From NCBI GenBank assembly GCA_040326155.1, contig JBEQLE010000001.1, positions 1-64,000 of the forward strand: a stretch of DNA of 64,000 nucleotides, written 5' to 3'. The stretch comes from Leptospirales bacterium (GTDB taxonomy: Bacteria; Spirochaetota; Leptospiria; Turneriellales; JAOUFE01). The notes beneath the pieces are model-generated. The model was not told the origin of the DNA and ran no database searches. It was given only the letters and a program-made list of their open reading frames with translations. This document shows positions 1 to 64,000 of the stretch, piece after piece (the first letter of the stretch is position 1; each line of letters opens with the position of its first letter). The position numbers and the translations under genes were made by a program.

Positions 1-420
1 AAATATTATGTCTTTAGTATATTCATTTGGTTTGCTTGTTATAGTTCTGATTTTCATAAACTCTTGGTCCGGATTCTCAGGTTTATTAAAAAATAGTAGT
101 TTGTAATCAGTATTATCAATCTTGATTATTATATCAATAATACCCTTCTTATAAATCTTCCAAAGATGGGTGGTTCTGATAATTTTTTTGTTTTTGCAAA
201 TATTTTTAATTAGCTGATTGTTCTTTTTAAATAGCCATGTTTCGCCGGACAAACATTTACTCTTATTACCTAATGTTTTTACCATTTTCTTGTAAACCCA
301 AATTTTTTCACCATTATTTGTAAGCTTGGCTTTAATACTATTTAAATTATAATCAGTTGAATTAAGGTCTGAACTATACAAGTAACATACAATTACCAGA
401 AAAACTGAAAAATACCTCAT
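1..420 (-). CDS. Hypothetical exported protein (3'-partial, runs off the window); probable cassette gene
   Basis: Hand translation gives an open frame of 140 codons from ATG at 420 (MRYFSVFLVIVCYLYSS...) with a hydrophobic N-terminus. AGGAG RBS upstream; start lies ~40 bp after the GTTATAC end of the attC-like site. Confidence 0.75.
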   Translation of the reverse strand, partial: MRYFSVFLVIVCYLYSSDLNSTDYNLNSIKAKLTNNGEKIWVYKKMVKTLGNKSKCLSGETWLFKKNNQLIKNICKNKKIIRTTHLWKIYKKGIIDIIIKIDNTDYKLLFFNKPENPDQEFMKIRTITSKPNEYTKDIIF

Positions 421-457
421 AATAATGTACTCCTAAAATTCCCTAAATCACTTCTGC

Positions 458-706
458 GTATAACAAATTTTCATCTGTTCGGGGCAGACTTCGCTGCCCC
501 CAGGTTTCGCATCTTATTGTACTTTAAAATGATATTAATATTCAAAGAGACTATAGATCAATTGTTTTTTTTGTAAATGCTCACAACCACATTTTGGGGC
601 TGCCTTCGCTTAACCGCCAGGCTCGCACAAATTATGGATATTAATTGGTGCTCGCATGGCTAACTCCGGCGGCATGAAAACGTCAGATAAAATTGAAACG
701 TTATCT
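458..706 (-). repeat. Long attC-like recombination site (~250 bp)
   Basis: Minus strand reads AGATAAC-gtttc-AATTTTATCTG...CAGATgAAAATT-t-GTTATAC, i.e. complementary arms with one unpaired base and AAC...GTT cores. It lies just after one gene's stop and just before the next gene's RBS. Internal sequence recurs at ~4632-4740 and ~8868-8958. Confidence 0.65.
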
Positions 707-737
707 TAAATGCATTTGGTTTTTCTTTTAAATCTTA

Positions 738-1652
738 TCATATAGTTTTTAATAGGTGCGACAGATGGCTGATGAAACAAGATTGAACCCCTGAACTGCG
801 AAGCTCTTTTTCTGAAGGAAAATCGAATAATGGGGTCACTCTGTTATAAGTTGCAAATATTGCTGTTCCTAGGCTTTGTGTACGAGCTCCTAATGGAGCA
901 ACTATCAGTTGATACTTCTTATTGTGATAGCAATTGTTTATTTCATTCAATATTTCGATTATATCAAATGGGTGGTATATACTGCTATAGTAAAATTCCC
1001 CTAGGCTGTTATGGCTTTCGAGATCGCCAATATTTTTTTCAAAAGCAATGGATTTCGCATTACTATTCACTCCTGGAAATGAAATTATCGGCAGTATAGT
1101 GGTACATTTAGTAATACTTTCAACTAGTGAATTCACCCTGCCCCCTTCATAACCAAGTATAACTGCGATTATCTTTTCGGATACAGAATCTAAACGGGTC
1201 GTGTACCCTGGAAAATTTGCAAAATTTTGTGCATCAAATGATAATTCATAATTATACTCATCATCTCTCTTGTACTCTAGTGGTAATGTATAACCTGCAA
1301 ATAGATAGCTGGGTTGAAATTTTGTTAATAATAACTTTATAAGAATGAATAATATTTTATGATCTATACTCGTAATATCCAACAATAAATTACAGCCTGC
1401 AATTGAATAATCATCTAGTAATTGTGGCAAGTCACGTATTACATCATCTATAATTATTTTTTCTTGGTTGTAAATAAAATAAATAATATCATCTTCAATT
1501 ATAAACTGATATTGCTTTATACTCTTATTTTCTAAAAAAGATTCGTATAAAAATCTATCTCTGTCCTCCGTAGTCCGTCCATAAATAAACGTATCAATAT
1601 TATCGTTTAAATATCCTTCGATTTTTTCAAAAGTGAAGTATGGTTTGAACAT
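738..1652 (-). CDS. Third component of putative PRTase/STAND conflict system (tandem Rossmann/CARF-like, inferred)
   Basis: 304 aa; motifs LLLDITS, YTLPLEY, ILGYEGGR, IVAPLGARTQSLG; 2-nt gap to the upstream ATPase gene; very AT-rich. Confidence 0.6.
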   Translation of the reverse strand: MFKPYFTFEKIEGYLNDNIDTFIYGRTTEDRDRFLYESFLENKSIKQYQFIIEDDIIYFIYNQEKIIIDDVIRDLPQLLDDYSIAGCNLLLDITSIDHKILFILIKLLLTKFQPSYLFAGYTLPLEYKRDDEYNYELSFDAQNFANFPGYTTRLDSVSEKIIAVILGYEGGRVNSLVESITKCTTILPIISFPGVNSNAKSIAFEKNIGDLESHNSLGEFYYSSIYHPFDIIEILNEINNCYHNKKYQLIVAPLGARTQSLGTAIFATYNRVTPLFDFPSEKELRSSGVQSCFISHLSHLLKTI

Positions 1653-1654
1653 AA

Positions 1655-3586
1655 TTAAAAATCGATTTGTGCTTGCTCTGGTAAATCATCACTAATAACT
1701 TTCAACCTTTTCAAAACACTACGTTTTACCTTGCTAGTTTCTTTGATCATTTCGGAGATCTCACCAGTATTTAAGGGAATTTTGTAACTTTTCCGATAAC
1801 TGATTTTAAAATATGGGGAGAATATATGATTTATCCGAAAATCCTCTATTTCAACTGAAGCAGAGCTCCTATCGACCTTTGTTGGAGTTTCTTGAATTAT
1901 AGCATCGTGCATTAAAGCTAGATCAATAATGTCTTCTACTTCTTTACTCTTTTCTGTTCCTCGAATCCAGAATTGACTAATATCCACATCGCTTAACGTA
2001 TTATTGGGGTTGGTTAGTACTTGGTAAAAAATATCACCCAAGTTTGTAATGAAGTTTAAAATCAATTTTCCTTTTGGATGTTTTTTGCTCAAAGCTTTGA
2101 TATTTAATCTACTAGTATCTATCGCTGCAGTATGTTGTTCATCAATCGATAGTTGCCGTGGTTTGATAAAATCAAAACCATTAGCAATCGCAATATCAAA
2201 CGCATTTTGACATAACTCTAGAAATGAACGTATAACACCATGTGATAATTGCGCATAAGTATTAAAACCATAGTATTTTTTTGTAGTTCTAAATTCCTTA
2301 CAAAGCAAAAATATAATATTCAATTTCGCTGGATTCAACCATTTATGATATCTTGTTGGCTTTTTAAAATTAGCTTTATCCCATTCAATATAAGCATCAT
2401 ATATATCGTGAACCCGCAAAGTTTTCCGGAGCAATAATGACTTGTGTAAACGTAAATTTAACAAATCGCAATTTGTTAATATTTGAATCATCTCTTTTAA
2501 ATTGTCATTTGCCCCTACCTTTTGTTCAATTAATCTGGATACTTCATCTCTCAATAAATCAAATTTTTCAACTTGTTTTTCTAATTCTGATAGTTCGTCC
2601 GAAAACCTGTATTCACCTAGATAATATTTGATATCGTAATACTTTGGTTCTAGCTTATCTCCAAAATGGTTTTCTAGTCGAACCCTAACTATATCTGCTA
2701 ATAATTGATTATAATTTCTTTCTTCCCCTTCTTTAATCTCTGGGTTATAGTAAGTATAATCATCCGGATATTCAATTTGTTCTGATTCAGCTGAGGTGGC
2801 CAAGGTCTTTTGACCTTTAGTTTTAACCGCGATGTTATATATCAAATTATATTTACTACCTTTTATCAAGGTATTAATTCGAACTTGTTGCTCAGCATTT
2901 AAAGTCTCAAATTCGTCTATTAAAACATGGAATTGCGTATTTTCAAATAACTCTATTTGACTCAGTATATCGATGAGTTTCTTCACAAGCCTACCTGGCC
3001 CATATAAAAGTAATTTTTCGATCGGGATATTATTGTTCGTAAAGAATTCAATATTATCGAGGGCATTGTCTATTTGAGCGATAAAAGCTTCTAAGTCTTG
3101 TATTGCAATCCCTTCCTTCACTTCAGTATCTGGAGGAAACAAAGGTATTGATAATATCTGAATTATTTTACTTTCATTTATCAGTGACTGAGTTCTTAAA
3201 AATTGCAAAAATAGTGCAATTTCTTTTGCTATGGATAAATTAATATATGTGTCAAATATTTTTAACCAATCCTCCTTTGTAACCCTAGCCCCAGTTAATG
3301 CCGGTATGAAAGTATGGTCTATAACATAGTAAAAACCAATAATATTCTGCTTGCTAAAATACTCTACTATAGCTCCTTGATGTTCTTGTGCAAACATTTT
3401 CATTTGGGGATACCAAGAATTACATGTAAAAAACATTGTTTTTCCTGAGCCACGACCCCCTTCATAGATTAAAGGGTGTTCTCCTAGTAGACCTTCAAAG
3501 CTTTTATTTTTGATATAATATTTCCAACTTTTCAAGCCTAACTCTTCTGTTCTAAAGGCCTTAAACGGATTAATCGGACTTGGCAT
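1655..3586 (-). CDS. ORC/CDC6-like (STAND-type) P-loop ATPase
   Basis: 643 aa; N-terminal NPF motif, Walker A GGRGSGKT, Walker B HVLIDEFE, helical C-terminal region; ATG directly abuts the upstream stop. Confidence 0.75.
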   Translation of the reverse strand: MPSPINPFKAFRTEELGLKSWKYYIKNKSFEGLLGEHPLIYEGGRGSGKTMFFTCNSWYPQMKMFAQEHQGAIVEYFSKQNIIGFYYVIDHTFIPALTGARVTKEDWLKIFDTYINLSIAKEIALFLQFLRTQSLINESKIIQILSIPLFPPDTEVKEGIAIQDLEAFIAQIDNALDNIEFFTNNNIPIEKLLLYGPGRLVKKLIDILSQIELFENTQFHVLIDEFETLNAEQQVRINTLIKGSKYNLIYNIAVKTKGQKTLATSAESEQIEYPDDYTYYNPEIKEGEERNYNQLLADIVRVRLENHFGDKLEPKYYDIKYYLGEYRFSDELSELEKQVEKFDLLRDEVSRLIEQKVGANDNLKEMIQILTNCDLLNLRLHKSLLLRKTLRVHDIYDAYIEWDKANFKKPTRYHKWLNPAKLNIIFLLCKEFRTTKKYYGFNTYAQLSHGVIRSFLELCQNAFDIAIANGFDFIKPRQLSIDEQHTAAIDTSRLNIKALSKKHPKGKLILNFITNLGDIFYQVLTNPNNTLSDVDISQFWIRGTEKSKEVEDIIDLALMHDAIIQETPTKVDRSSASVEIEDFRINHIFSPYFKISYRKSYKIPLNTGEISEMIKETSKVKRSVLKRLKVISDDLPEQAQIDF

Positions 3587-4492
3587 TTATGTGCTTCTCC
3601 TTTTCGTTAGGGTTCCATTGTTCAACTCTCTCCAGAATATAGGCAAGGTCCAATTTGGAGTAGTTTTTGCTATAAAGATCGCATATGCTAACCTACGTCT
3701 ACCTTTGATGGTAATACCACGATTCTTGCACAACTCATTCAATACTGCATATGCAGTATCCCTTTCGCTATCATTTCGCCAGTATATGGAATCCTTTGAA
3801 AACACATCAAACTCAGGGCCATAATAATCACAGTATAATACATTGATATATTCGCTAACATTATTTAATCCTTTATATATTGCTAATATGCATGCAAAGA
3901 ACATATGTTCCGGTGTTTTTAAATTCATACGAAGGGTTTCAATTTCTGGTAAATTGAGAAATCGAAGTAATTGTCCCCCAGTACCTATTGAGTCATCGAA
4001 GATTACAAAATAATCGAATTCATTCCATAGCTCATTTCCAATAATTTCATCTAAAAAGCAACATTGCGATTCATTTATAATACCATTATTCGTTAAAAGC
4101 CTCATCATCCCATTACTACTTTCATTTGGTTTATTTCGATCGAGTAAAGGAATAAAGGCAGTCTTTTTCAAAATTGTTTTGTATTTATTTTCACTATAAC
4201 TCAAAGGCTTATCAATATATTCATCAACTAGCCTGTGATTAATTTCAAATTCGATGTGCGGAATTATTTTATTGTTTAAAATTTCATGCAATGCTTTTAT
4301 TAAATGCGCTTCATTATAGTATTGAGCCCTGGATAGAATATTTAAAATATAATATTCTTCTTTTTCCGATAAATTACTACTGCTCAGCCAAGTATTCAAG
4401 CTATTCATAGAAAAAGAATCTACTTCTTTATAATCAATTAAACTTTTGATAAATTTTTTTTTCACATAAATTTGTTCGTTATAATCAAACAT
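3587..4492 (-). CDS. Phosphoribosyltransferase-like protein (PRTase-CE type)
   Basis: 301 aa; PRPP-binding loop FVIFDDSIGTGGQL and C-terminal TTPNWTLPIFW motif, recalled as typical of conflict-associated PRTases. Confidence 0.75.
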   Translation of the reverse strand: MFDYNEQIYVKKKFIKSLIDYKEVDSFSMNSLNTWLSSSNLSEKEEYYILNILSRAQYYNEAHLIKALHEILNNKIIPHIEFEINHRLVDEYIDKPLSYSENKYKTILKKTAFIPLLDRNKPNESSNGMMRLLTNNGIINESQCCFLDEIIGNELWNEFDYFVIFDDSIGTGGQLLRFLNLPEIETLRMNLKTPEHMFFACILAIYKGLNNVSEYINVLYCDYYGPEFDVFSKDSIYWRNDSERDTAYAVLNELCKNRGITIKGRRRLAYAIFIAKTTPNWTLPIFWRELNNGTLTKRRST

Positions 4493-4525
4493 AACTACTA
4501 ACTATATACTTTTCAAATGTACGTC

Positions 4526-4740
4526 GCATAACGAGAGTGTAGAATAAGTAAAATTGGATGGCTGTAATCCCTCTACGTTAGAGTACAGGGGATAAAATCA
4601 GGTCAAAATGGACTTATTCTACAGACTCAACAAATTTTAATCTGCTCACGTGCGCCTTCGCGTTTCGCATCATATTATACGTCAAAATGATATTTATATT
4701 TAAAGAGACATTCGATCAATTGTTTTTTTCGTAGATGCAT
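4526..4740 (-). repeat. Second attC-like site (truncated, interrupted by MITE)
   Basis: 4632-4740 is similar to 465-580 (aaattttaatctg...gtttcgcatc...aaagagac...gatcaattgttttttt). On the minus strand it ends in GTTATGCGACGT, ~30 bp before the PRTase start. Confidence 0.6.
4533..4628. mobile_element. 96-bp MITE
   Basis: Terminal inverted repeats GAGAGTGTAGAATAAGT / ACTTATTCTACAGACTC (15/17 match), flanked on both sides by AAC (3-bp target duplication). Absent from the homologous site at 462-465. Related ends at 6243 and 58639. Confidence 0.7.
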
Positions 4741-4744
4741 CTCC

Positions 4745-5296
4745 TCATTTTGAGGTGGCAACTTTTAACACTTGAGGAGTGAGGTGAATTTCAACATCTT
4801 TGTCGGAAATCCATACCTCTTGATCTTGAATTCGACAATCAATTTGCATATTTTTTTGCACTAGCTTTTCTAATTTTTCCTCATCTCCATCCGGTATTAA
4901 CCAAACTTCAAGATTTTTAAATCGCTCTAGCTTTGTTTGAATTGTATTCCACCAGGTTTGAGAACGACGTAAATTAAAGCAATATAAAATTACATTTCGT
5001 GCATTGCTACAAGCTTTACGAATAATTTTTTCGTCTGGCTGCCCGATCTCTATCCAAGTTTCAATGAGACCAGAACGAGATTTTTCCCAGATGGCTGGCT
5101 GGTCGGCCTCGCTTATATCTCCAGCGAAGGTAAGTGTACTACTGGCATTTAATGCAAAAGCGAGAAGTCTTATCATTAACCGTTCATCTGTTTCTGAAGG
5201 GTGTCTCGCTATTGTTATTTTATGTAACTCATAGTAATCACAATCGGTATTCGTGATTTGCAAATTAACTTTATGAATTGTTGATTTTAGGGCCAT
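4745..5296 (-). CDS. yaeQ: YaeQ family protein
   Basis: MALKSTIHK start, ARHPSETDERLMIRLLAF, WIEIGQPDEK motifs. The ORF track start (5362) is probably over-extended. Confidence 0.9.
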   Translation of the reverse strand: MALKSTIHKVNLQITNTDCDYYELHKITIARHPSETDERLMIRLLAFALNASSTLTFAGDISEADQPAIWEKSRSGLIETWIEIGQPDEKIIRKACSNARNVILYCFNLRRSQTWWNTIQTKLERFKNLEVWLIPDGDEEKLEKLVQKNMQIDCRIQDQEVWISDKDVEIHLTPQVLKVATSK

Positions 5297-5686
5297 TTTT
5301 TGATATCTAAACTTTGATCTATTGTAAATCAGACTATAAAGGAAAGGCCGTCTCGGCCACAACTTAAAAAAACGTTATATAGGTGAAACCATCGGAAGGA
5401 AAATATATCTGGCGTAAATAGAGAAGATTATATTCTTGACTTTGACGTAAAGAAAAATGCTACGGAAGATATGATCTTAACCATTGCAGAGAATTCATTA
5501 AATAACACAGGAGATTTGGAAACATGTTTGTATTAGCAAATGAAGATTATTCCATTTGAGGTGGGTAATTAGTAAGCTCACTTCATTTGACAAATTTATG
5601 GTCTCATCTTTAATTAACTCGACGAATTGTTTATTGGTAGATTTTTCTAAAATTTCATTCGTTCTTATCAGATTATGTTTCAATTT

Positions 5687-6181
5687 CTACTTCCTGAATA
5701 TTATATTTGATATCATGTGAACAGATTCTTTCATGATAATTATATCTTCTATAGATATTTTTTGAAACATTATATTATTATCTTTATTCAATTTATGAAT
5801 GCCTTGCTTCCAGATTTTAATGCCTATGGTCGTCGGCTTCAAAATAATACTTCGGTGATCATCTGGATTTAAGACGCTCTCAAGATATTTTAAAACTTTC
5901 AATTTTTTAATTATCTTTGATATATTCGATTTTTCGTACCCTAATTCTAAGACTATTTCGTTGGGTGTCATTGTTTTCTTACGGACTATTTCATTCAAAA
6001 CAATAAATTGCTGTTGATTCAAATGGTATTCACTTAATATTCGATTTCCTGCTTTCTCTAGATTTGCCCCTGTACGAAGAAGGTGCTTTAATAAATAATT
6101 TACTTCTTTACTCTTATCCAGATTGGTTTCCATAGAAACTATTCTGTACAAACTATTTTCCGTGTCAACTGTATTATCCAA
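5687..6181 (-). CDS. MarR family transcriptional regulator
   Basis: 164 aa; LNQQQFIVL...KSNISKIIKKL...DDHRS winged-helix pattern. Confidence 0.85.
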   Translation of the reverse strand: MDNTVDTENSLYRIVSMETNLDKSKEVNYLLKHLLRTGANLEKAGNRILSEYHLNQQQFIVLNEIVRKKTMTPNEIVLELGYEKSNISKIIKKLKVLKYLESVLNPDDHRSIILKPTTIGIKIWKQGIHKLNKDNNIMFQKISIEDIIIMKESVHMISNIIFRK

Positions 6182-6347
6182 ATTCCAACTCCGTTAGCAG
6201 ACTCCATATTTTAGTTGCAAACCTGGTAGATCGGAGTCTAACGAGTCTATAGAATAACTAAAGTCGGTGGCTGTATCCCTGCGATATGGGTTTATTGTGT
6301 TTACGTACCCAGAAATAAAAGTTTTATGCTATTTAAAACGAGGATTC

Positions 6348-7559
6348 ATGTCTACAAATATAATTAATTACTTAAAAAGCGCTGTTACTTTAACTACTGA
6401 TCCTGATGATATTAAGGTTAAAAAAGCATTGCTTACCTTTATTTCGATTTTATTATTTTTCGCTGGTATTAGCTGGGGTATCATGTATGTTTTGTTAGGT
6501 TTTAAAGCTACCAGTATTATCCCGTTTACCTTTTCAATTTGCCTCTTGGTTAGTTTTATTGTTTATATTGTTTTCAAAAAATATAATGTTTTTCTTTACT
6601 CACAATTATTTCTGATTTTATTACTTCCATTTTTTGTGCAATTAAATTTAGGTGGTTTTTCCAACTCTGGTTCCGTTTTTATATGGTCTATTCTGGCTCC
6701 CATCGGGGCATTTATGTTCCATAGCACCCGGTCGGCATTTACATTTTTCCTTTTTTATCTTTTACTATTAGCAATACTTTTATTCACAAATGGAAATTCC
6801 TACTATGAGGTGAATAAACTTGAAAGTTGGCATAGTTTACTTTTCTATGCAATGAACATTGGTGTATTATCTACGATTATTTTTACTGCTTTATGGCACT
6901 TTGTGAAAGCATTAAATCATGAACATGAACGTTCCGAAGCCTTATTGTTGAATATCTTACCCGCAGCTATTGCAAAAGAGTTAAAGATTGATCCTCAAAA
7001 TCATATTGCAAATGAATACCAATCCGTTACGATCCTGTTTGCCGACATTGTAGGTTTTACTGCCTTGTCCTCTAATTTAACACCTGATGAATTAGTCCAA
7101 ACATTAAACAAAGTATTTTCTATGTTTGACGAGCTGGTTCATAAACACAATCTCGAAAAAATTAAAACGATCGGTGATGCCATTATGGTTATTGGCGGTT
7201 TACCGGAACGACGAACTGATCATGCGGAGTGCATCGCCAAACTAGCCTTAGAACTACAAAGTAATATTAAAAAGATTAAAACAACTGAAGGGTTACCTAT
7301 GTCACTTAGAATCGGTATCCATTCAGGTCCTGTTGTCGCTGGTGTTATTGGTACAAAGAAATTCTCATATGACGCATGGGGTGATACTGTTAATACTGCG
7401 GCAAGAATGGAGTCAACATCAAATCCAGATACAATTCAACTGACAAAAGATACTTACATGCTTCTAAAAAACAAATTTCAATTTACAGAAAGAGGACTTA
7501 TAGATGTAAAGGGAAAAGGGAAAATCAATACATATTTCCTTAACCAGGATCAGGATTGA
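6348..7559 (+). CDS. Membrane-bound class III adenylate/guanylate cyclase
   Basis: About 6 N-terminal TM helices; catalytic motifs TILFADIVGFT, KIKTIGDA, RIGIHSGPVVAGVIG, YDAWGDTVNTAARME; AGGA RBS before ATG 6348. Confidence 0.93.
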   Translation: MSTNIINYLKSAVTLTTDPDDIKVKKALLTFISILLFFAGISWGIMYVLLGFKATSIIPFTFSICLLVSFIVYIVFKKYNVFLYSQLFLILLLPFFVQLNLGGFSNSGSVFIWSILAPIGAFMFHSTRSAFTFFLFYLLLLAILLFTNGNSYYEVNKLESWHSLLFYAMNIGVLSTIIFTALWHFVKALNHEHERSEALLLNILPAAIAKELKIDPQNHIANEYQSVTILFADIVGFTALSSNLTPDELVQTLNKVFSMFDELVHKHNLEKIKTIGDAIMVIGGLPERRTDHAECIAKLALELQSNIKKIKTTEGLPMSLRIGIHSGPVVAGVIGTKKFSYDAWGDTVNTAARMESTSNPDTIQLTKDTYMLLKNKFQFTERGLIDVKGKGKINTYFLNQDQD

Positions 7560-7630
7560 TCTTCTAACACATCAACTTCATTTAACAGACGAACTCAAAC
7601 TAGCCTCCGAATGTCAAAATTTAGCTACCA

Positions 7631-7811
7631 GGTTCTGCGTCACCCAATACAATATTGCTTTTGGCGTTGAACGATGAATCTACAGTAAACAGGCGTTATA
7701 AAAATTAGCTACCAGCTGGTAGATCGGAGTTTACCCGTTAAGCGGTTCTGCGTCACCCAATACGATATTGCTTTTGGCGTTGAGCGATAGATCTACAGTA
7801 AACAGGCGTTA
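7631..7811 (+). repeat. 68-bp direct repeat pair (7631-7698, 7744-7811) with a 14-bp palindrome between
   Basis: ggttctgcgtcacccaatac...ctacagtaaacaggcgtta occurs twice with ~4 mismatches; CTACCAGCTGGTAG at 7709-7722. Confidence 0.85.
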
Positions 7812-8401
7812 GCAAAAGTATCTACCGGAGCGCTGCACTTTATACGTACCAAATTCAGAGGCTGGGTAGGATTAGCGTTATGTGTAAACTCGAATAACAT
7901 CGCTATGTTAAGATTGATATTCTCTCCAATTGTTGTGCAATCGGCAGGTGAGCATGTAAATTTTTTTTCATTGTATATTTCATACTCCGTACCCGAAGCA
8001 AGCAAAATAAGTCTCTGAGGTTCCGATACAGAAATCTCGAAAAGCGTCGCCAAAGGCTCCAACTTTTTATCCTTTTGTTGCAGTAACGTATATCTCTCCG
8101 AACCACCATCCGTAGGTGGGTTGGTTAAAGTTTCAATCTCAATCAACAATTTGTAATTATAGCCCCATTCATAATGAAAACCATTGATATAACCGTATAC
8201 GCCATCATAGGAACCATTGGTTCGATCTTTAGTAATCATGCATAAAGAGTAGACCATACCCCGGCACTCGCCTTTTGTATGTTTTATATAAACAACTTTC
8301 TCTTCTGTTTGATTGGGAATCAAAAAACATCCGCTACTGCAAAAAATAAAAGCTGAAAAAATCACCCAAAACATATGTCTACCAAAATTCTTTTTTTCCA
8401 T
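7793..8401 (-). CDS. DUF4377-like lipoprotein
   Basis: Signal peptide with lipobox SSGC; C-x-G-M-V-x-x-x-C and INGFHYEWGYNYKL...NPPTDGGS motifs. Confidence 0.75.
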   Translation of the reverse strand: MEKKNFGRHMFWVIFSAFIFCSSGCFLIPNQTEEKVVYIKHTKGECRGMVYSLCMITKDRTNGSYDGVYGYINGFHYEWGYNYKLLIEIETLTNPPTDGGSERYTLLQQKDKKLEPLATLFEISVSEPQRLILLASGTEYEIYNEKKFTCSPADCTTIGENINLNIAMLFEFTHNANPTQPLNLVRIKCSAPVDTFANACLL

Positions 8402-8758
8402 ATGGTTATCCCTTTTTTGTATTATCGCGTTATATGATATAAAGTGTAAACACAAATTGATATTTCGGCGACTATTTACAGTAGCATTTGTTTCATTCCC
8501 TCAATCATGTATTGACTCGTTAACATGGGATGATGAATGTCAATTCTAATATTCAGCTTTGAATTTGAACGATGGTTTATGAAGTCATTTTGCAAGAATT
8601 TAAAAAAATGTGTAATAACTCCTGAGATAGACTTATCACTTTCTACAAATCTCATGAATATAGTGTCGCTACTATTCGTAATACCTAATAATTCATTTCT
8701 AGAAGTAATCAACTCTGTCGGTGGTTTCCACCTCCTCACAACCCCCCGTTTCATATAA

Positions 8759-8871
8759 AAGGGGTAGCGTGATAACGTTTTTGTTTTGCCGAAAACAAAA
8801 ACTTATGCAGCGAGGGGGAAATGTAAAATTCGGGTAGAGAATTTACTGTGTTTCCCCCACAAATTCTAAAG
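8759..8871. repeat. Intergenic REP/MITE-like element, copy 1
   Basis: aaggggtagcgt-[hairpin]-agcgaggggg...aaaattcgggta...tttccccc...ttctaaag; homologous to 17259-17378. Confidence 0.6.
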
Positions 8872-9135
8872 AGACATTCGATCAAATAATTTTTTTGTAA
8901 ATGATCAACTACATTTTGGGTTCGAATAATCCACCAGAACTCGCACCAAAATAGGTGCATATCTCCATTTTCGCCGACAAATTTATTTCCTGTGTTTGAT
9001 TATGCTTACGACACGCTTAATAAGAACGGGAGCACTGTCGACCATTATTACCGGGGACTCTTACACCCGTCGGGTGGCCTCGAAATGCCCGAGTTCGACT
9101 ACCCGCTACGTTTAACTAGTATCCGGATTCAAAAG

Positions 9136-9164
9136 CAAGGAAACCGCTTGGGGCGGTTTCCTTG
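9136..9164 (-). terminator. Rho-independent terminator of Rhs gene 1
   Basis: 12-bp stem CAAGGAAACCGC/GCGGTTTCCTTG followed by CTTTT on the minus strand, 13 bp after the stop. Confidence 0.8.
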
Positions 9165-9177
9165 AATCATACGATCT

Positions 9178-12100
9178 TTAAAATTCATGCTTGGTGCCAT
9201 ACCAGTCGTGCAAACCTTTGCGTAAGGTCTCGGTGTATGCATCGTTTAATCCGTTAATCGTACCTAGATCTACCGGGATGGCATACATCGGGGTAAACAA
9301 ATTATAGGCAAAGATCATAGCGTCCGTATAAAATGACGAGCTATTGTAATTGCCTATGAGCATTACCCCTGCAATCGATTTTTCGACTACTCCCACCATA
9401 CCGCCTCTGATTATAACGTTCCCCCCTTTACCAAACATTAAACCTTTAAACCTGGCCAAGTCCTGGCTACTTTCAGCCCATACGGCGAGATCTTCCTTGA
9501 ACCAGCTTCCCCCTATGGCCATGCCTATTCCAAAACCGATGCTGCCGCCTAAAGAGGCCCCTGCTACAGCGTCCGCTTCGGACGATCCCGATGTGCCAAA
9601 GTTTTTGCCGACTACATAACCCACAGTGGACCCGATTGCGTATCCAAACGCGCCACCCGCCGCCATACTGGCAACGTATTTGCCGACTGCCACCCAGCCG
9701 GGAGTCGCTGTTCCGCCGGAGGCCACGGTGAGAACTGCCCCTACCACAACAGCTCCGACAACGTTCACAATTTGATGGGTTTTCATCCGTTCGAGTTTTT
9801 TCTTTTGCTGCTGCTTTGAGTAGGCGCCAAACAAGACAACCATAGCCGCTCCTTCAAAGCTTTGCGATGCTATATCTTCCAAAACCGCCTGCGTTACGGA
9901 TTTAACGATTCGCGTCGTAATTTGTTCTTCGGTTAGACGTCCGTCCGAGTCTCTATATTTTACGGGGTTGCCCAATGTGTACATGTAACGGTTCATTCCT
10001 TGCGGTTGCTTAGGTGCGCCGACACTATCAGGCTGAAGAAAACGTCCGAGTTCCGGGTCGTAAAACCGGGAATCATAAAAATACAACCCAGTTTCACGCT
10101 CTTCTTCTTGCGATGTGTATTTGTATCGAAATATATCGGGGCCCCCGGAGTCAGCTCGATTGATTTCACCGTAGGGGGTGTACGTTAACTCGCTTTTTCC
10201 ATCCATTTGTCCACCTGACACGGGGTGCCCCATAGAGTTAGTGATCATCACGACACTACCTACATGGTCGGTATGATAAAAATACATTCCGGTTGTGGGC
10301 GAACCGGCATTCACGGGACCGGCTCCTGACGGTGGTCCTCCGCCGCCCGGTGGATTTCCACCATTGCCCGGATTATCAACTGACGGCGTGGAAAAGTCGA
10401 CTCCATCCGGTGTGATAAACCAGGGGGCTTTACCCTGGGGATTTTCTTTGGCAGGCCCGCACCCTGCGAGACCGAAGCTCAAGGAAAAGGCCGTTAGGTA
10501 AATGGGTACGGTTATAGCCTTAAATAAAGATATACCGCTTGTATTTCGATATTGGACTACGGAGTAAAACAATAACCCCGTTAATAGCAACAATACCAGA
10601 ATTCCGTAAAACTCCGGTCCGACCTGCCCGTCTTTTACAAAAAGAATCTTGTTGAAAAAAGACCTTGAATAATAGGCCGCTCGATTACGCCAAAAGTCTG
10701 TGCATTTAATGGCGACACCTTTGCAAAGAAAACCGCCCGACAAGGCGGCGATCATCCCAACCTGCGTGTCCGTATTATCCTGAGCAGCCAGCAGTACGGT
10801 ATCCGTTCGTGTATACTGGGCCACGATTTCATTGTGCAAGCCTATAATATACATTGTGTATGAGTGGGGGTTGCCGCCCTTTTTTTCGACTTCGTAAAGG
10901 TTGTCCATGCTATAGACTGTGGTATTGGTCTTTGCCCGGTATATCTTTATCCTGGTTCCTCTATAATCATAAGAATAGTTAATGTTATCTCCGCCGGCCG
11001 TTAATATTGCACTCACCCGTCCGTACCCGTCATAGGTAATGGCGTCCCCGTTCCGGTCTGTCATTTTACCGCTTCCGTCATACGCATAGGTTTTTGTCCC
11101 GAACACCGAACTTTGCGCCTTGGTTACCCCATGTACGTGCAGCGGGTTGTTATACGATAATGTGATATCCCCTTTGGTCGTCATGTTCCCGTTTTCGGAA
11201 TATGCATAGGTACGCGTACCATAATTTCCGCTCGCATTCGTCAATCGATCCAAGTCGTCGTATACAAAAGATTGCGTCCTTGCCGGGTTAATCACGTCTT
11301 CGATATCCGTTATATTCCCATGTGCATTATAAATGTAATTCCGGTTATGTTCAACCGTTCCATCCGCTAAGACGGTTTGCATGGCTTCGGGTCTTTTGGT
11401 AACCGGATCATAAGTGATTTCCGTTTTTACTCCGTTCCCTGTTGTCCGGAATACTTTATATGATCCGTCTTGCTCCATTGTGTAATCGACCACGGTATGA
11501 CCCGTACTCGAACCGTCGGCAGTGTCCATGGTAAGCGCGGATATGCCGCCCCCGTCGGAGTATTGGTAATACACCTTCGCCCCGTCGGGATACGTGATGG
11601 CTTGCAACCTGTTCAACACATCGTACTCGCGATTAAAGATCAAAGTTATATCGTCGGTTTGCCGGGTTGTGGAAATATTGTTTCCCCGAATATCGTAATC
11701 GAAGGAAGTCGTTCCCGACCCGTCGGTAACGCTAGACACCCTCCCTTTTTGAAAAGGGGTGACGTCATAGGTATACGTTACCGATGGCTCTCCGGGAGCG
11801 CTGAGAGTTTTAGTACGATTCAAATCGTCGTAGGTATAATACACGGAACGGTTGGCGCCATCCGTTTGTTGAATCATTCTACCCACGATATCATAGACAG
11901 AGGTTACTCGACCGCCGTTTTTATCTTTTATACTAATCCGGTTGCCTTTTAAGTCGTAAGTAAATGTTGTCACATCTGACGCCGGATCGGTGATTTTCAC
12001 AACCCGCCCGGCGCTATCGTATTGCATTCTCATTATGCCGGATTGGACTTTACGATAATACGGTAATCCTCTTGCGTCATTTTTTACAATTTCACTATTC

Positions 12101-15100
12101 AATAGCGTACCGTCTTTTGCCTTCGTAATCCCTGTGCTATCAAATACACTATATGTATAGGAGTTCGTAGATTCATCGGGGTTTATTATTTTAGTCAATA
12201 TCCCGTCGGGATGACCGTATTCGTAAGATGAATAAATCGGGTCGTGCAGACCGTCCAAATAGGGATCCGTTTTTGAAATCAACCTGTTGCGTTCATCGTA
12301 TTCAAATATTTCCGTAAGGATATTTCCGCCGAACGCTTTTGATTCTTTACGAACACCTCGACCCAGAGAGTCCGTATATTCCCGAACCCAGAAATCGTCA
12401 GCATTCTCATCATCGCGCAGAATTGTCTCGGTATATTCCAGCCCGGGGTCACCCGTGTTATGATAAACAAATTGCCTGGTCCACTGGGTTTCGCCGGGGG
12501 AGATAATTTCTTTCAGGCGTCCGTACTCGTCGTAGTTTTTGGCCTCGATGCCTCCGTTCGGATACTCCGATGTCAAAACAACGCCGAAGTTATAGTCGTG
12601 AGTTTTTTTGGTTATAAACCCAAGCGGATTTGTTGTCTGTTCAATAAAAATACCGGCATAGGTGTCATACGTAAATGTCGTTTGGCGACCGAGCGGATCT
12701 TCAACAAGCGTAACGTTTCCATATGTATCATATTCCAGAAAATAGCTTTTTGCCCAGTTTCCGGAACCGGTATAATCGTGCAATTCGCTCAGTTGATCAT
12801 TGGAATAAAAGTATTTTTTATGTTCCAAAATGGCACCGTTACTTTTTTTAACACTTGCTTCTAATCGCGAAAGAATCCAGGATGTTTCGTTTGTATAATA
12901 TGATCTCGAGAAAACCTGACTAAATGTATTATTTAGACTGGTGTTAGACTCGATGATATTGTTATAGCGGTCGTATACAGGAGAATTATTAATCGTTTTA
13001 ATTTTCACCCCTGCCTGGTATACTTCATTTGTACTTTTTTTAGGTCTTACGATCAGCATACCGAAATGGCTGTTTAATTTTTCATAATTAATGACACTCC
13101 GATTTTGCAGAACACTACCATCATACCCGTAACTCGCATACACCAACCCTGCATAATCCCATGAATCTTGAATATATTTATCCAAGAGGTATTGGCCGGT
13201 ATTATTATTTAAACTCTTGATGTAGGAAAAACCGAGCGCTGTTCTGCGATAACGAGAGTCGCCTAAAAAGACCTTACTTTCTCCGTAAGAATAAGTAAAC
13301 GAACGCGTTATATTCGCCCCGTAATCCGTGGTTATATTGGTCACCACATGATCCGGAAAAATGTTGGGTTTGAGCGGTTGCGTCGTCGTTAACGGTAAAT
13401 TTACAATCCCACCGATATGCATGGGTATGTCATATCGTACATTTGTACTTCTACCTTTGCTGTCGGAAATTTCGGTAAGTATATCGTTTGGCCCCGTAAC
13501 GGGGGTTAAATATAAATGTAACCTACCGTTTGTCGAATGGGAGGTATTATTTTGTCGACGAAAGGTGGCAAAGCCTTCATTCGTATTATAAAATATCTGT
13601 TCTTTTCCGGAAGAAATTCCGATAAAGTCGGCTCGCCCATCTGAGTTGTAATCGGCTAACGAATGAAATCCCTGCGAAGCAAAATCATAATCTCCGCCAG
13701 GATTAAAATAAACCGACTCATTAAGAGTGCGGGAATAAGAAATATAAGTTTTTCCATTATAGAATCGAACAAAATCAGCCCGGCCATCGCCATCCACATC
13801 GGCAAAGCTTTTTGAATTTCTCCAGTTACCATAGGCTTCATTGGTAACGCGCTGCATATCGTCGTTGTCTGAAGTCGTCGGTGAAGCTTCCGTAATATTA
13901 ATCCGAATCCCGTACGTTTTATATTCATCTCCCTCTGAGTCATATAAATTAACTGTTAAATTGGGAGTTTCAAAAATGATCGTATCCTTATTGCCATCGC
14001 CGTTAAGGTCGACGGAACTATTTCCCGATTCGCTGACAGAAAAAGACGACGCATAAGCACCGGTTGCGGAGTTGTACAGTTGAATGTTCAGGGAGTCCCC
14101 CGCAAACGTGACACGGTCATCAAAACCATCGCGGTCGACATCATGCAATGAAAAGTTCGCCGACGATGTACCTCCCATCCCCTCGGTGGTTAAGTGAGTA
14201 AAATTTACCGGCCGCGTAATTTTAGTAGAAAATTCATTTCCATCAAACAAGTGGATGATTAATTCGGCACCGTTAAAGACTATAAAATCCAAATAACCGT
14301 CGCCGTTAACGTCATTTAAAAATCGGTTTCCATCTGTTCCTATCGTAACATCCGAAGTGGTGTTTTTAAGAACCGTAAAATTATAAGAGTTTATAAAACT
14401 CACGAGAATTTTAGACCCGCTGATGCGTACAAAATCAGCCACACCATCTTTATCCATATCTATAAAATTTTGATATGAGTCCCCTAAATCATTTATGTTT
14501 ATCGTCCTGGCGGAACTAAACGTGGAACCGTACGAAGTGTATACTTTGACAATATCCCCCGGATTGAATTCGATATAGTCGGCTCTTCCATCACCGGTTA
14601 TATCTGCGGCAAAATTTTTAATGATCTTTTCACTTGCTTTAGGAAGATTGATACTCATACCGGTCATCGTGACAACGTTTAACGGATTTGCTGAGTTAGA
14701 GCTTGCATAAGCGACTTTTAAATCTCTGCCATTTTCTTCTAATATTAATAAATCCATTCGCATATCCCCGTTAAAATCAGCGGGAATCATATAGGAATTT
14801 TCCGTCATATTTATTGTTTGCGTTCCGGTAATTGTGGGCTTAATTCCACGGTCATTGACATAGTTTACCGACAGTTTATTGTTATTTTGGATCCCGGTAA
14901 TGCGAACAAAGTCGGGCTTCGTATCTCCGTCTACATCCATAAAATAGGTTTTAGAACCCTCCACACCGTCAAGACAGGGTTTGGTATACATCCCAACAAA
15001 ATACGCGCACATTTCATACACATGTGGGCCGAAAGTCGCTACGCAAGGGGCGTAAGCTGAGCATAGACAGGAAATTCTGCCCCAATGGCATGGAGTTTGG

Positions 15101-16068
15101 TCGGCCAACGGGTAATGGTAGTTTAAATTGTTAAAGACCCCCGAATTAAAATCCGAGACGCGGGTTATGGGATGGTCCGAATAATTTAAAACCAAGGGAT
15201 CGTAATTATCTCTTTCTATTTTCACCAGGCGGCTGCGATTTGTAAAACCGGTTTGCTCGTAGACAAAAGTATATTGTTCGACATCCGTTCCGTTTACGGC
15301 TACGGAGATTTGATGTAACCTCTTTGTATATCCTTTGGTATTCGCCGAAGCAAAACCCGGGGTGGTATCGCCTCTGGATTCATATGTGAAAGTGATTACC
15401 ACTTTCCCCCCGTTATAAGAAATACTAGCCGGATATAAGACACCGTCGATTTGTGATTGGCTGGTATAGGTGATATCGTAGCCGTTGTTGTTTAAATCTC
15501 TTACGGAACTTAGACCCCAGGCATTTGTATAGGCTGCGTGAGTCCCGTTCCCCGCAACCTTGGAATTAACGGATGTGCCGAATTTATATTTTATGCCGGA
15601 TCTCATATGGGCATTCCAGGAGACCGGTCCGAAGGTCGATGGTTGCACGGGTTCAAAACGTATAAAAGATTCCCTTTCCGAATGATAATAATTTCCGAAG
15701 GAGCCGGATATTTTTCTCATTCTTCCGGCCAGTGAACTTGTGTAATCATCTCTCCAATTATAATGTACACCGAGTTGTTCATTGCGGGAAATAAAATGTA
15801 TTCCCCGCAAGCTCCAGCCTACCCCTGCGATTCCGTTTTTACCACCGGAGTTATAGGTTAAGGATAATTCAGGGAGTAGATCTTTTGTTGCGGGCGGTAT
15901 GCGTATTGGCAAAGAAGTAACGGCTTTCCCGTTTGCATTAATTGTTACCGCCGGCAGGCCTTGCGGAATTGTCGCATTCACCGGGAAACCTTGCAATTGT
16001 AAGAGAGCTGTGAGCAACATAAAAACTTTTATAAAATACTTGCCGTAACGTTTCGTTTTTTTAGACAT
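9178..16068 (-). CDS. Giant SpvB/FG-GAP/YD-repeat Rhs protein (TcB-TcC-like fusion)
   Basis: Signal peptide; SpvB-like N-terminus (PELSLTYNSGGKNGIAGVGWSL); FG-GAP repeats (DVDGD/DFNGD/DVNGDG); YD repeats; core YFYHTDHVGS...YDSRFYDPELGRFLQPD...NPVKYRDSDG. AGGAG RBS before ATG 16068. Confidence 0.92.
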   Translation of the reverse strand: MSKKTKRYGKYFIKVFMLLTALLQLQGFPVNATIPQGLPAVTINANGKAVTSLPIRIPPATKDLLPELSLTYNSGGKNGIAGVGWSLRGIHFISRNEQLGVHYNWRDDYTSSLAGRMRKISGSFGNYYHSERESFIRFEPVQPSTFGPVSWNAHMRSGIKYKFGTSVNSKVAGNGTHAAYTNAWGLSSVRDLNNNGYDITYTSQSQIDGVLYPASISYNGGKVVITFTYESRGDTTPGFASANTKGYTKRLHQISVAVNGTDVEQYTFVYEQTGFTNRSRLVKIERDNYDPLVLNYSDHPITRVSDFNSGVFNNLNYHYPLADQTPCHWGRISCLCSAYAPCVATFGPHVYEMCAYFVGMYTKPCLDGVEGSKTYFMDVDGDTKPDFVRITGIQNNNKLSVNYVNDRGIKPTITGTQTINMTENSYMIPADFNGDMRMDLLILEENGRDLKVAYASSNSANPLNVVTMTGMSINLPKASEKIIKNFAADITGDGRADYIEFNPGDIVKVYTSYGSTFSSARTININDLGDSYQNFIDMDKDGVADFVRISGSKILVSFINSYNFTVLKNTTSDVTIGTDGNRFLNDVNGDGYLDFIVFNGAELIIHLFDGNEFSTKITRPVNFTHLTTEGMGGTSSANFSLHDVDRDGFDDRVTFAGDSLNIQLYNSATGAYASSFSVSESGNSSVDLNGDGNKDTIIFETPNLTVNLYDSEGDEYKTYGIRINITEASPTTSDNDDMQRVTNEAYGNWRNSKSFADVDGDGRADFVRFYNGKTYISYSRTLNESVYFNPGGDYDFASQGFHSLADYNSDGRADFIGISSGKEQIFYNTNEGFATFRRQNNTSHSTNGRLHLYLTPVTGPNDILTEISDSKGRSTNVRYDIPMHIGGIVNLPLTTTQPLKPNIFPDHVVTNITTDYGANITRSFTYSYGESKVFLGDSRYRRTALGFSYIKSLNNNTGQYLLDKYIQDSWDYAGLVYASYGYDGSVLQNRSVINYEKLNSHFGMLIVRPKKSTNEVYQAGVKIKTINNSPVYDRYNNIIESNTSLNNTFSQVFSRSYYTNETSWILSRLEASVKKSNGAILEHKKYFYSNDQLSELHDYTGSGNWAKSYFLEYDTYGNVTLVEDPLGRQTTFTYDTYAGIFIEQTTNPLGFITKKTHDYNFGVVLTSEYPNGGIEAKNYDEYGRLKEIISPGETQWTRQFVYHNTGDPGLEYTETILRDDENADDFWVREYTDSLGRGVRKESKAFGGNILTEIFEYDERNRLISKTDPYLDGLHDPIYSSYEYGHPDGILTKIINPDESTNSYTYSVFDSTGITKAKDGTLLNSEIVKNDARGLPYYRKVQSGIMRMQYDSAGRVVKITDPASDVTTFTYDLKGNRISIKDKNGGRVTSVYDIVGRMIQQTDGANRSVYYTYDDLNRTKTLSAPGEPSVTYTYDVTPFQKGRVSSVTDGSGTTSFDYDIRGNNISTTRQTDDITLIFNREYDVLNRLQAITYPDGAKVYYQYSDGGGISALTMDTADGSSTGHTVVDYTMEQDGSYKVFRTTGNGVKTEITYDPVTKRPEAMQTVLADGTVEHNRNYIYNAHGNITDIEDVINPARTQSFVYDDLDRLTNASGNYGTRTYAYSENGNMTTKGDITLSYNNPLHVHGVTKAQSSVFGTKTYAYDGSGKMTDRNGDAITYDGYGRVSAILTAGGDNINYSYDYRGTRIKIYRAKTNTTVYSMDNLYEVEKKGGNPHSYTMYIIGLHNEIVAQYTRTDTVLLAAQDNTDTQVGMIAALSGGFLCKGVAIKCTDFWRNRAAYYSRSFFNKILFVKDGQVGPEFYGILVLLLLTGLLFYSVVQYRNTSGISLFKAITVPIYLTAFSLSFGLAGCGPAKENPQGKAPWFITPDGVDFSTPSVDNPGNGGNPPGGGGPPSGAGPVNAGSPTTGMYFYHTDHVGSVVMITNSMGHPVSGGQMDGKSELTYTPYGEINRADSGGPDIFRYKYTSQEEERETGLYFYDSRFYDPELGRFLQPDSVGAPKQPQGMNRYMYTLGNPVKYRDSDGRLTEEQITTRIVKSVTQAVLEDIASQSFEGAAMVVLFGAYSKQQQKKKLERMKTHQIVNVVGAVVVGAVLTVASGGTATPGWVAVGKYVASMAAGGAFGYAIGSTVGYVVGKNFGTSGSSEADAVAGASLGGSIGFGIGMAIGGSWFKEDLAVWAESSQDLARFKGLMFGKGGNVIIRGGMVGVVEKSIAGVMLIGNYNSSSFYTDAMIFAYNLFTPMYAIPVDLGTINGLNDAYTETLRKGLHDWYGTKHEF

Positions 16069-16229
16069 TTGAATTCTCCTTTTTCCACACAACAAAAATT
16101 GTTTGTCGTCAAATTCAGCATTTAAATCCACGCTGAAACCGAACCGGGATTTATTAAACCATTTATATAACAAAAAGGGAACCAAGTCAATGGGATGTTT
16201 ATCCTATTGGCTCCATCTGGGTACACGCC

Positions 16230-16475
16230 ATGCGTAAGTTTTTTGATGAAGCAACAAAAACCAATGAAGATTCTTATGGAATCCGTTATGCAGTGGATTT
16301 TGAGCAAAGTAATAATGGAATTTCATTCACAATTCGCACAGCACGGATAGTAGAATTGTTGGACTCTGAAACTTTTGATGTAGAGTTCCATGACAATAAC
16401 GGAAAAACGTATGCAATTAAATCCATCGACTCAAGGAAACTAATGGTTCTAAATTATCATGCGATTGCAAATTAA
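16230..16475 (+). CDS. Hypothetical protein
   Basis: 81-aa ORF with globular-looking composition; no family recognised. Confidence 0.4.
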   Translation: MRKFFDEATKTNEDSYGIRYAVDFEQSNNGISFTIRTARIVELLDSETFDVEFHDNNGKTYAIKSIDSRKLMVLNYHAIAN

Positions 16476-16798
16476 CCGAAATCAAACTGTTCTAAAAAAA
16501 CCTTCCGATAACAAACTTCCACCTCCACACGCCCCCCCCCTAATTCTAGCTTGCCTTGAGTACTCAGCTGATTTGATCGCATCAGAGGAATTATTGTAGA
16601 TTAGTGTGTCGATTTACGAATATTCAAAGAAGCACCGAATTCTGACTGCAGTTTGTCATGTTCGCAAGTTTTCAAGCAATAAAATCTATTGACATCCTTG
16701 CCATACATATTAAGTTATTAAAATTACTCAAATAAAATATTAAATCGATAATATTTGCGCAGAGTAAAAATTAGAAATAGCAGTAAAAGGAGATTAAA

Positions 16799-17122
16799 AT
16801 GAGTGGAAATCATGAAGGAAGTGACGGAGGTCACCAGAGGAGTGAAACAATTACTTTAAATTCATTTGAAGCAAATTTAGCTTCAGTATGTGTAGCAATT
16901 GTTTTCGGTTCCATTGGGGGTAATATTGGTACATTGCTAACGGGCTTGTTACCATTTTGGGGTTTGATTACACTAATACTTGCTCTCGGATTTATTTTCC
17001 CTTGGATTGTATGTAAATACTTATTTAAAACTGCCCATGAATGGTATGGCCCCGCTTCTTGGCAACACAGAATGTACGATGGCATCGGAATAGTTGCTGC
17101 CGTTGCAGCATATTACATATAG
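16799..17122 (+). CDS. Small hypothetical membrane protein
   Basis: AGGAG RBS, 107 aa, 2-3 hydrophobic segments; TTGACA upstream at ~16689. Confidence 0.7.
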   Translation: MSGNHEGSDGGHQRSETITLNSFEANLASVCVAIVFGSIGGNIGTLLTGLLPFWGLITLILALGFIFPWIVCKYLFKTAHEWYGPASWQHRMYDGIGIVAAVAAYYI

Positions 17123-17258
17123 AACTCGATCTTCTTCGGAAAATATATCTGCATCAACTTTTGTTCTCAGATAATATTTTATTGCTGAAATATCTTCCTG
17201 ATTAAAAGTTTCATTCGTATTTTGGTTTACCTGAATTGAGCCACAGGAGATTATACGG

Positions 17259-17378
17259 AAGGGGTAGCGTAGAACCGGGCGGGGCTTGCCCCGCTTGGTT
17301 CGGAGCGAGGGGAAAATGGAAAATTCGGGTAAAGTATTTACCAAATTTCCCCCGCTAGTTCTAGTTCTAGCTCTAAAG
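17259..17378. repeat. Intergenic REP/MITE-like element, copy 2
   Basis: Homologous to 8759-8871 but with a different internal hairpin (gaaccgggcggggcttgccccgcttggttc). Confidence 0.6.
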
Positions 17379-17388
17379 ATCAGATATT

Positions 17389-18255
17389 TTAAAAATATCC
17401 GGGCAATAGTGCATTTAATCTGAGGCGGTCTTCTTCGGAACGTTTATGGGGCGATGTCAAGATGCCAAATTTAACGGAACCCTTCCAGTGGGAATCTTTT
17501 CCAACGCGCGGTAAAAAGTCGGGTAGCATATCTTGAATAACTTTTTTAGCGTTTTCGGTATTTTCATGGACCGTTTTTAAAATTTGATCGGTGGTTACCG
17601 CCTCTTCGGACTCCCTCCAGGAGTCGTAATCGGTGGACATGCACACCATCTGGTAGGACATTTCAAGTTCTCGTGCCAGTTTCGCTTCGGGTACAGCTGT
17701 CATGTTTATAATGCCCGCGCCCCAGGAGCGGTAAAGTTTTGACTCGGCTCTGGTTGAAAACTGAGGGCCTTCCATACAAATGAGAGTTTGGTCGGTATGC
17801 AGTGGAACATTAGTAGCTTTAATATGTTTTTCGAGTATTGCAGAAAGTTCCGCGTCGAAGGGGTCGCCGAAAGAGACATGGACCACAATGCCACCGTCAT
17901 AAAAGGTATCATCCCGGTGTCGAGTTCGGTCAATAATTTGTGAAGGCAGTACAAAATGGGTGGGAGCAATCTCTTCTTGCAGCGAACCTACAGAAGAAAA
18001 TGCAACGATCTCTTCAACGCCAAGCGATTTCAAGGCCGCCATGTTTGCTAGTTGCGGAATGTTTGTCGGAGAGTAGAAGTGCCCTTTCCCGTGACGTGGT
18101 AAAAATGCTATAAGCAAATTATCCAGTTTTGCTACGGTAATACTATCGGATGGGTTTCCCCAGGCGGTGTCGGGAAACACACTGTCGACAACTTCCAAGC
18201 CTGGTACGTCGTATAACCCTGTTCCGCCAATAATTGCTAAATGTACTTTTTCCAT
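17389..18255 (-). CDS. mtnP: S-methyl-5'-thioadenosine phosphorylase
   Basis: IIGGTG, FLPRHG, CMEGPQFSTRAES, INMTAVPEAKLARE, STDYDSW. Confidence 0.93.
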   Translation of the reverse strand: MEKVHLAIIGGTGLYDVPGLEVVDSVFPDTAWGNPSDSITVAKLDNLLIAFLPRHGKGHFYSPTNIPQLANMAALKSLGVEEIVAFSSVGSLQEEIAPTHFVLPSQIIDRTRHRDDTFYDGGIVVHVSFGDPFDAELSAILEKHIKATNVPLHTDQTLICMEGPQFSTRAESKLYRSWGAGIINMTAVPEAKLARELEMSYQMVCMSTDYDSWRESEEAVTTDQILKTVHENTENAKKVIQDMLPDFLPRVGKDSHWKGSVKFGILTSPHKRSEEDRLRLNALLPGYF

Positions 18256-18297
18256 AATTCTTCCTTTTAATGCGATTTTTGTTCTATTATCTATTCG

Positions 18298-19806
18298 TTA
18301 TGTTAACTTTCGGGCTAACTCGACTAAAAGCCTGACCCCATACCCAGTCGCTACCGTTGGGTAAACATTGAAACCTTTTTTCATGTAGGCTATGCCCGCA
18401 ATATCGATATGAGCCCATGGTATATTCTCATCGACAAATTCCGATAAAAAGGACGCTGCGCTTGAGGCCCCGCCCCAGCGTTCCCCGATATTATTAAAAT
18501 CAGCAATATTCGATTCCAATTGTGCTTTGTATAAAGGCCCCATTGGCATCGCCCAGATCGGTTCGAGGGAGTCTTTAGAAGCCTGTTTTAACTTCTCACT
18601 TATAATTTCATTTTCGCTGAACAACCCGGCATAAAAACGACCCAGTGCTACTAAACAAGCCCCGGTTAAAGTCGCAAGATTCACCATGTAATCGGGTTTA
18701 TAATTTTTTCCGGTGTAAGCAAGCAAATCGCCTAAAATAAGTCTTCCTTCCGCGTCCGTGTTTTGAACTTCAACGGTTTTGCCATTATAGGCGGTATACA
18801 CATCGCCTGGTTTTATTGCTGTTGAACTTGGCATATTTTCTGCAAGCCCGATCGAAGCAACCACATGTACGTTTAATTTGAGCTGCGATATCGCCGCTAT
18901 AGAATGAAGAACTGCGCTTGCGCCCGACATGTCATATTTCATCTCGTGCATATCGCCACCGGGTTTTAAAGAGATACCGCCCGTATCGAAAGTGACCCCT
19001 TTACCAACCAGCGCCAATTTTTTCAGGTTTTTAATGTTTTTACCTGTCGGTTTATATTCCAGAATAATCATGCGAGGAGGTACCGCCGAGCCTTTGCCCA
19101 CAGCGACTATACCACCCGCTCCCATTTTTTCAAGTTGGTCCTTCTGAAATACCTTGATGGTTAAACCGAACTCTTTGGCCATAGCCCTGGCGCGTTTTTC
19201 TACACCCTCGGGGTTGGCAATATTCGCTGGCAACGATTGCAACTGTCTGTTTGCATTAATATGGCGTGGAATTTTTTCATGAGCTGCAACTTCGCTTTTC
19301 CAGAGAGCGTCGTTGTTTTTATCGTTTATTATTACTTTTTTTAACGTAATTTGCCCGCTTGCAGGCTTACTTTTCAATAAATCAACCGGGTAAGCGCCAT
19401 TGCCAAAAGCAGTTAACGTCAGCCTTGCAATTTTTTCGACACCCATTTTTTCAATAATCGATGCATCAAATGTTACAGCGACTTCTTTAAATGATTTTGC
19501 GGCCGCATTGGCTACGCTTAATATTGCCGCCCCCAGAGTATCGACATTCAAAGTATCGATGGGACCAACCCCCGTATACCAGACCTTTGGCGATTTTACA
19601 GTTTCGGAAGGACCTGCTTTAAAAAACGGAAAATCGGCAACAATGACCTTGTTTTTATCTTTATCGTTTTTACTCGAAGCCCCTGACAAAAATGCAATTG
19701 TTGCTTCACCGCCCGTTGTGTTAACGGCAAACTTTAAAGGGTCTTTCGGGTAATCCAGATAGGAACTTTTAGATGATTTTGATTTTTCAGTATTGTTTTT
19801 AGACAT
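18298..19806 (-). CDS. pepA: Leucyl aminopeptidase (M17)
   Basis: VGKGVTFDTGGISLKP, MKYDMSG, NTDAEGRL, WAHIDIAG. Confidence 0.95.
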   Translation of the reverse strand: MSKNNTEKSKSSKSSYLDYPKDPLKFAVNTTGGEATIAFLSGASSKNDKDKNKVIVADFPFFKAGPSETVKSPKVWYTGVGPIDTLNVDTLGAAILSVANAAAKSFKEVAVTFDASIIEKMGVEKIARLTLTAFGNGAYPVDLLKSKPASGQITLKKVIINDKNNDALWKSEVAAHEKIPRHINANRQLQSLPANIANPEGVEKRARAMAKEFGLTIKVFQKDQLEKMGAGGIVAVGKGSAVPPRMIILEYKPTGKNIKNLKKLALVGKGVTFDTGGISLKPGGDMHEMKYDMSGASAVLHSIAAISQLKLNVHVVASIGLAENMPSSTAIKPGDVYTAYNGKTVEVQNTDAEGRLILGDLLAYTGKNYKPDYMVNLATLTGACLVALGRFYAGLFSENEIISEKLKQASKDSLEPIWAMPMGPLYKAQLESNIADFNNIGERWGGASSAASFLSEFVDENIPWAHIDIAGIAYMKKGFNVYPTVATGYGVRLLVELARKLT

Positions 19807-19975
19807 GGTTCAGACTTACGTTACGTTACAGCCTGCCAACTTTTTTTCTTTAAGAGTGGTTGAGCAGCCCGCTTTGCATCCTTTTTGTGTAAAAGTAAAA
19901 CAGAGACAGTGTTCCCCGTACGGTAGCAATCGCGCTTCTTTCTAGTATTGTCGGTGGTAAATTTTACGAACCGGT

Positions 19976-20794
19976 TTATGAAGGCAATAAATTTTTTATT
20001 TCACTCTTAATGTCTTTAATAATACGGCTCGGGTTTTTAAGATTTTGCTCAATAATTTCATGAATACGCGAACCGATAATAAACCCGTCAGCCACACCGA
20101 TGGCTTCTTTCACATGTTCTTTTTTACGTATGCCAAAACCAATTAATACCGGTGTATGGCTTTTTTGTTTTGTTAAACGAATCAATTTTTTCCAGGGGGC
20201 TATGTGAAAGTCACTTTGACCGGTAACCCCTTTTGTAGAAACAAAATATATAAAACCGCGAGCTTGTTTGCCTACGGCTTCGAGCCTGTCGCCCGTTGTC
20301 GTTGGGGTGACAAAATCTATCCAGGCGACTTTATCGAGAATAGCCGAAAGGTTCTCGTTTTTTACAAGCCTGAGTTTTTCTTCAATAGGAACATCAGGAA
20401 TAACAACTCCGCGAACGTTGAGCTTGTGAAGTTTGTTTAAAATTTTAGAAAATCCGTGACGGTGAAATATATTGGCATATCCCATAACCATAAGGGGAAA
20501 GTCGGGATGTTTTTGTTTGATTTTACCAAGAAAGTTAAAAAACTTTTCAAGTGTAAAACCTTGTTCAATTACTCTTTTAAAAACTTTTTGTAAAATCGGT
20601 CCATCTGCTACGGGGTCTGTAAAAGGTAAACCCAGCTCAATTGTATCTGCTCCTGATTCGATTAGAGCATCCACCAGATTCAGAGAGACCTCCCAATCGG
20701 GGTCGGCGACGGTTAAGTAAGGAACAAAAACATATCCCTTTTTTTCTTTTCGCTCGTTTAAATACTCAGAGAGGCTCAGTTGCAAATTTCCCAT
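19976..20794 (-). CDS. trpA: Tryptophan synthase alpha subunit
   Basis: IELGLPFTDPVADGPILQ, VSTKGVTG, GFGI, ADGFIIGS. Confidence 0.95.
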   Translation of the reverse strand: MGNLQLSLSEYLNERKEKKGYVFVPYLTVADPDWEVSLNLVDALIESGADTIELGLPFTDPVADGPILQKVFKRVIEQGFTLEKFFNFLGKIKQKHPDFPLMVMGYANIFHRHGFSKILNKLHKLNVRGVVIPDVPIEEKLRLVKNENLSAILDKVAWIDFVTPTTTGDRLEAVGKQARGFIYFVSTKGVTGQSDFHIAPWKKLIRLTKQKSHTPVLIGFGIRKKEHVKEAIGVADGFIIGSRIHEIIEQNLKNPSRIIKDIKSEIKNLLPS

Positions 20795-20807
20795 AGGTTA
20801 AATTCGC

Positions 20808-21749
20808 TCAGGGGTTTGCACCGACAACACTCTTTCGTATTTCATGGTACAACGGATCGTATAAAGTCCAGGCAACTTCTTTGTCTGAGAAAAGTTCATC
20901 CAGGGCGTTTCCCACTTCGCGGGTCAGGGAGACGGTCGTTCTGCCCGAATAAAACTGTATGTAAATTACATGTTCCGAACGGTCCCAATAGGTGGAGCCA
21001 AACTCTCCTGTAAGTTCCCATATTTTTCCGAGGCTTTTTGAGGTGAATTTTGAGTAGGCATAATTTTCACTGGTTCGGGTTAAATTTTTAAATGCATGCC
21101 AGGGGGAGTAGATCTGTTTTAACCCTTTAATTTTATACAAACGTTGATTTAAACGCAAGACGTCGTCCAGGCTCCAGGGTTCTTTTTCGGAAACTTCTAT
21201 TTTAATAATTCCAGCTGGAAAATTAAAATTACCCCGAACATAATCGGTAAAACCGGGTTCGTCAAAATAAGCATATTTCAATTTTTTTCTGCGTGCATAT
21301 TCGGCCCACTCTGATTTTTGCTCTGCGGTGGGAAGGAACAGTTGTCCGACTTGTATCATGGCATACCGGTTTTTATTACCCATTAAAAAAGAACGCTCCA
21401 CAGGGTAAGTTTTTACAAAGTAATTGAGGTAAGTTTTACGTGTTTTTTCAGAAGTTATATCTTGAACCGAAACCGGGTAAGTTTTACCACTTGTTACAGC
21501 ATATAAAAATGAAATATTCACAAGAGAGATTACCTGGGCAAATTTTCCCGACCTCAATATATTTCTGGTTGCATAGTGTACAGCGCGCAGGCAGGTTCCC
21601 GAAATCGCAGAACCTTTCACCCCGCAGTCGATAACGAGAAGCGGCTGATATATAACCGGACGATTTAAAAAACTCTGTTGCGGGTACAGGTTTGCGGTAA
21701 TAAAAATAATCACCGAAATCAATATGTATTTTCTTATTTTTAACAACAT
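20808..21749 (-). CDS. Hypothetical exported protein
   Basis: 313-aa ORF with an N-terminal signal-like segment, co-oriented 13 bp upstream of trpA. Confidence 0.65.
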   Translation of the reverse strand: MLLKIRKYILISVIIFITANLYPQQSFLNRPVIYQPLLVIDCGVKGSAISGTCLRAVHYATRNILRSGKFAQVISLVNISFLYAVTSGKTYPVSVQDITSEKTRKTYLNYFVKTYPVERSFLMGNKNRYAMIQVGQLFLPTAEQKSEWAEYARRKKLKYAYFDEPGFTDYVRGNFNFPAGIIKIEVSEKEPWSLDDVLRLNQRLYKIKGLKQIYSPWHAFKNLTRTSENYAYSKFTSKSLGKIWELTGEFGSTYWDRSEHVIYIQFYSGRTTVSLTREVGNALDELFSDKEVAWTLYDPLYHEIRKSVVGANP

Positions 21750-22006
21750 TTGAACTGCACAGAATTAAACATGGCCATCCTGTGTAGTTCAAAAGCTTTA
21801 CAAAAGTTGTCCGGTAAACAAAAATTTATATTCATATATCGATTTTATCTTCATAAAAAACAAAAGAGGTTACAAGGAATACAGGAAAAGAATACGAGTT
21901 TTCTTCATCTATTCCTGACTTCCTTATCTCCAAACTTCCTGACTTCCTTATATTATATCCACCCCAATAATCGCTTGACAAAGTACGCTAATGAATTTTC
22001 TAAAAT

Positions 22007-22948
22007 ATGCTTCGTCATATAAAACTATTTTCTATTCTCGGCGTGGTGTCTTTTTTGATCGGTTTTTCTGGATTGGTTTTTAGTCCGCTTTTGGGCCAGG
22101 ATACTAACACCTCTCACAGTCAAGGCAGGGTATTTTCATGGCCGGTCAATACGCATCTAAAACTGAGAATTAGTTCCACTTTTGGTGAATCGAGACTGGA
22201 TCATTTTCATAACGGTCTCGATATTGCGGGAAAAAACCTGAAGGTGTACCCAATGGTAGACGGAGTAGCTCTATGGAAAACCGAAGCAATTCACAAACCC
22301 GGTGAAATTCCATTTGGTGGTGGTAAAACCATTATAGTCGACAGCGGGGAACACTGGACGGGTTTTATGCATTTGGACTCTATTACACCTATACCGCAGG
22401 ATGCAAATATAAAACGAGAAAATGCACTCGGACGTTCTGGAGATACGGGACACTCGGGTGGCGCTCACCTCCACTTTTTTATCTATGAAAAGAAAACCCG
22501 AAAAATATTCAACCCTCTGCTTTTACTTGAGAGTAACTCACTGTACAAAAACTCCACTGCGCCTCGGGTAACCGCATATGGCATAAAACTACCCGACCGA
22601 TTTACCCAACTCAATATTAAAAGAAGCTTTCGCATGAGCCAGGACTACCCCATTTACGCAAAACTTGTCGATTCGGCTACAGGCAGAGAACGCTGGGGGG
22701 TCTATAAAATTGACGTTTACAAAAATGAAAATATGGATAAACCAATTAGGAGCATCGTCTTCGATTATATTCAGTATCGCAACGGACAATGGCAGACCTC
22801 CGGCGGACTACCTTTTAACGAAGTCTATTTTGAAAACTGGTATCGTTTCGGAACCGGTTTTAAGAAATCTGGAAAACTCATCTGGGTAGCTTCCGGATAC
22901 CAGGGGCCGTTCAAAAAAGAGATCATCCAACTCGATATTACCGACTAA
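22007..22948 (+). CDS. M23 family metallopeptidase
   Basis: SSTFGESRLDHFHNGLDI (HxxxD) and SGDTGHSGGAHLHF (HxH); signal peptide. Confidence 0.9.
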   Translation: MLRHIKLFSILGVVSFLIGFSGLVFSPLLGQDTNTSHSQGRVFSWPVNTHLKLRISSTFGESRLDHFHNGLDIAGKNLKVYPMVDGVALWKTEAIHKPGEIPFGGGKTIIVDSGEHWTGFMHLDSITPIPQDANIKRENALGRSGDTGHSGGAHLHFFIYEKKTRKIFNPLLLLESNSLYKNSTAPRVTAYGIKLPDRFTQLNIKRSFRMSQDYPIYAKLVDSATGRERWGVYKIDVYKNENMDKPIRSIVFDYIQYRNGQWQTSGGLPFNEVYFENWYRFGTGFKKSGKLIWVASGYQGPFKKEIIQLDITD

Positions 22949-24248
22949 GTGGTGTTACAATATTCACACGAAATTCATAATAGAGATCGCTGCGACGTTT
23001 AGGACGAAAAGGTTGTAAATATACCCCGACCAACTGAATGTTTTCGGTAGCCAAAAACAGTTCAACGCCCTTTTTTTTCCCAGAAAAATAAAAAGACATA
23101 TCTTCTCGTAAATTATCATTATACAATGAAACTGGGAAAAATGCGGGGTCGAGAGGATAAGAACGCCCTCTTGAAGAGTGCATATGCACATAAGATATAC
23201 GGGCTTTTTTTGCAATACCGGCGCCAATTGAATACATATAATCGGAATGCTCTGGATTTCGATAATAAGAAAAAGCAGGGAGAAAATACTCTTTTTCAAA
23301 ATAGTGGTAGATGCCTATATAATTTTCATTGCTTTCGGAGCTGTAAAAAAGAGCGCCAAAACCATTGTGTTCGTAAGAGCCTTTTGAAAACAGATCTGCA
23401 TCTACATAACCCCCCTTCCAGCTAAACTCTTTGCCGCTTAAAATAAATTGTGAAATTTGTTTCTCGTACAATTCAGAAGCAAATGGATTCTTATATCGAG
23501 GCCGAGAATCAAAGAATGCAATTTTGAAGTCTGCTTTTCTAAATTCGACTTGAAATATTTCGCCAAGAAGCGGTGAATAAGAAAAGTCAATTTGAAATAA
23601 AAGTCCAGCATTAAAATGATATGTAAGGCTTGCAAAAAGCAGAAACCCATAATCCGTTTTATTTTTTCGCCTCACTTTCTGAAAAAGGGAAAACAACGTA
23701 CCTGAAATTTGTGTACGAAACCGTTTTAAAGAGTATCGCAAATTCAACCGTGTTGTTGTAAGTTCATACTTTTCGTTTTGGTTTACCTCCATGTTGACCG
23801 ACCTGTTACGAACATAACGGTCCATGGTAAGATCGAAATATTTTCCCGCTTTCTCCGGTTGAAAACGCGCCCTAAACCCAAATGGTTGTTTATAAGGAAG
23901 TGACTCGTAATATGGAAAATACCCCCCATTGGATAACAAAAAACCATTATACGGCGTTTTGCTTAAATAACCCGCGCGAAAGAAAAATGGCTGCGGTGAC
24001 ATTGTAATATTCCCATAAGGAGAAAATCGTTTGTAAGTAATTATTCCCGCTTCTGAATTTTCACTGCGATACCCCGTAAAATAAAAAGCATTTTCAGTAT
24101 TCGACGGGTCACTCAACCGTGTCTGAAAAAACAGGTCATTTTTCTCGGGCTTCTGCGGTTTTTGTTGTTTCTGTTGCGCAATTAACACAGAGCTAAAAAA
24201 AACAGCAAACAAAATCAGGCAACATCTACAGCCAGGGCGATTTTGCAT
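22938..24248 (-). CDS. Hypothetical exported/outer-membrane protein
   Basis: Long aromatic-rich ORF with a signal peptide from ATG 24248 (ORF track start 24317). Confidence 0.65.
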   Translation of the reverse strand: MQNRPGCRCCLILFAVFFSSVLIAQQKQQKPQKPEKNDLFFQTRLSDPSNTENAFYFTGYRSENSEAGIITYKRFSPYGNITMSPQPFFFRAGYLSKTPYNGFLLSNGGYFPYYESLPYKQPFGFRARFQPEKAGKYFDLTMDRYVRNRSVNMEVNQNEKYELTTTRLNLRYSLKRFRTQISGTLFSLFQKVRRKNKTDYGFLLFASLTYHFNAGLLFQIDFSYSPLLGEIFQVEFRKADFKIAFFDSRPRYKNPFASELYEKQISQFILSGKEFSWKGGYVDADLFSKGSYEHNGFGALFYSSESNENYIGIYHYFEKEYFLPAFSYYRNPEHSDYMYSIGAGIAKKARISYVHMHSSRGRSYPLDPAFFPVSLYNDNLREDMSFYFSGKKKGVELFLATENIQLVGVYLQPFRPKRRSDLYYEFRVNIVTPLSR

Positions 24249-24256
24249 TTGAAACC

Positions 24257-25219
24257 TCACCAACATTTCCACCCGTGTTTCAATAAAATATTCTTTGTCT
24301 TTTGGGACGATGAACAATACTCTTTTGTTTTTACTATTTTCAAAGCTTCAGAAGGCGATACACCCCAGCGAACGAGTGTTTTAAAATCGGGTACTTTTTT
24401 AGGTTTTCTCTTTCGGGTCTCTTTACTTGAGGTCGATTTGTCAGACTCTTCTCTGTTGTCAGACTCTTCTCTGTTGTCGGGCCCTCTTAAGACGCTCGGC
24501 CCTGCCCCGGTAGCCCACCTGAGTTTTAGGTTCAACTGAACAGATTGATATTGCTCAAAATTATACGTATACATAGATATTGTCAGAATGGTTTTTTTAA
24601 AAGGTAAAATTAACAGGCGACTTTCCAGCGTCCGGTTTTTATAATCGTATGAAAATAGCAGTCCAACTCGCGCCAGATAGACGCCCCATTGAAACGTCAG
24701 AGTTTTGTTTTCAACGTTTTTAAAGCCACCTGCTCCAAATTCCATCGGTAAAAACAGTTTCTCGAATAAAGAAGCAGACCAGACATAATCGCCAAAACCA
24801 TTTGCTCGCAGAGAAAACATAGCATTGCTGGTTTGAAAAGACCCAGCAGCAACCCACGTTGTATTTTGACTATTTTTTTGGTTATTTCTTTTGTTATAAT
24901 ATGCCCCGGCATACAACGTAAAAATCTCGCTGAAACGAAACCCCCCAAGAAGATACGCATGTTGTTTTTCCGAATTTGTATATCTCAAATCAGCATAAAG
25001 AGCAAACCGGGACCACAGTTTTTTTTCCATCACAGGACTATTCAAAAAACAGGAAAACAAATACACAGGTGCTGCCGGTAAAGTCCCGTTGTTTTGAGTG
25101 TTGTAACCTATTGAAATATTCGGGACAAAATCGGTTTCAAAGGAGGTAACCGGAGCCAAAACCGAAACAGCCAACCAGAGACACAGAACCTGTAATAATA
25201 GAAATTTTCGATATCGCAT
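24257..25219 (-). CDS. Hypothetical exported protein (beta-rich N-terminus, small helical C-terminal domain)
   Basis: 320 aa with signal peptide; linker carries an 18-bp duplication (DNREES x2). Confidence 0.65.
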   Translation of the reverse strand: MRYRKFLLLQVLCLWLAVSVLAPVTSFETDFVPNISIGYNTQNNGTLPAAPVYLFSCFLNSPVMEKKLWSRFALYADLRYTNSEKQHAYLLGGFRFSEIFTLYAGAYYNKRNNQKNSQNTTWVAAGSFQTSNAMFSLRANGFGDYVWSASLFEKLFLPMEFGAGGFKNVENKTLTFQWGVYLARVGLLFSYDYKNRTLESRLLILPFKKTILTISMYTYNFEQYQSVQLNLKLRWATGAGPSVLRGPDNREESDNREESDKSTSSKETRKRKPKKVPDFKTLVRWGVSPSEALKIVKTKEYCSSSQKTKNILLKHGWKCW

Positions 25220-25489
25220 ATCTAATAAGGTAATAGGCAGTTTCTCTGTTTTTTTTCACTAAAAGCGATATTTATTGGTTTTTATCTAAATTTTGGAATT
25301 CAGTATTGATTATGCGGGGAAAAAATGTAAATTCCCCACCACCAGAAAGTGAAAAGTCAGACATAGGTTAAAAATAGATTAATTGCAATGTCGAAATTGA
25401 GACTTTTCTTGCTTGACATATCTGTGGAAAAAATTAGGATGGTTATAAAATATCAATAAAATGAAATATAAATAAAAGAGAGGAACAAA

Positions 25490-25858
25490 ATGGAAGCGAT
25501 AAAAGAGTATAAAAATGATGCAGGTTTACTGAAACTTAAAGTTAAAGAGGAAGAAGGTAATATTGTCGTAGATTGGGAAGGAGAAAGTACCGATGACAAC
25601 CCGGCTAAATATCTTGAGCCGGTTTTTAATGAAATATTTGCAGATGTCTCCCGCAACTACATTGTGAACATAGGTAAACTGAAATATATGAATTCAGGAA
25701 CAATGACTCCATTAATTACTTTGTTAAAAAGAATGACACAAGGTACAGGCAGCTTTATAATAAAATACGATGCCAAGATTAAATGGCAGGAACTGAGTTT
25801 TGACGCTCTAATTTTATTCCAAACCGAAGATGAAAGAATAAATATAATCGGAGAATAA
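25490..25858 (+). CDS. SiaC/DUF1987-like (STAS-fold) regulatory protein
   Basis: 122 aa; WEGESTDDNPAKYLEP and LKYMNSGT resemble the SiaC GxSxPEN and YxNTSS motifs; GAGAGG RBS. Confidence 0.6.
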   Translation: MEAIKEYKNDAGLLKLKVKEEEGNIVVDWEGESTDDNPAKYLEPVFNEIFADVSRNYIVNIGKLKYMNSGTMTPLITLLKRMTQGTGSFIIKYDAKIKWQELSFDALILFQTEDERINIIGE

Positions 25859-26002
25859 AGAGTCAAAACTGCATACAATTTTAACTCTTGAAAAAGCACG
25901 CATAAGACCGCCAACAGCATAAATTTTATAAAATAATTATATTTGATATTTTGACGTTATATGCTTGACATTTTAAAGATCAATTCCCACCACACATATG
26001 TC

Positions 26003-26971
26003 ATGAAAAATGTAACTACAATTGTCTCTTTTGCAGGACTGCTTACGGTTTCCTGTTTTAATAACGCAGGAAGTAACAACCTTCAAAATGCAATCCAGGA
26101 AAACATAGTGCAATCACCGGTACTATACCTGGTTAACTACAACACCGCCGGTGTAGACGGAACGTGGTTAACATCGGATGATGTCATTTCGAGCTATGGA
26201 GAATATATATATGACACAAACGGAAATATCGAATACATTATGTTTCACAACACTCCGGGAGCTGACGGAATCTGGATGTCGACGGACGATGTCGCAACTT
26301 TTTGCCAAGAATTTACGTATGATATAAACGGGAATTTAACCAGATGGACATCGTACAATAATAACGGTGCTGACTGGGAGTGGCACACAGCCGACGATCG
26401 AGTGAGTACGTACAGAGAATATTCGTACGCAGCGAACGGAGATCTACAATACGAAGTGTTTTACCCAACTGCAGGAACAGACGCAATCTGGTTCACGGCT
26501 GATGATCCATTTAACGGATACGAGAAGTCTATATTCGATGGAAATGGAAATTTGATACAATTTATTACATATGTGGGAGCGGGAGCCGATGCAACGTGGT
26601 ATACGGCTGACGATGTAGTGAACATATATTACAACCAGATTTTCAACGCAAACAATAAAGTGGTCTACCAAAACCGAATGACCGGCCCTGGCGCAGACAC
26701 AGTCTGGCTCAATGGCGACGACGTGATGCAATTTTACTCTGAGTCTCAATATAATGCAAATGACAAAAAGAAATACTATACAATCTATACAGCGAGCGGC
26801 CCTGATGCAACATGGTTTACGGCCGACGATACATTCAGCACTACTCACGGCTATACGTATGACACAAACGGGGACCTTTTGTATAAATCGACCTATTCCA
26901 ACGCCGGTGTGGACGGAACGTGGTATACCTCCGACGACACAGTCGCCTCCCTCGTCGAGTATTTGTATTAA
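26003..26971 (+). CDS. Repeat lipoprotein with eight GxDxxWxTxDD loops on YD-like hairpins
   Basis: Lipobox TVSC; eight ~37-aa repeats (e.g. AGVDGTWLTSDD, AGADATWYTADD) alternating with YDxNG turns. Confidence 0.8.
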   Translation: MKNVTTIVSFAGLLTVSCFNNAGSNNLQNAIQENIVQSPVLYLVNYNTAGVDGTWLTSDDVISSYGEYIYDTNGNIEYIMFHNTPGADGIWMSTDDVATFCQEFTYDINGNLTRWTSYNNNGADWEWHTADDRVSTYREYSYAANGDLQYEVFYPTAGTDAIWFTADDPFNGYEKSIFDGNGNLIQFITYVGAGADATWYTADDVVNIYYNQIFNANNKVVYQNRMTGPGADTVWLNGDDVMQFYSESQYNANDKKKYYTIYTASGPDATWFTADDTFSTTHGYTYDTNGDLLYKSTYSNAGVDGTWYTSDDTVASLVEYLY

Positions 26972-27298
26972 AAAATGTATGCCATAGTGTAATAACGCCA
27001 TTCGTTTTTCGGCACCGCAAACGATCTTGAACAAGCAATCACATAGTATGGTTTTTCACAACCAGTGTTAACGAAATAGGAATATTTCTTGTGGAATTTC
27101 CCAAGTGGCACGGTAATTGCAGATGGGGAAATTCTCACCTACCATCTGCTCACTAAAAGTCAATCTGACAAAAATATTGTGAGGGGTGGCGGCGGCTCTT
27201 TCGGTTGGTAGTTTTCAGTTGGTGTCGCATATATGCGACACCAATAAATAGACTCAGCCAAAGCCAGGGGAGAGCCTTCTCCCCTTTAAAATCTTATA

Positions 27299-28540
27299 TT
27301 ATTTCGCCAACGCTTTTATCCGCTCCAGAACCGGCGGATGAGAATAGTTTAAAAAAGTATAGAACGGGTGCGGGGTCAAATTCGACAGGTTATCGACGGA
27401 AAGCTTTTTGAGGGCTTCGATCAGGTCGGTTCCTTTACCGGTGGTTTCGCTTGCGAAGTGGTCAGCTTCGAATTCGTGTTTTCGACTAAGGACATTCATG
27501 AGAGGACCAAGAATCATTTCAATGGGTGAAAACAGCATAGTGAAAAAAATCATCCCGGCGTAAATGGAAAGATCTTGCATGGCAAAAGCGGCAAACAAAC
27601 CCTTGTTTTGAATTACCAGCGAGAACAGAAAAAACAAAATTCCGGTGTGAATAAAACTGATGATCATCCCTTTTAGAATATGCTTTTTTTTGTAGTGACC
27701 AATTTCGTGAGCCAAAACAGTTAAAAGCTCACTCGGAGTCTGTTTTTCTACCAGTGTATCGAAAAGGGCAATTCTTTTATTTTTGCCAAAACCCGTAAAA
27801 AAGGCGTTTGACTTGCTGGATCGCTTTGAGCCATCCATGATGCTGACATCGTTTAATGGAAAATCGACCGACTTTGCATAATCTAAAATTGAACTTTTCA
27901 GTTCACCATCTTCAAGGGGGGTGAATTTATTAAATAGCGGCATTATCCAGACGGGGGCTACATATTGCATAATAACGGTAAAACTAAGAACGGCGCCCCA
28001 AACATAGGCCCAGGCAAATGGCCCGGCATTCATGAAAAACCACAACACGAGATACATTAAAGGACCACCGATAAGCGCTCCGAGAACAATACCTTTCATG
28101 CGATCCATGACAAATGTGGCCGGCGTGGTTCTGTTGAAACCGAACTTTTCTTCGAGCACGAAAGTTCCATACAGGCTAAAAGGAAGCGATAGAACGGAAC
28201 GCCCTGCAATCAGGGCGGCAAAGAATATTATTCCGGTTATTTCAGGTGAATAGCCAAAAGAGCGCGCAATGGAATCTAACCAGGGAAAACCGCCAAGAAA
28301 CCAAAAGAGCAGCAGAATAACCAGATCGAAAACACCCGAAACCATACCAAACGAGGTATTCGCCCGCGTGTAATTTTGCGATTTAGCATACTTTTCGGCG
28401 TCGTAAACCCCGTCAAATTCACCCGGAAGCTCGCCCGATAGCGACTTAATATTCAAATAGTTCGATATAATATCTACAAAAAGTTGTACTACCAGAGCCG
28501 ATAAAATAATCCATGCATATAAATTCAGTTCAACCGTCAT
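27299..28540 (-). CDS. M48 family (Ste24-like) zinc metalloprotease
   Basis: Multiple TM helices; MDGSKRSSKSNAFFTG, LAHEIGH, EFEAD, YSHPP. Confidence 0.95.
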   Translation of the reverse strand: MTVELNLYAWIILSALVVQLFVDIISNYLNIKSLSGELPGEFDGVYDAEKYAKSQNYTRANTSFGMVSGVFDLVILLLFWFLGGFPWLDSIARSFGYSPEITGIIFFAALIAGRSVLSLPFSLYGTFVLEEKFGFNRTTPATFVMDRMKGIVLGALIGGPLMYLVLWFFMNAGPFAWAYVWGAVLSFTVIMQYVAPVWIMPLFNKFTPLEDGELKSSILDYAKSVDFPLNDVSIMDGSKRSSKSNAFFTGFGKNKRIALFDTLVEKQTPSELLTVLAHEIGHYKKKHILKGMIISFIHTGILFFLFSLVIQNKGLFAAFAMQDLSIYAGMIFFTMLFSPIEMILGPLMNVLSRKHEFEADHFASETTGKGTDLIEALKKLSVDNLSNLTPHPFYTFLNYSHPPVLERIKALAK

Positions 28541-28583
28541 AAACTCTAAAGTCCATTTCGCCGCTTCGTGTAAAGAAGTATTT

Positions 28584-28697
28584 ACTTGAGGTCACAAATT
28601 GTGACCTCAAGTTGCGGCGGCCGAAAATATTTACTGTATTCATTTACCAAACAGGGAATAGCAATACTTTCTAGTGTAGTAAATAATCCACGAGCAA
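28584..28697 (+). pseudogene. 114-bp partial duplicate of the ORF6N coding region, starting at the palindrome
   Basis: 13 mismatches in 114 bp against 29011-29124 (hand alignment), no gaps. Confidence 0.8.
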
Positions 28698-28701
28698 AAA
28701 G

Positions 28702-29411
28702 ATTCCACAAAGCCGACTTTCAAAAACCGCAGGGTTTTTGTGTACACTAAAAAAAGTTTCATAAATATGTAAAAATTCATAAAACTTCTACATTATACTT
28801 ACATGAATACAAACAAAAACCAGGAAATAGTCTACTTTGAAAATATAACCAGTCAGATACATTTCATAAGGGGGCAAAAAGTGCTGCTTGATGCAGATAT
28901 AGCCAAACTATATGCAGTAGAAACTAAAATATTAAACCAGGCAGTAAAAAGAAACCTGGAACGTTTTCCGATTGATTTTATGTTCCAACTCAATGACCAG
29001 GAATTGGATAACTTGAGGTCACAATTTGTGACCTCAAGTTACGGTGGCCGAAGATATTTACCATACGCATTTACCGAACAGGGAATAGCAATGCTTTCCA
29101 GTGTATTAAATAATCCACGGGCAATCAAAGTGAATATCGAGATAATGAGAGCTTTTATAAAATTACGTCAATATTTAGTCGATTACGAAGAGTTAAAATC
29201 AAAATTGCAAGAAGTCGAAACAAAAAGTGACGAACAATTCAGCATCGTTTTTGAAGTAATCGAACAATTGTTAAATACGGAAAAACACCCGCGCCGCAAA
29301 ATCGGATTTTAATTTCTCAATAAAAGGAAAGAAGAAATACAGGAAAAGAACGGACAAAGTAACTAACGAAGCATAGATAATTCCACAAAGCCGACTTTCA
29401 AAAACCGCAGG
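28702..29411 (+). repeat. 32-bp identical direct repeats flanking ORF6N (28702-28733, 29380-29411)
   Basis: attccacaaagccgactttcaaaaaccgcagg occurs twice. Confidence 0.9.
28803..29312 (+). CDS. ORF6N domain DNA-binding protein
   Basis: [42 protein letters not shown]...LRSQFVTS...[17 protein letters not shown]-terminal RRKIGF. Confidence 0.93.
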
Positions 29412-29450
29412 ATTTTTGCAAGCACTAACAAAACCGTAGGATTTTTTTGT

Positions 29451-29508
29451 GACCTAAGGACCTAAGGACCTAAGGACCTAAGGACCTAAGGACCTAAGGA
29501 CCTAAGGA
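29451..29508 (+). repeat. Tandem repeat (GACCTAAG)x7
   Basis: Seven perfect 8-bp units; the last contains the TAG stop (minus strand) of the patatin gene. Confidence 0.95.
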
Positions 29509-31238
29509 TAAAACATTTTCTTTACTTTTTTAAAGTAGGGGCGAAATTGAACTTCGCCAATAGAAATAATCTCTTTGTATTTCTTGAAATCAAAAATTGT
29601 GAAATGGCTTATCTGGAACTCAACAAAAAAATCCATTTTGTCGCGGCGAAGGCGAATAAGCTCCCTGCCCTCCAGTGTAATCGTCCTGCTGATGACTTTC
29701 AATATGGGAGGAAACTTAATGTTTTCCCAGAGAAACCGCAATGAAAAGGATCTTAATATTTCTGAAATTGAAACAATGTTTGTAACCCCCGAATCTTCAA
29801 GCGGAGATACATTAGATGAGATTATTACATCAGCTCCTTTGGAGCGAATTAAATTATCAGGAACATTATTTAATACCCCGCCATCGACTAACAAATACTT
29901 GCCGTGGCGAAACGGGGGAAAAACAGCGGGTAGACTCATTGCAGCGACAAGAGCTTTCCAGATCGGTCCTGTTTCAAATACAACTTCTTTCCCGCTATAA
30001 AGATCAACAGCAGAAGTGACAAAAGGAATTCTGAGATCTTCAATTCTTTTTTCACCGAAAGTCTCACGTAGCATTTTGATCATTTTTTTACCTTTGTAAA
30101 ACGAAACAACGGGAAGAACAGGATCAAAAAATGGTTTATCGTCGCCGCCAAAAAGTTTCGCAGTCGTATCAATAATGGAGCTGACCGACTCCCCCATGGC
30201 GTAAAGAGCTCCAATAACGGCCCCAAAAGAAGCGCCTGAAATATAATCAATCGTTATATCTTCTTCTTCAAGTACCTTTAACATACCGATATGAGCAAGA
30301 GCGCGAGCCCCTCCCCCTCCTAATGTGAGTCCCCTGGTTTTCGAAATTAAATGGCGAGCCAAGGTCTCTTTGCGAATAAATACCTTTTTTTTACCCCCAT
30401 AACTCTGGCGATCGAGAGCGACTCCCCCATCGATCATTCGAATACTTCTCTCATCGAACTTTCGAATACAGTTGGTCCAATAAAGTTCTACTTCGTTTTT
30501 TGTCCCGCTTAAATCCTCGCTCATCCTCTCCCATAATACAATTTTATCAGACTGCATAACAAGTTTATTCATGGGAGATTCAGTAACAGGTTTATCGAAA
30601 TACAAATGTATAACTGGATAATCTCGCCGAAGAGCGGATATTTTATCCATGGCTTTGTCGTAATCCATGTCGTTAAATTCCTCGACGGAGAGTAAAAGCA
30701 TCTTTTTTTCATAAGAGCGAGTTCCACAACGAATAATTTCCCGCAATTTTGAGCGAAAGCTGTGAATATTTTCAAGTGGTATATGAAAAATCAGTCTTCT
30801 CGAGTAATTGATTCCTTCTGGATAACCATCCAGGTAATCTAGCATGCGGACGCTCATCAGTTTATTGAGATTGGCTGTAAGAGCTTTATCTTTCTCTGCA
30901 AGTTCACGAAAAAGCTTTCCATCGATAGAATATAGCATTGTATCAAGTACGGCAAGAGCATCGGCAGAATGGGCAGAACCGGTAAGAATACTGTTTTCAG
31001 AAATAATATCGCCAGACACAAGGTAACGAACATTATCGCCGACAGAAGACAGACGAATCATCACTTCGCCGTAGCGAATAATATAAATTTGTGACGAATG
31101 ATCGCCTCTTTCATAAAGGTATTCATGAGATCGAATATTGACCTCGCGAACATTATCATAAATAATTTTCAAAAATGACTTTTTTACATTTTCAAAAAGA
31201 GATACACTTTGTAAAAATTTCTCGATTTCGGGGCGCAT
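29502..31238 (-). CDS. Cyclic nucleotide-binding patatin-like phospholipase (NTE family)
   Basis: N-terminal cNMP domain; LGGGGARA, GASFG (GxSxG), LVDGG. Confidence 0.92.
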   Translation of the reverse strand: MRPEIEKFLQSVSLFENVKKSFLKIIYDNVREVNIRSHEYLYERGDHSSQIYIIRYGEVMIRLSSVGDNVRYLVSGDIISENSILTGSAHSADALAVLDTMLYSIDGKLFRELAEKDKALTANLNKLMSVRMLDYLDGYPEGINYSRRLIFHIPLENIHSFRSKLREIIRCGTRSYEKKMLLLSVEEFNDMDYDKAMDKISALRRDYPVIHLYFDKPVTESPMNKLVMQSDKIVLWERMSEDLSGTKNEVELYWTNCIRKFDERSIRMIDGGVALDRQSYGGKKKVFIRKETLARHLISKTRGLTLGGGGARALAHIGMLKVLEEEDITIDYISGASFGAVIGALYAMGESVSSIIDTTAKLFGGDDKPFFDPVLPVVSFYKGKKMIKMLRETFGEKRIEDLRIPFVTSAVDLYSGKEVVFETGPIWKALVAAMSLPAVFPPFRHGKYLLVDGGVLNNVPDNLIRSKGADVIISSNVSPLEDSGVTNIVSISEILRSFSLRFLWENIKFPPILKVISRTITLEGRELIRLRRDKMDFFVEFQISHFTIFDFKKYKEIISIGEVQFRPYFKKVKKMFYP

Positions 31239-31817
31239 ATTGTTTTAGTTTGCCGCCGCAATATTATATAAATACCGGCGTCTGCGGGACTATGCAATTC
31301 AACTGATTGTCTGTAAATTCATTTTTAATAATATCTTTGCCAATAAACAGGACTAAAATATTTTTCAAAATAAATGAACCAGACTTGATGAGTTTACTTC
31401 AACGAAATAATCTCTTGCGACTCAACAACTAAATGGACAGACGTGCTTCCTGAATTTATTGCATTAGAGATCAATCTTGACCCGCCGCTGTGAAAATCAC
31501 CATTCAAAACCAAACGATCTGTATTGATTGTCTGGTTAATAACAGGACTTGAATATATGTACTCGTTCACTTGAACACCGAGTTCTTCAAGTATTATTTT
31601 TTCTGTTTATACCCCATCCATTTTCTGAGCGTTAAAAAAAACTTCAATATTTTATAGAAAAAAGAAGAAAATAAGGCTTAAAACACGATTATTGCTCAAT
31701 TTACAGAAAAAAACTTGACTATTTTTAATACTTTGCATAGCATTAAAGAAATATCCAATGACGATGTCCTGATCGTTATAATTTGGTTTTATTAATAAAC
31801 AAAGGCGGTTTCTTTAT

Positions 31818-33407
31818 ATGTCTACTTATAAAATACTATTAATACACCCGGAAGGGCATGAAACATTCTGGCAATTAAACGGAATAACTAAAATTATACG
31901 CAAGAAATCGGCTTCGCCTCCACTTAGTCTTGCGACGGTGGCTGCGCTTGTTCCAGAAGGATTCGAAGTTGAAATTATAGATGAAACCATAGAAGATATC
32001 AATTTTGATACCGAATGCGATATGGTGGGAATTACCGGTTTTACGATGCACTCCCTTCGAATGGCTGAAATTGCTCGTGAATTTAGAAAAAAAGGTAAAT
32101 TGCTCGTAGCTGGCGGTCCTTATATAACCGGTCACCAGAAAGAGGCGGCAGAACTGTTCGACGTTTTAATTTGCGGAGAAGCGGAAGAAGTCTGGCCTCA
32201 GTTTTTAGAAGATTGGAAAACCGGTAAATATAAACCTAAATACCACGGAGCAAGAGAACCTGATATTTCAAATACTCCTGTTCCACGTTACGATCTACTT
32301 AAGATGGAGCATTATTCAAGCGGAATGGTTCAGACCTCTCGCGGTTGTCCTTTCGATTGCGATTTTTGTGACGTAATATCGTTATTTGGCAGAAAAAGTC
32401 GATATAAAAGTATTGAAAATGTACTTGCTGAAATCGAAAATCTGGCGAGTCACAAGAAGTTTGATATTTTCTTTGCCGACGATAACTTTATCGGTAACCC
32501 TAAGTATGCAAAAAAGTTGCTGCGTGAAATTATCAGAACAAACAACGCACGTCGACGCCCGCTGCGTTTTAATACACAGGCAACTGTTAATATTGCCAAA
32601 GATGATGAACTCTTAGACCTTCTAGTGGAGGCAAATTTTTACAGTGTTTTTCTCGGCATTGAAACTCCCAGTGAAGCAAGCCTGAAAGAGACGAACAAAG
32701 GTCAAAATGTAAAGGTGGATATAAAAGAAGCTGTGCGAAAAATTCAGTCTCGCGGAATTTATGTTTCGGCCGGCATGATCGTAGGTTTTGACAGCGATGA
32801 TATAAAAATCTTCGACCTTCAGTATGAATTTCTTACCTCGGCAGGTATAACAATTACGTTGCTAGGCATGTTGAATGCGCTAAAAGGAACCAGACTGTGG
32901 GATCGCCTTGAAAAAGAAGGACGATTGCATCCGGAGCTGGAAACCGGAGACCCCTGTCTCGATTTAAACTTTGACCCCAAACTGATGACTCGCGATGAAC
33001 TTATGCGTAACTACGGAAGTCTTTTTAAGAAACTCTATACGCCGGAACATTTTTTTGAAAGATTTTCAAGCTTAATCGATCAAATTGATGTAAAAAAAGT
33101 TAAAAAGAGTTCACCATTAAAAGTAGCGATGCAGCTCAAAAATATGCGCAGAGAAACTCTCTGGATTATTTATGGATTATTCAAGTTTTACATATTCAAT
33201 AAAGATAAAGCCATGCGTAAACTCTTCTGGCGTTCTCTCAAAAAAGGACTGGGTAAAACAACTTTGTCCCTCCCCTGGATTATTGAGTTACTCTTGTACT
33301 TTAAAGCACAAAACGAATTCACAAAAGGTCAATTTCCTGAAGTAGCGGAAAATGAACCCTATTATACAGTTCGTTCTTCAACAAAACCGGTAGCCGTACC
33401 TCATTAG
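31818..33407 (+). CDS. B12-binding radical SAM protein (DUF4070-type)
   Basis: PPLSLATVAA B12 domain; SRGCPFDCDFC (CxxxCxxC); FFADDNFIG; LGIET. Confidence 0.9.
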   Translation: MSTYKILLIHPEGHETFWQLNGITKIIRKKSASPPLSLATVAALVPEGFEVEIIDETIEDINFDTECDMVGITGFTMHSLRMAEIAREFRKKGKLLVAGGPYITGHQKEAAELFDVLICGEAEEVWPQFLEDWKTGKYKPKYHGAREPDISNTPVPRYDLLKMEHYSSGMVQTSRGCPFDCDFCDVISLFGRKSRYKSIENVLAEIENLASHKKFDIFFADDNFIGNPKYAKKLLREIIRTNNARRRPLRFNTQATVNIAKDDELLDLLVEANFYSVFLGIETPSEASLKETNKGQNVKVDIKEAVRKIQSRGIYVSAGMIVGFDSDDIKIFDLQYEFLTSAGITITLLGMLNALKGTRLWDRLEKEGRLHPELETGDPCLDLNFDPKLMTRDELMRNYGSLFKKLYTPEHFFERFSSLIDQIDVKKVKKSSPLKVAMQLKNMRRETLWIIYGLFKFYIFNKDKAMRKLFWRSLKKGLGKTTLSLPWIIELLLYFKAQNEFTKGQFPEVAENEPYYTVRSSTKPVAVPH

Positions 33408-33491
33408 GTTATACGTCGGGGTAAGCCGCAACCGTGTGCGGCGGAGGGGCAGGCTTGCCCCTTTTTAACTATTGCTTTTTAATTCTTAGAA

Positions 33492-35066
33492 TTAAACTTT
33501 AAAGTATTCCATCACGCTGCGCAGAGAAGCTGCCTGGGCTTGTAACTCTTCGGAAGTTCCGGCAAGTTCTTCGGAGGATGCGGCTGTTTGTTGGATGACT
33601 GTGTTTAGCTGGTTCACTGCCGAGCCTACCTGGTCGATGCTGGAACGTTGTTGCCCCGAAGCGGTTGTTATTTCTTTTACTAATTCTGCGGTTTTAGCGA
33701 TATTCGGAACCATAATTTTCAATTTGTCGCCGGCTTTTTCTGCGACTATCACGCTGTTAGAGGCCAACTGGCCAATTTCCTGTGAGGAGCCTTGAGACCT
33801 TTCTGCAAGTTTTCGTACTTCAGAAGCTACCACGGCGAACCCTTTACCCTGCTCGCCTGCCCTTGCCGCTTCAATTGCTGCGTTTAACGCCAACAAGTTG
33901 GTCTGGTACGCGATGTCTTCAATAACAGTAATGTTCTCTGCAATACTTCGCATAGCCGCGACCGTCTCGGTCACTGCGTCACCGCCTTCTTTGGCTTCTT
34001 TTGCGGAGGTAACTGCAATGTCATTTGTCACATGGGCATTTTCTGAGTTTTGCGTGATGCTTGCCTGCATCTCTTCTATTGCCGCTGAGGTCTCTTCAAT
34101 GCTGGCCGCCTCTTCAGTTGCCCCTTGCGAAAGCGCCTGCGCTGTAGAGCTGAGCTCTTTTGCGGCAATGGCCATATTGTCAGATCCCTTTATTACATCG
34201 GCAATAATTGTCCGGAGCTTATTAATCATTATAGAGAGAGAACTGATCATAACCCCAATTTCGTCGTCGGCTTCTTTAGTAAATTCAACTGTAAGGTTTC
34301 CAGTCGAAAGCTCATTTATTACATTCATTGCTTTATACGTTGGCACAGTGATACTTGAGGTAATCAACCTGGCGAGAATAATTGAAATTAACGCCGCAAT
34401 CGCTACACCTGCGATGATGCTGATGGACGCCTGTTGAGCAGAAGCAGCTCCATCGGCTTGTGCTTTATCGACCTCATTACCGGCTTCAATTTCGACTAAT
34501 TCCAGTAAATCCTGAACCTCTTCGCCTACACTGTCGGCGATTTCATCTGCCTGTCTAAGCTTAGAAGCTTGTCCCGCTCTTGCCCGACCGGAAAACTGAG
34601 CTTTTTTTAAATCGTATATAATTTGAATCTGAGGTTGAAACTCATTGTCATGGTATCCTTGACTCTCTTTAACCTTGTCTAAAACATTTTTGTTTTTCGA
34701 AGGATAAAATGTAGTTTTGGTTATTTTATCTCCTTGCTTCTCTTCTAAAACACCACCTTTAAAAATGAATTCAGCGAATTGGTCGAAATTGGCCACCTGT
34801 TTCTGGTGTTCCTTCCAGAATGAGTCCAACTCTTTCATTGATTCTGAAACAACCAACTCCATAATGACGGTTCTATCAGAAGCAACGGCAAATTTCATTT
34901 CCATGGAGGAATCGGCGACGCTCATCGCTTCTTTAATGCCCTTCATATTTTTACTCATATTTTGAGCAGAAATAAATGATATTAACCCGACAACTCCAAA
35001 TATAAGCACTATTATAAGATAACTTACTGTTAACCTTGGTCCAATTTTAAAATTACGTAAAAACAT
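33492..35066 (-). CDS. Methyl-accepting chemotaxis protein
   Basis: TM-sensor-TM-HAMP layout; [47 protein letters not shown] before ATG 35066. Confidence 0.95.
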
Positions 35067-35620
35067 GTTTCTCTCCCTCTGAACTTTATCTATTTTTATT
35101 GCTATATACAATATACTATGAAGTAAAGAATAAAATCTTTTTTATTTTATATACATAAGATGAATTTTCAGTATCCATAGATATATTCTTAATTATCGAC
35201 AACTAAACCCTTATACTGGAAATTTACACCGTCCGAATAACTACCTGAGAGCCTGCATTAATTCGTTCTTAAAGAAAACAGTAAGATTTTATAATACTTT
35301 TAACTGTATCAGTGGTGAAAAGTTTTATGGATTCGGAACAATCCACGAAAAGAAAAAACCACCGGACGGAAAAACCATCCGGTAGAATGAGTGTGGCTAT
35401 GACAAAGATACATGTTTTACCAACATGTATCAATCATAAGAGAATATAAAAAAATATGTATTATACGTACAGTCAATGATTATATTTATAAAATGCAAAT
35501 TTAATGTATACTATATAAAATGGTTACAGTTCCGTAATATACAAAAAACAGCCAAATTGGTGAATGTGTCAATAATTTCAGTTCATAATAGTTCGGCTTT
35601 GTAAACAAGAAGAAAATTAT

Positions 35621-36346
35621 TCATAACCAATATTCAGGATACTTTCTCCATTTTACAATATTATTGAAAAACAATGAAACTGCCATCATTATAAATATAC
35701 CGGTAAAAATTGGTGATACAACATATGCAAAACCCAGGCTCTGTATTTTAGCTCCACCAATTACAGCAATTAAAGCAGTGGCCCCTCCGGGAGGGTGCAA
35801 AGTTCGTGTTACATGCATGAATGCGATTGCGGTGGCTACGGCAAAGGCAGCTGCAAACCAAGGCGTCTGCGAAAAAAGTTGCCACGAAACAACCCCGGCA
35901 ATCGCCGATACGATGTGTCCGCCAAAGACATTTCTAGGTTGAGCTAAAGGGCTACGAATGGCTCCGTATATTAAAACCGCAGTCGCGCCAAACGAACCGA
36001 CAACCATGACAGTTCCTTGCGGACCGAGCATATCATAATGTAAATACCCAACTGCCGCAATGCCAAAAAATGCTCCCAACCATGACCAGAGAATTTCTTT
36101 CAGGGAAACCATGGGAGAAGGCTCCGAGATGGGTCTAAACAAGCGAATAAAGTTACTTTTTCTACGACTCTCTCTTTCGGGTTCCGGCTCAGGCCCTTTG
36201 TGAGTAAGGGCTTTTTTATAGGCTTTCTCATATATGGCTCGAAAATCTTCGGATGTTATGTCAATAAAGCCACCCAGCTCTTTCATTGAGGTTTCAATCT
36301 CTTCGTCTGTCAATACTGGTATTTTAGTGTTAGATGTTTTTTTCAT
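35621..36346 (-). CDS. HPP family membrane protein
   Basis: GSFGATAVL, SPLAQPRN, TRTLHPPGGATAL. Confidence 0.92.
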   Translation of the reverse strand: MKKTSNTKIPVLTDEEIETSMKELGGFIDITSEDFRAIYEKAYKKALTHKGPEPEPERESRRKSNFIRLFRPISEPSPMVSLKEILWSWLGAFFGIAAVGYLHYDMLGPQGTVMVVGSFGATAVLIYGAIRSPLAQPRNVFGGHIVSAIAGVVSWQLFSQTPWFAAAFAVATAIAFMHVTRTLHPPGGATALIAVIGGAKIQSLGFAYVVSPIFTGIFIMMAVSLFFNNIVKWRKYPEYWL

Positions 36347-36389
36347 TTTTATTCCTTTATACTAATCTACTAAATTTCTTTTTTAGTGT

Positions 36390-37031
36390 CTACTTGTATT
36401 TCTTCACCCTGTTACCCTGTTGTGCAAATGCAACCAGGTTTTTTGCGGTTAAAATTATAAATAAAACAAAAGCAAACCAGAAAATTTTCAGCACCAGTTC
36501 TCCGGTCTCTTTTTGCATTTCCAGGTCATACGTTGCGCACAAAAGTGAATTGTACATGGTGTATGTTAATCCGACAGAAATCAGCATGGATAATCCATAT
36601 ATTCCCGCTGCGGTTTTTAACACAAACGGCATTTTTTTTAGATTTTTTCCCAGAAATAAACCGGCACAAAACAGGTTTATATGCATTATGTAATCGGCAG
36701 AATTATTTATTACGGCCAGATCAAGGGAGCGCGGTATCATCCAGAAGGTAATTGTACCAATAAAAAAGACGAGAGCTGAAACGCCATACCGGTTCAACTT
36801 AAACCGTGCCAATGTTTCTACAAAAGTCTCTGTAAAAGTAAATGTAGTTAAAAAACTTAAATCTACTTTTCCTGTCAAAACACCAAGCAAGGCAAGCCCC
36901 CACATTTGTGCAATCATGTGCAAAGACATTTCGGAGTCGAGGTAACGGTCCACGCCGGGAATTAAAAGTGTCCCTGCCATTATACAAAAAAACGAGAATA
37001 CAACTATTTTTAATTTGCTTTGGATAGTCAT
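36390..37031 (-). CDS. Membrane protein of the oxidase operon (CtaG/DUF1404-like assembly factor, inferred)
   Basis: 213 aa multi-TM; SEMSLHMIAQ and FWMIPRSLD motifs; 2-nt gap after the SCO gene. Confidence 0.65.
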   Translation of the reverse strand: MTIQSKLKIVVFSFFCIMAGTLLIPGVDRYLDSEMSLHMIAQMWGLALLGVLTGKVDLSFLTTFTFTETFVETLARFKLNRYGVSALVFFIGTITFWMIPRSLDLAVINNSADYIMHINLFCAGLFLGKNLKKMPFVLKTAAGIYGLSMLISVGLTYTMYNSLLCATYDLEMQKETGELVLKIFWFAFVLFIILTAKNLVAFAQQGNRVKKYK

Positions 37032-37033
37032 TA

Positions 37034-37675
37034 TTATCGTTCCAGGTTTTCCCGTATCTCTTCCAGGTTTTTTTCCATGCCTTCGGCGGGGTCTATGACA
37101 GCGCTTAACTTTCCATCGGTTCGTAGAAGGTAGTGGTATGCGGTGTGGTTAAAATCTCCGAGATTATTGCGTATAGCAATAACGCCAAAATCTTTTAAAT
37201 GGGTTTTCCAGAGTTGTGTCCCCCTTTCGGCGTCCGGGGTAAAAACGGCAAATACCCACCCCGGGCTTTCCCCTGAAGATCTCCAGGCTTCGTGTAAAAT
37301 ATCAACATTGTCGCGTTCCGGGTCAAAACTAACGCTGACAAAAATAAGTTTATCGGGTATAAATGCAGACAAACGATCATAGTAATCGATAAGACGCGAT
37401 CTTAAAATTCCACAGATGGAACTGCATTGTAAATACATAAAGTCAAGCAATACATATTTACCTTTCCATTTTGAAAAATCGACGTGGTTACCGTTATGAT
37501 CTGTCAATTTGAAAGGAGGTAACTCGCGCGGTAAATCTCCGGCTGCCCAGAGAGTATACGAGTATGTTGTGAAAGATGTAAACCCCCCGGTCCACCGGTG
37601 AATACCGATGAACCAAAGGATTAAAAATAAAATTGGAAAAATGAACCAGAGGCTCGTTTTTTCTTTTTTTACCAC
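37034..37675 (-). CDS. SCO/SenC family copper chaperone
   Basis: FMYLQCSSIC (CxxxC), SVSFDPERD, conserved His in FNHT; overlaps the subunit I stop. Confidence 0.9.
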   Translation of the reverse strand: MVKKEKTSLWFIFPILFLILWFIGIHRWTGGFTSFTTYSYTLWAAGDLPRELPPFKLTDHNGNHVDFSKWKGKYVLLDFMYLQCSSICGILRSRLIDYYDRLSAFIPDKLIFVSVSFDPERDNVDILHEAWRSSGESPGWVFAVFTPDAERGTQLWKTHLKDFGVIAIRNNLGDFNHTAYHYLLRTDGKLSAVIDPAEGMEKNLEEIRENLER

Positions 37676-39105
37676 TTCTTCTTTAAACTGCCAAGCATGA
37701 CGGCAAAAAAGACAACTATACCAACGATTAAAAGCAGTCCAAAAAAGGAACCATACATCGCTGTATTTTGCGCTGCAGAAGCTAAACCATCGTATGGTAA
37801 TGCCGAAGAATCGGCTATTCTTCTAGGAACGCTTTTTACCCCCGCAATGGCAAACATTGCGATAACTCCATACCCGCCAATTAGCAAGGATGTTAGAGTA
37901 AATTTTGCCGCTTTCTCTTTATCCATTTCAAAGTAGTCATAGATAAATGCAAAAAGCATTAAAACGAATCCGAGTAAAAAGTAAGTGTGGAAGTGACTGG
38001 TTACCCACAATGTATTGTGCATTAGTGAGTTTACAACGATCGTCGAATCGACAACCGCAATAAAACCGCCAATTATCCAACCCATTAGTGACAAGCCTAA
38101 AGCAAGTGGAACAAAAGTCCACTTCACACCGCTTTTATAAAACAGTCCAATGGCGCCAAAAATGGTAACCACAGTCGCAGGAACGGTACTCAAGTACGAA
38201 GCGATCTGTCCAATGTACTGTAAAATTACAGGCTGTGCAAAGTCCATATAGAGATGGTGAAAATAAGCAACGATCACAAAGATCAAAGCCGCGTTCCACG
38301 ATATGGCGACAATTTTATTCATCTTCCAGGGTCGTCCGGTATATTTTGGTAAAAGCTCATACACAAAACCCAGACCAAAATACATTGTAATATTTACAAT
38401 TGTATGACCGAATAAAAATACAATGTTCTTTAATAACAAAGCGTCAAAACTCACATCAGGAGCAATCCACTGTATTAAAAAGAGCATCAAAAGTACGGCG
38501 CCAAACACGGTGGTTACGGCTCCCGCAATAGCACTGACAGAAGCAATTACAATAATCGGAGGAACTTCATCATCCGAATTATTTGCGCCGCCCAGGTACT
38601 TCCAGGCTAAAAAGCCCTTAACTCCGTAACGTGAAATAATCGCTCGTAAAATATCAAGCAACCATAGTAGCCACGATACGCCAAGCAAGATTAACGAAAT
38701 AGTGGCTGCACCAATGGACCAATTAGCCCACTCTCCAAAGAAGGGAAGCGGATACAACATGTACCAACCGGGACCAAAACCGCCAATTAATGTAGCGACT
38801 ACAAGACCAAGAACCCCGAGTACGACCAGTACAAAGTTGAACTTCAACAAACCAATCGAGACATCGACATATTTCGATATTAGATACCAAGTTCCCATAA
38901 TACCGCCGACAAATAAAACACCGACCATACCAAGTCCGTGTAAGGTCATCATGGCGTAGAAGAAACCGGCCGGTAAATCTACAAGATCGCCCTGCATTGC
39001 TCGCATTAAAAATCCGAGTAATAGAAGAACAATAAACAGAAGAACTACAGTGACCATCATAAATGTGGTCATGCGAGCCGTATTTTTATTTTCTTGTACG
39101 CTCAT
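37669..39105 (-). CDS. Heme-copper oxidase superfamily subunit I, probable sNOR-type nitric oxide reductase (NorY-like)
   Basis: About 12 TM; MTLHG, GWYMLYPLP, FGHTIVN (canonical HPxVY Tyr replaced by Asn), YFHHLYMD, HNTLWVTSHFHTY. Confidence 0.8.
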   Translation of the reverse strand: MSVQENKNTARMTTFMMVTVVLLFIVLLLLGFLMRAMQGDLVDLPAGFFYAMMTLHGLGMVGVLFVGGIMGTWYLISKYVDVSIGLLKFNFVLVVLGVLGLVVATLIGGFGPGWYMLYPLPFFGEWANWSIGAATISLILLGVSWLLWLLDILRAIISRYGVKGFLAWKYLGGANNSDDEVPPIIVIASVSAIAGAVTTVFGAVLLMLFLIQWIAPDVSFDALLLKNIVFLFGHTIVNITMYFGLGFVYELLPKYTGRPWKMNKIVAISWNAALIFVIVAYFHHLYMDFAQPVILQYIGQIASYLSTVPATVVTIFGAIGLFYKSGVKWTFVPLALGLSLMGWIIGGFIAVVDSTIVVNSLMHNTLWVTSHFHTYFLLGFVLMLFAFIYDYFEMDKEKAAKFTLTSLLIGGYGVIAMFAIAGVKSVPRRIADSSALPYDGLASAAQNTAMYGSFFGLLLIVGIVVFFAVMLGSLKKKW

Positions 39106-39653
39106 TCTGTGCCTCCTGTTTCTGGGGTTTCTACTTCACTCACAACCTGAATTGTAGAGTTCATAGCCTGGTGAGCAACCCCGCATAATTCCATGCATAT
39201 AATTTTATACTCGCCAGGTTCTTTAAAAGTATACCTTAACTTATTTGTATAACCAGGCATAACTTGAACCTGAGTTATAATTTGACCATCGGAATTATAT
39301 ATTCCAAAACCGTGGGTAACATCCGTAGAAGATACGGCAAACTCAATAACTTTTCCAACAGGAATCGTACTGGGAACAATGTCCCAATTGTACATACTTC
39401 CGGTAACCTGAACTGTAACATCGGGTTTTCCCGTTTTACTTTCCGGATAAGGTATTGCGTCATTATTCATTGTTAAAACCAGTAGTACGACGATGACACC
39501 GATCAAGAAGATAAAATATATCGAACGAAGTTTGTAGAGTTTTTGAATAAAACCCTCCCCTTTTTCGCCAGAATTTTTACCAACATAAAGACCGATTAAA
39601 ATAATCGCCAAGACTACAACAGCTGTAACTATTGCTGCTATTTGTATTGTCAT
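39102..39653 (-). CDS. Heme-copper oxidase subunit II with CuA centre (NorS-like)
   Basis: 2 TM helices plus cupredoxin: DVTHGF, QVMPGY, CMELCGVAHQAM; GGAGGAG RBS. Confidence 0.9.
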   Translation of the reverse strand: MTIQIAAIVTAVVVLAIILIGLYVGKNSGEKGEGFIQKLYKLRSIYFIFLIGVIVVLLVLTMNNDAIPYPESKTGKPDVTVQVTGSMYNWDIVPSTIPVGKVIEFAVSSTDVTHGFGIYNSDGQIITQVQVMPGYTNKLRYTFKEPGEYKIICMELCGVAHQAMNSTIQVVSEVETPETGGTE

Positions 39654-39685
39654 ATCACTCCTCCATTTGAAATCTGATATAATGT

Positions 39686-39705
39686 AAGTTAGTAAATACT
39701 AACTT
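39686..39705. promoter_or_regulatory. Palindromic operator, probably for the divergent TetR
   Basis: AAGTTAGTA-aa-TACTAACTT (perfect 9-bp arms), 32 bp upstream of the subunit II start and downstream of a minus-strand TTGACA (39721-39726). Confidence 0.6.
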
Positions 39706-39907
39706 TATGGAGAGCGATATTGTCAACACATTATTCGAGATCATGAGTGTATTTTCGGGCAAAGTTTAGAAGTTGGAGCCTGAATTCCCTGTATAAATAT
39801 AAATAGTATTGTACAATGAGAAACTTAATATAATATTAATCTTTATGATATGACTTCAAACTTCAACAGGTTACTCTATCATTAAACTTTGTTGCATACT
39901 AAAACGA

Positions 39908-40492
39908 ATGGAAAGCTCAAGAAGAAAAGAACAAATTATTTCCATAACCCTTAATATTATTGGTGAACAGGGTCTGGCTGGCCTGACGATTGCAAAGATT
40001 GCCAAAAATGCAAAAATATCTGAAGCTGCTCTATACAAACACTTTAAAGGAAAAAACGATATTCTCGAACATTGTATAGGAATGATCGAGAAAAGGTTGA
40101 TCGGAACAATTCGATCATTAAATAAAGAAGAAACAACAGCAATTGCCATATTAACCGGCATCTATAATACACATATAAACCACATCCAGGTCAATAAAGG
40201 AGTTCCCAGAATTATATATACTTCTGAAATTCATTCACAAGAAAACTTTCGAACCAGACTTTTTACAATTATTGAAACTTACCTGCATGAAATCGAGGAA
40301 ATTATAGTCGAAGGTCAAAAAGTAAATACTGTTTCTCAAGTTATTTCAGCAGGACAAGCCGCACGAAGATTTTTATCTATTATACAATTTGCCGCATTTC
40401 GATATTCGCTCAGCGGTTTCAATATGGAAATAATTGAAGAAGGTAACGAACAGTTGAAAGAGTTTTTACACACTCTGGAACCAACCGGATAG
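39908..40492 (+). CDS. TetR/AcrR family transcriptional regulator
   Basis: RKEQII...GLTIAKIAKNAKISEAALYKHFKGKNDIL. Confidence 0.93.
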   Translation: MESSRRKEQIISITLNIIGEQGLAGLTIAKIAKNAKISEAALYKHFKGKNDILEHCIGMIEKRLIGTIRSLNKEETTAIAILTGIYNTHINHIQVNKGVPRIIYTSEIHSQENFRTRLFTIIETYLHEIEEIIVEGQKVNTVSQVISAGQAARRFLSIIQFAAFRYSLSGFNMEIIEEGNEQLKEFLHTLEPTG

Positions 40493-40578
40493 AAAGATTT
40501 AACCCATAGACAGAAACTTCGAAAAAATAGTTTCCTGGTTTGAATAAAAGATTGTTACTATATTCAATCATTCTAAAT

Positions 40579-41196
40579 ATGCTCATGGATAAAAAAGAGC
40601 ATTGGGAAGCGGTGTACGAGAAAAAGGTCTTTGAAGAATCAAGCTGGTACCAGAAGGTTCCGAAAGATTCTCTCCACATTATTCATGGCTGTAACCTTGC
40701 TTTTGAGTCAAAAATTATCGATGTCGGTTCCGGTGAAAGTTTTCTTTCTGACGAGTTGTTTAATCTGGGTTATTCAAACTTAACGGCTCTCGATATATCC
40801 CAAAAGGCAATCGAGAGAATTCAAAAGAGGTTTGCCGAAAAAGATAGAAAAATAGAGGGTATTGCTGAGGATGTTCTGAATGCAAAACTCAATGGACCCT
40901 ACGACCTCTGGCATGATCGAGCTGTTTTTCACTTTTTAACCGTTCAAGAAGAAATTGAAAAATACGTGGATATTATTGGTAAAGAGATTCGCCCCGGTGG
41001 TTATTTTTTCGTAGCTACTTTTGCTCATGATGGCCCGGAAAAATGCAGTGGTTTATCCGTCACAAGATACAGTGAAGAAAACCTGGTCAAAACTCTGGGA
41101 ACCCGGTTTAATAAAATTGAATGTTCGCATGTTGAGCATAAAACACCAAATGAGAAAGTTCAAAAATTTATTTTCTGCCTTTTCCAGCATAAATAA
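40579..41196 (+). CDS. Class I SAM-dependent methyltransferase
   Basis: KEHWEAVY, IIDVGSGES, LDIS, YDLWHDRAVFHFLT, GPEKCSGL. Confidence 0.9.
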   Translation: MLMDKKEHWEAVYEKKVFEESSWYQKVPKDSLHIIHGCNLAFESKIIDVGSGESFLSDELFNLGYSNLTALDISQKAIERIQKRFAEKDRKIEGIAEDVLNAKLNGPYDLWHDRAVFHFLTVQEEIEKYVDIIGKEIRPGGYFFVATFAHDGPEKCSGLSVTRYSEENLVKTLGTRFNKIECSHVEHKTPNEKVQKFIFCLFQHK

Positions 41197-41243
41197 GCTA
41201 AGCGGGAATGCAAATTCTATAAAAGATCAATACTCTTGATTTT

Positions 41244-42506
41244 TTAATCGGCTACGGGCAAGGCCGCCTCATAACAAGCCGGGACCCGCTTTTCTATTAA
41301 ATTGACAATCAATGCATCAAGACTATTGCTTTGTGCCATCTCACGTAGTATAATCAGAATTTCACGTATGGCAAGAGCTTTTCGATAGGGACGCTCTTGT
41401 ATAAGAGCCTGAAAAACGTCTGCCGCTGCTATTATACGCGATTCAACTTCAAGGCCGCCGATATGAACCTGAAAGGGATACCCTTTACCGTCCGGTCTTT
41501 CGTGATGATACGCCGCCCATCTTGCGACATCTTCCAGCCCCGTTATTTTATTTAAAATTTCAAAAGTTTCAAAGGAGTGTTCTTCGATAACCGCTCTCTC
41601 ATTCTCGTTCAATGGTCCCTCTTTTTCAAGAATGACGTCGGGAATTTTCAGTTTCCCGAGATCATGCAATAGCCCGGCTATCTCAATTTTATCGAGAATA
41701 TTTTCACCAAGACACAACTCTTCGGCTAAAAACCTCGACATACGAGCCACCCCCGCAGAGTGCTCCATTGTAAAAGGGCTTTTGGCATCGACGATCTGGG
41801 AGAAAATTTGCGCTACATGTTTTAAGTCTGTATAAGAAACAAGGTTCGGCCGGGTTTTCTTACGAATTTCCGACATAAAGGACGTTATATGACCAGGTGT
41901 AAGCATAAGCCAGAAAGCCTGTTTATCTGCCGCTTCCCAGAAAACATCGTTAAGCTCTTTTGAAAAAAACGTACCTGCCTTCTCGGTTATCGATTTTCGA
42001 ACTTCTTCTTTTTTGACAAGGATATCTTTACCATAATAAGCGGCACTTGATATATCAACCCGATCGGCAAGATAAATTAAATTGGCAAATTGCCTGGTTT
42101 TTTCGTCAATGTCAACATCTCTCAATTTTTCCCAATGAGTATGGTGATACCGTATTGGTAAAGCCATGGGGCGCCATGGTTCGAAATTTTTTAAAAGTTC
42201 ATACCCCACTTCGCAATGGATCATTGAATTGGACCAGTCAAATTCGGATATCAAGTGCTTATGAACCCTTGTAGAAGAGACCCCGCAATCGTGAAGAAGT
42301 CCGGTCTCAAAAAGCAACTGGCTCTCTTCATCGGAAAGGCCCATCAGCTTTGCGCATTGTAAGACCATATAACCCACGCGTTTTCCATGATGGACTTCAT
42401 CTACACCAACAAAATCTAACGCATCGGAAAGAGCGTAAACGACTTGTTTCAAATCAATTTCCAGATGAGTAGATTTCTGATTTTCTTTTTCTTCCATACC
42501 TTTCAT
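41244..42506 (-). CDS. HD-GYP domain phosphohydrolase (tandem HD domains)
   Basis: LLHDCG and LLHDLGK; HHERPDGKGYP; ADVFQAL. Confidence 0.93.
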   Translation of the reverse strand: MKGMEEKENQKSTHLEIDLKQVVYALSDALDFVGVDEVHHGKRVGYMVLQCAKLMGLSDEESQLLFETGLLHDCGVSSTRVHKHLISEFDWSNSMIHCEVGYELLKNFEPWRPMALPIRYHHTHWEKLRDVDIDEKTRQFANLIYLADRVDISSAAYYGKDILVKKEEVRKSITEKAGTFFSKELNDVFWEAADKQAFWLMLTPGHITSFMSEIRKKTRPNLVSYTDLKHVAQIFSQIVDAKSPFTMEHSAGVARMSRFLAEELCLGENILDKIEIAGLLHDLGKLKIPDVILEKEGPLNENERAVIEEHSFETFEILNKITGLEDVARWAAYHHERPDGKGYPFQVHIGGLEVESRIIAAADVFQALIQERPYRKALAIREILIILREMAQSNSLDALIVNLIEKRVPACYEAALPVAD

Positions 42507-42573
42507 TAGAATTCCATTGAAACCATCGTCTTTGGTAAACCTCGGAAGTCAAGAAAAAACAGAGCGCCTTCGG

Positions 42574-43254
42574 TTACAGTTTGGAAATTATCCAGCTATG
42601 CCAGCTTTCTAAAAACTCTTTTTCGTATTCAAGAAAACCATAACCATACTCTTTACGATTGCGATACTCTTCTTTTACACGCTCTTCTTCAGATTTTACT
42701 TTCAAACGTTTTAATATAGAGTGATAAATCGGTGTAAGTTTTGCAATTTTTTCCATCTTCCATTTTGAATCGTGCACCCACGGACTCTCCGGATACTCAT
42801 CAACGACTTTTTTATAATAAACATACGCCTTTTGAAAATTCGCCAAAATTTCAACGGCGGCCTGTAGTTTTATATCGACCTTAATTTTCTTACGATAGAA
42901 TTTATAAAACCCACGATGAAAAAAGGTGTGCCCCTGCTTGTAATATACATAGGCCGGATCTTTCGGTTTTCCGGGTAGCCCTGAGTTCTGTACTGGGTCT
43001 GTGTTTTGCTGTTGTTCTACATTCGGTCGGTGTACCGGACGATCCTGTTTGTCGTCATAAACTTTTAGAATTTCATTATATGCCATATTTATACGCACCA
43101 TTATCGCATGACATTTTCGTCTTTCTTCAGGGTTATCAAATCTCAAATCAGGATGATACTTTCGAACAAGCCCTCGATAAGCTTTTTTGATCTGTTCAAG
43201 CGACGCCCCATTCGATAGCCCCAAAATAGTGTACATATAGTTATTTACGTTCAT
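42574..43254 (-). CDS. J-domain (DnaJ-like) protein with TPR-like C-terminus
   Basis: ILGL...IKKAYRGLVRKYHPD...INMAYNEI. Confidence 0.88.
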   Translation of the reverse strand: MNVNNYMYTILGLSNGASLEQIKKAYRGLVRKYHPDLRFDNPEERRKCHAIMVRINMAYNEILKVYDDKQDRPVHRPNVEQQQNTDPVQNSGLPGKPKDPAYVYYKQGHTFFHRGFYKFYRKKIKVDIKLQAAVEILANFQKAYVYYKKVVDEYPESPWVHDSKWKMEKIAKLTPIYHSILKRLKVKSEEERVKEEYRNRKEYGYGFLEYEKEFLESWHSWIISKL

Positions 43255-43262
43255 TATTAGTG

Positions 43263-43507
43263 CACAAAAAAATCCTGCGGTTTTTTTGTGTCGCTCCGTT
43301 CGATTATTGTTTGAAGTTTTTTTCGGAAAAAAAATGTCATTTTTTTCCGACCGCTTCGTGGTATTATTCTCACAATAAAATCCTGCGCTTTTTTTGTGTC
43401 GCTCCGTTCAATTATAGTTTGAAGTTTTTTTCGAAAAAATGTCATTTTTTCCGACCGCTTCGTGGTGTTATTCTCACAATAAAATCCTTCGTGCCGCTCC
43501 GTGGTGG
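43263..43507. repeat. Tandem ~104-108-bp hairpin-containing repeat (2 full units plus a partial)
   Basis: Units start at 43263, 43371 and 43475 (cacaa.aaaatcct...); each full unit contains two stem-loops. Confidence 0.85.
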
Positions 43508-43709
43508 TATTTTATTATCGTTGTTCTGAAGTTATAAATTAGTTCTTATTCTATACATCGGGTAATAAAAGAAGGTAACCGGAAAAATTAAATATGAAAT
43601 GGAAAAGATGGAATACAAATCAGTCCCTGTAAATCCTGTCTATTACTCTCCTCTTAACAATGTTGTTATATTTTACTGGTCAAATGAACGCGCACATTAA
43701 AATTGTCGT

Positions 43710-43955
43710 ATGTCAATGTGGGATTTTCTGAACGCGCTGAAAAAAGAGGATCAAAAGGAGAGTTCCCGGGGTTCGAAAATATTTATTCTGGTCATCACAG
43801 TCTTTGTATCTTTCGTTCCTTTTTTTTTCGTCATCACAAACCTGAAAAAAACGATGGGAGACAACCCCCGTGCGTTAACAGCCTCCATCTCTTTTATGGT
43901 TTTCCTGGCTCTTGGCCTTATTTTCATCATATTAAAATCAAAACCCAATAAGTAG
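43710..43955 (+). CDS. Small two-TM hypothetical protein
   Basis: 81 aa with two hydrophobic helices. Confidence 0.55.
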   Translation: MSMWDFLNALKKEDQKESSRGSKIFILVITVFVSFVPFFFVITNLKKTMGDNPRALTASISFMVFLALGLIFIILKSKPNK

Positions 43956-44000
43956 ATCTGTTTTATTCTTGACTGCCACCGCCTGCAAGCAAAACAGAGT

Positions 44001-44783
44001 GTGCGTAAATTACTGGAAAAAAAGTCATTTTGGTTTATTGCACTTTTGGTTGTAATCGCCTCGCCGACTATTGCTTACTTCACAATGGAGCTGTTGACTC
44101 CCTCGGGTGAAACCATCCGACTTCATTCAAAAGGACTATTGAGTGACACCGGGTATTTAATTAAAGCGTATCTACTTTTTGCGGGATTGTTTACTATAAA
44201 CCTGTCGTTGCTTTTTGTGTTTTCCATGTTCTCTTATTTTACCATTATAAACATGATTGGTATCGTAAAAAAAAATGTCAATATCGCTGGAATTTATGGC
44301 TCGCTAATAGCAGCTGCGTTTACCGGAGCGGTTCTTATAAAGTCAGCGGTTAACCTTCCCGATCTTATGTCACAAATACTACAGGCAGATAACCATTACC
44401 ACGCCATTCGTTTTACCCCTTCCGGGGATGTATTATTTCTTCACGATTTTAAAGGCATCCAGTTTTCCCGACCGAGCGCCTCTTTAACAACCATGCGCGG
44501 TACCTGTCAGAGACGCGATAAAATACTGGAGGAGAAAATTATATTGCGATATACATTTACTTTATCGTTTATTTTTTCAGACACATCCATTCACGGTACT
44601 TTCTCAGAATTCACCAGAGCGCAAAACTCCGAATACATTACATATATACGTTTATCTGAAATTAATAAACATATATCCAGACCACTCTCTTTGGTATTAA
44701 ACCAGTGCCCTACAATTGAAATGTACCCTCCCGGGTTTGCCTCCACCGCCGAAATAACAGGGGCCGAACCATATAAATTTTAG
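44001..44783 (+). CDS. Hypothetical membrane protein
   Basis: 260 aa, three TM helices plus a soluble C-terminal domain; GTG start. Confidence 0.6.
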   Translation: MRKLLEKKSFWFIALLVVIASPTIAYFTMELLTPSGETIRLHSKGLLSDTGYLIKAYLLFAGLFTINLSLLFVFSMFSYFTIINMIGIVKKNVNIAGIYGSLIAAAFTGAVLIKSAVNLPDLMSQILQADNHYHAIRFTPSGDVLFLHDFKGIQFSRPSASLTTMRGTCQRRDKILEEKIILRYTFTLSFIFSDTSIHGTFSEFTRAQNSEYITYIRLSEINKHISRPLSLVLNQCPTIEMYPPGFASTAEITGAEPYKF

Positions 44784-44795
44784 GGTGAGTTTGCA

Positions 44796-45101
44796 CTACA
44801 TCCAGGCGCAGTCGATAAAATCGAGCCCGATGTGAATCCATAGGCCCCAGGCGAAAATTCTCGCTTTTTTCCAGACAGGAAGAAGCGCATAAAATGCCAT
44901 TGCCACCACACTGTGCAAAGGGTGAAAACCGAGGGAACACCGGTTCGGGTCAAAAACAGGATCGGCCAGCAGATGATCTATATCGATGCTCATTGCCAGA
45001 ATCATAACGAACCATACTTTATAAAACTTTTTTCCGTATAACAAAGAAACGAGTAAAGGCAACAGAAAGTGCAACATTAGATGAATTTCAGCCCTTTCCA
45101 T
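44796..45101 (-). CDS. DUF6122 family membrane protein
   Basis: IHLMLHFLLP...IDIDHLLADPVFDPNRCSLGFHPLHS...IHIGLDFIDC. Confidence 0.85.
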   Translation of the reverse strand: MERAEIHLMLHFLLPLLVSLLYGKKFYKVWFVMILAMSIDIDHLLADPVFDPNRCSLGFHPLHSVVAMAFYALLPVWKKARIFAWGLWIHIGLDFIDCAWM

Positions 45102-45190
45102 GCGTATACCTTCGCCTGTAACGATTTCCGTTGTCTACTTTAAAATCATTAATTTGTTTACATAGCACGGTAGAAGCCATTTCTGGATTC

Positions 45191-45439
45191 ATGGACGCTG
45201 AACTGCTAAACCTGCTGGTCTGTCCCAAGACAAAAAGAAAATTAATTCTGGCCCCGCCCGAACTTATTGATGAACTCAATGGTCAAATATCTGATGGCAA
45301 ATGCACAAACATCGGAGGGGAAAAGATTTCCGACCCTGTAGAAGAAGCTTTGTTTGAAGCTGAAGGTAAAGTCATCTATTTAATACTTGAGAGTATTCCG
45401 GTTTTGATATACGAAAACGGTATAATTCTAACGAAATGA
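45191..45439 (+). CDS. Trm112-like (YcaR) protein
   Basis: MDAELLNLLVCPKTK...YLILESIPVLI; ATGA overlap with dxs. Confidence 0.8.
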   Translation: MDAELLNLLVCPKTKRKLILAPPELIDELNGQISDGKCTNIGGEKISDPVEEALFEAEGKVIYLILESIPVLIYENGIILTK

Positions 45440-47349
45440 CTTTGCTCGATACGATTAACAGTCCAAAAGATTTAAAAAAGATACCTCTCTCGCAGCTACC
45501 GCAGGTATGTGATGAAATTAGATCATTTTTACTTCACACGTTAAGCCAGACCGGGGGCCACCTCGCCTCAAACCTGGGTACTGTCGAAATGATAGTCGCA
45601 CTTCATTATGTCTTCGACTCCCCGAAAGACCACTTTATCTGGGACGTTGGTCATCAGACTTATACGCATAAAATTCTTACTGGTCGAAAGAATAAACTAC
45701 ATACCGTTCGCCAATTCGAAGGCATGAGCGGGTTTCCAAAACGAGAAGAGTCGAAACACGATCATTACAATGCGGGTCATGCAGGAACAAGTATTTCACA
45801 AGCCATAGGCGAAGCCGTTGCTAAAAAAATCAGTGGGTTAAAAACCGGTAATATAATATCCGTTATTGGTGACGCTTCCATCGCCTCCGGAATGGCTTTT
45901 GAAGCCATTAATCATGGCGGTCACTTGAAAATTCCCTTTCTCGTCATCTTAAACGATAATGAAATGAGCATTTCAAAAAATGTGGGCTCTTTAAGTTATG
46001 TACTCACCTCCATGATCAATACCAGTTTTTATAAAAGCTGGCGCCAAAAGTGGACCAGCTGTATTCACAGGCTGCCGATTGTCGGACCTGTCTTCGAGCG
46101 AATAATGTTGCGTTTTCGAAGCAGCATGAAGTCCATTATTACCGAACACCAGTTTTTCGAAGAACTTGGTTTTCGCTACCTTGGTCCTTTAGATGGTCAC
46201 AATGTTGTGAAAATGGTCCATATGTTACACCGATTGGAAAATCTGGACCAACCTACCATTTTGCACCTTATTACAAAAAAAGGGAAAGGGTATGAACCAG
46301 CGGAGGTTGACCCCATTAAATTTCACGGTGTTTCACCTTTTGAAAAAACAACTGGGGCCACTCGACAAAACGACAATGGAAAATGGCCTCTATCCGAATT
46401 TGTAGGGCAATCGCTCAGTGCCATGGCTGGTAAAGATAAAAAGATCTGTGTAATCACGCCGGCAATGGGAGAGGGCTCTGGGCTTACCGAGTTTGAAAAA
46501 CTTTTCCCCGACCGTTTTTTCGATACCGGCATCGCCGAACAACACGCCACAACCTTTGCGGGAGCGCTAGCTAATTCCGGTCTAAAACCATTTTTATGCA
46601 TATACTCCACCTTTTTACAACGCGGCTTTGACCAGCTCATTCACGATATCGCTTTAATGAACTTACCCGTAAAACTTGTCATTGACCGAGCTGGTATTGT
46701 CGGAGGCGACGGAGAGACCCACCACGGCTTATACGATATTTCCTTTCTTTCGGGTATTCCAAATTTGACTTTATTAAGCGCATCAACAGCACAAGAGCTA
46801 ATGCAGATGCTGGAATTTATGAAAAACTTTGACTCGGGTCCCATAGCCGTAAGGTTTGCTAAAATGTCAGCCCCGAAAGAACTATTCACAGAATGGGCCA
46901 CGTCAACAAGAAAGAGCAATACGTCAAAAACAGCAACCATAAAATCAGAAATTCTTCTTACCGGTAAAGTCGCAGTTTTAATCGCCGAAGGTGTAATGGT
47001 GAAAAATGCTCTGGAAGCGGCTGAAATTCTTGCTGCAAAAAAAATATCGCTGGAAGTAGTATCGCTTCGAACCATAAAACCGCTCGATCTTAAAACACTA
47101 CGAAAATCTATAGCCAACAAGAAATTCGTTTTTACTATAGAGAACCACGTAGCTAGCGGGGGAACCGGTTTTTACATTCAAAACACTCTTTCAAAAGAAC
47201 TTACAAATAAAACCTTCACAGCTTTCTCCTACCCCGACGAGTTTATCGAACATGGGGGCATTAACGAGCTTCAACATAAATTCGGTCTCGATGCAAAAAG
47301 TATTGCCGCCTCTATTGAAAAAACGATTAAGCATAAACTTAAGAAGTGA
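45436..47349 (+). CDS. dxs: 1-deoxy-D-xylulose-5-phosphate synthase
   Basis: GGHLASNLG, WDVGHQ, GDA...NDN TPP motif, GIAEQHA, IDRAGIVGGDGETHHG. Confidence 0.97.
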   Translation: MTLLDTINSPKDLKKIPLSQLPQVCDEIRSFLLHTLSQTGGHLASNLGTVEMIVALHYVFDSPKDHFIWDVGHQTYTHKILTGRKNKLHTVRQFEGMSGFPKREESKHDHYNAGHAGTSISQAIGEAVAKKISGLKTGNIISVIGDASIASGMAFEAINHGGHLKIPFLVILNDNEMSISKNVGSLSYVLTSMINTSFYKSWRQKWTSCIHRLPIVGPVFERIMLRFRSSMKSIITEHQFFEELGFRYLGPLDGHNVVKMVHMLHRLENLDQPTILHLITKKGKGYEPAEVDPIKFHGVSPFEKTTGATRQNDNGKWPLSEFVGQSLSAMAGKDKKICVITPAMGEGSGLTEFEKLFPDRFFDTGIAEQHATTFAGALANSGLKPFLCIYSTFLQRGFDQLIHDIALMNLPVKLVIDRAGIVGGDGETHHGLYDISFLSGIPNLTLLSASTAQELMQMLEFMKNFDSGPIAVRFAKMSAPKELFTEWATSTRKSNTSKTATIKSEILLTGKVAVLIAEGVMVKNALEAAEILAAKKISLEVVSLRTIKPLDLKTLRKSIANKKFVFTIENHVASGGTGFYIQNTLSKELTNKTFTAFSYPDEFIEHGGINELQHKFGLDAKSIAASIEKTIKHKLKK

Positions 47350-47696
47350 GAGTATACCACGAAGCGGGCGCTCTCGTCTGCTGCGGCCAAAACCACCCTG
47401 CGACCGGTTTCAAAAACCCCATTCTGAATTTTGAAAGACTTTTGAGGCAAATTACCTTTACATTTCGAAAAAACCGAGCTTTTCGCCTGTCCAATAACAA
47501 TAATTTCATAATATTTTTATAAAGATTTATAAATCAATAGTCAATCTTTATAAATATGGAAGACCAAAACATTTTTTCATGTTACGGTGCAAGCTAACAT
47601 CCCATTTGACGGCGTGGCCGATACAAATATAACCATAGAAAGATCCCCCTTAAGCTGGTCTCCTTTCAAATGGGATACTTTTTTCAGGAGAGGTCA

Positions 47697-50600
47697 ATGA
47701 ACGCAAAATATACAACTAAATTTCTTTTTCGGGTACTTACCATGGTCGCCATACTTTCTGCGACTTTCATGAGCGAATTAACAGCCGGAGTTAACCCGGA
47801 CGGTTCATTTTCACACGGAATTACAATAGAAATACCCCCTGGAACGGCAGGAATGCAACCTTCCATTTCACTGGGTTATAATAGCAACGGCGGCAACGGC
47901 CTTGTCGGTAAAGGGTGGTCCCTTTCCGGATTCGCCACAATTTCACGGGTCGATAACGGCTACGGAATTAGCGGTCAACCAACAGATCGCTATTCAGGAC
48001 CCGGTGGACTCTTAGTTGATGTCAGCAATGGAATGGGAAAAGAGTACCACACGGAACAAGAGTCCTTTCAAAAGTACGAGCCAGATTTAAACGCCGACGG
48101 GCAACCGCAGTCCTGGGTGGTTACACAACCGGATGGTACAAAGTTATTTTTCGGGTCAATCGATAATTCAAGACTCGAATATGCGCCAACGGGAGAAGCG
48201 GTTCTCGGCACCTATCGCGTATGGGCTCTTGATCAAGTGTTAGACCTGAACGGAAATTTTTATAAAATAACCTACCGAAAAATTAATGGTATTTTACTGC
48301 CTGAAAAAGTTCTATATACTCGAAACGACGTCCACAAACTGTCCCGTTTTCGCGCAGTAGTATTTGTGTACAACGATAGCTCTGTCTACAGCGACGACAA
48401 TTCAGTCGAGTCTCCGCGTAGCGACGCATATACAATGCGAGCACAGAATACTCTGACACAAATGAATTATTATCTAAAAGAGATAGAGGTACGCTACGAT
48501 GTAGAAGCAAACTGCTGGACCAATATTTTTTGCAATGACGGAAAGCTGGTTCGAAGCTATGAACTTGATTACGAAAACAGCCCCGTTACGGGCGAAAAAA
48601 GATTAAAGTCGGTAACCCAATTTGGAGCAACCGAGGCAGGCGAAAAAGGGGGTTCTTTAGAACCACAGGTGTTTACCTATGACGATCGCCACAACAAATT
48701 GAATGTTGACGCAGTTGGTGACGTAACGCTTACTCCTTTAGACGACCTCACGCAGGCTCCAAATACTAAGCAACTTAATAATGTTGCTTCTTTTAACCAA
48801 GCAGAATTAAATTCACAAAAGTATGCAGTATCCGGGAATCGCTCCATCGCCAATACAGACGGAAAAATAAATATGAAGTTTTGCGCTACTGGCGCTTGTT
48901 TTGGTAACAAAATAATAGAACATACCGAAGGAATTCGGGAGTATCAACTACAATATGCCCCGATTCGCAGTGATGGGGCTTTTACGAAAATAGATACTGC
49001 AGGAAACATCTTATATTATTACTATATCTATGTATATGATGATTTTTTTCTTGATGATAAGGGTGACCTCTACTATACTCGAGTAAATATTCGAAAGGAA
49101 TGCGATGTAGGAAAAAATAATTGTGACTATTGGGGAGAGTCAGGAAAGGCGGTTTGGAATAATATGAACAAACCAAAACTGGTGGCAAAAAACTTTAATA
49201 TTGCATCCTTTAAAACGATACACCCTGGTGTAGGTTACAGAAATAACGATTATTATAGTACGTACCGTATCGGTTTTGTCACCAAATCAGGAGATTTTTA
49301 TGTAATGCAACATTGGAATTTGGATACTGACACAAACGCAAAACACAACGAGAATGACAGAGCGCTGTTTATTGCACCGGATGTGCGTGATTTTCAATTG
49401 GCAGCAGCCGAATCAAGTGGCTGGGGACTGGCTTTAAACGATGTAAAAATTGACTTCTACTTAACCAACGCAAATAGTCTGCATCGCTTCAGTTTTCACG
49501 GAGTTCACGGAGTTCAAGGAGTTCAAGGAGCATATTTCTTTGCACCGAGAGGCTCTTACGGCAACGTGAAAAGCTTCGCATATAACGGGAGAAACGTTCT
49601 GGCTTATACCACCGGAAACAACGATCTAATTGTTACCGACAGCGAACGTCGTAAAACATTGAGTACCACGCCAGAATTACCGGATGGAACAGGACACCAA
49701 ATCTACGGTTTACATTTTCGAGACGTACAACTGGGATCCATGGCCTTTAACGGCAGAACCGTTTATGCCCGTACTGCTACAAACCAGTTGTACAAAATAA
49801 ACATGAAACCCGGTGTTACAGGAGAGGAAGTTTATGCCACGAAAATTCTTATAAAAAATGATATTACACAAAATCAATACAATGTCAGTATGGGGCGTCT
49901 AACCATGCTAGACAGAGACAATAACCTCTATGTAAAAACTGATTTGGGTAATATATTAACTGTTTCGGCTAATGTAAAAAACTTTTGGACCGGTTTTTCC
50001 AAAAATGAAAGTACCGGTATCCATGCCGATTGTTTTATTACATACGATCTTCCCGAACAGGCCCAATGCCAAAACAATTCATCCAGCGCAAATATATCCG
50101 AAGGATTTGTTCACGCAAGAACGAACCTTACAGGCTTAAAAAAGAAATTCTTATTTGCACAAAAAGCTGATCGTTCTTTATATCTGTATCTAAATAACGA
50201 TACAATTACCGTTAACGGCAGCGGTACAAAGTGGTTAAAAATCGCCGATGCTGTGGCTTCTTATACAATTACCGAAAATATTTTTGCTATTTTATTTTCA
50301 AACGGAGAGTTGTATGCTTCGGATAGGTTGTTATTTGAAGATCATATAAAAAATAGTATTGCAAACAATGGAGCACCCACAGACATTCGAAGCAGCATGA
50401 TTTTAGTAAAACAAGACGTAGCCTCTTTTAACTTTACCGGAAATAAACTTGCGACAACAACTTACGCACCCACTTGGAGTAATCTACTTAGGATTGAAAA
50501 ATTTTCTATTGAGGTTATAAACGGTACTCAAACTCGTGGCGACTCGCAAAGCCTGTTTTCTCGACCGGAGGTTCGTTCTTTTCAAATGGTCGGCCACATG

Positions 50601-53600
50601 GTTGCCGTACACAACCTGGACACTACTCTCAGCATGTACAATTTTTATTCCGGGGCGCTAATTGAAAATTTTACCCATAAAATTCGCAGTTTCTCGCTTT
50701 CATCGTCTCGTCTGGGTTTTACCACTTATCAAAATGAATTTCATTACAAAGATTTCTGGAATGCCGAATCGGTGTTAGCCAAAAGTAATATTATCAACTG
50801 TCGTTCCGGTGACATTGAAATCGATTGTGTCGATTATAATTATAACCTTTATCGCCACAGAACCGGAACAGCGCAGACAGACTTTGGGGTACACTCCGTT
50901 TTTAACGGAACCGACTGGAATTTACTGGCGAGCGATGTACGAGAATATTCAATGACGCCTACAAAATTGAATGTATTAGGCTTTGATAACACTTTACGGG
51001 AGATCAACAAAAGCGATCTATCCGTAGCCTCACAAACCAATAATATCGCGTATTACCAATATAATGAGAATTTTAAAGGATTCGCTAAAATAGCCCTGCC
51101 TTCAGGAACTATGAATTCAATTTTTAACGGAATAGGGGGTATAAAAACAATCGCTTACCACCATTCTTTTCAAGTTCCCGAAACGATCAATTTGAATGCA
51201 AGAGGTTCCACATCTTTGTTCGATCCCTCTCCGAAAGTACTGGTCAGGCTTGTAAAAGATGAAGATGGTCGTGGCGGCTTAAACATTCTCTCCTCAAGTT
51301 ATAAATTCCAAAATGCTAAAGTCTACGTTGGTTCAGAACCAGGCAAATCAAAGTCGCTCGGTTTTGAAACTATGGAGGTCACGACCCCCGACGACATAAA
51401 AACCGTTACCATATTCAACCAGAGTTATGACCTGACCCAAAAGCCACGAACTACGCTTGTTTATGCGTCTAACGGTACATTGGTAAAAGAAACGAATTAT
51501 CAATGGTTAACCAGTATGCAGCTCAGCGCATATGGCGTTAATTTATATCTGGGTTTACAACTGGTATTGCCTGAAAGCCAGGAAACGTTTAACTATTTTC
51601 TTGGCGACGGGTCTGTTTACAGTCGATCAAAAATCGAGTATCTAAATTATGACGCTTATGCAAATGTTGTGAAACAAAAGATACAAACAGGAAATGCGAC
51701 CGCCTATTCATCGAAAGAGACAAACATTATTGAATCTACTTACCAATATAATCTGGAAAAGTGGATGCTTGGCGCAGTAACATTTACTTCAATCACAGAC
51801 GAAGGCGGAACCTTACTTTCCAAAAAAAGTTATACATATGATCAAAAATATAACTTAAAGGAGTCAGGAGACTTCTTAATAGAAAAAAACAGTTATATTA
51901 GCACCGGCAATGAATACGACATCTATGGAAATGTTACAAAGTCCGGAATTGTCAATAGAAATGCGACTGTAGACCAACTTGACCGTTCCAAAATATATGA
52001 ATATGACCCTGTTTATGCGACTTACCCGATTAAGGTTTCTAACCAAATGGGTCATACCGTAGTCAGCGATGTCGATTATGCTACCGGAAAACCGACCTGT
52101 GTCAGCGACCTCTACGATAAAAATATAACAGATAACCCAAGTTGTTTAGACTTGAACCCGATCACCTACCAGTACGACCAGTTTAAACGGGAAATCCTGG
52201 TCATGGATGCATCGGTAGCACAGGATAACGTCAGTACGAATGCAACCGTACAGAGTACACCCTGGGTAAAATGGACAACTTATACTGCCAACGGTGTCGA
52301 CCCAGACAAGCAAAACATTTTTGTCAAGACCAGAGATGAATCAACAGCTAGCGGATATAAATGGGTTCGAAACTACTATGACGGCCTGGGAAGAACCTGG
52401 AAAGAGACCTCGCTCGGATTGGATGCTGGAAAAACCAGAATAAAGGTTATTGATTATGACAATAAGGGCAGAATAAAAAGAGATACTAATAGCAAAATTG
52501 TCGGAGTAACGAATCACGCCTGGACCAACTATGAATACGACGCTCTCGGCCGCGTTGTTAATACTACGCATCCGGACGGCAATATCTCGCAAGTGATCTA
52601 CAATAAAAGTTGTACCGTGGCAACCGACGCCAATAACAAAAGTACTCAAACCTGCCACGACCGTTTGGGGCGTACAACCCAATTCTGGGATATCTCTCCC
52701 GGGACATCTAAAACATACTTTGCATACGACAACATGGGGCGTCTAATCAACACAACCGACGCAGATGGCGATGTAACGAATATTCAATACGATTCACTGG
52801 GACGAAAAACCTCTCTGTCTAAAGTCGGAGAGGGAACGTGGTCCTACGCCTACTTTAGTATTGCACCCGAACTAAAGTCTACTACTGATCCGAAAGGAAA
52901 TACTATAAACTATAGGTATGACAATCTTGGTAGATTGCGCCATGTAATTGACAACACGGGAAAGAAGCGCGAACAATACTGGTATGACCAGGTTCCGGAT
53001 TCTGCGATACAAAGCAACTATCTTGGAAAGTTGACAAGAACTCTGGATGACGCAGGAAATACCTACTATTACTACAATCAGCGCAGGCAGTTGAACCTGA
53101 TGGTTAAGAATATCGATAATATCAACTACTCTTTTCATTACACTTATGATGTAGCGGGCAGAGTAGAAGAGTTGACCTACCCCGACGGCAAAATTGCCAA
53201 GAATATCTACGGAACAAGCGGAACTTTGCGTCAAGTCCGTTTATTAGAGACCCCCGGCTCTTCGGGTTCTCCCATCGTTACCTATGAAGGTCCGGTGACA
53301 ACAGGCGCAAATACTCTAACTCGCTATACCGGCAGCAGAACCCATAAAACCAGTGTCGAAACCGAGATAGCGTTTGACCCGGTGACTTTTCGCCCTACAA
53401 GCTTAAAAACAACGCTGCCCCAGGTGGTAGATAACCAGGGAGCAGTAGTGCAACCTGCTGGTGTTCAACGTAATGTGGCTTATACCTATGACGCGGTGGG
53501 TAATATAACGCAAATAAATGACCTGGTAAATAGCACCAGATCGCAGACCTTTACTTATGGCAGGGCTTATCGACTGACTCATGCTTCGGGAAGTTACGGA

Positions 53601-55466
53601 GAATACGATTACACATATAGCGCCGGCGGGAATCTCATAAAAAAAGGAGACAGAACCAACTACTATAATGGTGCGACTCAGTGTAATAACAACCCTGCTC
53701 CTTCGCAAGCGGTATGCGCCGACTCCGAAGGTAACGAGTACAAGTATGACGCAAATGGCAATATGATAAACAGGGCAGGCAGAGAACTTGTCTACAATTA
53801 TCTGAACCGTTTAACCGAAGTTAAAGATGGAAACGGCGGAGCCGAAATCTATACTTATGATTTTAGCGGAAAAAGGGTGAAAAAGAAAAGGGCCGATGGA
53901 ACAACCGTCTATAATATTGCGGGTCTCTATGAAGTTTCCATAGACTCAAACGGAACCGAGCTACATACAAAATACATATATGGAACTGCCGGCGATCTGG
54001 CCGCCCAGGTGACTTTACACGAATCGGATGTTACAGTCGCGGGCTTAAACCGGTACAGCGAATATGCAAAAGCGAGCCTGGCCATCCCCGGCAGCGGTAC
54101 TTGGTTCAAGAAATTAATTTCGGATCATTTTCGGGGCAGACAAACCAGTACCCAGGTCTATCTGTTTGTTCTGATTGCTCTTCTTTTAATCGGACTGTAT
54201 ATAAGAACCAATTGGAAGGTTTATCGAAAAACGCCAGTCAACGAACGAAGAAAAATGGCCCCCATGGCGCTATTTACGGCGATTGTCTTTATTTTCACCT
54301 TTGTCTTTAACGGATGTGAAGGGGAAGATGTCTATACCGATGTTACTCTGGTTGCACCCATTGATTTAACCGGGGCAGACGAGATTTCGACGGTACCAAC
54401 CTCCATGTATAACGACACAACAACCGTTGGTCAAGTTCGAGTTGGCGTACTGTTTTTTCACCCCAACTTTCAAGGTTCTACAGCGCTCGTTACCGACTAT
54501 GAAGGCAAACTGGTGACCGAAATTCACTATAAACCCTATGGCGAAATAAACCGTTCTGCCTCAACCGGTTATGACGTATCGCGCTATAAATATACCGGGC
54601 AAGAAGAAGACGCCGAAACTGGTCTAATGTACTTCGGGGCCAGATATTACGACCCCGGAATCGGGCGCTTTATAACACAAGATACAAAAGTTCTCGAAGG
54701 AACCCAGGGATTAAATCGGTATATGTATACGTATGGAAACCCTATGATGTATACCGATCCGAGTGGAAATAATCCGTTCTTGATTATATTTATCATTGTA
54801 ATCGCCGGTGTAATGTCAGCAGTTTCTAATGTATCAGCAGCATGCTCAATAGATGGGTGTTCCACGGGAGAGATGATTAGTGCAGCAATTAATGGCTTTA
54901 TTGGCGGCGCGATACAAATGGGAATACAGGTTTATTTTACATCTTTTGGTATGCCGGGAGTTGGCGCAGTTTTTGGCACTTTTGTGAGTAGCTTATTTAC
55001 AGCGGCAATAGACAGTGAAACAGGCGCATTAACTAAAGATGATTGGATAAATATAGCGATACAAACCAGCATTTCTGCTGCAATGGCAGGGTATAGCATT
55101 CACCAGAATATAAAATTGAATGGTAAATATATTAAACCTACAGTTAGTAGCATGATCACAAAAGAAGCGATTAAAAAACAAGCATTGAATGTCACGGATA
55201 TGGCCATTGGCTACGGTGCCAGTGTTACGGAAGAGTACCTTAATGACCAGAACTCTGAGGATTGTAGTAAAAGTGGTACCGGCGATAGCTGCACTACTTC
55301 TACTGGTTCCGGTGATAGCGAGGGATCGGGATCGTCACCTGAAGAACCGACACCTTCAGGTGACGGCGACAACGAACCTGGCGGCGACGGCGACAACGAC
55401 GAGCCGCCCGGTGCTGTACTATCTGCACCGCCGCCCCCCACAATGGAGGTTATGAACTTTAGATAG
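47697..55466 (+). CDS. Giant SpvB/YD-repeat Rhs protein 2
   Basis: Signal peptide; IEIPPGTAGMQPSISLGYNSNGGNGLVGKGWSL; long beta-rich insert; YD repeats; core KYTGQEEDAETGLMYFGARYYDPGIGRFITQD...NPMMYTDPSG. Confidence 0.92.
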   Translation: MNAKYTTKFLFRVLTMVAILSATFMSELTAGVNPDGSFSHGITIEIPPGTAGMQPSISLGYNSNGGNGLVGKGWSLSGFATISRVDNGYGISGQPTDRYSGPGGLLVDVSNGMGKEYHTEQESFQKYEPDLNADGQPQSWVVTQPDGTKLFFGSIDNSRLEYAPTGEAVLGTYRVWALDQVLDLNGNFYKITYRKINGILLPEKVLYTRNDVHKLSRFRAVVFVYNDSSVYSDDNSVESPRSDAYTMRAQNTLTQMNYYLKEIEVRYDVEANCWTNIFCNDGKLVRSYELDYENSPVTGEKRLKSVTQFGATEAGEKGGSLEPQVFTYDDRHNKLNVDAVGDVTLTPLDDLTQAPNTKQLNNVASFNQAELNSQKYAVSGNRSIANTDGKINMKFCATGACFGNKIIEHTEGIREYQLQYAPIRSDGAFTKIDTAGNILYYYYIYVYDDFFLDDKGDLYYTRVNIRKECDVGKNNCDYWGESGKAVWNNMNKPKLVAKNFNIASFKTIHPGVGYRNNDYYSTYRIGFVTKSGDFYVMQHWNLDTDTNAKHNENDRALFIAPDVRDFQLAAAESSGWGLALNDVKIDFYLTNANSLHRFSFHGVHGVQGVQGAYFFAPRGSYGNVKSFAYNGRNVLAYTTGNNDLIVTDSERRKTLSTTPELPDGTGHQIYGLHFRDVQLGSMAFNGRTVYARTATNQLYKINMKPGVTGEEVYATKILIKNDITQNQYNVSMGRLTMLDRDNNLYVKTDLGNILTVSANVKNFWTGFSKNESTGIHADCFITYDLPEQAQCQNNSSSANISEGFVHARTNLTGLKKKFLFAQKADRSLYLYLNNDTITVNGSGTKWLKIADAVASYTITENIFAILFSNGELYASDRLLFEDHIKNSIANNGAPTDIRSSMILVKQDVASFNFTGNKLATTTYAPTWSNLLRIEKFSIEVINGTQTRGDSQSLFSRPEVRSFQMVGHMVAVHNLDTTLSMYNFYSGALIENFTHKIRSFSLSSSRLGFTTYQNEFHYKDFWNAESVLAKSNIINCRSGDIEIDCVDYNYNLYRHRTGTAQTDFGVHSVFNGTDWNLLASDVREYSMTPTKLNVLGFDNTLREINKSDLSVASQTNNIAYYQYNENFKGFAKIALPSGTMNSIFNGIGGIKTIAYHHSFQVPETINLNARGSTSLFDPSPKVLVRLVKDEDGRGGLNILSSSYKFQNAKVYVGSEPGKSKSLGFETMEVTTPDDIKTVTIFNQSYDLTQKPRTTLVYASNGTLVKETNYQWLTSMQLSAYGVNLYLGLQLVLPESQETFNYFLGDGSVYSRSKIEYLNYDAYANVVKQKIQTGNATAYSSKETNIIESTYQYNLEKWMLGAVTFTSITDEGGTLLSKKSYTYDQKYNLKESGDFLIEKNSYISTGNEYDIYGNVTKSGIVNRNATVDQLDRSKIYEYDPVYATYPIKVSNQMGHTVVSDVDYATGKPTCVSDLYDKNITDNPSCLDLNPITYQYDQFKREILVMDASVAQDNVSTNATVQSTPWVKWTTYTANGVDPDKQNIFVKTRDESTASGYKWVRNYYDGLGRTWKETSLGLDAGKTRIKVIDYDNKGRIKRDTNSKIVGVTNHAWTNYEYDALGRVVNTTHPDGNISQVIYNKSCTVATDANNKSTQTCHDRLGRTTQFWDISPGTSKTYFAYDNMGRLINTTDADGDVTNIQYDSLGRKTSLSKVGEGTWSYAYFSIAPELKSTTDPKGNTINYRYDNLGRLRHVIDNTGKKREQYWYDQVPDSAIQSNYLGKLTRTLDDAGNTYYYYNQRRQLNLMVKNIDNINYSFHYTYDVAGRVEELTYPDGKIAKNIYGTSGTLRQVRLLETPGSSGSPIVTYEGPVTTGANTLTRYTGSRTHKTSVETEIAFDPVTFRPTSLKTTLPQVVDNQGAVVQPAGVQRNVAYTYDAVGNITQINDLVNSTRSQTFTYGRAYRLTHASGSYGEYDYTYSAGGNLIKKGDRTNYYNGATQCNNNPAPSQAVCADSEGNEYKYDANGNMINRAGRELVYNYLNRLTEVKDGNGGAEIYTYDFSGKRVKKKRADGTTVYNIAGLYEVSIDSNGTELHTKYIYGTAGDLAAQVTLHESDVTVAGLNRYSEYAKASLAIPGSGTWFKKLISDHFRGRQTSTQVYLFVLIALLLIGLYIRTNWKVYRKTPVNERRKMAPMALFTAIVFIFTFVFNGCEGEDVYTDVTLVAPIDLTGADEISTVPTSMYNDTTTVGQVRVGVLFFHPNFQGSTALVTDYEGKLVTEIHYKPYGEINRSASTGYDVSRYKYTGQEEDAETGLMYFGARYYDPGIGRFITQDTKVLEGTQGLNRYMYTYGNPMMYTDPSGNNPFLIIFIIVIAGVMSAVSNVSAACSIDGCSTGEMISAAINGFIGGAIQMGIQVYFTSFGMPGVGAVFGTFVSSLFTAAIDSETGALTKDDWINIAIQTSISAAMAGYSIHQNIKLNGKYIKPTVSSMITKEAIKKQALNVTDMAIGYGASVTEEYLNDQNSEDCSKSGTGDSCTTSTGSGDSEGSGSSPEEPTPSGDGDNEPGGDGDNDEPPGAVLSAPPPPTMEVMNFR

Positions 55467-55572
55467 TCAAACAAACGTGAGTAAACTCTCTCACACGGCG
55501 TCCAATTTGTTGGAAAATTCCCCACCAGTAAGAAAAATTACAGGTGGGGAATAAACCAACATACATCCAGTT

Positions 55573-55985
55573 TTAAATCTTATTTGACGCTGCTTCGAAT
55601 AGATCGTTTTTTTCTGCCTCTGCTATGGCTTGCGCAATTTTTGACCATTTTATGAATCGATCAACAAGTACTTTATTTAAATCACCCATTTCTTTTAGGG
55701 ACTCTAGTTATGTTAAAAGCTCAGCTTATGATAGGATAAGTAGTTTAGGAGGTTCCATTGAATTCAGCTCTTCCAACTGAGGTTTGTATAAATGATTTGG
55801 TATATTTTCTGTGCCCAGCCATTTATATACAACAAATGTAGCAAAAAAGGCTTTCAAGTTTCCTGATTGGAAGGCTTTAATGATAGGGCTATATTCGTCA
55901 AAGGATAGTAATAGAGCTAATGGATACTTTTTCAGTTGCAATGTCTTCAACTCCGAGAGTTTCGTTTGTTCCGTAGGCCATAATA
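55573..55985 (-). pseudogene. Degraded gene remnant(s)
   Basis: Broken frames (MAYGTNE..., ...FDEYSPIIKAF..., MGDLNKV...IAQAIAEAEKNDLFEAA); the last peptide has a paralogous remnant at ~59105-59179. Confidence 0.4.
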
Positions 55986-56069
55986 CTTATTTTCCCTATT
56001 GTACAATATAGCCTTAATTGTACAAGTTCTACTGTAAAAAACTGCTACTGATTTGTAATTAATATATTC

Positions 56070-56296
56070 TCCTAACGAGCACAGGAGGTGTGAGCCGACA
56101 AACCATACACCGTTTATTTCCGATAACTACCCTTACACAAGCAAACCGGCGCACGACACCTGAAAAATATCGTATGGGGTGGCGAAGAACGCCATTTTTT
56201 ATGGCGGTCGCAGCCAGGGGAAAGACAAAAATACGTGAAGTGTAAAAACCCGGCTTTACCCATTAAAACTTAGTTGGTTAGCTCGTTTTGTTATAA
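56070..56296 (-). repeat. Possible attC-like site
   Basis: Minus strand TTATAAC-aaaacgagc...gctc-GTTAGGA; GC-rich internal hairpins; the preceding ORF (56278-56493) terminates inside the TAAC end, as cassette ORFs often do. Confidence 0.4.
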
Positions 56297-56547
56297 GTTC
56301 TTTGACCATTGTTCGAACGGAGAAAAGGTAGGGTAGCAACCAATGTCACTTCGTTAATTTTAACGCGAAGTTTTATATTTTCTTCTTTGAAGAGAACTTC
56401 AAAGGCTGCTTTCATCGTCTCCGGATTTTGCGCCTTGACTTTCTGTGAATCTTGAAATACGTGGTTGAGTTTTTCGAGGGGCGACATCGTCAAGTTTTTC
56501 TAAAAAATAGTTGCCGCTAAGTCTAAGTTGTTGTATAATACAACTGA

Positions 56548-57012
56548 ATGAAGGCAGTTATGAACAGCGAGATAGATACAACAAGGGAATACTTGAAGAT
56601 CTTCACCGACCTGGCGAAGCTTATGAGGAATTTTCAACACGAGGCGCCCTTTTGCGAGGGCCTTACTTTTGGGCAATTTACGATACTCGATCATGTTATC
56701 CAAAACAAGCATCTCGAATTATCAAAACTGCACGGTTTACTCGGTGTCGAAAAAAGTACGACAACACGTTTGATACAACCTCTCGTTGATCAGAACTTCG
56801 TCGAAAAAGTGAAATCAGCCGATGACTCGCGCATTCTCTACCTGGAAATTACAGACGAAGGAAAGGAAATCCATGATAATGCGTGGCGATGTTTATCGTC
56901 CTTTTTCCATAATAGCTTCGAATCGATAGCCCCTGGTAAACAACATGAAATTACCAGCGGGTTAAAGTTATTTATTTCCAGATTTGACGAATGCTGCGGA
57001 GGCAGTTGCTGA
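56548..57012 (+). CDS. MarR family regulator with Cys-rich C-terminus
   Basis: LTFGQFTIL...VEKSTTTRLIQPL...DDSRI...ITDEG; ends ECCGGSC. Confidence 0.88.
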   Translation: MKAVMNSEIDTTREYLKIFTDLAKLMRNFQHEAPFCEGLTFGQFTILDHVIQNKHLELSKLHGLLGVEKSTTTRLIQPLVDQNFVEKVKSADDSRILYLEITDEGKEIHDNAWRCLSSFFHNSFESIAPGKQHEITSGLKLFISRFDECCGGSC

Positions 57013-57065
57013 GTAGAAGCAAAAAAATTTAACAAATAGTTGTACCATACAACAAAGGAGAAAAC

Positions 57066-57911
57066 ATGAACGCGGAAGAAACAAGAAAAGTAGTAAGAGA
57101 AGGTTATACGGAGGTCGCCAAAAAGGGCGGTTTGGTCGCGGGGAATAGTTGTTGCGGGCCAAATACCAGCCAAAATACGGTTGCAAAGGGCGGCGGCGCA
57201 AGTTGCTGCGCACCCTCGGTGAGCGCTGAAAACATCAGCCAGGCCATCGGGTATTCAGCGACCCAACTGCAAGAGATACCAGACTCAGCCAACCTCGGTC
57301 TAGGTTGCGGGAACCCCACCGCCTTGGCGGAGATCAAAGAAGGCGATGTCGTCCTCGATCTCGGGTCCGGAGCCGGCATTGATGTTTTTCTAGCCTCCAA
57401 ACAAGTGGGGCCAACGGGAAAAGTCATTGGTGTTGATATGACCGACGAGATGCTCGCCAAGGCCCGTAAAAATGCCGAGACCGGCGGATACACGAATGTC
57501 GAATTTCGCAAGGGCGTGATTGAAGAATTGCCCGTCGATTCCGATACCGTCGATTTGATTATTTCGAATTGCGTGATCAACCTGTCGCCGGAAAAAGACA
57601 AGGTCTTCCAAGAAGCCCATCGGGTACTAAAACCAGGCGGGCAGATTATGGTGTCGGACATTGTGATTCTTCGCGATCTCCCCGATGCGATCAAAGATTC
57701 TTTGGATGCCTACGTCGGTTGCATTTCCGGGGCCGAGAAAATCGAAGACTACAAAGCGGCGATCAGCGATGCCGGCTTTACAGATATCGAAATTCTCAGC
57801 CAGGATAATTTCGGCTCCGAGATTGCGGGGACCTACTTGAATCTCACGGTAGACGAAAATGTTGACGTCGAGAATCTAGCTGCCAGCATCAAGGTGCGCG
57901 CCAGGAAATAG
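57066..57911 (+). CDS. arsM: Arsenite S-adenosylmethionine methyltransferase
   Basis: SCCGP/SCCAP N-terminus, ANLGLGCGNP, LDLGSGAGID, ISNCVINL, YVGCISGA; visibly more GC-rich than the flanks. Confidence 0.93.
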   Translation: MNAEETRKVVREGYTEVAKKGGLVAGNSCCGPNTSQNTVAKGGGASCCAPSVSAENISQAIGYSATQLQEIPDSANLGLGCGNPTALAEIKEGDVVLDLGSGAGIDVFLASKQVGPTGKVIGVDMTDEMLAKARKNAETGGYTNVEFRKGVIEELPVDSDTVDLIISNCVINLSPEKDKVFQEAHRVLKPGGQIMVSDIVILRDLPDAIKDSLDAYVGCISGAEKIEDYKAAISDAGFTDIEILSQDNFGSEIAGTYLNLTVDENVDVENLAASIKVRARK

Positions 57912-57915
57912 GTAT

Positions 57916-57947
57916 TTTTGCAGGGGCGAGGCCTCGCCCCTGCAAAA
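57916..57947. repeat. Perfect 32-bp palindrome (REP-like / bidirectional terminator)
   Basis: TTTTGCAGGGGCGAGG|CCTCGCCCCTGCAAAA, 4 bp after the arsM stop. Confidence 0.75.
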
Positions 57948-58097
57948 CGGGATCGTTCCCATATTAGGCAGGAAATAACTGTTGTCGGAAATCCATAATA
58001 TATATTCCCTGACCCGTATACTTCTCATCCCTTCCATTAAATATTTATTGACAAATTGAACATATTTGAATACATTCGAAAGCACTGAAGGAATATT

Positions 58098-58346
58098 ATG
58101 TCAAAAACAATTACGATACGTCTCAATGACGAAGTCTACGAATTATTTAAAAAAGCTGCTGCCGGTGATAGAAGGTCTATTTCAAATTATATCGAATATG
58201 CAACTTTATCATATGTCACTAATGATTCGTACGTCTCCGATGAAGAAATGGAAGAAATACTTTCTAGTCCCAAGACCGTTAAAAACTTAGAGAAAGGGTT
58301 GCAGGATATAAAACAAGGTAAGTACAAAATTGCATCACGAGTTTGA
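58098..58346 (+). CDS. RHH/CopG-type antitoxin
   Basis: MSKTITIRLNDEVYELFKKAA...RSISNYIE; acidic C-terminus; overlaps the toxin gene. Confidence 0.85.
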   Translation: MSKTITIRLNDEVYELFKKAAAGDRRSISNYIEYATLSYVTNDSYVSDEEMEEILSSPKTVKNLEKGLQDIKQGKYKIASRV

Positions 58347-58614
58347 AATAGGTGAAACGGAAGATTTTATTCGGAAAATAAAGCATCGAGATTTTAAAAC
58401 TATCAGCCATAAAATAGAAAATTTCGTTTATCCACAGTTAAAAATCAACCCATTTTACGGTCCAAATATAAAGAAATTAAAAGGGAAATATAAAGAGATA
58501 TACCGTTACCGTGTCGGTAATTTCAGATTATTTTACGCAATAGATTCTAATGAAGTTTTGATTATCATGATTGATATAGAGAAGAGAAAAGATAGCTACA
58601 AAGGGCGTAAGTAG
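58330..58614 (+). CDS. RelE/ParE family type II toxin
   Basis: NPFYGPNIKKLKG...YRYRVGNFRLFYAID...IEKRKDSY. Confidence 0.9.
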   Translation: MHHEFEIGETEDFIRKIKHRDFKTISHKIENFVYPQLKINPFYGPNIKKLKGKYKEIYRYRVGNFRLFYAIDSNEVLIIMIDIEKRKDSYKGRK

Positions 58615-59178
58615 TGAATTATGGACATCGTATTACTCGTCTGTAGAATAAGTCCATCAGAGCAATAAATAATTCCCCAGTGAGAGATTTTTGAGCTTAT
58701 TTGTCCGTCTTTCATTCTTGTTTTTCCCGTTACCAGCTATCTCATCTAAATATGTCCACTAATTTTCCATTACATTACAGATTTTTCCTCTATTGTGAGC
58801 CAGGTTGAAAAAGAGCCATTGGCAATTCACCTTCCGTTGGCTTGAGGCCGATAGCGGAAGCGGTTATATTTTAATAATCCAAGTGGGTCAGATATTATTA
58901 GTTTATTTATGCTATTGGTATATTTTTTGTAGCTTAGTTTGTAAAGATTATACACTTCAGTAATTAATTTAATTGGAAAATCTAAAATATCTACGCTTTT
59001 ACAATGCTTAATATCATCGATAGTTATCCAATTTGCATTTTCACTGGCAAATGATATAGGCAAAAACGCATATTGAAAATATTACTGTTCATTGACTAAA
59101 ATATCAGTTCGAACCAGCCAAGTGTTCAGCAACTTCGAATAAATCATCTTTTTCTGCTTCAGCTATGGCCTGCGCAAT

Positions 59179-60018
59179 TCAATCTACCAGATAATGGTAC
59201 AACTTCAGGTAATCGGCAAATTCAAGTTGGTCAGCTCGTTTTGTCAGTAGAATTTTAATCGTATCGTCTTCTACTTCTTTGAGCCTGCTTTGAAACCGCT
59301 CTCTTATCTGTTCCAGACCTTCTGCCTGAATAAATGGATTTTTCAACAGGGAGTTTTGCAGACTTTTTCGTTTACCCCAGAAAGCTGACCTTAGTATAAT
59401 TTCAAACTGTTCAATTTTTTCAACTTTATGATTTCTGGTCCAGACTACCCAACTAGCATCAACCTTTGGTACCGGGTAAAAATTTCCTTTTTTCATCGGA
59501 GCAAACACTTTTGCATCTCCAAGCGAGTGTAGATACAACGCCAATGAGTTACCCTTTGGCACAGTAATTTTATCGGCTACGTCTTTTTGAATACCAAATA
59601 AAAAACGGTTCACAAAAGGCATCTTACCGGCTACGCGTGTAAGAATCGGAGCTGTAATATAAAAAGGAAGGTTACCGACCGCCTGGGTAACATTTGCTTT
59701 CTCCCAGACACTTATATCCATTTTCAAAAAATCGGACTCCATAACTTCCAGCTTTCCATTTTGAATTTCGTTCGAATATTTTTCTCGTAAAAAAGCCGCA
59801 AGGGAACGATCTTTTTCACAGAGTATCATAGAATATCCGCGAGTTAAAAAAAATTCAGTTACGGCGCCAAGACCCGGGCCTATCTCGAGAATTTTTTCTT
59901 CGGGAATAATTTCTTTTTCAGCCCCTGTCAGAGAGTTTGTATGTAAAAGAAAGTTCTGACCAAACGATTTTAACGGAGGAATTCCGATGCGCTTTAAAAG
60001 CTTGGACGGATGTTCCAC
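59179..60018 (-). CDS. rsmA: 16S rRNA adenine dimethyltransferase
   Basis: KSFGQNFL, ILEIGPGLG, VGNLPFYIT, FYPVPKVDA, FWGKRKSLQN. Confidence 0.93.
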   Translation of the reverse strand: MEHPSKLLKRIGIPPLKSFGQNFLLHTNSLTGAEKEIIPEEKILEIGPGLGAVTEFFLTRGYSMILCEKDRSLAAFLREKYSNEIQNGKLEVMESDFLKMDISVWEKANVTQAVGNLPFYITAPILTRVAGKMPFVNRFLFGIQKDVADKITVPKGNSLALYLHSLGDAKVFAPMKKGNFYPVPKVDASWVVWTRNHKVEKIEQFEIILRSAFWGKRKSLQNSLLKNPFIQAEGLEQIRERFQSRLKEVEDDTIKILLTKRADQLEFADYLKLYHYLVD

Positions 60019-60019
60019 G

Positions 60020-60811
60020 TTACATAACGTTTTTCATCTGGGCTAGGCGACCCCGCAAACGCATTATTGCTTTCGTATGAAGTTGAGATACTCTCGATTC
60101 TGTTACTTCCAGCACTTCACCAATTTCTTTTAAAGTAAGGTCCTCATAATAATATAAAACGATTACTTTCTTTTCTTTTTCGGGAAGTTTTTGTATAGAT
60201 TCAATAATTATAGTTTTAATTTCTTCACGCTCAACCATAACATCGGGGTTCATATTAGAGGGAGATTCAATCGTCTCCATAAAAGAGAGTTCATCGGAAT
60301 CATCGTTCCCGTGCCAGATATCATTCAGAGAGACCAGACTTGTGCCTGATATTTTTGAGACCAATATATGAAACTCTTCGAGACTTAATTCGAGTTCTTT
60401 GGCAATCTCTTCATCTTCAACCGTTCGCCCCAGTTTATTCTCAAGCTCAACAATAATCTTTTCAATCTGTTTTGCCTTTTGTCGAATCGATCGAGGAATC
60501 CAGTCAATACTTCGCAGTTCGTCAAAAACTGCCCCGCGTATGCGAGTCATTGCATATGTTTTGAATTTTACTTCTTTCGATGGATCGTATTTTTCAATTG
60601 CGTCTAATAACCCAAACGTTCCATAACTGACAAGATCGTCAAATTCTACATTATGCGGCATACCAACGGCAACTTTGCCAGCGACATACTTCACCAGCGG
60701 CGCATATTTTTTTATAAAATAATTACGAATTCCAGGTTCTCTGGCCTGAACATATTCTCGCCAGATGTCTTGTTCTTCTCTATCGTCGTATTGTTTTGCT
60801 TTTAAACCCAT
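60020..60811 (-). CDS. fliA: RNA polymerase sigma-28 factor (FliA/WhiG)
   Basis: [57 protein letters not shown]. Confidence 0.96.
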
Positions 60812-60899
60812 GACATAACCTTGATCTGTGATAAATGCTACATAAGATCCTACCAATAAACATCAATTGAGGGGAAACGTCAACCCTTTTACCCAAATA

Positions 60900-61415
60900 T
60901 CAGTCATCATCGTCACTATCTAGCACATGTTGGACCGCTTTAGCCATTAAATCTGGATCTTTTTTCATCGGGATACCCTGGACAACAATTTCATCCTCTT
61001 TTCCTTTTCTTTTGCCCAATTCCCCTTTTTTTCGCGCAATTTCTTCTTCATTGATAACGACATCACCCATATCTTCATACTCTCCGGCATCTTCGCTATC
61101 TGTTTTTTCAGAACCGTCTACTTCACTTTCATCCGTAAATTCTTCGGGCATAGGAATATCTTCCAGGTGGTCTTCACTGAGTTCAGGTTCCAGAATGTTA
61201 TCGACTTCGGCAACAAACTCAGGAATAAACATTTGTATTAACTTATAAAGCAAAAAACCGAGAGCGCCCATAACAACAGCTGATAAAAGAGGACGCAAGA
61301 GAATGGAAAAAAAACTTAATTCTCCGGTTAGAACAAAGATAAATGAGATTACAAACCCTGCAAGAGCCATCGCGGCGCTGATTTTAAACCAGGCTTTCTT
61401 TAACAACTCTTTCAT
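60900..61415 (-). CDS. Conserved spirochaete-type membrane protein between flhG and fliA
   Basis: Two TM helices, acidic tail, DPDLMAKAVQHVL C-terminus. Confidence 0.75.
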   Translation of the reverse strand: MKELLKKAWFKISAAMALAGFVISFIFVLTGELSFFSILLRPLLSAVVMGALGFLLYKLIQMFIPEFVAEVDNILEPELSEDHLEDIPMPEEFTDESEVDGSEKTDSEDAGEYEDMGDVVINEEEIARKKGELGKRKGKEDEIVVQGIPMKKDPDLMAKAVQHVLDSDDDD

Positions 61416-61419
61416 AACA

Positions 61420-62352
61420 TTAAATTGTATCATCACCCTGGGTGAATACCCTTTTGAAGAAACTGCTTAAACCTCCGCCTGAAGACGAATGTTTTACATC
61501 TAGGTTATTCAGCCGCGAAGCAATTACTTTTATACAACTACTGGCTTTTGAACCGGGGTATTGCAAAAGAAAGGGCTTTTGTCGACGTACAGATTTTCCA
61601 ACATGTTCATCGTCGTAAATAAAGCCGCCGGGTTTAATAACTGTATTTAAAAATTGCTTTGTAATGCCGGTAATCTTCTCTGATACTTTTTTAGCTTCCA
61701 GCGATGAGCCTGCTCGATTTACAACTAATTGTATCGACTTGTTCGGGTCTAAGAGAATAATCGATTTTATCATCCCATAAGCGTCGGTAATAGCTGTGGG
61801 TTCAGGAGTTGTTATAATTAAAACTTCATCGGCTGGCAGAGCAAAACCAAGAACATTGTCACCAACACCAGCTCCGGTATCAATAATCATAAAATCGTAA
61901 CCCGATAAAGACATAAACTCATTTATAATACGAACGCGCTCTTTTTTCGGTAAATTAGCAAGCATTGCATAGCCCGAAGCTCCGGCAATTACATCTAACC
62001 CTTCTGGTGTTGTTGTCAGAATCTCCTGGATAGTCTTATGTCCCTTCACAACATGGTATATATTATATTTTGGAATTACCCCCAACATGACATTTACGTT
62101 GGCTAAACCAAGGTCGGCGTCGAGTAGTATAACTTTTTTGTTCATTTTTGCTAAAGCAATAGCCAAATTTACAGATACGGAAGATTTTCCAACTCCTCCT
62201 TTTCCACTTGTAACCGTAATTACTTTGGTAACCGGATTTGGCTCAGGTCTGTTTTCTATGTTTTCGTTGTTATTCAATTTATCAACAAGCGTTCTTAGAT
62301 TCGAAGCTTGGTCTCCCGTGTCGGTTTCCATATTAATATCTTTTAAGAGCAT
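61420..62352 (-). CDS. flhG: Flagellar number regulator, MinD-like ATPase
   Basis: DQASNLR, SGKGGVGKS, DADLGLAN, IIDTGAG, TPEPTAITDAY. Confidence 0.93.
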   Translation of the reverse strand: MLLKDINMETDTGDQASNLRTLVDKLNNNENIENRPEPNPVTKVITVTSGKGGVGKSSVSVNLAIALAKMNKKVILLDADLGLANVNVMLGVIPKYNIYHVVKGHKTIQEILTTTPEGLDVIAGASGYAMLANLPKKERVRIINEFMSLSGYDFMIIDTGAGVGDNVLGFALPADEVLIITTPEPTAITDAYGMIKSIILLDPNKSIQLVVNRAGSSLEAKKVSEKITGITKQFLNTVIKPGGFIYDDEHVGKSVRRQKPFLLQYPGSKASSCIKVIASRLNNLDVKHSSSGGGLSSFFKRVFTQGDDTI

Positions 62353-62400
62353 ACACCACTATCGGTTCGTTTTCTTAAATATATTTCCATTTTTTTCCTG

Positions 62401-63741
62401 TTAAACCAGCCATTTTCCTTCGGGGTCCAACACCATTTTGGCCAGATATTCCGATTCAGCTTCTTTGTAATCATCGGGAACCTTCTGTCCATTTGTAAAA
62501 AAAGAAAACGGTTTGTTTCGCTCTTCAGCTATTTCTATAAAGTTACCAAATTGCTGACTTTCGTCCATTTTTGATAGCACAATTCGGTCTATACCAAAAA
62601 TATCAAAAGTACGCAGAACCTGCTTAGCGTCTTCTGGTTTGGATGTGGCAGATATAACCAGATGTTTTTCTATTTCTGAATGCCCATCGGGAAAAAAAGT
62701 TTTTTGTTTCAATAAAAACTCTCGGTTATTCTGACTGACCCCCGAAGTATCGACTAAAATGACATCAGCAGGGTCTTCAGCAAGAATCCTATGAAACTTT
62801 TGAGGATCTTTCGTAACAAAAACAGGAACATCTAAAATATCGGCGTACACTTTCAACTGTTCGGTTGCGGCAATTCTAAAATTATCTAAAGTAACCAAGG
62901 TGACCCTTTTTTTCTCTTTCAATTTTAAACGAGAAGCCAGTTTCGCTAGAGTTGTGGTTTTACCCACTCCTGTAGCGCCGAGAAGCGCTATAACTCGACC
63001 AGAACCTATTCTAGGGTTTACTTTTATACGAGCACTCAACATTTCAATGGCTCGTGAATAGACTTTTTCGGGAATTTTCCACTCTCCCTGTGGTAAAACA
63101 CTTTTTAAATTTTCAAGAAACCCGGCTCTCCATTTCTCACTGAATTGTTGGTAAAGAAGCACCGATTCAATCTCTTCTAAATCATCTTTTTTAAGTTGCG
63201 ATTCAATAGGATTTTTAATTAAAATGGAAATCTTTTTATTAATGGCGTCAATATCTTGTTTTATTTCATGAATTGCATTTTCGGGCGCATCAATACTCTT
63301 TGTCTTTTGAGCATCAGGACCTCTTTTTAAAGCTTTTCTTTCTGTAGTTCGTGAAATATTTTCAAATTGAGGAGCTGCAATATTTTTTTCAAAACTTATA
63401 TCTTCGAGGTTAAAATCTTCTTTCGCAGTGTTCAGTCTTGGCGATTGGTCCAGCAAATCTAAAAATTCTTTTCCTGCATGCATATCTTTCTCAAGAGAGA
63501 CAGTTACAGGAATATCAGGAATTCCATTTTGCGGGAGTATGGTAGAGTTCTTTTTAGGTTTCGATTTTTTTTCGGCAAGGGCAGCTTGAATCATAAACTG
63601 CTTTTTACCTATCATCCGCGATAAAACTGTTTTTGCGGGAACCTCTTTTTCATAATATATAATAGCTTCGGGACCATACGTATCTCTGAGTTTTCTCATC
63701 GCTTCGGCGTGAGAATTGCCAATTACTTTTACATATTGCAT
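62401..63741 (-). CDS. flhF: Flagellar biosynthesis SRP-type GTPase
   Basis: GATGVGKTTTLAKLA, DNFRIAATEQL, LVDTSG, SKMDE, GQKVPDD. Confidence 0.95.
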   Translation of the reverse strand: MQYVKVIGNSHAEAMRKLRDTYGPEAIIYYEKEVPAKTVLSRMIGKKQFMIQAALAEKKSKPKKNSTILPQNGIPDIPVTVSLEKDMHAGKEFLDLLDQSPRLNTAKEDFNLEDISFEKNIAAPQFENISRTTERKALKRGPDAQKTKSIDAPENAIHEIKQDIDAINKKISILIKNPIESQLKKDDLEEIESVLLYQQFSEKWRAGFLENLKSVLPQGEWKIPEKVYSRAIEMLSARIKVNPRIGSGRVIALLGATGVGKTTTLAKLASRLKLKEKKRVTLVTLDNFRIAATEQLKVYADILDVPVFVTKDPQKFHRILAEDPADVILVDTSGVSQNNREFLLKQKTFFPDGHSEIEKHLVISATSKPEDAKQVLRTFDIFGIDRIVLSKMDESQQFGNFIEIAEERNKPFSFFTNGQKVPDDYKEAESEYLAKMVLDPEGKWLV

Positions 63742-64000
63742 TTAGAAAACAACCTCTTCTTCAGTCTCTTTATTATCAGCAAGGATAGCTTGTCCAACAA
63801 TTTCTACCCTGATATCTGTCGGAATTTCTTCATAAGCTATAGAGGCAAACATACGCGAACTCAACTCTCTTTCAAGAATCATAAAAACCCCGGTTCGAAC
63901 TTCGGAGCCTAATACAAATATGGGAAATTTCTCTTGTTTTTGAACACTGTTAAATGCCGCAATCAACGAGTCTCGTATACGTATCTGTTCATGCGGATCC
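63742..64000 (-). CDS. flhA: Flagellar export protein FlhA, C-terminal end (partial)
   Basis: Frame is open to the window edge; ...EVRTGVFMILERE...IAYEEIP...; immediately upstream of flhF. Confidence 0.85.
   Translation of the reverse strand, partial: DPHEQIRIRDSLIAAFNSVQKQEKFPIFVLGSEVRTGVFMILERELSSRMFASIAYEEIPTDIRVEIVGQAILADNKETEEEVVF

Follow-up and report, generated by a model that had tools for sequence, protein, structure and literature searches.

Retron partner proteins are toxic effectors. PRTase-CE families are tabulated as partners of type III-A retrons in PMC13712802, and the PRTase effectors of these retrons carry a domain homologous to the product of g1, one of three genes (g1 to g3, the trio) from a 64,000-nt Leptospirales contig stretch, the window analyzed here. 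In contrast to type III-A retrons, the trio has no reverse transcriptase or msDNA gene, and its PRTase is paired with an AAA+ ATPase and a CARF protein. The ATPase g2 resembles BrxC of BREX, described in PMC12839542 as an ORC/Cdc6-clade ATPase, in its AAA+ module followed by a winged helix, and the trio family shares a methylase partnership with BrxC and other ORC/Cdc6-like defence ATPases at the family level. However, BrxC is about twice as large as g2, the partners of g2 are the CARF protein and the PRTase, and PglZ, BrxA, BrxB and BrxL are missing from the trio. The tandem Rossmann-like CARF fold of g3 is common to sensors of type III CRISPR and CBASS (Can1, Can2, Csm6, Cam1, Cap4, and Cap5), but g3 has no fused effector domain and no linked cyclase, Cas10 or CD-NTase gene.

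Among described gene clusters, the four-gene cassette of a methylase, PF24390, PF24389 and CARF6, exemplified by Klebsiella pneumoniae pKPHS2 (KPHS_p200550 to p200520), matches the trio in the three families, their order and tight spacing. It differs in the methylase, which adjoins neither the trio nor the copy of the nearest relative, G009, in an ATPase only ~25% identical to g2, and in that the trio is bracketed by attC-type sites. A CALIN is a cluster of attC sites lacking an integrase. Phage-defence integron cassettes (BRiCs) and CALINs are like the repeat arrays of this genome in their co-oriented attC-type sites with RYYYAAC/GTTRRRY ends, in the upstream-core hallmark and in defence or toxin-antitoxin cargo, and integron cassettes can encode phage defence, as reported in 10.1101/2024.07.02.601719. 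The sites found here are long relative to the usual attC range (main size classes ~175 and ~240 nt), and the cargo amounts to three genes in 4.07 kb. No integrase was found in this genome, and the borders of the trio itself are without the hallmark.

Genes of the trio and their predicted products

The three genes are co-oriented on the minus strand (Table 1), with gaps of 0 nt (g1/g2) and 2 nt (g2/g3) according to ORF coordinates. The original prediction had described them as very AT-rich and given the same gaps, and the coordinates and a GC content of 31.7%, compared to 39.6% for the genome, agree with it. The trio is the lowest-GC 4-kb stretch of the assembly (0/1887 genome-wide 4-kb windows were as low). 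Its base composition is foreign, and a horizontal origin is read from the low GC together with the patchy distribution described below. The motifs FDDSIGTGGQ (g1), GGRGSGKT and LIDEFE (g2), and LLLDITS and VAPLGART (g3) are present in the translations, and the earlier assignment to a PRTase, an ORC-CDC6-like ATPase and a CARF-like protein is in accord with the Pfam, PADLOC, profile and structure matches.

Table 1 Features of the trio and its borders in the window
Feature	Position	Strand	Description	Evidence
g1	3587..4492	-	PRTase-CE phosphoribosyltransferase-like effector (predicted), 301 aa	PF24390, PADLOC PRTase_III-A
g2	1655..3586	-	ORC/Cdc6-like AAA+ ATPase, 643 aa	PF24389, AF2 model, VIA-align
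g3	738..1652	-	Stand-alone tandem-CARF (SAVED-like) protein (predicted), 304 aa	PADLOC CARF6, AF2 model
attC-type site no. 1	458..696	-	239 nt, downstream of g3	Arm matches
attC no. 1 cores	696->690; 464->458	-	Inverse core AGATAAC, 41 nt past g3 stop; core GTTATAC	Sequence
attC no. 1 paired arms			AATTTTATCTG + CAGATGAAAATT	
attC no. 2 body	4629..4754	-	3' half of repeat	nhmmer E 4.3e-32 and alignment
attC no. 2 core	4526..4532	-	GTTATGC, bounds the trio unit on its upstream side	33 nt before g1 start
Hairpin element	4533..4628	.	96 nt, terminal inverted repeats	Inverted repeat I5
Putative cassette	464..4531	-	4068 nt, trio as sole cargo	TT of upstream core to G of downstream core
Partial third repeat copy	8865..8920	-		nhmmer E 2.5e-07

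The g1 product matched PF24390 (E 7.8e-29, 101.7 bits; the Pfam cut-off is 27 bits for PF24390 and PF24389 alike) and the PADLOC PRTase_III-A models of type III-A retron effectors (E 2e-19), and because of the latter match an effector role is proposed for it. Its PRPP-loop motif FDDSIGTG includes D166 and D167, both invariant across 52 sequences, and the g1 family profile matched uracil PRTases at this loop (E 0.004).

The g2 product matched PF24389 over aa 6-605 of 643 (E 4.6e-87, 293.5 bits), with Walker A GGRGSGKT (43-50), Walker B LIDEFE (222-227) and a C-terminal winged-helix region ending in the tail ...EQAQIDF. With VIA-align, the AF2 model (pLDDT 89.6) was closest to PAB2304 (Z 12.1, 316 aligned, rmsd 4.8), followed by Orc1/Cdc6 2qby_B (Z 11.3) and SSO1545 (Z 11.0), and structural alignment to BrxC gave Z 8.8. 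The earlier label of STAND ATPase thus holds for the ATPase and is loose for STAND, as Orc1/Cdc6 and archaeal winged-helix AAA+ proteins matched best and STAND proteins slightly lower. A clamp-like motif Q..[LIMVF].?[FLWY] occurred in 28/44 tails of the ATPase family versus 62/2200 internal control windows, and the tail sequence resembles a sliding-clamp-binding peptide.

For g3, neither the Pfam search nor the sequence search of solved structures gave a match, and the best E value against PADLOC CARF6 models was 2.9e-28. Its AF2 model (pLDDT 95.0) aligned with the CARF structures of Csm6 (Z 11.5), Cam1 (Z 10.7) and Can2 (Z 10.6), with the tandem CARF of Can1 (Z 10.5 over 208 residues), and with the SAVED domains of Cap4 and Cap5 (Z 7.5-8.4 over ~190 residues). 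As modeled, g3 is a predicted tandem, SAVED-like CARF protein, an architecture missed in the original prediction. Complex prediction for the ATPase and the CARF protein reached ipSAE 0.71 (runs 0.71, 0.71, and 0.73), compared to 0.00 for the best control, a mark met by 116/157 solved complexes and 2/215 mismatched pairs. The runs had at least 84% of contacts in common with partner pLDDT of at least 79, which supports the predicted binding of the two proteins to each other.

Recurrence of the trio and its genomic neighbors

Family members were detected with jackhmmer in a sample of 80 loci, 79 found by search plus that of G009. The ATPase was present in 80/80 loci; on its strand, the PRTase was the immediate upstream neighbor in 78/80 and the CARF gene the immediate downstream neighbor in 74/80. 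All three genes in the same order were found in 72/80 loci from many phyla, as expected if the trio co-occurs in other genomes. The G009 copy has an identical gene order at 28-39% identity to the trio. PF24389 exceeded its cut-off in only 2/61 related genomes, and this patchiness sets the trio apart from syntenic core genome. The trio is a member of a catalogued cassette family (PF24390, PF24389, and PADLOC CARF6), which is widespread in bacteria, of immune type and already in domain catalogues; no name for the system was found in the libraries searched. The literature search for the family gave no experimental paper, in line with the earlier statement.

A DNA methylase adjoins ~61/72 family copies and is absent next to this trio and the G009 copy. 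With 13 cassette methylases as tblastn queries, this genome gave only weak matches (best E 3e-8, 25% identity). Because the methylase is missing, a methylation-based self/non-self logic cannot apply here as such. The methylase as a usual family member had escaped the first analysis.

The ATPase was detected by tblastn on 155 plasmid records, 142 of these at a coverage of at least 80%, and 136/155 were typed conjugative, including conjugative plasmids of Klebsiella. pKPHS2 carries the genes in the order methylase, PRTase (hhalign E 1.8e-48), ATPase and CARF (E 1.2e-36), slightly more than 1 kb away from repA, from which three small genes separate them. Neighbors across the family loci were of conflict type (AbiEii, putative AbiC, Schlafen/AlbA_2, HsdR, FokI-like endonuclease, and ArdC) and of mobility type (integrases and transposases), and among those in G009 are genes for an HNH protein, DUF4007, PAPS reductase and cysteine desulfurase.

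Repeats at the borders of the trio

The flanking repeats belong to a family specific to this genome, imperfect palindromes with the ends RYYYAAC...GTTRRRY. In 62 complete elements (47-297 nt), the arms are conserved and the ends are RYYYAAC/GTTRRRY-like. One arm pair of 62 positions comprises 43 A-T, 13 G-C, 2 G.T and 4 unpaired, and a flanking arm occurred 26 times in the genome at up to 3 mismatches versus 0 for the reversed control. The copies were co-oriented in 8/8 metagenome contigs with several copies. Between repeats, the content in relatives differs from that of this genome, with toxin-antitoxin, restriction-modification and defence-type domains abundant there, and gene orientation inside the arrays is not uniform. 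In 5/10 strict consecutive pairs (background 1.25%), the inverse core matched the core of the upstream site at a minimum of 7 of the 8 variable positions, compared to 0/60 such matches with the own core; relaxed detection gave 9/36 pairs (background 0.25%), including two from this genome. Arms, ends, co-oriented arrays and this hallmark bear out the attC-type nature proposed for the flanks. The repeats are scattered over 50/171 contigs, interiors of large contigs included, which one sedentary integron would not produce. No integron integrase above the TIGR02249 cut-off of 265 bits was found in this genome (94.7% complete assembly; best 102.7 bits) or in 34 genomes of the order, and a single phmmer query of limited reach found no tyrosine recombinase in 52 metagenome contigs.

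At the trio, the GTTATGC core and the AGATAAC arm were located as predicted, and each of the borders at 458 and 4532 coincides with the outermost base of a GTTRRRY-like core; the extent of the putative 4068-nt cassette is taken from the positions of these two cores. The inverse core GTTATCTTAAA agreed with the upstream core GTTATGCGACG at 3/8 variable positions by hand, the background level, and with the inserted hairpin element instead at 1/8. The trio's own borders thus do not show the hallmark of the repeat family. The minimum-energy fold of attC no. 1 as minus-strand single-stranded DNA pairs both ends, with z only -1.1, and folding energies of the sites were no better than those of shuffles (z -1.1 and -0.6). 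With complementarity at background and no integron integrase found, the earlier claim of movement as a single cassette did not gain support.

AttC no. 2 is truncated, its inverse-core side being missing or overlapped by the yaeQ gene end. It is also interrupted exactly at the GTT crossover point by the 96-nt hairpin element, with GTT on both sides, an insertion overlooked in the original prediction. Five full and two partial copies of the element are present in the genome, and each of these begins directly after ...TGTT of a repeat. The partial third repeat copy lies at the boundary between the low-GC segment and sequence of ~41% GC in the GC profile.

Possible function and origin of the cassette

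Taken jointly, the trio is probably an intact methylase-less conflict cassette with an ATPase-CARF switch and a PRTase toxin that entered the array as one cassette; its conflict role is most likely anti-phage or anti-plasmid. Defence, toxicity, ligand and substrate of the trio are what we infer. Together on DNA, the ATPase and the tandem-CARF protein would act as a sensor/switch complex, with a nucleotide ligand bound in the CARF pocket, and the triggered complex would release the PRTase, which may then damage the nucleotide or PRPP pool and stop growth of the infected cell. The 4068-nt unit would sit in a cassette array made by integron-type G|TT recombination, now in a CALIN-like state without detectable integron integrase, which the trio may have joined as one cassette. 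The trio as sole cargo between integron-style sites suggests that multi-gene defence systems may be stockpiled as single cassettes.

It is unlikely that the flanks are dispersed intergenic repeats (MITE, ERIC or REP-like) bracketing a horizontally acquired island, with no history of the trio as an integron cassette. Scattered arm matches, many inside large contigs, empty integrase searches, MITE-like terminal inverted repeats, non-significant folding z-scores and the missing hallmark at the trio would all suit such repeats. However, a MITE duplicates its target directly on both sides of one copy, whereas here the variable bases to the left of a copy match, in reverse complement, those to the right of the preceding copy at a distance of 1-3.6 kb, at the above rates over background; the ends are also conserved across the whole length range, the copies co-oriented and the content between them variable among relatives.

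Nor is it likely that the PRTase, instead of being the toxin, makes a nucleotide-like signal from PRPP that the tandem CARF senses, with a host factor or DNA-directed activity of the ATPase as output. No cyclase or other signal maker is encoded in the trio or the conserved family neighborhood, whereas CARF sensors depend on a ligand, nucleotide synthesis is the activity of classical PRTases and is proposed for those of Ter systems in PMC5512222, and the PRPP-loop DD is invariant; against this, g1 matches the type III-A retron models, and no nuclease or other output domain was seen in the ATPase model. A further reading, in which the methylase-less copy is a remnant that no longer works, or benefits mobile elements as a selfish addiction or exclusion module instead of serving host immunity, is rather improbable. 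The missing methylase here and in G009, the frequency on conjugative plasmids, the proximity to repA on pKPHS2 and a promoter scan with nothing above chance (22 sites versus 26.1 expected) would point to it. However, the three reading frames are intact with every family-invariant residue kept, and both methylase-less copies have tight gene spacing despite their divergence, a sign of selection acting on the three genes by themselves.

The three proteins and their predicted interplay

The minus strand of window positions 738-4492 held three ORFs (301, 643 and 304 aa) with intergenic gaps of 0 and 2 nt, and all of the motifs quoted for them in the original prediction were seen in the translations of the PRTase gene g1, the ATPase gene g2 and the CARF gene g3. 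Each of the three proteins retained every residue invariant in its family, and none was given a name by NCBIfam. In PADLOC-DB 2.0, g1 matched only retron PRTase models (type III-A, E 2e-19) and g3 only CARF6 models (nine models, best E 2.9e-28); no PADLOC model matched g2, and no named system was complete. The promoter and terminator scan was at chance level, and Rfam gave no match in window positions 1-9300 at E up to 1.

The Pfam family PRTase-CE (PF24390) matched g1 with E 7.8e-29 and 101.7 bits against a cut-off of 27, aligning residues 34-292 with profile positions 3-245 of 253. The PRPP-binding loop of type I PRTases was present as FDDSIGTG, and its two acidic residues, D166 and D167, were invariant in 52 sequences. 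The profile of 52 g1 relatives weakly matched uracil phosphoribosyltransferases at the PRPP loop (E 0.004).

In g2, the match to the ORC-CDC6-like family PF24389 spanned the complete profile (positions 1-571 of 571; E 4.6e-87, 293.5 bits). Both Walker motifs, A and B, were present, and residues G43, G46, G48, K49, T50, D224 and E227 were invariant in 44 sequences. Sequence searches of solved structures returned nothing meaningful for g2 (best E 0.93) or g3 (best E 0.082). The g2 model (pLDDT 89.6) was an AAA+ ATPase with a C-terminal winged helix of the ORC/Cdc6 kind, and its top structural match was the archaeal ATPase PAB2304 (Z 12.1, over residues 6-595), followed by Orc1/Cdc6 2qby_B (Z 11.3, 256 aligned, rmsd 4.3), the archaeal ATPase SSO1545 (Z 11.0), and MuB, TnsC, MalT, Avs3 and BrxC (Z 8.8-10.9). 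The pattern Q..[LIMVF].?[FLWY] occurred within the last 14 residues of 28 of the 44 ATPase tails versus 62 of 2200 internal control windows, and resembles QL[SD]LF, which we take to be the beta-clamp-binding motif. The g2 tail, EQAQIDF, was modelled as disordered.

Pfam gave no match for g3. Its model (pLDDT 95.0) consisted of two Rossmann-like halves forming a tandem CARF, of which residues ~158-285 matched more than 10 CARF proteins, including Csm6, Cam1, Can2 and Card1 (Z 8-11.5). The whole protein was matched by the tandem-CARF nuclease Can1 (Z 10.5, 208 aligned, g3 residues 18-280) and by the SAVED domains of Cap4 and Cap5 (Z 7.5-8.4, ~190 aligned). KaiC, ranked first for the g3 model by Foldseek, was dropped with a TM of ~0.2 and Cam1 was preferred (probability 0.99-1.00). 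The CARF family of g3 comprised 390 cluster representatives at E up to 0.001.

The ATPase-CARF complex was predicted with an ipSAE of 0.71 versus 0.00 for the best control; 116 of 157 solved complexes attained this value, as did 2 of 215 mismatched pairs. The predicted interface brings g2 residues 86-101 and 176-186 together with g3 residues 69-76 and 143-156. The prediction runs shared at least 84% of contacts, with partner pLDDT of at least 79, and this model confidence supports a predicted binding of the ATPase to the CARF protein. No signal-making enzyme was conserved beside the trio. From the predicted complex, the ATPase tails and this lack of a conserved signal maker, we favour a model in which the ATPase-CARF pair would serve as a sensor or switch on DNA and would control a PRTase toxin whose targets would be nucleotides or PRPP. 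In the main rival model, the ligand of the CARF protein would be a product of the PRTase.

Conservation of the trio and its methylase neighbour

The single ATPase protein as query retrieved no related loci, and an ATPase alignment was required. With this alignment and one genome per species, 79 loci were found in Bacillota, Bacteroidota, Pseudomonadota, Planctomycetota, Chloroflexota, Campylobacterota and one archaeon, and were joined by the locus of a related genome, G009, to give a set of 80. The PRTase gene lay directly 5' of the ATPase gene on the same strand in 78 of the 80 loci and the CARF gene directly 3' in 74, and the expected co-occurrence of the trio elsewhere was confirmed, with all three genes in 72; since loci were picked by similarity to the window ATPase, these counts cover this subfamily only. 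Most incomplete loci were interrupted by contig ends. The window copy has the same PRTase, ATPase, CARF order on one strand.

Among 61 related genomes, the ATPase was above the cut-off only in the genome containing the window and in G009, whose trio shows 28-39% identity and adjoins an HNH protein gene and DUF4007, PAPS-reductase and cysteine-desulfurase genes. This G009 stretch resembles a defence island, in the order SAM methyltransferase, HNH_4 protein, trio, DUF4007, 1178-aa protein, PAPS-reductase-like protein and cysteine desulfurase, and the set from DUF4007 to cysteine desulfurase resembles what is presumably a DNA phosphorothioation system. The ATPase was present in 155 plasmid records, mostly from Klebsiella, 136 of them typed as conjugative, and was rare among phage records (2 records). 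In plasmid pKPHS2, a gene annotated "DNA methylase family protein" precedes three genes for hypothetical proteins, of which profile comparison identified the first as the PRTase and the third as the CARF protein.

A methyltransferase was the usual fourth gene. It lay directly downstream of the CARF gene for 46 of 68 neighbours, 42 of these with N6_Mtase or Eco57I models and 4 with generic models only. Directly upstream of the PRTase gene, a DNA methylase was found for 16 of 64 neighbours tested, and 15 of these 16 loci lacked a downstream one (the Pfam set left out 2 of 66 upstream neighbours, that of the G009 locus, already scanned as HNH_4, and a 1619-aa ORF of locus L074). From the two counts, about 61 of the 72 trios have an adjacent methylase. 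No methylase was present beside the window trio, which adjoins a YaeQ gene and an open-ended ORF of 140 aa, or adjacent to the G009 trio, and tblastn of 13 cassette methylases against the window genome gave weak matches to distant relatives only. At three loci (L064, L097 and L102), the gene that follows the CARF gene is not a methylase; its product, 570-577 aa long, is a second protein matching the start of the ORC-CDC6-like profile with its N-terminus. At L072, L076 and L099, the gene immediately preceding the PRTase gene is one of nucleotide metabolism (dUTPase, TSCPD-domain protein, thymidylate synthase).

The flanking repeat family and the borders of the trio

The trio is flanked by an element of ~135-240 nt, for which nhmmer gave 54 hits in the genome, with the consensus in gene sense 5'-TTCGCATAAC GTTTC AATTTTATCTGACG ... 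variable ... CAGATCAAAATTT GTTATGCGAA-3'. Both cores named in the original prediction were located, together with a third. The element has the architecture of attC sites, with ends that resemble RYYYAAC and GTTRRRY, arms that pair and a variable centre. Across 62 complete elements (47-297 nt), an arm pair covaried, with 43 A-T, 13 G-C, 2 G.T and 4 unpaired. The arm at 680-702 occurred 26 times in the window genome (up to 3 mismatches) and was absent from the 33 other genomes of the order; the reversed control had no occurrence at all. Local alignment of left arms with their own downstream sequence was no better than with shuffled arms; pattern scans did surpass the shuffled arms.

Features of the trio, its flanks and related sequences
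Feature	Sequence	Position	Description
g3, CARF	window	738..1652	minus strand
g2, ATPase	window	1655..3586	minus strand
g1, PRTase	window	3587..4492	minus strand
attC-type site, downstream of g3	window	458..696	cores 464->458 (third core) and 696->690
attC-type site, upstream of g1	window	4629..4754 (body)	core 4532->4526
Putative cassette	window	464..4531	4068 nt
Hairpin element	window	4533-4628	~96 nt, 17-nt terminal inverted repeats (GAGTCTGTAGAATAAGT ... ACTTATTCTACA.ACTC)
Other full hairpin-element copies	contigs C58, C81, C21, C114
Other partial hairpin-element copies	contigs C159, C91
Next repeat-delimited unit	window	4745-8754	YaeQ (PF07152), MarR-like regulator, membrane protein, 220-aa protein, 92-aa ORF
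Direct repeats	window	7631-7713, 7744-7826	83 nt, 90% identical, 113 nt start to start
Long ORF	window	9178-16185	2335 aa, minus strand
Tyrosine recombinase	contig C12	8247-9305	352 aa
G009 trio locus (L042)	contig C26 of G009	383-13127
RVT_1 reverse transcriptase	L135	405-1700	431 aa
RVT_1 reverse transcriptase	L138	273-1646	457 aa

Repeat copies were spread over 50 contigs of the genome, and the three copies in the window lie on one strand; exceptions to co-orientation occurred on contigs C106 and C104. In the metagenome scan, 52 contigs of related organisms carried the repeat; copies were co-oriented and 1-3.6 kb apart on 8 of 8 multi-copy metagenome contigs. Most of the repeat-bearing metagenome contigs share little DNA with the window genome outside the repeats. 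Their ORFs include genes for HigB, HicB, PIN, RES-Xre, Fic, KAP NTPases and HNH proteins, a C5 methylase with a PstI-type endonuclease, AAA_21 with RloB, TIR with HD, and reverse transcriptases. Two of the latter, of the RVT_1 family, lie beside attC-type sites and may be retron enzymes, defence-type enzymes or else group II introns, presumably of the attC-inserting kind.

The decisive point for the cassette nature of the repeat family is a hallmark in which the variable bases in the inverse core of one site are complementary to the core of the preceding, upstream site and not to the core of the site itself. With strict detection, at least 7 of 8 positions agreed in 5 of 10 consecutive pairs versus a background of 1.25%, and none of 60 elements matched its own core at this level. 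Relaxed detection gave 9 of 36 pairs, two of them in the window genome, versus a background of 0.25%; here the 3'-arm pattern was too loose (875 hits) and produced many spurious "upstream" pairs, by which the counts were lowered, not raised. The hallmark is the trace of circular-cassette recombination at G|TT, and the target duplication of a transposon would not give this pattern. At the trio borders themselves, the agreement was 3 of 8 positions, the background level. The upstream site lacks the half with the inverse core, at the end of the yaeQ gene, and is interrupted by the hairpin element exactly at GTT. Each copy of the hairpin element begins directly after the ...TGTT of an attC-type site, the crossover point; the element may be a MITE that targets attC sites, or else a mini-cassette lacking an ORF. 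The folding energies of 455-707 as single-stranded DNA were unremarkable (z -1.1 and -0.6). The GC content of the trio is the lowest of the entire assembly, and the trio sits in an 8.9-kb low-GC contig end made up of three repeat-delimited units.

An integron integrase (TIGR02249) was not found in the window genome, whose assembly is 94.7% complete (best match 102.7 bits versus a cut-off of 265, the matches skipping profile positions ~186-236), or in 34 genomes of the order. The best candidate was a tyrosine recombinase on contig C12, for which the top NCBIfam model was "XerA / integron integrase" (206 bits versus a cut-off of 220). The recombinase fell short of the cut-off for the XerA/IntI model as well as that for the integron-integrase model, and it has no segment matching integron-integrase profile positions ~185-253. 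Contig C12 ends at 9561, and its last 69 nt, upstream of the recombinase gene, are found again close to the start of contig C1 and include two direct repeats, GACAATTAGAA, and a GTTAT. The attempt to extend C12 past the recombinase gene yielded only this repeat shared with C1.

Significance and neighbouring units

Phage defence encoded by integron cassettes is already known, as described in two earlier reports (10.1101/2024.07.02.601719; PMC12614218). The families of the trio are already catalogued; an experimental study or description of the PRTase-ATPase-CARF trio was not found in the literature covered. Three things are new here: a methylase-less three-gene unit of 4.07 kb is carried alone between attC-type sites; the array is specific to this lineage, has long sites and shows no visible integrase; and the ATPase-CARF interface predicted here, like the clamp-resembling tail, offers testable leads that would give concrete mutants to make. 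The copy, precisely bounded by recombination sites, defines a minimal clonable unit of a cassette that occurs in many phyla and on more than 100 Klebsiella conjugative plasmids, with genes annotated in pKPHS2 as hypothetical apart from the methylase. The flanks point to a cassette array with defence-rich cargo outside the usual integron hosts, which bears on the reach of integron-type "biobanks" of immunity and on multi-gene systems travelling as single cassettes.

A joint reading, which we consider improbable as a whole, is that an integron-like system of this lineage, with unusually long attC sites, no canonical integron integrase and perhaps the service of a non-canonical XerA/IntI-like recombinase such as that on C12, stockpiles whole multi-gene immune modules. 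The trio would then be a self-sufficient, methylation-independent abortive-infection machine, in which a clamp-docked ORC-like ATPase would watch replicating foreign DNA and its tandem-CARF partner would read a nucleotide that the PRTase makes or destroys.

The next repeat-delimited unit in the window contains five genes, and its membrane protein, encoded on the opposite strand, has a class III nucleotide-cyclase-like C-terminus. The position of this gene next to a CARF system may be a coincidence; no cyclase was conserved beside the trio in the other loci. Two direct repeats separate the cyclase gene from the end of the 220-aa ORF, and the long ORF begins immediately past the partial third copy of the flanking repeat.
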